Below, one piece after another: positions 1 to 31,664 of a stretch of 31,664 bases of DNA. Each line of letters opens with the position of its first letter. Position 1 is the first letter of the stretch. Source of the DNA: a virus; the IMG/VR virus record IMGVR_UViG_3300029893_000002, one strand, 5' to 3'. Both the position numbers and the translations under genes were made by a program. Under the pieces are notes generated by a model that saw only the letters and a program-made list of their open reading frames with translations, was not told where the DNA came from and did not search any database.

Positions 1-480
1 GAGCCGGTGCTCGGCGAGTACGTGTCCGAGGACGTGGACGCCGCCATCGGCGAGTACGTCCAGGACGGCGGCTACTTCGAGGCGGGCGTCAACCCGGCCG
101 ACCAGCGGTCGATCGACGGCATGATCGACGTCGCCGAGGCGCAGGCCGGCGTGGGCGCGAACGTCTACGAGGCGGCCGCGGGCGTCGGCCAGACGCTCAC
201 CAGGGACTACATGGTGAGCGGCCTCGGGGCGAGCGTCTACGAGGCGGCCGCCGGTCTCGGCGCCGGGCCCTGGCGCTCGCCGCAGATGGGAAGGCGCCTC
301 GCGCAGCGCGTCTTCCAGCGACGCGACCTCCCCGAGGTCAACACCGAGCTCGCCCCGCAGCCCATGAAGCGGATCCCGCAGGGCGAGGGGTCCATCGAGC
401 CGATCGCGCCGCGCGCGGCGCACGGCTACGGCTACGGGATCTTCGGAGCCAACCTCTTCGACTCGATGCTGAGCGGCTGA
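1..480 (+). CDS. 5'-truncated Gly/Ala/Tyr-rich repeat protein, candidate virion protein
   Basis: Frame is open from base 1 to TGA at 480. Internal repeats [LI]GEYV x2 and VYEAAAG[VL]G x2 (nt 163-189, 235-261). High-GC3 codons. Confidence 0.7.
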   Translation, partial: EPVLGEYVSEDVDAAIGEYVQDGGYFEAGVNPADQRSIDGMIDVAEAQAGVGANVYEAAAGVGQTLTRDYMVSGLGASVYEAAAGLGAGPWRSPQMGRRLAQRVFQRRDLPEVNTELAPQPMKRIPQGEGSIEPIAPRAAHGYGYGIFGANLFDSMLSG

Positions 481-485
481 GCTCG

Positions 486-655
486 GCCGCCTGACAACAC
501 GAACGTCTCCCGCGCTGCGATAGGGGACGCCCGAAAGACCCCTGCCCCTGGGGGTTTTCGACAGCGCGGGAGCGCCCCTCCGGGGGCGCGAACTCAGTCC
601 AGGGGTGAACGTCGGTCAGGGGCGCGGCGGGGGCTCTCTCCGGTCTGAGAGGGCC
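486..655 (+). promoter_or_regulatory. Structured intergenic region / 5' leader upstream of the candidate major capsid gene
   Basis: Perfect 11-bp stem 507-517/562-572; hairpins at about 532-560, 572-589 (GCGCCCC-TCCG-GGGGCGC) and 632-655; CCTGAC 490-495 can pair with GTCAGG 615-620. Confidence 0.5.
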
Positions 656-685
656 TGAGGTAGGCAGGAAGGAACGAGGCACGAC

Positions 686-1372
686 ATGCCCAAGATCGTC
701 GGAACTCGCGAGCGCATCCATCAGCCGTTCTACGACTCGCTGGTGCGGGTCGACGGCAGCACCGACCTTCGGGTCACGCCGGTCAACGGCTTCGGCGCGC
801 TGACGGCGCGCACGCAGCTGTTCGTCCGGCAGGGTGCGGACCAGTCCATCAGCAACCTCTCGACCGGCGGGTTCTTCCCGTCCGACCAGACCTTCGTGGT
901 CCTGGCGGTGCGGGTGTGGACCTACTTCCGGTTCAACCTCGAGGGCATCGCCAACGTGACGCCGGCGCAGGTCTCCGACCGCGTCATGCGGGTCCACAAG
1001 CTGTACCACCAGGCGGAGAACCAGCTCTTCTGGGAGCTGTCCGCCGGCGACAAGCCGCAGCTGGTGACCTTCACGGCGTACACGCCGTTCGCGGGCGGCC
1101 TCGACGGCTTCTTCGCGGACTCGCGTCTGCCGCGGGCGAACAACGGCGTGCCCACCTCGGCCGCGCTGATGCGGCTCGCCCGGCCCATCCTCATCCCGCC
1201 CCGCCAGGGCTTCAAGGTCATCGCGGTGGCCTCGGCCATCGGCGCGGGCGCGGGCACGTCCTTCATCGACCAGGTGAACGGCGTCGACGAGAACGGCGCC
1301 AACAACCCGGACGACATCACGAAGGACGTGAAGTACCTCATCGACGGCATCCACTCGCGCGACGTCCTCTAG
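686..1372 (+). CDS. Putative single-jelly-roll major capsid protein
   Basis: 228 aa, beta-strand-rich, purine-rich RBS, very biased codon usage. The pattern QPFYD..SNLxxGGxFPxxQTFVVxAVRV..NGVP..LARPILI..QGFKV..IDG resembles, from memory, jelly-roll capsid proteins of tailless prokaryotic proviruses. Fold unverified. Confidence 0.55.
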   Translation: MPKIVGTRERIHQPFYDSLVRVDGSTDLRVTPVNGFGALTARTQLFVRQGADQSISNLSTGGFFPSDQTFVVLAVRVWTYFRFNLEGIANVTPAQVSDRVMRVHKLYHQAENQLFWELSAGDKPQLVTFTAYTPFAGGLDGFFADSRLPRANNGVPTSAALMRLARPILIPPRQGFKVIAVASAIGAGAGTSFIDQVNGVDENGANNPDDITKDVKYLIDGIHSRDVL

Positions 1373-1402
1373 TCGCGCGCGCGGCCCCGTCACCACTACG
1401 CA

Positions 1403-1487
1403 CGCGCACGCGAGGGTGCGCGACAGGACGGCGGCCGTCGGGCTAGCGAGCTCGGCGGCCGCTTACCTGCCCCTGGATCCCAGGGGC
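1403..1487 (+). terminator. Hairpin cluster after the candidate capsid gene (terminator/attenuator or mRNA stabiliser)
   Basis: 14-bp stem 1431-1444/1449-1462 (two G-U pairs) followed only by TTA; further stems 1403-1422 and 1469-1487. Confidence 0.45.
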
Positions 1488-1553
1488 GGTGGCGCGGGAC
1501 TCGGAGGCTGCGAGGAGTAGCCGACGAGGACCGGGCCGAAAGGAGACTGACCG

Positions 1554-2444
1554 GTGAGCCAGCCCCAGAACCCGAACCAGGTCGTGCGCCAGCTGCGCGG
1601 TCGCATGGTGGCCCTCGAGGAGGCGCTCGCCGACCGCGACAACCAGCTCAAGCAGCACCAGCAGACGGTGCGCCGCCTCGAGAAGTGGATCGAGCGGGCG
1701 TCGAAGCGCATCAAGTACATCGAGGACATCCCGGGCAAGCGCGTCCCGTACTTCCTCAACTTCGAGATCGAGATCCCGCCGCAGGTGAACCAGGACGGCG
1801 CGGCCGTGACCGTCCGGGGGCAGACGTTCCACGACGTCCAGCCCATCAGCATGGACGGCCCGTTCATCTGCACGCAGTACCTCGCGGCCTTCCGGGCGAA
1901 GACCTACTCGCTCGGCCCGACGCAGACGCGCGCGAACGACCAGGCGGCGGGGACCGAGGTCTTCACGCCGCTCACCGGCCGCTTTCGCCCGATCGCCTCG
2001 ACGGCCGACCCGTTCTCGGGCGCCTACATCGGGCCGGCGATCGGCGGCCAGGCCGCGGCCGACGCGACGCTCGTCAACACGTTCCGGCCGGGCACGATCG
2101 ACTTCCTCTTCGAGGTCAAGGACGACGGCACGAACCGGCTTCGTCAGAACGACATCCGGACCCCGAGCCGGTACCTGTTCAGCGAGTTCGACCGGCCGCT
2201 GTACATGCCGGTGAGCGATTTCTTCGCGCGCGGCTCGTCGGTGCGCATCAACGTCTCGCCGACGCGCGAGCTCGGCCTGGTCGAGTTCAACTACGTCGCC
2301 TACAACGGCATCGCGCCGGGCGACGAGGCGCCGATGGATCCCGAGGCGTCGGACAACGGCCGCGTCGTCTTCGCCATCGGAGGCACGCTCACCTTCACGA
2401 TGCTGGGCTACAAGATCCTCCAGGCGCAGACGCCCGCGGTGTAG
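1554..2444 (+). CDS. Putative second/minor jelly-roll capsid protein with N-terminal coiled coil
   Basis: GTG start with AAAGGAG RBS. About 55-aa heptad helix, then a beta-rich domain (ISMDGPFIC..FEVKDDGTNRLRQN..RPLYMP..FARGSSVRINV..LTFTMLGYK). Confidence 0.5.
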   Translation: MSQPQNPNQVVRQLRGRMVALEEALADRDNQLKQHQQTVRRLEKWIERASKRIKYIEDIPGKRVPYFLNFEIEIPPQVNQDGAAVTVRGQTFHDVQPISMDGPFICTQYLAAFRAKTYSLGPTQTRANDQAAGTEVFTPLTGRFRPIASTADPFSGAYIGPAIGGQAAADATLVNTFRPGTIDFLFEVKDDGTNRLRQNDIRTPSRYLFSEFDRPLYMPVSDFFARGSSVRINVSPTRELGLVEFNYVAYNGIAPGDEAPMDPEASDNGRVVFAIGGTLTFTMLGYKILQAQTPAV

Positions 2445-2447
2445 TGC

Positions 2448-3161
2448 GTGCGGAGCCGTCCAGGAGCCATTCGTCCCCAGCACCCGACCCCGCTCATGCC
2501 GCGGGGCGGCGGCGGCCCGTCCTCCACGCCCGTCAGCATCACCAATGGCTACTTCGCGCGCCTTCCGCAGCGCGGCCACGTCTTCTTCCGCCGGTTCTTC
2601 GTCCAGTCGTTCCCGCGCCCGATCGTCAAGGATCCGCAGCAGCTCGGGCTCGGCGCGGACTTCACGCCGGGCACGCCTCGCACCTTCCGGCTGGCGCGCT
2701 TCGAGATCCCCAAAAACCAGGTGATCGTCTTTCGAGACGTCATCTTCACGGCGAGCCAGAAGGGCGGCATCGATCTGTCCGATCTGCGGCCGGTCGCGCC
2801 GCACCGGCTCGCGACGTACGTGTCCTACGAGTTCATGATCGGCGGCCAGTCCGGCGTGGACCTCGGATCGAACATCACGGGCGCCGGCGGCCTTCTCAAC
2901 CAGGATGCGGCGGCGGCAGGCAACCTCGCGACTGCGACGGTCGGCTCGGCGAGCGGCGCGGGTTCGGTCTACGCCTTCGGCGGCTCCATCGCCCGCGGGC
3001 TAGACCAGGACAACTTCGCGCTCTACGGATGGAGTGGCCAGCTCGTGGACGTCCGGTTCCACGTGCTCAGGCCGCCGCCGCTCGAGGTCGTGCGCATCAG
3101 CGTCGAGCTCAGTGGGTGGTTCATCGGCGCCGAGAAGCTCCGGCAACTCCTGGGGGACTGA
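2448..3161 (+). CDS. Beta-rich candidate structural protein (third jelly-roll-like/vertex protein)
   Basis: Directly follows 1554-2444; alternating hydrophobic strands ending ISVELSGWFI. Start could be ATG 2496. Confidence 0.45.
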   Translation: MRSRPGAIRPQHPTPLMPRGGGGPSSTPVSITNGYFARLPQRGHVFFRRFFVQSFPRPIVKDPQQLGLGADFTPGTPRTFRLARFEIPKNQVIVFRDVIFTASQKGGIDLSDLRPVAPHRLATYVSYEFMIGGQSGVDLGSNITGAGGLLNQDAAAAGNLATATVGSASGAGSVYAFGGSIARGLDQDNFALYGWSGQLVDVRFHVLRPPPLEVVRISVELSGWFIGAEKLRQLLGD

Positions 3162-3173
3162 TCAAGGGCCATG

Positions 3174-3307
3174 TTTCGCGCGTCTGAATGGGGGTCGGGG
3201 TCGAAAAAGAGGCAGTAAGTCCTCAAAAAAAATGCTCCGTAGGCACATGACCTCGGGCAGCCCTGAGAGCGTAGCGGCGGCTCCGGCCTCCATTCAGACG
3301 CGCGAGA
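3174..3307 (+). ncRNA. Candidate ~134-nt structured RNA closed by a 30-bp stem
   Basis: 3174-3203 pairs with 3278-3307: 25 Watson-Crick plus 5 G-U pairs, no true mismatch on + strand RNA. Internal hairpins 3209-3224 and 3252-3267; A-tracts in the loop. Confidence 0.6.
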
Positions 3308-3309
3308 AC

Positions 3310-3318
3310 TGGTAAGGT
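3310..3318 (+). promoter_or_regulatory. Candidate extended -10 promoter
   Basis: TGGTAAGGT (TGn-TAnnnT), 8 nt upstream of ATG 3327. Confidence 0.35.
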
Positions 3319-3326
3319 AGGACCCA

Positions 3327-4205
3327 ATGACCCAGGGGCGGCTCCGACGTGTGGACATCCAGCGACGGCGAGAAGGCCGTGCGATCGTGCTCTTGTACCC
3401 GAAGCGCCGGGTGCAGTGGCTCGAGCGCATCTACGGCCAGCCGCCGGGCGTCTTCGCGGTCGCGGCCGCCGAGGACGTCCCCTGGCCCGAGGAGCTGCAG
3501 CAGCTCGCGGCCGAGATCGGCTACGACCTCGACCGCCACCCCCTCAGGCGCCCGTTCATGGAGGCGGTCGTCGAGGCCGTCGCGGCCGACCACATGGTGC
3601 GGGCCGACGAGATCCTGACCGAGATGACGGGCACCGAGCTCGAGTGGTCCGATCCGGACCGAGTCCGAGCCGAACAGGACCACGTCCGGGCGCTCGGCAA
3701 GCTCGAGCGGGTGAAGGACGAGCTCCGGCGCGACCTCGAGCGGCGGCGGCGCCAGGCGGTCCCGTCGGGCGCCACCGATGACCTCGCCGAGGCCGAGGCC
3801 GCCCTCGCGCCCGCGCGCGCCGCCGGAACCGTCCCGCAGGGTTCGCGCCGGCAGCTCCTCGCCATCGGGCGCAGCCTGCTCGGCGGTGAGCCGGGCTGGT
3901 ACTACGGAAGCGACACGATGCTCTGCGATGCGCCGCGGGCCGAGGCCCTCGGGCGCGCGATGGCGGCGGCGGCCCGCACCGGCGCCCCCCAGCTGGTCCT
4001 GCACTGGGACGGAGAGTGGCCGGTCGTCGTGCGGCGCATCGACGGCCGCGGACGGATCACCTACCGGATCGAGGAGGAGCAGGTCGGTCCGATCGAGGAG
4101 GAGAAGCATGGCACGGCGGAAATGGAGCGCGCGGGACGAGCGGGAGACAGCGAAGAGGATCGGCACGACGCTGCGCCTGCGCCTGGGCCGGGAGTCGCTG
4201 GCTGA
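3327..4205 (+). CDS. Hypothetical protein (292 aa)
   Basis: Coding-like codon bias; no recognised family; 3' end overlaps the next gene. Confidence 0.7.
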   Translation: MTQGRLRRVDIQRRREGRAIVLLYPKRRVQWLERIYGQPPGVFAVAAAEDVPWPEELQQLAAEIGYDLDRHPLRRPFMEAVVEAVAADHMVRADEILTEMTGTELEWSDPDRVRAEQDHVRALGKLERVKDELRRDLERRRRQAVPSGATDDLAEAEAALAPARAAGTVPQGSRRQLLAIGRSLLGGEPGWYYGSDTMLCDAPRAEALGRAMAAAARTGAPQLVLHWDGEWPVVVRRIDGRGRITYRIEEEQVGPIEEEKHGTAEMERAGRAGDSEEDRHDAAPAPGPGVAG

Positions 4206-4635
4206 GCGCGTCCTGATCTGGCAGGCGGTGGAGCCGCTCACCGATCTGGCGGGCGACCGGTACGCCGGCGTTCGGCAGGACGGATTCTTCATGGGGCTCT
4301 TCGACAAGTCGGAGGCCGATGCGATCGGCGAACTGCTCTTCCGGTTCAACACGACGGTGGACGCGTTCGCGGAGGCGCTCGAGAAGGTCGAGGGCATCGA
4401 TCGCGAGAAGGCCGAGAAGATGGCCGAGGACAGCGTCATGATCGAGGCCACGAGCGGCTGGAGCGGCAATCCGCTCGCGATCCTCGTCTCGACCGAGGCG
4501 GGGATTCCGGATCCGTTCACCTACCCCGAGGCACAGGAGCTCTGGGACGCCGCGATGAAGGAGCTCAACAAGGAGTACAAGGCCTACTGGGACAGCATCA
4601 ACCCCGGCGTCCAGATCATCTACTTCGAGGACTAG
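4108..4635 (+). CDS. Hypothetical protein (175 aa)
   Basis: ATG 4108 after GAGGAGGAG RBS, in the frame of ORF 3778-4635. Basic N-terminus, acidic body. Confidence 0.75.
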   Translation: MARRKWSARDERETAKRIGTTLRLRLGRESLAERVLIWQAVEPLTDLAGDRYAGVRQDGFFMGLFDKSEADAIGELLFRFNTTVDAFAEALEKVEGIDREKAEKMAEDSVMIEATSGWSGNPLAILVSTEAGIPDPFTYPEAQELWDAAMKELNKEYKAYWDSINPGVQIIYFED

Positions 4636-4639
4636 CGAG

Positions 4640-4921
4640 ATGTCGTACCACCGCGTTCGCCCGCTCGGCGCCCCCCCGATCCCCAACTGGAGCCCGACCT
4701 TCGCGTTCGCGCAGTCGGTCGATCCGTACCTCTGGCGGGCGTCACCGCCGGGCGCGATCTTCGAGCCCTACGGCTGGCACGGCGCCATGAACGTCGGAAT
4801 GCCGATGCGCTACTCGAGGCACATCGACTACGTGCGGTCGCCGGCCGGCGTCTCGATGGTGCCGCACCGGGGCGGCGGTCTCGGCTCGCTCGCCGCCGCG
4901 GGCATCCTCGCGGTGCTGTAA
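4640..4921 (+). CDS. Small Pro/Gly/aromatic-rich protein with hydrophobic C-terminus (candidate virion protein)
   Basis: RPLGA near the N-terminus; GGGLGSLAAAGILAVL at the end. Confidence 0.65.
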   Translation: MSYHRVRPLGAPPIPNWSPTFAFAQSVDPYLWRASPPGAIFEPYGWHGAMNVGMPMRYSRHIDYVRSPAGVSMVPHRGGGLGSLAAAGILAVL

Positions 4922-4930
4922 GGAGATCCG

Positions 4931-5539
4931 GTGAGCCGAAAGCGACGCCGCAAGAAGCATCATCCCGGGGGATTCGACATCCTCGAGTCGTTGATCGATC
5001 ACGGCGTCGATCGCATGGCCGACCGGGTGCGCGACGTCATCGGTCATGTCTCCGAGCGCTTCGTCGACGAGGAGGAGATCGCGCAGGGCGCAGGCTACCC
5101 CTGCTCGTGGGTCGATCCGCACTCTGGCGTCCCGTGTCCCGGGCTCACGCGTCTCGTCTGTGCGTCGTGCCGAAAGCCGTTCTGCAACGAGCACTGGGAG
5201 TTCCGCAACCGGGACGAGTTCTGCATCTGCCGCCGCTGCACGGACTTCCTCTTCGCCGCTGGCCGAAAGGAGTTCAAGCGGATCCTCAAGCAGCGGGCCG
5301 CCCAGCGCCGGGCGCCGCCCGCGGGCCCGATGGGGCCGACGGGACCCGCGCCGTGGGAGATCCTCGGCGTTCAACCGGACGCGTCGGTGCAGGAGATCAA
5401 GCGCGCCTACCGGCAGCGGGCGTCCAAGGTCCACCCCGACATGGTCCCGGCCGAGGAGCGCGAGGCGGCGAGCGAGCAGTTCGTCGTCCTCACCAAGGCC
5501 TACGACGCGCTGATCGCCGCGGCACGCAAGGCTGGGTAG
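4931..5539 (+). CDS. Zn-finger plus C-terminal DnaJ (J-domain) protein
   Basis: PWEILGV..ASVQEIKRAYRQRASKVHPD..F..LTKAYDAL is a J-domain with HPD motif. Upstream CASC..FCNEH..CICRRC cluster. AAGGAG RBS. Confidence 0.88.
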   Translation: MSRKRRRKKHHPGGFDILESLIDHGVDRMADRVRDVIGHVSERFVDEEEIAQGAGYPCSWVDPHSGVPCPGLTRLVCASCRKPFCNEHWEFRNRDEFCICRRCTDFLFAAGRKEFKRILKQRAAQRRAPPAGPMGPTGPAPWEILGVQPDASVQEIKRAYRQRASKVHPDMVPAEEREAASEQFVVLTKAYDALIAAARKAG

Positions 5540-5572
5540 GGGGGCGTGGGGTTTCGGCGTAATGCGCCGCCA

Positions 5573-5581
5573 TGGTAGAGT
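5573..5581 (+). promoter_or_regulatory. Candidate extended -10 promoter
   Basis: TGGTAGAGT in the intergenic gap before the AGGAGGA RBS of the basic-protein gene. Confidence 0.4.
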
Positions 5582-5602
5582 TTTCGCTGAGAAGGAGGAG
5601 TC

Positions 5603-6187
5603 ATGGCAGGAGCCACCGGATACAAGATCGGCCGCGTCAGCGTGGTCGGCCGCGACAACGTGTCGGCGGCGCGGGTCGCCCACTACAAGCGCCCGATGAC
5701 GCCGGCCGAGGCCAGGGACGAGGTCAAGAAGAAGTCCCGCGGCAAGCACCGGTCGATCTACGTGGCACTCGCCCCCGATGGGCGCCTGGTGGGCGCCGCG
5801 GTGAACGGCCGCTCGTCCAAGGGCAAGCACGCCCGGGGCGCGGCCAAGCTCGTCCGCAAGAAGTTCGGGATGCGCAAGGTGCGCAGCTCGAAGCGTCGGA
5901 CGAGCCGCCGCAAGGGCTCGCGCCGGCGGACCTCGCGCCGCCGGACGAGCAAGCGGGTCGCGCACGCCCGTCGGCGGCGAACCAGCAAGCGGGGCTCGCG
6001 CCGGCGGACCTCGAAGCGACGGAGCTCGAAGCGAGGATCGAAGCGCCGATCGTCGAAGCGCCGGAGCTCGCGCAAGAGCACGAAGCGGAGCCGGGCGGCG
6101 AAGAAGGCCTGGCGCACGCGCAAGCGGCTCTACGGCAAGAAGGGGACCAAGCGCCGGACGAGCCGCCGTAGGTCTCGTCGCCGCTGA
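5603..6187 (+). CDS. Protamine/histone-H1-like Arg/Lys/Ser-rich DNA-condensing protein
   Basis: Strong RBS. C-terminal half is almost only R/K/S/T/G/A, with six RRTS and three RRSS motifs. Confidence 0.75.
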   Translation: MAGATGYKIGRVSVVGRDNVSAARVAHYKRPMTPAEARDEVKKKSRGKHRSIYVALAPDGRLVGAAVNGRSSKGKHARGAAKLVRKKFGMRKVRSSKRRTSRRKGSRRRTSRRRTSKRVAHARRRRTSKRGSRRRTSKRRSSKRGSKRRSSKRRSSRKSTKRSRAAKKAWRTRKRLYGKKGTKRRTSRRRSRRR

Positions 6188-6249
6188 GCGACTTCGGCTA
6201 CCATTCAGGGGTCCGCTGGGCGAACAGGGGCCGCCCGGCCGAGGAGACG

Positions 6250-6834
6250 ATGCCCAAGATCGTCGGATGGACGGAAGGGACACTAGGAGCGATGTACGCC
6301 ACACAGCTCGCGCCGTATCGGCCCCAGATCTATTCGGTCGGCTCGCGAACGCGCTACCGGCAGTACCCGGACTACACCGTCGCGCCGATTCCGGGCACGG
6401 GCTTTCGCAACCGCCAGCTGGTTTTCGCGCGCCAGCAGCTCCTTCTCGGCCTCGGCCGCCTCCCGACGCGCTGGCCACGGATCCGCGGCATCACCTCCCG
6501 CGGGGTCGTCGCGCCGACCGATCTCCGGCGCGGGGTCGTCGCCCCGACCGATCTGCGCCGCCGCGGCGGTCGCTACTCGGCCGGCCTCGGCGCGACGACG
6601 CGTGAGACGGTCCAGACCATCGCGGACGTGATCGCCAATCCCGAGCGTGCGCTCCAAACGCGGAGCGCGGCCATCGTGGCGGCGCTCGATCGGCACGTCG
6701 TTCAGCCGACGGTCGAGCGCGTGGGGAGCGCCATGGTGCCCTACGTGGTGAAGTACGTGCTCCCACCCTTCGCGCTCCTGCTCACCCTGACGGCGGTGGG
6801 CGCGTATTACGCGCACAAGGCCGCCAAGAAGTAG
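6250..6834 (+). CDS. Membrane-anchored candidate virion protein
   Basis: GAGGAG RBS; starts MPKIVG; LGLG and AGLG motifs; C-terminal TM helix followed by KAAKK. Confidence 0.7.
   Translation: MPKIVGWTEGTLGAMYATQLAPYRPQIYSVGSRTRYRQYPDYTVAPIPGTGFRNRQLVFARQQLLLGLGRLPTRWPRIRGITSRGVVAPTDLRRGVVAPTDLRRRGGRYSAGLGATTRETVQTIADVIANPERALQTRSAAIVAALDRHVVQPTVERVGSAMVPYVVKYVLPPFALLLTLTAVGAYYAHKAAKK
6499..6558 (+). repeat. In-frame 30-nt tandem duplication (RGVVAPTDLR x2)
   Basis: 6499-6528 vs 6529-6558 differ only at synonymous positions. Confidence 0.9.
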
Positions 6835-6868
6835 CAACGACGACGACCATTTCCCGGAGGCAGCGCGC

Positions 6869-7453
6869 GTGAGCATCAAGAAAACACCGGTCATTCGCCT
6901 GTCCGAAGAGCAGGCGGCCGCTGGCAAGCGGATGTGGAACCTCAGCGACGAGGTCGGCCGCCTCTCCGGCAGTTCGGTCGATCACGAGAGCGCGGCGCCC
7001 CGGACGTGGATCCGGTGGATCGACGGAAAGGGCTTCGAGCGGGCAGTCGTCGAGTGCGAGATCTACATCCAGCCCCGCTACTCCGATCACGAGGAGGCGG
7101 TCGGCGTCCTGCACGGCATGTGTCCATGCTGCGGAGAGGGGTTCATCGTCCGCGAGGACAACAAGACGATGACGCTCGATCACATCGAGTACCGCAAGGC
7201 GCCCGAGTGGCTCAGGGTCCACTACGCGTACGACCAGCGCGAGCGTGGGCGCCCCCAGATCAGCGACACGGACAAGATCCCCATCGTCAACAGCCCCGAG
7301 CGGTGGGCCTGCGACTACTGCAAGGAGTGGGTCGTCCGCATCATCGACAACGTCGCCTCCGACGATCACAGCGGCATCACCCGGATCACGGTGCCGCAGA
7401 GCGCGCTCGTCGGGACGCGCCGACCCGAAGGGGGCGGTCAGATCGACATCTGA
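6869..7453 (+). CDS. Hypothetical Zn-binding protein
   Basis: GGAGG RBS, GTG start; CPCC and CDYC pairs. Confidence 0.75.
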   Translation: MSIKKTPVIRLSEEQAAAGKRMWNLSDEVGRLSGSSVDHESAAPRTWIRWIDGKGFERAVVECEIYIQPRYSDHEEAVGVLHGMCPCCGEGFIVREDNKTMTLDHIEYRKAPEWLRVHYAYDQRERGRPQISDTDKIPIVNSPERWACDYCKEWVVRIIDNVASDDHSGITRITVPQSALVGTRRPEGGGQIDI

Positions 7454-7467
7454 GGAGGTGAGCGCGC

Positions 7468-7872
7468 ATGTACGGCAATCACGGCATGGGCATCTTCGGC
7501 AGTCACCTACCGGGCACCGAGCGCGCCCATGGGCGACACGCCCGAGCGCAGGCAACTCAGGTCGACTACCGCACCTCCGGCGTCTTCGGCTATGACGCGC
7601 CCCCGGGCTATGCGCTCGTCCCGCTCGGGCAGATCGAGCAGGCGGAGCTCGCGACGCGCCGCAAGCAGATCTGGACCGGCATCATCGTCGCTCTGGTCGC
7701 GGGTGCGATCATCTACCTTCTCGTCAAGAGCACGCAGCCGACGCCACAGCAGGTGGTCGGAAAGATGTCGACGGCCCGCATCGCCAAGAACCTCTACAAG
7801 CGGCTCGAGGCGAACGGCCGTGGGAGCGAGTCGGTCCGCCGGTCGCTCGCCCAGATGTCCAAGGAGGACTGA
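7468..7872 (+). CDS. Single-pass membrane protein, candidate virion membrane protein
   Basis: GAGGAGG RBS; GMGIFG, GVFG and PLG motifs precede TM IWTGIIVALVAGAIIYLLV. Confidence 0.75.
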   Translation: MYGNHGMGIFGSHLPGTERAHGRHARAQATQVDYRTSGVFGYDAPPGYALVPLGQIEQAELATRRKQIWTGIIVALVAGAIIYLLVKSTQPTPQQVVGKMSTARIAKNLYKRLEANGRGSESVRRSLAQMSKED

Positions 7873-7873
7873 G

Positions 7874-8185
7874 ATGGCGCGGTGTCCCTACTTTCTCGAC
7901 GTCTCGTGGCGCCCCGAGACCGTCGACGACGAGGACGAGCTCGTCGAGGCCCTCCAGGGCGCGGTGCGCAAGGCCTACGACAGCGAGGGCTACGGCGGCG
8001 GCATGAGCGCGATCGGGTTCGACTTCAAGTCGAAGCGACAGGCGGAGCATGCCGCTGAGCGCGTGATCACGTACTTCGAGCGCGCTGGTTTCGACGAGGA
8101 GGACTACGCCGTGCAGATCTTCCTCGACGACCGCGTGATCAGCTTCGGCTCGAGGCGCGGCGATCCGATTAGCCTCTCCTCATGA
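7874..8185 (+). CDS. Hypothetical acidic protein (103 aa)
   Basis: ATG 7874 after AAGGAGG; 3' part of ORF 7529-8185. Confidence 0.75.
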   Translation: MARCPYFLDVSWRPETVDDEDELVEALQGAVRKAYDSEGYGGGMSAIGFDFKSKRQAEHAAERVITYFERAGFDEEDYAVQIFLDDRVISFGSRRGDPISLSS

Positions 8186-8484
8186 TCTACTGCGCGCAGG
8201 TCACGCTGGTCTCGCTCGAGGGGATCGGCGATGACGAAATGGATGCGCTCTACGCCTTCTTCGAGGACAAGATGGTCGTGAGCGGGGGTGACCCGGGTCG
8301 CGTCGTCGAGGCCGTCGGCGTCCTTCGCGCCCCGACGCGCGTCGGGCCGAAGAGCCTTCACAACGAGCTCACGCACGGGCTCCAGGAGGCCGGCTTTCGG
8401 GGCACCGTGACGAGCGAGTGGCGGCCGGCGAAGAGCGTATTCGCAGGCGGCACCGAGACGCTCTACACGGTGCTCATGCCGTGA
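8182..8484 (+). CDS. Hypothetical protein (100 aa)
   Basis: ATGA and GTGA overlaps with both neighbours. Confidence 0.7.
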   Translation: MIYCAQVTLVSLEGIGDDEMDALYAFFEDKMVVSGGDPGRVVEAVGVLRAPTRVGPKSLHNELTHGLQEAGFRGTVTSEWRPAKSVFAGGTETLYTVLMP

Positions 8485-9647
8485 GGTTCTACCTGACGAC
8501 CCACGAGCCCTCGTGGCTCAGCCGCCCCGAGATCGCGGGCGATACCTCGTGGGGGATCGAGGGCACGCCCCCGAGCGCTGGCGACGTGCCGCTCTTCGTG
8601 AGCCGTCACCGCCTCTCGCGGCTCAAGCGCCTGCGGCCGGCGGTTGCTCCGTGGGTGCTCGACTCGGGCGGCTTCACCGAGCTCAGTCCGCACTTCGGAG
8701 GCCCAGGCTACTGGCGGATCGACGCCGACGAGTACATCGACGAGGTCCTTCGCTACCGCGAGGAGATCGGCTGGCTCGAGTGGGCGGCGCCCATGGACTG
8801 GATGTGCGAGCCAGAGGTGGTCGAGCACGCGACGGCGCCTTCGGCACGGGGCTGGGAGATGCGCGAGGCCATCGCCCTTCACCAGCGCCGTACGACGGCC
8901 AACTACCTCGAGCTGCGCCAGCTTGCGCCCGAGGTACCGTGGGCGCCTGTGCTCCAGGGCTGGCACATGGCCGACTACGAGGAGCACGTCCGGGTGTACG
9001 AGGAGAATGGCGTCGATCTCACCGACCCCGATCTGCCCGCGGTCGGGGTGGGATCTGTCTGCAGGCGCTCGGACGATCCGGGGACGGGAGACCTCTTCCT
9101 TCGGCTCGACCTCATGTTCCGTGAGCTACGGCGCCACGGCATCGAGAACCTCCACGCGTTCGGCTACAAGACCGAGGGGCTGCTCACGACGGGGGGCGTC
9201 CTTGCGAGTGCCGACTCGCTCGCCTGGTCGTACGATGCGCGGCAGGCCGCCAATGCGATGCGGCGGCTCGGCTACGACGGAGGCGTCCTGCCGGGCCACT
9301 ATGACCCCGGGTTCCGCGATCCGGTGACGGGGCGCCTCATCCGGCACACGAGCTGCTCGAACTGCATCGTCTACGCCCTGCTCTGGCGGACGAACCTTCT
9401 CTGGCGGCTGCGGGAGGCCTACGGGTACTGGGAGCAGCTGGCCGACCTCACCACCGTCCCCATCGCGCCCTGGCACGCCGGCGAGGTCCTCGAGTCGGCG
9501 CCGGCGGGGCCGGTCCCAGCGCCCTCGAGCCTCGTCGTCCCGATCGACAAGCGCCGCGGGGTCGAGCTCGGGCGGCCGTCCCGAACGCCCGAGACCGAGT
9601 CGGCGACCGCGCGGCCAGCGCCGCTCGAGCAGCTCAAGCTGTTCTAG
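8481..9647 (+). CDS. dpdA: TGT-like transglycosylase, DpdA-type 7-deazaguanine DNA modification protein
   Basis: GTG 8481 overlaps the upstream stop. Motifs LDSGGF, PMDWMCEP, PVLQG, GVGSVCRR, LHAFGYK, SADSLAWS, CSNC match the phage TGT/DpdA-like pattern. Confidence 0.7.
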   Translation: MRFYLTTHEPSWLSRPEIAGDTSWGIEGTPPSAGDVPLFVSRHRLSRLKRLRPAVAPWVLDSGGFTELSPHFGGPGYWRIDADEYIDEVLRYREEIGWLEWAAPMDWMCEPEVVEHATAPSARGWEMREAIALHQRRTTANYLELRQLAPEVPWAPVLQGWHMADYEEHVRVYEENGVDLTDPDLPAVGVGSVCRRSDDPGTGDLFLRLDLMFRELRRHGIENLHAFGYKTEGLLTTGGVLASADSLAWSYDARQAANAMRRLGYDGGVLPGHYDPGFRDPVTGRLIRHTSCSNCIVYALLWRTNLLWRLREAYGYWEQLADLTTVPIAPWHAGEVLESAPAGPVPAPSSLVVPIDKRRGVELGRPSRTPETESATARPAPLEQLKLF

Positions 9648-9964
9648 TCGGCGCCCAGGCGAAGGGCCTCGAGCTCGGCCTCGAGCCGCCGCACCTTGGC
9701 CTCGAGCTCGGTCCGCTGGCGATACTTGTCGGCCTCGAGCCGCCGGACGGTCGCCTCGAGATCGAGCACCTCCTGGCGGAAGCACTCGGTCGCCGCCATC
9801 TCGGCCTGCCGGGTGCGGTTGGCGACGGTCTGGGCCATCTGGGTGACGATGGCCCTGGCGCCGGGCGGCATCGACTCGAGCCCGAGCTCGTTCCGGAGGA
9901 GCTCGAGGTGAACGTCGAGGAGATCGAGCGTCGTCTCGCTCGGCTTGTCGCGCTCCTCGGCCAC
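9644..9964 (-). CDS. Coiled-coil hypothetical protein
   Basis: Heptad repeats LEATVRRLEA..LEAKVRRLEAELEAL; converges on the dpdA-like gene. Confidence 0.65.
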   Translation of the reverse strand: MAEERDKPSETTLDLLDVHLELLRNELGLESMPPGARAIVTQMAQTVANRTRQAEMAATECFRQEVLDLEATVRRLEADKYRQRTELEAKVRRLEAELEALRLGAD

Positions 9965-9967
9965 GGC

Positions 9968-10183
9968 TCAGGACGGATAGAAGGCGACCCGCCGCAGGAA
10001 GAACGACGGATGGGTGAATCGAACGATCAGGGGCACGCGCTCCATCTCGAGGCCGCCTGGCCGTTCGATGCCGACGATCGCCGTGGCCGAAAAGAACCTG
10101 TCCCGGAAGCCGAGGATGAGGCCACCCGCGACACGGCTTCCCACGTCGAGCTCGCGGCCGGTCCTGGTGTCGATGACCCGCAT
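9968..10183 (-). CDS. Small hypothetical protein (71 aa)
   Basis: MRVIDTRTGRELDVG...; ATG 10183 lies just downstream of a good -10 element. Confidence 0.6.
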   Translation of the reverse strand: MRVIDTRTGRELDVGSRVAGGLILGFRDRFFSATAIVGIERPGGLEMERVPLIVRFTHPSFFLRRVAFYPS

Positions 10184-10191
10184 GGGATCCG

Positions 10192-10200
10192 ATTCTACCA
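10192..10200 (-). promoter_or_regulatory. Extended -10 promoter
   Basis: TGGTAGAAT on the - strand, 8 nt before ATG 10183, in a divergent gap. Confidence 0.5.
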
Positions 10201-10241
10201 CGCTTCCCAACCCCTCCAGGCTGTGGTAACCCCGTCGGACA

Positions 10242-11615
10242 ATGTCCGATAACCGTGACAATCTGATCGCCCAGGTGGCCGACGAGTACGAGGAGCGGAC
10301 CGAGGAGGAGCTCGACGCGCTGCGCCAGGCCATGAAGCAAGGGCAGATCCTCAGCGGCAACTACGTCGCCGAGCCCGTGCCGGGGAGCGACGTGCCCGGG
10401 ATCTTCCTCTCGTACGGCGCGCACCTGCGCTCGGGCTACGCCCATGTCGGCTACGCGCTCTCGCGCGTGCTCGAGCGGGACCTCGATCTGCCCGTCAAGC
10501 TCATCCCCCACCGCACCCTCGACATCGCGCTCGACCGCGTGCCGAAGGAACGCGAGGCCGACGTCGGCCGGTGGATGGGCGCGCCGGTCGGCATCGGAAA
10601 GCTCCTCGTCGTCACGATGCCGCTCATCGAGAGCTCCTACATGACCGGCCTCGCCTCGCGCCTCGTCACCTACACGACGCACGAGACCGATCGCATCTCG
10701 AAGGAGGCGGCCGCCCGGGTGTTTCTCTTCGAGAAGATCTGGTGCAAGAGCCCCCACGCCTGGCGCGCGTTCCGGCGCGCCGGCGTCGAGGAGGAGCGCC
10801 TTCGGCTGCTCTATCCGCCGATCGTCGGCGGCCCGTGGAAGTGCTCGGTGCGAGAGAGCCGCGGCGCGCCCGTGTCGGCCGAGCGGCCCTTCCGGTTCGG
10901 TTTCGTCGGCCAGTGGCAGCCCCGAAAGGGTATGCACGACCTCGTCCGCGCCTACTACCGCGCCTTCGCGCCCGACCAGCCCGTGCGGCTCGAGCTCCGG
11001 ACGAGCAGCCTCTTCAACGAGACGGTCTCGCAGCTCGAGCACCGGATCCGGCACGAGATCTCCGAGATTCGCTCCGAGTTCGCGCAGGACACCTTCCCTC
11101 CCATCCGCGTGCTCACGGGCATCAAGCTCACCGATCAGGAGCTCATCGACTGGATCGGCGAGCTCGACGCCTTCGCCAACCCCTCCTACGGCGAGGGGAC
11201 GGGCATCCCGCACGTCTACGCGATGGCGCAGGGCGTCCCGATGGTGACGACCCTCTACGGCGCGGTGGGCGACCTGATTCGCTCGGCGTACAACGCCGAA
11301 CCCGGCAAGGGGTTCTGCGGCCCCCATGGCCTTGTCGCTCATCGGCTCGAGCGGATCAGCACCGACATGCTGCGCATCAACCGCGCCTACGACTACGAGC
11401 AACTCTGGGGCCGCTACGAACCCGCGGATTTTGCCGACGCGATGGCGGACGTGTTCTGTCTCGGGCGCCAAGCGGGCGAGCAGTACCTACGCGACCCGGG
11501 AGCGCTCATCGAACGGGCGACAACCCTCCATGGACAGGAGCGCGCGCAGGCGGAGCTCCGGAAGCTGCTGGCCGAGGTCCTGCCCGAGAAGTACGCCGAG
11601 GAGTGGCTCCGTTGA
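10242..11615 (+). CDS. GT-B fold (GT4-like) glycosyltransferase
   Basis: SGYAHVG; FGFVGQWQPRKGMHDLVRAY; FANPSYGEGTGIPHVYAMAQGVP. Confidence 0.88.
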   Translation: MSDNRDNLIAQVADEYEERTEEELDALRQAMKQGQILSGNYVAEPVPGSDVPGIFLSYGAHLRSGYAHVGYALSRVLERDLDLPVKLIPHRTLDIALDRVPKEREADVGRWMGAPVGIGKLLVVTMPLIESSYMTGLASRLVTYTTHETDRISKEAAARVFLFEKIWCKSPHAWRAFRRAGVEEERLRLLYPPIVGGPWKCSVRESRGAPVSAERPFRFGFVGQWQPRKGMHDLVRAYYRAFAPDQPVRLELRTSSLFNETVSQLEHRIRHEISEIRSEFAQDTFPPIRVLTGIKLTDQELIDWIGELDAFANPSYGEGTGIPHVYAMAQGVPMVTTLYGAVGDLIRSAYNAEPGKGFCGPHGLVAHRLERISTDMLRINRAYDYEQLWGRYEPADFADAMADVFCLGRQAGEQYLRDPGALIERATTLHGQERAQAELRKLLAEVLPEKYAEEWLR

Positions 11616-12703
11616 TCGATCTCGTCGGATACCTCGGATCGCGGTTCAGCTACGCGACACACACGGCCGAGGTCGCGCGCGCTCTTCACCGCGAGAAACT
11701 CCTCGGGCGGATCTACAATCTCGATCCACACCATCTTGAGGACTACGCGGACGAGGAGTGGTTCGCCGCCTCGGCAGTCCACGGCCCATCGAGCGGGTCG
11801 GCACTCATCATCGCGCCACCACGCGAGGAGATCGACGCCTTCGCGAAGTGCTACGGGGAGGAGCGGGCGGCGCTCTTTCTATGCCCGAACACGAACCGGA
11901 TCGATGGCAAGAAGGTCGCTGGCGCATTCAAGCGGTTCGTCGTCCCGAGCCTGTACTGCGTGCGAACCGTCCGGGAGACGTTTCCTGACGCCGAGGTCCT
12001 GCTGGCGCCGCTCGGCTGCCCAGACGACTACTACGAGAAGCGTCAGCGCACGATCGGCGCCCTCCGGAGCAGGCTCGACAATCGGCCTGTGTGCATGCAC
12101 TTCACGACCGACTTCTTCCTCCCCGGCCGCAAGGGAACCGAGGAGCTCATTCTCGGATGGGCAGACTGCAACCTGTCCGAGCGGGCCGATCTCGTCATCC
12201 ACTGCCCCTTCCAGATGGTGGACCAACTCTTCTACCTCTGCGCGGACGCGGGGCTCTACGAACCCCATGTCCGCGTCGTCTCGGCACAGAGCCCGCAGGG
12301 ATCGACAGCGGGAGGTCTCGGCCAGCTGATGCTCAACTCGGACCTGGTCGTCCAGCCATCACGCGCCGAGGGCTTCGGGATGATGATCCTCGGCGCTCTC
12401 GTCCATGGGGTGCCGGTCGTGACGCCCTGCGCCACTGGCCAAGAGGGCTTCCTGCCGTTTTTCACGGCATGGCAGCCAATCCCGACCGCAGGCGAGGGCC
12501 CGCTCCACGGCGAGCTCGGCGACGCGCCGATTCTCGTGCCCTACGACATCGGCCGAGCCATCCACGCGGCACTCGACAGCCGCTCGAGGCTGCTTGATCG
12601 CGCCGAGGACGACGGCTACGTCGCAAGACGATGGACCTGGTCCGCCGTCCTCGAGCGGTGGATCGAGGTCGCACGAACCATCGGAGGGACCAATGCTCAG
12701 TGA
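11612..12703 (+). CDS. Second GT-B fold (GT4-like) glycosyltransferase
   Basis: TTG 11612 overlaps the upstream TGA (GAGGAG RBS). RKGTEELI; VQPSRAEGFGMMILGALVHGVPVV; WTWSAV. Confidence 0.85.
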   Translation: MIDLVGYLGSRFSYATHTAEVARALHREKLLGRIYNLDPHHLEDYADEEWFAASAVHGPSSGSALIIAPPREEIDAFAKCYGEERAALFLCPNTNRIDGKKVAGAFKRFVVPSLYCVRTVRETFPDAEVLLAPLGCPDDYYEKRQRTIGALRSRLDNRPVCMHFTTDFFLPGRKGTEELILGWADCNLSERADLVIHCPFQMVDQLFYLCADAGLYEPHVRVVSAQSPQGSTAGGLGQLMLNSDLVVQPSRAEGFGMMILGALVHGVPVVTPCATGQEGFLPFFTAWQPIPTAGEGPLHGELGDAPILVPYDIGRAIHAALDSRSRLLDRAEDDGYVARRWTWSAVLERWIEVARTIGGTNAQ

Positions 12704-13001
12704 GAAGGCGCGTGCGGCGATGATCCGCACCATCGAAAAGCACCGCGAGGACAAGGTCATCTACAAGCTCCGCGCGAAGTCGACCGTGCTCAAGGTCATG
12801 GACGGAGGCCGGACGGTGATTCCGATCGAAGAGCACGTCACGATCGAGTCGTTGAAGTCCGAGCTACTCGATCAGAGCCTCGTCCATATCCGGATGATCA
12901 CGGCCGATAACCACAACGCCGACTGCTACGTCGCGCTCGAGGACATCCTGTTCCTCTGGGTTCCGGGTAGCATCCGCACGGCTACGATCCAGAAGACGTG
13001 A
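12693..13001 (+). CDS. Hypothetical protein (102 aa)
   Basis: ATG 12693 after GGAGG; overlaps the GT stop. Confidence 0.7.
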   Translation: MLSEKARAAMIRTIEKHREDKVIYKLRAKSTVLKVMDGGRTVIPIEEHVTIESLKSELLDQSLVHIRMITADNHNADCYVALEDILFLWVPGSIRTATIQKT

Positions 13002-13171
13002 CCGAGCAGGGCGGCTACACGAAGGTGACGTTCCGGACGAAGGCGGCGCTCATCGAGAGGCTGCGCCGCCTAGCCGAGAAGAGAGGGCTCGTCCGTCTGA
13101 GCGGCAGACCGAACGTGAGCGCGCTACTCAATCAGATCATCGAGGAGTACCTGGACCGAGAAAGGGGTTGA
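12998..13171 (+). CDS. Ribbon-helix-helix DNA-binding protein (57 aa; not in the ORF track)
   Basis: Manual translation MTEQGGYTKVTFRTKAALIERLRRLAEKRGLVRLSGRPNVSALLNQIIEEYLDRERG gives strand-helix-helix; fills the gap exactly with a GTGA overlap. Confidence 0.75.
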   Translation: MTEQGGYTKVTFRTKAALIERLRRLAEKRGLVRLSGRPNVSALLNQIIEEYLDRERG

Positions 13172-13173
13172 CC

Positions 13174-13776
13174 ATGAGCGACGACAAGCTTGCCAAGGCC
13201 GCGAACGACGACCTCCGAAAGCAGGAGGAGGAGCTCCAGCGCCAGAAGCGCGAGCAGGGGAGGGACGAGCCGACCGTCCCGGCCTTCATCGTGCCGAGCA
13301 CCGCCGAGCGGGCGCAGCTCGCGACACAGGCGGATCTGAGTCGGGCGAAGCTCGCCGGCGTTCCGGTCGAGACGCGCCGCCGCTATCTCTGCGTCGCCTG
13401 CGGGTGGGACCGTACGCTCGAGTTCGACCCGAACGACCCTGGGGACGCGGCCATCCTCCAGGAGTGCGACGGCGACCTCGACAACTACCAGGGACCGTGC
13501 CCGAGCTGCCAGGGGATGACGCTGATGCCCTACGAGAAGGTCGAGGAGGGCGCGTCGGTGAACGAGCTCGCGCGCCAGCAGCTCGAGGACACCGCCCACA
13601 CGGTCACCGACGCCGTCATCGACAAGCTCGAGGAGCGCTTCTTCGACAAGTTCCAGGGCGCCGCGGCCGCCGCGGCCGCCGCCGCTCAGGGCGAGGGGGG
13701 TGCGGGCGAAGAGGGGGGCGCCGGCGAAGAGACGAGCGAGGAGCCCCCTTCGTCGACCGAGGAGGAGTCCGGGTAG
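13174..13776 (+). CDS. Zn-ribbon protein with acidic tail
   Basis: CVACG..CPSCQG; Ala/Gly/Glu low-complexity C-terminus. Confidence 0.75.
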   Translation: MSDDKLAKAANDDLRKQEEELQRQKREQGRDEPTVPAFIVPSTAERAQLATQADLSRAKLAGVPVETRRRYLCVACGWDRTLEFDPNDPGDAAILQECDGDLDNYQGPCPSCQGMTLMPYEKVEEGASVNELARQQLEDTAHTVTDAVIDKLEERFFDKFQGAAAAAAAAAQGEGGAGEEGGAGEETSEEPPSSTEEESG

Positions 13777-14477
13777 AGGTTTCGGACTTCGACGTGGACC
13801 ACGTCCTTACGCCACAGGCCGTGGCCCACGTCGAGGATCCGGATCACCTTGCCCGAGTCGCGCATGAGGTTCTCGTCGTGGAGGTCGGTCCAGTCGAGCC
13901 CGACCTGTCGTAGCTCGCGGACGCCGCGCGCGACTTGGTAGAGGATGACCTTGGCGCGCTTGACGAGCTGCGGATCGATGTCCTCCTCCTCGCGCCGAAT
14001 GTACTCGAGCCAGCGCGCCATGCTGGCGTCGGTGTGCGGGATCTCGAGCCGCATCTCGTCGTAGAGGTACCAGATGAGGTCGAGGAGCCACTGGTCCTGC
14101 TTGCTCAGGGGCTCGAGCAGCTGGCGCTCGATGGCGTACCACTGATCCCACCCGTCGGCGACGATCGTCTCGGGCAGCGCGAAGACCCGGTAGACGTCGA
14201 CCACGTGCGTGTTGCGCCGTCCGGCGAGGAGAGCGCAGGCGACAGCCTCGTCCTTGTCACGGGTGAGCTTGAGGACGTGTCGCCCTTCGATCACGTACGC
14301 GCGCCCGTAGCGGCCGGCGCCGAGCCGTTGCCCCCCCTGGGCGCTCGAGCGCACGTCGCGCAGGCCGAGGAGCGCGAGCGGGCGCCGGTAGAGCGCGATC
14401 ACGTCCTCGGGCAGCATCGCGGGCGGCAGCTCGTCGTCGTAGTCGTAGGAGCGGTCGTCGTCGGAGGTCGAGAGCAT
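13686..14477 (-). CDS. Protein kinase-like enzyme
   Basis: Gly loop LGAGRYG, VLK, helix-C Glu (DKDEA), catalytic loop DLHDEN, ILDVG. Start uncertain. Confidence 0.8.
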   Translation of the reverse strand: MLSTSDDDRSYDYDDELPPAMLPEDVIALYRRPLALLGLRDVRSSAQGGQRLGAGRYGRAYVIEGRHVLKLTRDKDEAVACALLAGRRNTHVVDVYRVFALPETIVADGWDQWYAIERQLLEPLSKQDQWLLDLIWYLYDEMRLEIPHTDASMARWLEYIRREEEDIDPQLVKRAKVILYQVARGVRELRQVGLDWTDLHDENLMRDSGKVIRILDVGHGLWRKDVVHVEVRNLYPDSSSVDEGGSSLVSSPAPPSSPAPPSP

Positions 14478-14576
14478 ACGCGGTAGTTCCCCTGTGGAGC
14501 CGCTGGGTTGAGCCGAGGCTCGTAGACCGGGGGCGGCGTGTAGTATCATGCCACTGAGCCGATCAGGAGGTCCATC

Positions 14577-15023
14577 GTGGGATACCGCCGCCGAGCCTTG
14601 GGATCGGCGCCGAAGCTCGTGCCCGGGCTGACGGCGCCCTCGAGCCTACCTCCGGGCCGGACGGCGCCGTACGACTACGGCGCGCTCCAGCGTCACGGGC
14701 TGCCGCTCGCGCCGGTCGTGCAATACGGCAGCTGGCGGACTGGCCAACCGCACCTCTACCAGTACGGCCGCGACCCCTACCGCGGGCTCGGGAGCGTCTC
14801 GAGGTGGCTCTGCGAGGGCGATCCGGTCATGAGCGAGGCGACCGAGGCCTTCAAGCAGGAGCTCCGCCAGATTTCGAGGGGCGCGATGTTCACGACGGTC
14901 GCGACGGGCCTTGCGGCCGGCGCCCTCGGTGGCCTCCTCGGCAGCACGCTCTGGGGCGCGGTCGCCGGCGGCGCCCTCGGCTACTTCGCGTACGCGACCC
15001 AGGTCGCCATCGCCGAGGGCTGA
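14577..15023 (+). CDS. Membrane protein with glycine-zipper helices, candidate virion protein
   Basis: AGGAGG RBS; Tyr/Pro/Gly-rich N-terminus ending YRGLGS; GLAAGALGGLLG..GAVAGGALG. Confidence 0.75.
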   Translation: MGYRRRALGSAPKLVPGLTAPSSLPPGRTAPYDYGALQRHGLPLAPVVQYGSWRTGQPHLYQYGRDPYRGLGSVSRWLCEGDPVMSEATEAFKQELRQISRGAMFTTVATGLAAGALGGLLGSTLWGAVAGGALGYFAYATQVAIAEG

Positions 15024-15026
15024 TCG

Positions 15027-15884
15027 GTGGCACCCGAGGAGGACCACCTCGGCCATCTCGAGGTGTACTTCAAGCTCATGCAGAGCGAGATCGAGCAGGC
15101 CCGTGACCTGCTCTTCACGAACTGGTGGGCAGCGGGCCCCGCGGCGGTCGATGCCGCCATCCACGACGACGATCTGGACGACCGCATTCGGGAAAAGATC
15201 GAGGCGATCGAGGACGTCGAAGAAGTCTTCGCCGACGACCTCGATCCCGAGGTGGTCGACGCCCTCGCCGAACACGTCGATGTCGGGGCCGCGCTCCACC
15301 AGGTTCACGACCTCGACCCGGCCGAGGCGCCGCTCTGGAGCTACTCGATGATGTACCGCGTGGAGCGCGAGCCCGAATGGCTCCTCCATTGCAGCGACGA
15401 GGCGCACCGGATCGCGAGTGAGGGGTTTCGCCGTGGCGTCGAGGACATCGGCCGCCTCGGGCTGACGACGTACCTGCCCGAGTCGTGGAAGGACTACCCG
15501 GGATACAACTTCGCATTCACGATCCCCGACGCGGCCCGCTACGCCTTCGAGCGGGGCGGCAGGTGCAAGTACGGACGGCACATGGTCCTGCTCAAGGCGC
15601 CATACGTGTACGTCTACCATCATGGCGACTCGGAGCCGCAGGCCATCTTCTGGGGGCCTGACGCCAGAGAGATCGTGCTCGTCAGCGAGGCGTACGGCTC
15701 GCTCGTCGCGAGCCTGCCGTCCGGAGAAGAGCTCGAGGCCGGGTCGATCGACGAGCTCATCGACATGCTCGAGGAGCTTCCCGAGGACGAGCTCAGGCCG
15801 AACACGGGCTACGAGATCGTCGGCTGGGTGGATCAGAAGGAGGCCGAGGAGATCCTCGGCGCTCCCATCGGAGGAAGACGATGA
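15027..15884 (+). CDS. Hypothetical protein, possible ADP-ribosyltransferase-like fold
   Basis: Clearly coding. WLLHCS..IASEGF..GYNFAF..KYG..DSEPQAIFW loosely follows the His / aromatic / acidic-strand ART arrangement; the function call is weak. Confidence 0.4.
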   Translation: MAPEEDHLGHLEVYFKLMQSEIEQARDLLFTNWWAAGPAAVDAAIHDDDLDDRIREKIEAIEDVEEVFADDLDPEVVDALAEHVDVGAALHQVHDLDPAEAPLWSYSMMYRVEREPEWLLHCSDEAHRIASEGFRRGVEDIGRLGLTTYLPESWKDYPGYNFAFTIPDAARYAFERGGRCKYGRHMVLLKAPYVYVYHHGDSEPQAIFWGPDAREIVLVSEAYGSLVASLPSGEELEAGSIDELIDMLEELPEDELRPNTGYEIVGWVDQKEAEEILGAPIGGRR

Positions 15885-16129
15885 GCTATCGCAACGGAGG
15901 CATGCTCGGGCCGCTCGGGGCCGAGGAGTCGACCCCCGAGCAGCCCGGACCCGCCCTCAAGGCGGTCGTCACGAAGCGCGGCTGGGTCGCCGTTCCCGCG
16001 AGGGACGTCCGCGAGCACCTCATGAACCAGCTCACCGTGCTCGGCTTCGGGATCCTGGTCGGGTTCGGCGTTGGTGCCGCGGTCGGGACGATGGTAGGGC
16101 GGCGCAAGATGCGTCCGAACGCGCGCTAG
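15881..16129 (+). CDS. Small membrane protein
   Basis: ATGA overlap; MLGPLGA; TM VLGFGILVGFGVGAAVG; ends RRKMRPNAR. Confidence 0.7.
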   Translation: MSYRNGGMLGPLGAEESTPEQPGPALKAVVTKRGWVAVPARDVREHLMNQLTVLGFGILVGFGVGAAVGTMVGRRKMRPNAR

Positions 16130-16323
16130 TCGTCGTCGCTGTCGTCGTCTCCCGCGCCGTCTTCGTCGATCCGCCGCGTCCGCAGGTGTCGCACCTCGGA
16201 CGGGTCGATGGACTGCCCGTCGCAGAACGTCTCGATCGCTTCGAGGAGGTCGTCGGCGTCGAGCGTGTCGACGACCGAGTCGCCCGGGGCGCCCTCGACA
16301 TCGGCCTCGATCCGGTACCTCAC
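16126..16323 (-). CDS. Small acidic hypothetical protein
   Basis: GGAGG RBS, GTGA overlap; converges on the + block. Confidence 0.6.
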   Translation of the reverse strand: MRYRIEADVEGAPGDSVVDTLDADDLLEAIETFCDGQSIDPSEVRHLRTRRIDEDGAGDDDSDDD

Positions 16324-16691
16324 CGTCCACCTCCGAGCCTGGACTCGTTCTTGAGCGCCCAGTCGGCGACGCCCTCCCGCAGCCCGACCTCGGGGTGGTA
16401 GAGCGCGTACTGGGCCAGCAGATCGAGCGTCCTACCGTCCGCGCGATGCTTCGGGTTCCGAGCGAGTGCGAGGAGATCCTTCCGGGCGGTCGCGAACTCG
16501 CGGCCGGTGGTCACGCGGAGGAACTCGGCCGTCGCCGCCGCCAGGGTCTTCGGGTGGAGCGACGGCAGCTCCCGCCGGCCCATCCGGCGAGGGACCTCGG
16601 GCTTTGGTGTCGCGGCCGGCGCATCGCCAAGGGCGCGCAGGGCGTTCGGGGGCGCGGGCGGCGCCGGCAGGGTCTCGGGGGGGTCGGCCAT
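16320..16691 (-). CDS. Hypothetical protein (123 aa)
   Basis: Coupled to the downstream gene; TGCTAGAAC lies 6 nt before the ATG. Confidence 0.6.
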   Translation of the reverse strand: MADPPETLPAPPAPPNALRALGDAPAATPKPEVPRRMGRRELPSLHPKTLAAATAEFLRVTTGREFATARKDLLALARNPKHRADGRTLDLLAQYALYHPEVGLREGVADWALKNESRLGGGR

Positions 16692-16732
16692 GGAACCGTT
16701 CTAGCAGCGGCGCCCGCCCGGAGGAAGGCCCC

Positions 16733-17146
16733 TCAGCCGCCCTCTGGGGCGCTTTCCCCGCCGCCCGCGTCGCTGGCCGTCACGGAGCGCCCAGGGGGCG
16801 CAGGCGGCCGCCAGAGCACCGTGGTGGCGCCGCAGCAGGTGGTGCCGCGCCGGTAGCGCTTGCCGCAGCCCACCGCGCAGATCCACGGCCGCGCGTCGGG
16901 TGTGGGTGTCTGTATGGAAAACCCGCTCGCGGCGAGCTCACGGGCGAGCGCCCGCAGATCGACCACGGGGTCGTCCGAGGCAGCCACGGCCTCGATGAGG
17001 GGCTCGAAGGTCTCGAGGCGCTCATCGAATGCCGCCTGGTCGGCCTGTTGCCGCGCCTTCCAGGCGCAGTCGCAGGCGAAGCCGCCGTAGCGGGCCTCCT
17101 TGTCGGCTTCGGGGCAGCCGGGCTGGTGGTTCCATCCCATCGTCAT
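16733..17146 (-). CDS. Cys-rich hypothetical protein
   Basis: ATG 17146 after GGAGGAGA; HQPGC..CDC and CAVGC..CC clusters. Confidence 0.6.
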   Translation of the reverse strand: MTMGWNHQPGCPEADKEARYGGFACDCAWKARQQADQAAFDERLETFEPLIEAVAASDDPVVDLRALARELAASGFSIQTPTPDARPWICAVGCGKRYRRGTTCCGATTVLWRPPAPPGRSVTASDAGGGESAPEGG

Positions 17147-17163
17147 CGTGGCATTCTCCTCCT

Positions 17164-18195
17164 GTGGACTGGGGTGAGGAATTCGCGCTCGATCTCGCCC
17201 GGGCGCTCTACCGAGACGCACCCGAGACGCGCATCGCGCTCGAGCTGCCCCCGAGCCCCGAGGAGCTCGTCGAAGAGGCCTACCTCGGCGCCGGCGCTCA
17301 CGGCGCCGCCTTCGAGCACGGCGACGACACCGTCCTCAAGCTGACGGTCGACCGGGACGACGCCTACGCGTCGGCCATCGTGAAGGACGAGGGCCCGGTC
17401 CCCGGCGTCGTCGAGATCGGCTGGGTTGGCGAGATCCCGCTGAGCGAGACCGTCACCGACCGGACCGGCCAGCGCAAGGAGCGGGAGACGATCTGGGCCA
17501 TCCTTGCCGAGCGGGTCGATCCCGCCCCCGACTGGATCAACTACGTCAGCTGGCAGATCGACGATGCCCGCTACCGCGGCCAGACGAAGCGCGGTCTCAA
17601 CGAGGAGGTGGATCGGCGCATCGCGCAGATGCGCTCGTACGCCGCGGGCGACAAGGACGAGCTCGGGCTCGGGCCACCCCCGGTCCCGCGCGGGTTCGCC
17701 AGCTGGGAGGAGGTCGCCGAGCGACTCGACCAGCTCCGCGACTCCTGGAACCGTCTGCGCGACCTCGGGATCGAGCTCATCGACTTCTCGAAGGACAACA
17801 TCGGGATGCGCGACGGCGACCCGGTCTTCCTCGACCTCGGCTTCCGTAGCTACGTACTCGAGACCGAACCGGAGCTTCCCCTCCTGCGCAACGGGCCGCG
17901 CGATCTCAAGTTCGAGTCCGGGGTGACGGGGGCCGCGTACGGCCAGATCGACGCCTACGTCACCGCGATCGACGTCGAGACGAGCCGGGTCGTAGGCTAC
18001 CTGAGCTACTCGGTCTTCGAGGACCGTCCCTACCTGAACATCGTCCAGGTCGCTCCCGAGGCGCGCGGCGAGGGAATCGGGACAAAGCTCGTCGAGGAGC
18101 TCCTTCGCGACTACCCGTACGACTCCATCGTGTGGGGTCTCACGACGCGAGAAGGAACCGCCCTCAAGGCGAAGCTCGACGCGCGCCATCGCTAG
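17164..18195 (+). CDS. Protein kinase-like domain fused to a GNAT acetyltransferase
   Basis: LGAGAHG, VLKLT, DFSKDN, FLDLG; then VVGYLSY..IVQVAPEARGEGIGTKLV (acetyl-CoA motif A) and TREGTAL. GTG 17164 start is approximate. Confidence 0.82.
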   Translation: MDWGEEFALDLARALYRDAPETRIALELPPSPEELVEEAYLGAGAHGAAFEHGDDTVLKLTVDRDDAYASAIVKDEGPVPGVVEIGWVGEIPLSETVTDRTGQRKERETIWAILAERVDPAPDWINYVSWQIDDARYRGQTKRGLNEEVDRRIAQMRSYAAGDKDELGLGPPPVPRGFASWEEVAERLDQLRDSWNRLRDLGIELIDFSKDNIGMRDGDPVFLDLGFRSYVLETEPELPLLRNGPRDLKFESGVTGAAYGQIDAYVTAIDVETSRVVGYLSYSVFEDRPYLNIVQVAPEARGEGIGTKLVEELLRDYPYDSIVWGLTTREGTALKAKLDARHR

Positions 18196-18524
18196 ACCGG
18201 CTCGCCAGGACGCCAGAACGCGAGCGCCGCGATCTCGGGCGGCGGCTCATTTCCCCAATGGGCGCGATACTCCTCCCCGCAGTCGAGTCGCTCGGCCGGC
18301 CACGTCTCGAAGAACGCGCCTAGCTCACGCAGGTGCTCGTGGATCGCCTGGCATCGAAGGCAGCGCTTGACGGTCTCCCATTCGCCGTCGAACAGGATGC
18401 CGATGCGCATGTAGGCATGTCCTGGTTCGATCGGAAGATCGCAGGCGTCGCACTCGTGTCGGATCCGCGCGCGCACCCGGCGCTCGTCGTAGATCGTGTA
18501 TTGTTCCTCGACGGTATGGCTCAT
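18192..18524 (-). CDS. Phage-type Zn-finger protein
   Basis: RARIRHECDAC..IEPG..Y..CLRC; ATGA overlap. Confidence 0.75.
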   Translation of the reverse strand: MSHTVEEQYTIYDERRVRARIRHECDACDLPIEPGHAYMRIGILFDGEWETVKRCLRCQAIHEHLRELGAFFETWPAERLDCGEEYRAHWGNEPPPEIAALAFWRPGEPV

Positions 18525-19312
18525 CGGCGGTCCTCCCCGAGCACGCGGTCGCACTGGCGGCGAAGCGACTCGACCTCGCGCCGGAAGTCATCGAGTTGGC
18601 CGTCCTGAACACGCCGGATCCACTCCCGGACGTTCTCGGCGGTTAACTCCTCGCGATAGCCCATATGTCCGAGGACGGCGCGCCGCAGGGCGTCGAGGGG
18701 CGCCTCGAGCATGCGCTTGGCGTCGCGGTACTCTTGCGCGGCGAGCGCGGCGGCATCGATCCTTTTGTCGAGCTGCGCTTTCGCATGGAGTGTCGCTTCC
18801 TCGACGAGGTGGTCGAGCCGCTCGGCGACCACTTCGGCCGTGAGCTCCACGTCGCCGATCCGGATCAGGCGCGCGCGCCCTTCCTCCGCGACACGCGCGG
18901 CCCTGCGGAGCGCGGCCATCGTGATCGATTCCGGGAGCGGTCCAGGGCTTCGCTGGCGCGCGACGATGAGGCGCCGGAGCTTGTCTCCGGCCTTGGTCGG
19001 CACCATCAGGCCCCAGCCCTCGGGGACCTCCTCGGGCCGCACGACGTCCGCGAGCGCGACGAAATAGCACTCAGTGAAGTGCTCCTCGCACCAGCTGCGC
19101 TTTTCGGGCTTCGATAGCTCCCTCAGCCAATCCGACCGGTAGCGCTTGATCTCGTAGGCAACGCGCCTGCCCCTCTTGGACGGGTAGACGTTGAAGGCGG
19201 CGACGTCGATCCATCCGTTGAGCCGACCCCCGGTGCCGTTTCCGAGCTCGCGGAAGGTGGCCCATTCCGGAAGGGGGTGCCGTGCCTCGATGAGTGCCTC
19301 GAGATCGGTCAT
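18521..19312 (-). CDS. MmcB-like PD-(D/E)xK nuclease with helical C-terminus
   Basis: RE..WIDVAA..AYEIKRYRSDWLREL..PEK..YFV..EEVPEGWGLM. Confidence 0.75.
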   Translation of the reverse strand: MTDLEALIEARHPLPEWATFRELGNGTGGRLNGWIDVAAFNVYPSKRGRRVAYEIKRYRSDWLRELSKPEKRSWCEEHFTECYFVALADVVRPEEVPEGWGLMVPTKAGDKLRRLIVARQRSPGPLPESITMAALRRAARVAEEGRARLIRIGDVELTAEVVAERLDHLVEEATLHAKAQLDKRIDAAALAAQEYRDAKRMLEAPLDALRRAVLGHMGYREELTAENVREWIRRVQDGQLDDFRREVESLRRQCDRVLGEDRR

Positions 19313-19794
19313 TCGATCCACATCCCGAGCTGGTTACGAAGTTGGTTCATGGCGCCCACCGGGACGTGCCAGAAGCCCTGCATCCCACGGCACGGGATCG
19401 GCGACTCGAGGGGCCGGTGGTCCTTGAAGACGAGGCCGATGTCCCCCGTGTACCAGGGGCTCGCGCGGTAGAACCCGATGTCCCTTTCCGACAGGCCGTA
19501 GCAGTCCTCCCGGTCGGGTGCGATCCAGCCCGCCAGCGTTGCGACCGCCACGATCGCGCCGACCCGCTCGGGCCGCTCGCCGTCCTGCTGGCTGTAGCCG
19601 AGCTCGAGGACATCCTCGAGTCCGAGAATCTCCTCGAACGCTTCGACCGCCGCGGGGTCCCACTTCTTGCCGGCGTGGATGGCGATCGGCTTGCCTACCA
19701 GGTAGCGGCCCGGGATCCAGGACCGGTTCTCGACGGGCTTCATCCCGTCGCCGAGCGGTTCGTCCCAAGGTCTATGCAGCGTGAGTCCGTGCAT
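19309..19794 (-). CDS. ASCH domain protein
   Basis: LTLHRPW..GMKPVENRSW..IAIHAGK..GAIVAVATL..PIPCRGMQGFW. Confidence 0.85.
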   Translation of the reverse strand: MHGLTLHRPWDEPLGDGMKPVENRSWIPGRYLVGKPIAIHAGKKWDPAAVEAFEEILGLEDVLELGYSQQDGERPERVGAIVAVATLAGWIAPDREDCYGLSERDIGFYRASPWYTGDIGLVFKDHRPLESPIPCRGMQGFWHVPVGAMNQLRNQLGMWIE

Positions 19795-19797
19795 GGC

Positions 19798-20016
19798 TCA
19801 GCTCCTCGATCCGTCGGGGTAGACGCGAAAGACCGCGCTGAGGACACCGGCGTCCTCCCGCCAGACGGTGACAGGGATTCCGTGCTCCCGAGCCGCCCGC
19901 GCGGCCGTCGCGGCGGCGCCCCAGAGCACATCTCCAGCCGGGTAGGCCGGTCCAGGTCCCACCCAGTAGCGAAAGGGGCCGTTCAACCGGCCGTGCTCGC
20001 CTTCGGTGAGCAGCAT
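19798..20016 (-). CDS. Small hypothetical protein (72 aa)
   Basis: TGATG overlap at 20016; 3' part of ORF 19798-20541. Confidence 0.55.
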   Translation of the reverse strand: MLLTEGEHGRLNGPFRYWVGPGPAYPAGDVLWGAAATAARAAREHGIPVTVWREDAGVLSAVFRVYPDGSRS

Positions 20017-20348
20017 CAAGGGCACTCGAGGACGTGGCAGATCTCGAAGTAGACGCGGTCGCCGTAGGCGAGGCGGTTGCTCGTCGCCGGCTCGTTCCGG
20101 AGAAACCCGGTGTAGCCGTTCCGTTCGCGCCGCTCGACCTCGACCCACATGCGCTCGGCCGCCGGCGGCGCGTCGATGCCGAAGTGCTCCTGCAGCGACG
20201 GGTCCTCGCGGTATCGCTTCTCGGTGTCGGCGAAGATGAACGCCAACTTGACGTTGTCGCCAGGGCGCAGCGCTCGGTAGATGCGCTGCCACTCGGGAAT
20301 GACGCGCAGCTCCCAACCGTCCCGATCCATCTGTGCGAGCTCGACCAT
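20016..20348 (-). CDS. DUF2314/YegJ-like protein
   Basis: GDNVKLAF..ERMWVEV..YTGFLRNEP..LAYGDRVYF. Confidence 0.6.
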   Translation of the reverse strand: MVELAQMDRDGWELRVIPEWQRIYRALRPGDNVKLAFIFADTEKRYREDPSLQEHFGIDAPPAAERMWVEVERRERNGYTGFLRNEPATSNRLAYGDRVYFEICHVLECP

Positions 20349-20351
20349 GGT

Positions 20352-20879
20352 CTACTCCGTGAATCCCAGTTCGATGGCCTTGTCGTAGAAGCGCCGGATC
20401 CAGACGTGCGACGCGATGCGATCGGGACCCGGGAAGGTTGCTGCCCACGGCTCGGTGGCGCTGCACTCCGATTGCTCGACTCGGAGCGCGAGCCGGTCCA
20501 TCTCCTTGATCTCGACCGGCATCACGGAAGGCAGCTCCCACTTCGGGACGAACGCCTCGCGCCAGATCCGATCCTCGACCGTCTCGTAGTCACCGCACAG
20601 TCCCTTGAGCGGCTTCGGGAGGTCCTTGGCGAACGCCTCGGGCCCGTCGTGCATGAGCGCACAGCGGTGGAGGTCGGGCCTGTCCGGGTATCGGTCCATG
20701 ACGAGGTCGAGGACGAGAAGCGAGTGCTCGGCGACAACGATCGTCCGGATCGTGTGCCCGTTGAAGCGGGGCTCTCGACCGAGCGCGACCGCGCAGTCGA
20801 GAAGCGTGAACGACTCCGGGCGCGGCCTCATGAAGTCGAACTCGCGGCCCGTGTAGGTGCGAATGGTGGTCTTGTTCAC
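20352..20879 (-). CDS. HD-domain phosphohydrolase (YfdR/YfbR-like 5'-deoxynucleotidase)
   Basis: TYTGREFDF..RFNGHT..VAEHS..ALMHDGPEAF.KDLPKPLK..D. Confidence 0.85.
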   Translation of the reverse strand: MNKTTIRTYTGREFDFMRPRPESFTLLDCAVALGREPRFNGHTIRTIVVAEHSLLVLDLVMDRYPDRPDLHRCALMHDGPEAFAKDLPKPLKGLCGDYETVEDRIWREAFVPKWELPSVMPVEIKEMDRLALRVEQSECSATEPWAATFPGPDRIASHVWIRRFYDKAIELGFTE

Positions 20880-21448
20880 TCCGTCTTCTCCGAGTCGAGA
20901 ATGGCCGAGACCGCCTTGTCGAGGTCGGTCTCGCGCGCGAGCTCCTCCGTCACGCGCTGCTCGGCCGCCTCATAGAGCGGCCCCGTACGGAAGCCGCTCC
21001 GCTTGGGCTTCCGGAGCATGTCGACCACGTCGGCGAGATGCCGGTACTCGCGGGAGACCTTGGACCACTCCTCGCGCTCGATCTCGTTGGCGAGCGCTCG
21101 CTGTGCGGCGAGGTTCGCCTCGAACGTGAGTAGCTGAACGAACCACTCGAGCGTGGCCCGCTCGCCCTCGGCGATTCCTTCCTCGCGTGACGTTTGCCGT
21201 TCGGCAACGATCAGTTGCATCAGTCGCTCGGCGAGCGCCTGCTCGACCTTCTTGCGGTAGGGATCGAACCACTTGCCGGGGCGCTTTTTGCCGAGCGCCT
21301 TGACGAGCTCGGCCTGCATGGTGTCGTGGATGAGCTTCCGAACGCGCTCCTCCGTCATGAACTTCCGAGACAGGACGGCCGTGATGCCGGCGAGCGCGAT
21401 GCCCCCGAGCGCGGCCCACGACGTCCAGCGACTCTTCTCGTCTGCCAT
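20876..21448 (-). CDS. Hypothetical protein with N-terminal TM segment
   Basis: GAGGAGGAGG RBS; WAALGGIALAGITAVL followed by a helical body. Confidence 0.7.
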   Translation of the reverse strand: MADEKSRWTSWAALGGIALAGITAVLSRKFMTEERVRKLIHDTMQAELVKALGKKRPGKWFDPYRKKVEQALAERLMQLIVAERQTSREEGIAEGERATLEWFVQLLTFEANLAAQRALANEIEREEWSKVSREYRHLADVVDMLRKPKRSGFRTGPLYEAAEQRVTEELARETDLDKAVSAILDSEKTE

Positions 21449-21458
21449 ACCCTCCTCC

Positions 21459-21560
21459 TCACAGCGCGTAGAGCGCCATCATCACGAGCGCTACGATGAG
21501 CGCAGTTGCGCTGACGGCCGCGCCTTGCCTGAGCGCCAGCTGCGCTTCGATTAGCTCCAT
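21459..21560 (-). CDS. Tiny hydrophobic peptide (33 aa)
   Basis: GGAG RBS; MELIEAQLALRQGAAVSATALIVALVMMALYAL fills the gap. Confidence 0.4.
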   Translation of the reverse strand: MELIEAQLALRQGAAVSATALIVALVMMALYAL

Positions 21561-22066
21561 GCGATCGGCTCCATGGTGTCCGGGATCCGGTGCTTGCCGC
21601 GGGCGAGCGGATGCTTCGGCCGGTCCTGCCCCGTGAGGCCCAGGTGGTGAAGCCGGACGCCCGCGTCCCGCAGCATGTGTCGCACGATCTCGTCCCTCCC
21701 GCCGATCCACCCGTCGTTCCCCCATGCTGCGATGACCCGGCCTCCCGCCAGGCACTCGGACCGAAGGTACACGTCATTGCCGTCGCCGACGGGATCGGGA
21801 TGAACCCGTAGCTCCTTCGGGTCGGTCGAGACGAGTCCGAAGAGGTTGACGACGACGATGCCTCCCGCGCCCCATCGCCTCGCGAACTTGACGCACCGCT
21901 TGATGGTCGGATCGTCCTTGTCGGCGCCGGCGACGGACGGGTTCAGCATGATCCAGACGACGGGCGCAACCGTCGTGTCCCACCGGCGCCAGAGCCGGTA
22001 GCGATAGGTGCCGCACTTCGAGAAGTCGGCGCCCCCGAGATAGCCGATCAGGCTGCCTTGACCCAT
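21551..22066 (-). CDS. DUF1643 family protein
   Basis: FSKCGTYRYRLWRRW..IMLNPS.A..DDPTIKRC..NLF..AAWG..PKHPL. Confidence 0.88.
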   Translation of the reverse strand: MGQGSLIGYLGGADFSKCGTYRYRLWRRWDTTVAPVVWIMLNPSVAGADKDDPTIKRCVKFARRWGAGGIVVVNLFGLVSTDPKELRVHPDPVGDGNDVYLRSECLAGGRVIAAWGNDGWIGGRDEIVRHMLRDAGVRLHHLGLTGQDRPKHPLARGKHRIPDTMEPIAWS

Positions 22067-22809
22067 CCGTCCTCTCGGCGGGTCTCGGCGAGCTCGTACG
22101 AGAGCACCCACACCCAGGGATTGTCGTCCCAGCCGAAGCCGCGGGCGTCGTTCAGGCGGTCCCACATCGCCCGGTAGGCCGAGTGCAGGGTCGGGAGCGA
22201 TGACCACGGGACGTCGAGTGCCTTCGCGACCACGTCGACCGTGCATCCCTCCCGCACGATCGCCTCCTCGGTGATGTCCCAGAGGGGCTCGATCCGGACG
22301 TCGGTCACGCGCACGAGGATCCGCCTGGCCCACTTCGGCATGAAGAGCGGAGCGCACATCCCCTTCTCGGCCGACTTCGGAATGCACCAACCGGGTGGCA
22401 GCTCGCGCTCGGCGAAAAAGAGCTCGGCCTTGTCGGCCGCGTACCGAACGACGACGTCGCCGCAATCGCAGCTGTTCATGCCATGGGAGTGCGCGATCTG
22501 AGGGCGCCAGGTCTCCTTGAACCACAGCACGTCGCCCGGTCGCCCGTAGCGATGGCGCCAGTGGGGATGGGCTTTCTCCCCAAGGACCCCGGACTCACGC
22601 ATCAAATCGCGCACCGCCCAGACGGGTCCGGCTACCCGGAAACCGGATGGAGAGTCGGTGAAGATCGAAAACCCGGTCCCCGCCCGCCTCTTCACCGCCA
22701 CGATCGAGGGTGGCTGCGGCTTGAGGATGCGGCGGGTCTCGAGCTTCTTTCCGGCAAGCGTCTGCCGGATCGATACCGGCCCCATGATGATGGGCGTCTC
22801 ATGCGGCAT
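22048..22809 (-). CDS. Phage ASCH/PUA-like protein
   Basis: PII..LAGKKLETRRILKPQP..YGRPGDVLWFKETW..FMPKWARRI..VRIEPLWDITEE..EG..W..NPWVWV. Confidence 0.75.
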   Translation of the reverse strand: MPHETPIIMGPVSIRQTLAGKKLETRRILKPQPPSIVAVKRRAGTGFSIFTDSPSGFRVAGPVWAVRDLMRESGVLGEKAHPHWRHRYGRPGDVLWFKETWRPQIAHSHGMNSCDCGDVVVRYAADKAELFFAERELPPGWCIPKSAEKGMCAPLFMPKWARRILVRVTDVRIEPLWDITEEAIVREGCTVDVVAKALDVPWSSLPTLHSAYRAMWDRLNDARGFGWDDNPWVWVLSYELAETRREDGWVKAA

Positions 22810-23986
22810 GGAGCGCCTCCTCGAGAGGAAACTGCCGGACCCGAAAGCGCTCGGGCCACTCGTGCATGTCACCGCCCTTGGCGGCATCGAGCTTCACCCG
22901 ATAGCCGCCCTCGAGCGCACACAGCGATCCGACCGGCCAGCCCTCGGGGCGTGCCTCGGGCCCGATACGCGTATTCGATCCGAACTGCTTGAGGAAGACC
23001 GCCACCCCGCCGACCTCGGCCTGGTCGAGGGCCGACTCGGCCCACGCGACGTTGAACGGCCGCGCGCGACGTCCCGACTCGCCCCCGATCACGATCCAGT
23101 CGGGCGCGGGCAGGCACTCAAACTCGTCGGGCTTGATCCCTAGCTCGGCCACCGGCCGACGCACCCTTGTCCCGTCGACGAGGACCGAAAGCGCGCCATG
23201 GCGGTTGCTCGAGGCGCGGTAGATGCCGGGCTCGGCGAGCAGCCCCGCTCGAGGCCAGTCGCCCCAGACCCTCTGACGAAGCCTCACCCACCGACTCGGC
23301 CAGCGGTGACAGCAGCCGCAGGTCGCCGACTGGAGGCCGAAGTCGACCTCTTCGAGCGCGGGCTCGTAGCTGATCCAGCGAACGGCCGCCGGGCACTGCG
23401 CGAGGTAGGGGTAGCGCTCGTCGAGCGTCTGCTGGTTCTCGGCCGAGATGCCGAGCCAGATCCGTGGGTGCGGCCCCTTTCTGGCCATCGTGAGGGTCTG
23501 ATCGTAGATGCCGTCCGGATCGCGGCCGCCCCCGAGGTTCACGGCCGCTCGAGCCCACCGCTCGGGCAGGTCGCCGGCCGACAGGTACCGGAGCATCCGC
23601 TCAGCCCGCTTGGTGAGGACCTGGAAGGTGTGCCACGGGACCTCGTGACGGTCGTAGAGACAGGCCCACATGACGCCAAAGACCTGGTCGATCACCTCGT
23701 CGGGCACGCCCTCGTAGAAGAGGTCGCCCATGTCGGCGACGAAGATCTTGTAGGCCCCTCGCTTCCGGAGCGGCATCGACAGGTCCGGCCGCCATAGGCG
23801 CGTCTCACCGGTCCAGCGAGGGCCGTTCTTGCCGTAGACGGCGAGGCCCTTGTACTTCGGCTGATGGCGAAGCCTCGTCGATGCCAGCTGCTCGGCGTAG
23901 CACCGCTCGCAGCCTGCGCTCTTTCGCCTGCATCCGTTGACGACCGGCCACGAGAGCTCGGTCCACTCGATCGATGTCCGGCCCAC
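22799..23986 (-). CDS. DUF5131 / phage Gp37-Gp68 family (radical-SAM-like) protein
   Basis: TSIEWT..GCRRKSAGCERCYAE..IFVADMGDLF..HTFQVLTKR..WLGISAENQ..SYEPAL..WIVIGGESG..FLKQ. Confidence 0.9.
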   Translation of the reverse strand: MGRTSIEWTELSWPVVNGCRRKSAGCERCYAEQLASTRLRHQPKYKGLAVYGKNGPRWTGETRLWRPDLSMPLRKRGAYKIFVADMGDLFYEGVPDEVIDQVFGVMWACLYDRHEVPWHTFQVLTKRAERMLRYLSAGDLPERWARAAVNLGGGRDPDGIYDQTLTMARKGPHPRIWLGISAENQQTLDERYPYLAQCPAAVRWISYEPALEEVDFGLQSATCGCCHRWPSRWVRLRQRVWGDWPRAGLLAEPGIYRASSNRHGALSVLVDGTRVRRPVAELGIKPDEFECLPAPDWIVIGGESGRRARPFNVAWAESALDQAEVGGVAVFLKQFGSNTRIGPEARPEGWPVGSLCALEGGYRVKLDAAKGGDMHEWPERFRVRQFPLEEALHAA

Positions 23987-23987
23987 C

Positions 23988-24326
23988 TCAGCCCACCGTC
24001 TCGCCGAAGACCTTGCGGATGAAGCGCCGTGCAAGCTCGGGGTTCGCTGCGAGCGTCGGCCCGAAGATGCACTCGAACTTCTCCGCCAGGTAGTCGATGT
24101 CGTGGCCCTCGACGGGAAGGCTCCCCCCGAGGTGGCCGTTCGCCTCCGGAAACGAGACGCCTTGCTTGGCCGCGCGCTCGCAGATGTCGACGAACTTCGA
24201 CATGAGTCCGTTGAACTCGATGAACGCGTGGCAGCCCTGTCCCGCGTCCCGGAGGATGGGGTAGCACCTTCTGGTCGCCACCCGCATGCCTTCGGCGATC
24301 TCGATCAGCTCCTCTTTCGTGTACAT
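23988..24326 (-). CDS. Hypothetical protein (112 aa)
   Basis: AAAGGGG RBS; coding-like composition. Confidence 0.7.
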   Translation of the reverse strand: MYTKEELIEIAEGMRVATRRCYPILRDAGQGCHAFIEFNGLMSKFVDICERAAKQGVSFPEANGHLGGSLPVEGHDIDYLAEKFECIFGPTLAANPELARRFIRKVFGETVG

Positions 24327-24345
24327 CGACGTACCCCTTTCGCTG

Positions 24346-24702
24346 TCAGAGCAGCGTCATCTGCTTTCCATTCCCTCGGGCCGGCTGGCGCTCCTTCGCC
24401 TGACGCCGGCGTTCAGCTGCCTTTCGCTTCTCGTCGCGCTTCTGGCACTTGTAGAAGTGCTCGATCATCGCCCTGTCCGAAACGCGCAGGGGGATCTCCC
24501 TCTTGCAGAACGGGCACGACCACTTCTTCTTCTTCGTGTCCACCTTGCCGAACTGGCGCAGCTTGTGGCAGCGGGCACGGAACCGCTTGTCCTTCCTCGC
24601 GCACGCCGAGTCGTGACGGATCTGCTTGTGGGCATCCGCGCACTTCTTGCCGCACGTCGGGCACGGGTTCCATTCAGTCGTCGCGAGCGCCCTCGGTCCC
24701 AC
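24346..24702 (-). CDS. Basic Zn-finger protein
   Basis: CPTC..H..C and CPFC..H..C; ends QMTLL. GTG 24702 start is tentative. Confidence 0.6.
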   Translation of the reverse strand: MGPRALATTEWNPCPTCGKKCADAHKQIRHDSACARKDKRFRARCHKLRQFGKVDTKKKKWSCPFCKREIPLRVSDRAMIEHFYKCQKRDEKRKAAERRRQAKERQPARGNGKQMTLL

Positions 24703-24943
24703 CGGAAGCCTCGTTGAGATAGTCCTCGAGTGCCTCGACGCCGAGATCCACCAGGGCGCCGAGCGTGAGCCCGCGCGTGGTCGCGTGCTCGAGAGCCCGC
24801 TCGCGGAGCCGCGCAGGAAGTGGCCCGAACCCGGTCTCTGCGAGACGGCCCTGGAGCGCCATGAGCCGGCGCCAGGTCGACTCCGAAACACGAAGCGACT
24901 TGGTTCCGCTCACGGTCGAATCTGGGTTGATTCGGTCTGTCAC
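24674..24943 (-). CDS. Possible RHH-type DNA-binding protein
   Basis: TKSLRVSESTWRRLMAL..TLGALVDLGVEALE; GAAAGGA RBS. Confidence 0.55.
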   Translation of the reverse strand: MTDRINPDSTVSGTKSLRVSESTWRRLMALQGRLAETGFGPLPARLRERALEHATTRGLTLGALVDLGVEALEDYLNEASGGTEGARDD

Positions 24944-24998
24944 CGCTCATATCCTTTCCACCGACTGAGGTGGTGGTTCGCTGCCCTCTTGGTCGTCG

Positions 24999-25220
24999 TC
25001 AGCCGCCCCGTGGGTCCTTACCCCGCCCACGGGGCGGCGCCTTCCCTCCAGAACGCGCCTCCGAGCGCACTTCGTCGATGAGCTTCGCCGCATCGATCTT
25101 CCAGCGCTGTGACGGGCTCCCCTCGACGAGGGCCCGTTCGATCAGGCCGAGTGCTCGGCGACACCGGCTGACGAGCACGTGACCGGGCCACGACTCCGGG
25201 TCGGAGAAGTCGACGCTCAT
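24999..25220 (-). CDS. Small hypothetical protein
   Basis: ATGA overlap with 25217-25528. Confidence 0.55.
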   Translation of the reverse strand: MSVDFSDPESWPGHVLVSRCRRALGLIERALVEGSPSQRWKIDAAKLIDEVRSEARSGGKAPPRGRGKDPRGG

Positions 25221-25528
25221 GAGCGCCTGCCCCGCTCGATCATGTCGAGCCGGTCGACGATGTGCGCGAGGGCTTCGTCGAGGGTGTTGCCGAGCCCCTC
25301 TGCACCAAACGGCTCGCTGTCGACGTCCGGCAGATCGTTCTTGTCGGCGTGGTCCTGGTGCGAGAACCACGCACCCGTGTCCTCGACCGTGATCACCACC
25401 GTCGCCAGTGAGGACTCGCCGTAGGTGATGCTGCAGACCCGGCATGGCTTCTCCTGGCCTGGCGGTTGTTCGCCCGACTCGATCCAGCTGGCGAGCCGCG
25501 TGAGCATCTCAACCCTCTTCTTCGACAT
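25217..25528 (-). CDS. Hypothetical protein (103 aa)
   Basis: Coupled on both sides; coding-like. Confidence 0.6.
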   Translation of the reverse strand: MSKKRVEMLTRLASWIESGEQPPGQEKPCRVCSITYGESSLATVVITVEDTGAWFSHQDHADKNDLPDVDSEPFGAEGLGNTLDEALAHIVDRLDMIERGRRS

Positions 25529-26282
25529 CGCGGAACCAGAAGATGGAGAGGGAAAGGAAGTCCTCGCTCACGCTGCTGCGGGTCTCCTCGCCCTCCAGGT
25601 AGGGAATGGGCCGGAAGGGCTCCCCGTCGGCCTCGATGACGAGCTGGCCGAAGTCGAAGGCGCGGACCGTCGCAGGCTGGTCGCGGTAGTAGATGCGCCG
25701 CCCGATGAGCTCCTCCCGGTCGCGGTCGTCCCAGAGGCGGACAGGGTGCTCGAAGAGTCGCTCGAGCGCCTCGGCCGCGCTGCGAAGGCAACGCACGGGG
25801 TCGCGGCCGCCGACCTGGTAGGCTGGCCTCTGGTTCAGCCAGATCTGGGCGCGACACGATGCGCGAATCTCGTCGCCCGAGAACGAGCTCGTCTTGAGGT
25901 AGTTGACCGTCCGGAGATTCACCGCGACGTGGACGCGGTGGCCGTTGAAGGCGTGGATGGTGCCGTTCTCGAAGACGGCGAACATGTTGTTGTCCGAGCG
26001 GCTGTGGGGCTCGGGGTCCTGGAAGAGGCGGTAGGCGGCCTCCCGGATCGGCGGCTGGTCATCGGCGGCCCCGAGCCATCCCCGCTCGAAGGCGACCTGC
26101 TGCGCCTCCTCAGGCGAAAGCGTGGGCCCCCAGCGGTCTCCGGCCCGGCGCAGCACCTCCTTGAGCCGCGCCCGCTCGTCGGCGTACAGCGACCGAAGGG
26201 AGGGAAGCTCTTGTTCGAGCGCCTTGTAGCGCTCCTCGTCGGCCCTCTCAGTGGCGGCGTCGATGACGTCGTGTCGTCTCAT
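25509..26282 (-). CDS. Hypothetical protein (257 aa)
   Basis: ATG 26282 after GAGGAG; 3' part of ORF 25509-26417. Confidence 0.7.
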   Translation of the reverse strand: MRRHDVIDAATERADEERYKALEQELPSLRSLYADERARLKEVLRRAGDRWGPTLSPEEAQQVAFERGWLGAADDQPPIREAAYRLFQDPEPHSRSDNNMFAVFENGTIHAFNGHRVHVAVNLRTVNYLKTSSFSGDEIRASCRAQIWLNQRPAYQVGGRDPVRCLRSAAEALERLFEHPVRLWDDRDREELIGRRIYYRDQPATVRAFDFGQLVIEADGEPFRPIPYLEGEETRSSVSEDFLSLSIFWFRDVEEEG

Positions 26283-26580
26283 CCTGCTGGCTCCTCTCGA
26301 AGTCTTGGTTCTTGGCAGCGGCGAGCCGCCGTCCGATGTCGATGGCCGTCGCGAACCCGGCCTCGCCGCGCTTCGTGGCCCGCTCCTCGAAGAAGCCGAG
26401 CACGAAGCCGAGCGCAAGCCCGGTGACCCCGAGCGAGCGTCCCTCGAGCGGTGTGACGATCGTCTTACAGACCGCCTGCGCGTCCCGGACGTCGTTGAGC
26501 ATCTCCCGGGTCAGATCCTCGTCGAGCTCGCTCGTCAGCTCGTGCAGCGCCTCCTCGAACTTGCTCTCGTACGTGCTCAC
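26248..26580 (-). CDS. Hypothetical protein (110 aa)
   Basis: GGAGG RBS, GTGA overlap; hydrophobic LGVTGLALGFVLGFF stretch. Confidence 0.7.
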   Translation of the reverse strand: MSTYESKFEEALHELTSELDEDLTREMLNDVRDAQAVCKTIVTPLEGRSLGVTGLALGFVLGFFEERATKRGEAGFATAIDIGRRLAAAKNQDFERSQQDETTRRHRRRH

Positions 26581-26717
26581 TCAGCACCTCCGTTGTCCAT
26601 CAAGATCACGCACGCCCCCGTAAGAGCGCTCCAGAACGCGACCCACCAGTGTCCGGTGGAGTTGAATGCTACCGACACGACGGCCGCCAACGTCGCAAAG
26701 GTCGAGTGCTCTGTCAT
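26577..26717 (-). CDS. Small membrane peptide (46 aa)
   Basis: ATGA and GTGA overlaps; hydrophobic. Confidence 0.5.
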   Translation of the reverse strand: MTEHSTFATLAAVVSVAFNSTGHWWVAFWSALTGACVILMDNGGAE

Positions 26718-27154
26718 CCGATCCCCAGCGCGCCGCGATCCCACTCCTCGATGAGCGAGAGATCTGGGGCGTCCGCCTGCGCGACCGGCTTGCCCGCTTC
26801 GTAGGTGCGCAGCAGCGAATAACCCTCCTCGGCGTCGTATCCGACGAGCCAGATACGAGCGCTCGCAAAGAGCGGTGCGACGGTCCCCTCCACCCACTGG
26901 ATCGGCGCTCCTCCCTCGAACCGAAAGCGGATGGCGAGGTGTTGCTCCCGGGCGTCGGCTGTCGCTGGGACGAAGGTCGTATCGAACGACAACGACCGGG
27001 CACGTACCATGAGCGGGCCACCGAGCGAGGGCTCGTAGCGCCACATGGCCACGAGGTCGAGCAGCACGCCGAGCTTTTGCTGGCTGTACCACGTCGCGAA
27101 CTTCGTCAGGTTGTCCGACGTGTCCACGAGCAAAAGCGTATAGCGCGCCGTCAT
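26714..27154 (-). CDS. Hypothetical protein (146 aa)
   Basis: Starts 3 nt after the upstream stop; coding-like. Confidence 0.65.
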   Translation of the reverse strand: MTARYTLLLVDTSDNLTKFATWYSQQKLGVLLDLVAMWRYEPSLGGPLMVRARSLSFDTTFVPATADAREQHLAIRFRFEGGAPIQWVEGTVAPLFASARIWLVGYDAEEGYSLLRTYEAGKPVAQADAPDLSLIEEWDRGALGIG

Positions 27155-27157
27155 CGG

Positions 27158-28126
27158 TCAGTCCCAGGCGTCCTCGTACATCATGCTGGCGTCCACTGGG
27201 CCGAACTCGTCGAGTACCTCGTTGACCGCGTCGTAGACCGGGTCGGTGACGACTCCCATCACGCCGCTCATGTACTCGACCCGCCGTCCCGTCGCGAGCG
27301 CGCCGATGTCCGAAAGCAAGCCCGCGTCCTCGGTTCCGTCCATGAAGTCGCCGAACGGATTTTTGAGCTTGATGCGCCGCATGCCGAGGGCGCTCGCCTC
27401 GTTGCGGATCCACCCCTCCCGGTGCTCGAGCATGAGCTTGATGCTGAGCACCTCCTCCTCGGGCGGGAGCGCCCAGTTGTAGCAGTGGATGAGTCCGTTC
27501 TCGTCGAGATCCCAGCAGACCTTGGTCATCCGCTGGGCGAGCGCGCTATGCCGATGGGCGACGACGTAGCGGTGGCCGCTCGTGCCGCCGCGGACGACGA
27601 TCGCCCGATGGCGCGCCCAGGACCGGTGCTCGGCCTCGTTCAGGAAGGCGAGCAAGACCTCGGACGCCGGCGCGATGGACCCCGGTATGCAGTCGGGGCA
27701 GCACATGGTCGGCCGCTTCACGGTCGCCGCGTCCTTGGCGTCCTTGGCCGAGACGAGCTCTGTGGTCGCTTGGGTGTCGCGGGCTTCGGTGACGCGCACC
27801 TTGCCGCCGGTCGAGACGACCGCCGTGATCGTGCCGGGATCCGGGCTCGATGCCTTGAGGAGCTCGGCGCCGGCCTCGGTGAGCGGCGCCTTGATGGCGA
27901 TGCTCTGGGAGGGCCCCTCCCGGCGCAACCGCTGGTTCGTCCATCCCTTGGCCCGGGCGACCTTGAGGAACGCCTCGAGCTGCTCTCGTTCGGCCGCGGT
28001 GGGTTCGGTGATGACGAGCCGGCATTCGTTCGGCAGGGGCTCTCCCGGCGCTTCCCTGTACGTCGCGTCGGGCACCACCGGCTCGAGCCGGTAGTCACCG
28101 TTCCAGCTGGGAAAGAACCACCTCAT
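27158..28126 (-). CDS. Hypothetical protein (322 aa)
   Basis: ATG 28126 (MRWFFPSWNGD) with ATGA overlap; CCPDC motif. Confidence 0.75.
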   Translation of the reverse strand: MRWFFPSWNGDYRLEPVVPDATYREAPGEPLPNECRLVITEPTAAEREQLEAFLKVARAKGWTNQRLRREGPSQSIAIKAPLTEAGAELLKASSPDPGTITAVVSTGGKVRVTEARDTQATTELVSAKDAKDAATVKRPTMCCPDCIPGSIAPASEVLLAFLNEAEHRSWARHRAIVVRGGTSGHRYVVAHRHSALAQRMTKVCWDLDENGLIHCYNWALPPEEEVLSIKLMLEHREGWIRNEASALGMRRIKLKNPFGDFMDGTEDAGLLSDIGALATGRRVEYMSGVMGVVTDPVYDAVNEVLDEFGPVDASMMYEDAWD

Positions 28127-28278
28127 CGCCGTGGCCGCCCGCGCCATGCGGTGACGATGTAGGCCACCGTGAAGGCCGAGCCGAGCGCGAGAGCGCCCGG
28201 CCACTCCTCCATGAAGCCGAGGACGAAGCCGATCCCGTAGGCGGCGAGAATCTCGAGCGTGTCGCGGTGCCGTCTCAT
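28123..28278 (-). CDS. Small two-helix membrane protein (51 aa; not in the ORF track)
   Basis: Manual translation MRRHRDTLEILAAYGIGFVLGFMEEWPGALALGSAFTVAYIVTAWRGRPRR; ATGA overlaps at both ends. Confidence 0.65.
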   Translation of the reverse strand: MRRHRDTLEILAAYGIGFVLGFMEEWPGALALGSAFTVAYIVTAWRGRPRR

Positions 28279-28718
28279 TCGGGCCGCTCCACGCCGAGGA
28301 CCTCGTCGAGCTGCTTTCGGATCCGGTCGGCGAGCTCGAGCTCGTCCATGTCCTTGGCGATCTCGAGCGCCTTCATGAGCCGGTCCGGCGTGTTGCCCTG
28401 CGCCGCCTGCATCTGCGAGATCGCCGGCACGATCTCGCGCATGATGCGTGCGCCCATGGTCTCGGCCCGCTCCGTCTGCCCGAACGCGATGGAGGTCGGG
28501 AACTGATCCCGGAGCGTGTCGATCGCCTCCTCGTCGTCGGCGAGACAGACGAGGATCTCCCTCATGTGCCGGCAGATCTTCTCGATCCGGGCGAGCGAGC
28601 CGCCGGTGACGGGCTCGTCCAGGATCGCGACGAGCTTGTGGCGGACCGCCTTCGCGATGGGATGCTCGTGAACGAGTTGGCTCTCTACCGGTGCGGCTGT
28701 CGTGATGGTGTCAGTCAT
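28275..28718 (-). CDS. Hypothetical helical protein (147 aa)
   Basis: GAGGAG RBS; coding-like. Confidence 0.7.
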   Translation of the reverse strand: MTDTITTAAPVESQLVHEHPIAKAVRHKLVAILDEPVTGGSLARIEKICRHMREILVCLADDEEAIDTLRDQFPTSIAFGQTERAETMGARIMREIVPAISQMQAAQGNTPDRLMKALEIAKDMDELELADRIRKQLDEVLGVERPE

Positions 28719-28730
28719 CGTCGCTTCTCC

Positions 28731-29054
28731 TCAGGCCGCCTCTTGCAGCTGGCGCCGGCGGCGGCGCATCTCCTTGGCCTTGACGGTGCCACGCACGATC
28801 TTCATGCATGCCGCGCACCAGAGGTGCCGCGCGACCGCTTCGTGGTCCACGAGCGCGTAGATTCGCCGCGGCCGCGGCGCCTCGTGAATGTGGGGGCAGT
28901 CGGAAAGCTCCTTCATCCCGAGTGCCTCGAGAGCCGCGGCGATGCAGACCGCCTTGCACCACCACACGATAGATGCCGAGGGCGACGCCACCGTGCAGAC
29001 CTCGTGGCAGTCGCAGCCATGCATGCACTTCACGCATCCATACTTCATCACCAT
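28731..29054 (-). CDS. Cys/His-rich hypothetical protein
   Basis: GGAGGAG RBS; CVKC, CHEVC, CKAVC, CAAC. Confidence 0.6.
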   Translation of the reverse strand: MVMKYGCVKCMHGCDCHEVCTVASPSASIVWWCKAVCIAAALEALGMKELSDCPHIHEAPRPRRIYALVDHEAVARHLWCAACMKIVRGTVKAKEMRRRRRQLQEAA

Positions 29055-29058
29055 CGGA

Positions 29059-29409
29059 TCACTCCTCCCACAGTTGTAGTTGGCGTCCGCCGTCGAACGG
29101 CAGTCGCTCGAGCCTGGTGACCTTGCCGATCTCGTTCACGTACGCGTAGACGACCGTACCTTCGGCCTCTTCGAGTCGCTCGACGTCGAGAAAGCCGTAG
29201 ACGTCGCAGAGCCATCGCAGCTCGGCGAAGTGGCGCTCCGCCGTCCACGAGCCCGTGTCGATGGCCGCAATGAGGCGGCCGTAGCGCTGGGGCGTTTCCC
29301 GGTCGTCGACCTGGATCGTGAGAAAGGCCTCGAGCCGCTGCCCCGCGTGGTCACGGTTCGCGACGAGCTCCGCTTCGCAGATGCGCGCTATGAACCGACG
29401 CTCGCTCAT
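29059..29409 (-). CDS. Hypothetical protein (116 aa)
   Basis: GGAGG RBS, ATGA overlap. Confidence 0.65.
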   Translation of the reverse strand: MSERRFIARICEAELVANRDHAGQRLEAFLTIQVDDRETPQRYGRLIAAIDTGSWTAERHFAELRWLCDVYGFLDVERLEEAEGTVVYAYVNEIGKVTRLERLPFDGGRQLQLWEE

Positions 29410-29591
29410 ACGCCGTGCCTCCGGACAAACTGGTCCCACACGTCGCTGAGATCGAGCTCGGCACTCGTGAGCGTGTCGGGTCGCTCGCACAGGCACAGCG
29501 GAGCGCCGCGGGTGCTGGCGACGTGCCGAAAGCATTGCAGGCAGACGAGCGTCACTCGAAGCGCGAGGACATAGATGCGGCGGCCGTTCAT
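29406..29591 (-). CDS. Small Zn-ribbon-like protein
   Basis: ATGA overlap; CLQC..CLC. Confidence 0.55.
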   Translation of the reverse strand: MNGRRIYVLALRVTLVCLQCFRHVASTRGAPLCLCERPDTLTSAELDLSDVWDQFVRRHGV

Positions 29592-29854
29592 GCTGGATGT
29601 CCTTGGCAGTGGCCCTTGTCGTCCACGCTGTCGCACGGCGGAAACGCCTCGTAGCCGCCCGACCTCATGTGCCGGCAGAGCCGGCGCACCTCGGCGACAG
29701 TGGAGGCGGCTCCGGCCGCAAGGAACATGGGCAGGTAGTCCTTCGCGATCTTGGCGTCGGCGAACCGGTCGATCTCGACGCTGATCGCCACGTGGTAGCG
29801 CTTGGTCATCGGCCGCTCCCGAGAAAGAGGTTGTTGCTCGCAGGAGTCAGCCAT
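29588..29854 (-). CDS. Small hypothetical protein
   Basis: Ends PPCDSVDDKGHCQGH; start may be ATG 29809. Confidence 0.6.
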   Translation of the reverse strand: MADSCEQQPLSRERPMTKRYHVAISVEIDRFADAKIAKDYLPMFLAAGAASTVAEVRRLCRHMRSGGYEAFPPCDSVDDKGHCQGHPA

Positions 29855-30914
29855 CGGCCGGTTCGGGCAGCAGGATGTCGACGTCGTTGTGCTTCGACAC
29901 CGCGTTGAACTTGCGGATCAGCGCGGTCTCGAGGTCGATGCCGGCACGCGCCGCCAAGAGATCGATGTAGACGAGTGCGTCGGCAAGCTCTTCGCCGAGC
30001 CGGTCGCGAGAAACGGCGGCGTCGCCGCGGTGGATCTTCTTCGCAAGGTTCGCCGCCTCGCCGAGCTCACCCGCGGCCGCGCCGGCATACTCGAGCACGT
30101 TCCAGTGCTCGAGCGGGAAGAACACGGCCTCGCAACGGCGCACGTTGATATTGCGAAACGCCGCGAACGTGAGCGGGGGCGTGGGTGGCTTCTCTTCGAC
30201 GCTTCTGATGTACGCGATGGCGCGCACGACCATGGATGGCCCACCTTCAAGGTGCTTTCCCTCCACCAACGCTTCGAGAATCTCCCGAAGGCGCGGGCGC
30301 CCTTCCTCGAGCCCGAGCACCTCCTGCAACGTCCACTCTGCGTCGTAGGCGCGGCGCTTCCAGTAGGACGTCCATTCGATGTTTTTGGTTGTGAGTTGGG
30401 TATTGAGCTCCTCGATCTCGCGCTGCGCGCTCTTGAGCTCAGTCGCCTCTACCCAGCGCGACGGGTGGCCCTTCGCGCAGTAGCGTGTGCCATCGTCCCG
30501 GCGAACGACCGCCGCGGTGCATCCGGGCTCATCGCAGATGCGCGTGGCCTCCTCCAGGAGCTCCCGTAGCCGCTCGATCTCCTTTTCGGAGTCCGATCGG
30601 CGGATGACGGGGCAATCGTTGTGGTGCAGGCTCGCGCCAGGGCCGCAGAGCGGGCGCCCGAGACACTGGCCGCGGCCAGCGCGACCGAGAGCCACCGCGA
30701 GCGTCTGCCGTTGCTGACGCAGCTCGTCGGCCCACGGCGAGCATTCCTTGCATCGAAGGACCTGGACGTCGTGATGGCAGAGTTGAAAGCTCCCACGAGC
30801 CCCAGCTCGGGCGCGGTCGCGTTCCTCCTTGAGGCGGTCGATCTCTGCGAGGAGGATCTGGACGTCCGCATGGGGGGCGCCGTACTTCGCTCGGATGGCC
30901 TCGATCTCGTCCAC
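29847..30914 (-). CDS. Coiled-coil/Cys-rich N-terminus fused to a MazG-like NTP pyrophosphohydrolase
   Basis: C-terminal AGELGEAANLAKK..LGEELADALVYIDLLA..GIDLETALIRKFN (ExxE..ExxD). Confidence 0.82.
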   Translation of the reverse strand: MDEIEAIRAKYGAPHADVQILLAEIDRLKEERDRARAGARGSFQLCHHDVQVLRCKECSPWADELRQQRQTLAVALGRAGRGQCLGRPLCGPGASLHHNDCPVIRRSDSEKEIERLRELLEEATRICDEPGCTAAVVRRDDGTRYCAKGHPSRWVEATELKSAQREIEELNTQLTTKNIEWTSYWKRRAYDAEWTLQEVLGLEEGRPRLREILEALVEGKHLEGGPSMVVRAIAYIRSVEEKPPTPPLTFAAFRNINVRRCEAVFFPLEHWNVLEYAGAAAGELGEAANLAKKIHRGDAAVSRDRLGEELADALVYIDLLAARAGIDLETALIRKFNAVSKHNDVDILLPEPADG

Positions 30915-30917
30915 CTC

Positions 30918-31344
30918 TCACTCCTCCCAGAACGAGCGCTGCAGGCGCCCGATAGCCTCTGCCGGCACGAGATACGGAACGGGCGCTTCGCCCGGCGACC
31001 AGTCGGCGGTGGGCTTGCTCAGCCGCGCGACGGCGAGGACCTGACGGCTCGCGTCGACGATCTCCTGGCTCACCGCCGCGCTGTCACGGAAGACGGCGCA
31101 GCGGCACTCCTCGCAGTCCTCCTCGCCATGGTAGTGGGAGGCCTGCGCATGTCCGCACCGGCACTGGAACTCCTCGACGGTGTACGTCACGTCCGACAGG
31201 CGCTCGTCGCTCTGCAACCCCACCATCAAGATCCGAAGGCGGTGGCCGTGCCCCTGGCAGAGGACCTCCCGCTCCTCGTCGGTCTCTGGCTGGAGCTGGA
31301 TCCGCGGTTCACCCGCAGTATTTCCGTACGAGAAATACCTTCAC
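30918..31344 (-). CDS. Zn-binding hypothetical protein, apparently split by a +1 frameshift near 31312
   Basis: GTG 31344 reads VKVFLVRKYCG then TGA; the +1 frame continues EPRIQLQPETDEEREVL.. through CRCGH..H..CEECRC to 30918. Confidence 0.55.
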
Positions 31345-31535
31345 CTCCGGCGCTCCTTTTGTGTCTTGTACGGTGAACCGTCGGGCCCCGCCTGAACGCC
31401 AGCGATCAGTCCCGCGTCGATCATGGCATCGGTCAACCGGTCACGTAGAAATGCGCGCGCCATGCCGCCGTCGTCCCATCCGTCGTAGAGGGCGACCGCC
31501 GCGTCGCGCACCGTTTTGATTTTGTCGTCAGGCAT
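31341..31535 (-). CDS. Small hypothetical protein (64 aa)
   Basis: Overlaps both neighbours. Confidence 0.55.
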   Translation of the reverse strand: MPDDKIKTVRDAAVALYDGWDDGGMARAFLRDRLTDAMIDAGLIAGVQAGPDGSPYKTQKERRR

Positions 31536-31664
31536 CTTTCTGTCTCGCAGTACGCGTCATGCGAAGTATCCGTAGGTGCAGTTCGCGCGACAGCGTGACC
31601 GTGGCCGTCTGTTCGGTCGTGTTCACGGTAAAGTTGAGGCCTCCGATCTCGACGAGGGCGTTCC
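31528..31664 (-). CDS. 3' end of a CDS truncated by the window edge
   Basis: Open frame NALVEIGGLNFTVNTTEQTATVTLSRELHLRILRMTRTARQKDA*. Confidence 0.5.
   Translation of the reverse strand, partial: NALVEIGGLNFTVNTTEQTATVTLSRELHLRILRMTRTARQKDA

Follow-up and report, generated by a model that had tools for sequence, protein, structure and literature searches.

The window analysed here, a stretch of 31,664 nt, opens with a block of genes in which capsid-like, membrane and highly basic proteins occur together, and it raises the question of what kind of virus would build its particle from them. The initial annotation, made from the sequence alone, had proposed an undescribed, expanded lineage of viruses with jelly-roll capsid proteins. 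The window is part of a 143,041-bp contig from a bulk subsurface metagenome, so that the element does exceed it, as had been claimed; the genome is probably circular, of about 143 kb. We consider it likely that a large tailless dsDNA virus of a bacterium is the source of the block at 1-16129, which would form the downstream half of its morphogenesis module. The described co-orientation of the block was borne out, with 23 of its 26 called genes on the + strand. No tRNA or Rfam match was obtained within the window. The features discussed are as follows.

1..480 (ORF 7-480), + strand: C-terminal end of a protein that is rich in Arg, Ser and Lys and has a hydrophobic segment; the capsid gene follows directly
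686..1372, + strand: predicted major capsid protein, single jelly roll, 228 aa (AF2 model, PDB matches)
1554..2444, + strand: candidate second capsid protein, 296 aa, N-terminal coiled coil and probable beta domain
2448..3161 (likely start 2496), + strand: third capsid-cluster gene, candidate penton/minor capsid protein
3327..4205, + strand: conserved hypothetical protein, near clade
4640..4921, + strand: small protein with hydrophobic Gly-rich C-terminus (44-62% identity in relatives; under the strict transmembrane threshold)
4931..5539, + strand: Cys motif and C-terminal J-domain, family core gene (PF00226, E 3.4e-15; 8 of 9 genomes)
5603..6187, + strand: protamine-like protein, 42% Arg+Lys, 13% Ser (composition; Shine-Dalgarno site)
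6250..6834, + strand: C-terminal transmembrane protein, basic tail (strict hydropathy scan)
6869..7453, + strand: conserved Cys-motif protein (36-50% identity, 4 relatives)
7468..7872, + strand: small transmembrane protein (strict hydropathy scan)
8481..9647, + strand: DpdA-like deazaguanine DNA-modification enzyme, accessory, stand-alone (PF23859, E 1.8e-56)
10242..11615, + strand: GT-B (GT4-like) glycosyltransferase, family core gene
11612..12703, + strand: second GT-B glycosyltransferase, family core gene
13686..14477, - strand: protein-kinase-like gene (weak PF00069, E 0.0024; homologues in near clade)
14577..15023, + strand: small hydrophobic Gly-rich protein (40-64% identity, 4 relatives; under the strict transmembrane threshold)
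15881..16129, + strand: small transmembrane protein, basic tail (strict hydropathy scan)
18192..31535, - strand: accessory arm of short phage-type genes (HD phosphohydrolase, DUF1643, DUF5131, MazG-like)

The J-domain protein, the glycosyltransferases (two GT-B genes) and the protamine-like protein named in the initial annotation are all present. Unitigs of the source run cover the capsid-gene block at an even depth of about 21-22x. The unitig graph is broken at 6071-6154, a module that the small basic gene has in common with the large basic gene upstream; gene order across this repeat is the same in a 75%-identical relative (L074), and this synteny backs the order in the window.

The AF2 model of ORF 686 built on a diverse alignment (pLDDT 88.6, pTM 0.86) is a single jelly roll, whose best match among solved structures is the capsid protein of SPV1 (PDB 6OJ0), with the SH1/HCIV-1 and P23-77 capsid proteins also among the top matches. 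Structural identity to the SPV1 protein is only about 10%. This model superseded an initial one made with close homologues only (pLDDT 64.5, weak matches). A double jelly roll of the PRD1 or PM2 type is not seen in the 686 model, which is one barrel of 228 aa, and the Foldseek probability for PRD1 P3 was 0.14. The modelling thus shows 686, as a prediction, to be a single-jelly-roll protein nearest to the SPV1 capsid protein. It is also the most conserved gene, present in 10 of 10 relatives at 31-75% identity.

The genes at 1554 and 2448 had been described, together with 686, as three tandem beta-rich proteins. The tandem arrangement stands, the trio being syntenic in all 11 of the first relatives with a long enough locus; modelling found the beta-rich character for 686 only. 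The 1554 gene has 211 homologues and lies downstream of the capsid gene in every one of the 9 genomes compared, and its ESM features match unnamed viral clusters. The 2448 gene is conserved and syntenic in 7 genomes from two clades; its Atlas model is of low confidence, with unnamed viral proteins as structural neighbours. Profile-profile comparisons among the three proteins gave no significant sign of paralogy, and a PDB sequence search with two capsid-cluster profiles returned only chance or coiled-coil matches. We infer a jelly-roll fold for both 1554 and 2448. In the gap just past the third gene (3169-3312) there is a 35-nt imperfect inverted repeat (80%), possibly a terminator or processing site. 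The first 18 nt of the capsid gene (686-703) and of the transmembrane gene at 6250 (6250-6267) are identical, a start that the latter's homologues in relatives do not have.

Searches with 686 gave 247 homologues in a word-indexed database, with 62-79% identity among the matches listed, and a profile search gave 100 clusters at the 50% level. The family occurs on IMG/VR contigs as long as 298 kb, and no homologue was found in cultured phages. None of 84 family members matched a PHROG and no Pfam family matched 686; with no such capsid model, virome surveys would overlook or mislabel these viruses. Ten related contigs (82-171 kb, high GC) were taken whole for comparison. Five of them (159.9, 125.0, 122.7, 104.3 and 82.4 kb) have terminal repeats, which indicates closed circular genomes. 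A quick tree of the capsid protein places the window in a group with contigs of 106-171 kb (SH-aLRT 99). The genes at 686 and 1554 and the third capsid-cluster gene are shared across clades, along with those for the basic membrane protein, the J-domain protein and the two glycosyltransferases. Also shared are a kinase-like cluster, a dual-specificity phosphatase, a tyrosine recombinase (in most relatives), a transglutaminase-like enzyme in which a Cys, a His and an Asp are invariant, and three genes without annotation, one for a 775-aa coiled-coil protein and two small ones. Replication genes vary from clade to clade. Three relatives have genes for an amidase or M23 peptidase (peptidoglycan hydrolases), which points to a bacterium as host. 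GTDB matches were dropped as host evidence, being eight MAG contigs of mixed phyla with uninformative labels, as was a 106-kb "Planctomycetota" contig that appears viral throughout.

Both P23-77 and SH1, the viruses named for comparison in the initial annotation, have a packaging ATPase, and we searched for one in the window, about 32 kb of the ~143-kb genome, and in its relatives (five of them circular and complete). A P-loop census listed no window gene, and PF01580 (FtsK) had no match in the complete relatives. Pox_A32 (PF04665) gave a single sub-threshold fragment, on a DnaC-like gene. Such searches are insensitive, the P23-77 and SH1 ATPases matching each other only at E 0.3-0.5; because these enzymes diverge fast, Walker-A motifs were listed as well, and none was found in any core gene or in common across clades. 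The Walker-A genes scanned were AAA_24, IstB, SMC-like, MoxR, PIF1 or AAA, with three lacking an assignment. A HerA/DUF87 ATPase fused to winged-helix domains (L104:7912-9636, G013 C115) is confined to the closest relative's accessory arm, where it lies amid accessory genes at a distance of about 26 kb from the capsid gene; neither the window nor any of the nine other contigs carries a homologue. As a lineage-specific gene (1 of 10 relatives) it was set aside as a packaging motor.

A large tailless jelly-roll virus could nonetheless fill a membrane-lined procapsid with a motor, as P23-77 and SH1 do, using a very diverged or non-orthologously replaced ATPase, a host FtsK/HerA or the product of an unannotated core gene. 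The low sensitivity of the searches, the HerA/DUF87 gene itself, the unannotated 775-aa coiled-coil and two small core genes, the fold matches to SH1, HCIV-1 and P23-77, and the two or three adjoining capsid-like genes reminiscent of Helvetiavirae all speak for this. The ATPases of P23-77 and SH1, however, carry a canonical N-terminal Walker A that is seen in no core gene here, and the position and rarity of the HerA gene count against it; we regard a motor-filled particle as unlikely. Of the P23-77/SH1-type model the jelly roll stands, and no conserved FtsK/A32/P9-type ATPase was found, which makes SPV1 (Portogloboviridae) the nearer model.

The basic and membrane proteins are the second main feature of the block. 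In a Logan contig (L012) the frame of ORF 7-480 runs 1189 nt further upstream, so that the full protein exceeds 555 aa. In 8 of 8 related genomes the capsid gene is preceded by a comparable basic ORF (471-939 aa, 41-60 R/K per 100 aa), again with a hydrophobic segment. The protein is a candidate membrane-anchored, DNA-condensing core protein. The small protamine-like gene shares with it the basic-motif DNA module mentioned above (6071-6154; L012:1-182; 37 nt, 97% identity), and L074 has a similar basic gene at the same place. Where at least five small transmembrane proteins had been noted, three are clear (6250, 7468 and 15881) and two are plausible below the threshold (4640 and 14577). The density of transmembrane genes is higher near the capsid gene than elsewhere in all eight genomes. 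We infer an internal membrane and a core role for the basic proteins from these genes. In 7 of 8 genomes the modules that precede the capsid gene are ~2-3.5x richer in [GAPS][LM]G motifs than the remainder of the genome, a figure uncontrolled for Gly-rich transmembrane composition; the excess is possibly a cleavage signal.

The same membrane proteins, the lack of a motor, the circular genomes and the tyrosine recombinase of most relatives would also fit a virus- or plasmid-like element without an icosahedral virion, spreading inside membrane vesicles or as enveloped, pleomorphic particles, the jelly-roll proteins serving as coat or spikes, and the source runs are bulk subsurface metagenomes. 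Against this, the closest fold is that of an icosahedral capsid protein, the peptidoglycan hydrolases suggest lytic release, and the records come from IMG/VR. We judge it improbable.

The reported lack of terminase, portal, HK97 and tail genes held for the window proteins scanned, and in the relatives no head-tail module was found. Terminase_6N is absent from nine records, and the Terminase_3, TerL_ATPase, portal and FtsK models were silent in five complete or near-complete genomes, with positive controls (terminase and portal models PF03237, PF04466, PF03354 and PF04860). Five relatives were negative for the HK97 capsid model PF05065, one of several such models, and for tail sheath and tape measure (PF04984, PF10145). 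A tailed phage with head-tail genes diverged past detection, 686 being a cement or decoration jelly roll, is very improbable, since six head-tail families are negative in complete genomes of three clades, the family-wide P-loop that a terminase requires was not found, 686 is more conserved than is usual for a decoration protein, and many membrane and basic proteins occupy the expected head-tail position. The family thus appears to have neither a shared packaging ATPase nor recognisable head-tail genes.

We return to a tailless, motor-less, large dsDNA virus family with an SPV1-like single-jelly-roll shell, which we think probable. SPV1 has a jelly-roll shell, an inner layer of lipid and a core of nucleoprotein (PMC8459092), and has no packaging ATPase (PMC8812541). 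The fold of 686 (compare VP4/VP10) and a circular dsDNA genome are common to both, as are basic core proteins, membrane proteins and a glycosyltransferase (PMC8459092, PMC8812541), here seen as genes. Searches of low sensitivity found no packaging ATPase in five circular, complete relatives. SPV1 differs in its ~20-kb genome and archaeal Saccharolobus host, compared with 82-171 kb, high GC and a bacterial host here, and the core candidate here is a membrane-anchored Arg-rich protein of 470-940 aa. By analogy the virus functions most like a portoglobovirus, yet it lies outside Portogloboviridae because genome size and host differ.

In Halopanivirales/Helvetiavirae the packaging ATPase is a core gene (PMC5332951), and none was found in the complete relatives here; its core status holds for SH1, HCIV-1 and HHIV-2, and for P23-77 of the Matshushitaviridae. 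Helvetiavirae also have two major capsid proteins with vertical single jelly rolls; here 686 was modelled as a single jelly roll, and 1554 and 2448 are candidates for a second. Genomes of Sphaerolipoviridae and Matshushitaviridae are 17-31 kb and have no sequence similarity to the window family. A 43.8-kb bacterial circular-genome virus has a comparable run of ~210-256-aa structural genes (gp45-gp47), and BFVD entries of that length match 686 at TM 0.46, but it has a P-loop structural protein (gp40) and no sequence similarity. The terminase, portal and tail genes of Caudoviricetes were not found in the relatives here. The defining trait of Singelaviria is the vertical single jelly roll (PMC12714852), and so the lineage may be a deep branch beside it. 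We found no published description of the lineage in a literature search made mostly without subscription papers.

Taken together, we lean towards a widespread and so far undescribed lineage of class rank, made up of dsDNA viruses of bacteria whose circular genomes measure 80-170 kb (perhaps 300 kb), a large-genome counterpart of the portogloboviruses beside Singelaviria, in which a membrane-anchored protamine-like protein would condense the genome within a membrane-lined, motor-less, single-jelly-roll shell. The jelly roll of 686, the missing head-tail module and the viral nature of the 82-171 kb relatives, which are not ordinary chromosome, support the expanded jelly-roll lineage first proposed. 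In such a virus 686 would form the faces of an icosahedral shell, and 1554 and 2448 the second capsid, penton or vertex proteins. Small transmembrane proteins would mark a patch of host membrane that becomes the internal vesicle, while basic proteins would attach to the circular genome, compact it and hold it at the membrane. With the genome so condensed and tethered, the jelly-roll proteins would close the shell around the vesicle and nucleoprotein core, as in SPV1, rather than the shell being filled by a motor. More speculatively, the transglutaminase-like enzyme might cross-link or mature virion proteins, the J-domain protein might bring host DnaK to assembly, and the glycosyltransferases might decorate the virion; maturation roles for these and for the kinase/phosphatase pair are conjecture from their conservation.

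Large bacterial viruses are usually assumed to be tailed and motor-filled. If our reading is correct, a common lineage of soil, sediment and subsurface packs more than 100 kb in a jelly-roll shell by co-assembly, and the single-jelly-roll realm, so far a few extremophile viruses with 17-44 kb, grows to take in large viruses from ordinary habitats. The membrane-lined, motor-less design with a basic-protein core has so far been known only in viruses several times smaller. The proposal that ATPase-less SPV1-like viruses represent an ancestral state (PMC8812541) would become testable.

The DpdA-like gene, without a match in the 10 relatives, suggests that a tailless virus modifies its DNA with 7-deazaguanine. 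At 17164-18195 a kinase-like N-terminal part (recognised by eye) is joined to a GNAT domain, with no homologue in relatives. The 82-kb relative has a long glycosyltransferase/nucleotide-sugar-like cluster, also assigned by eye, adjoining the virion module (L087-L088; G010 19.7-35 kb). The 104-kb genome carries a second, diverged capsid-family copy (G011 99468-100007, L097; E 1.6e-18) distant from the virion module. In the 298-kb relative (L010:9244-10000) an insertion of ~757 nt interrupts the capsid gene near codon 14, which matches a group I intron weakly (E 0.0019, under the gathering score) and contains a LAGLIDADG-like ORF of 201 aa (E 0.001); the capsid genes of L013 and L014 appear to be interrupted at the same site.
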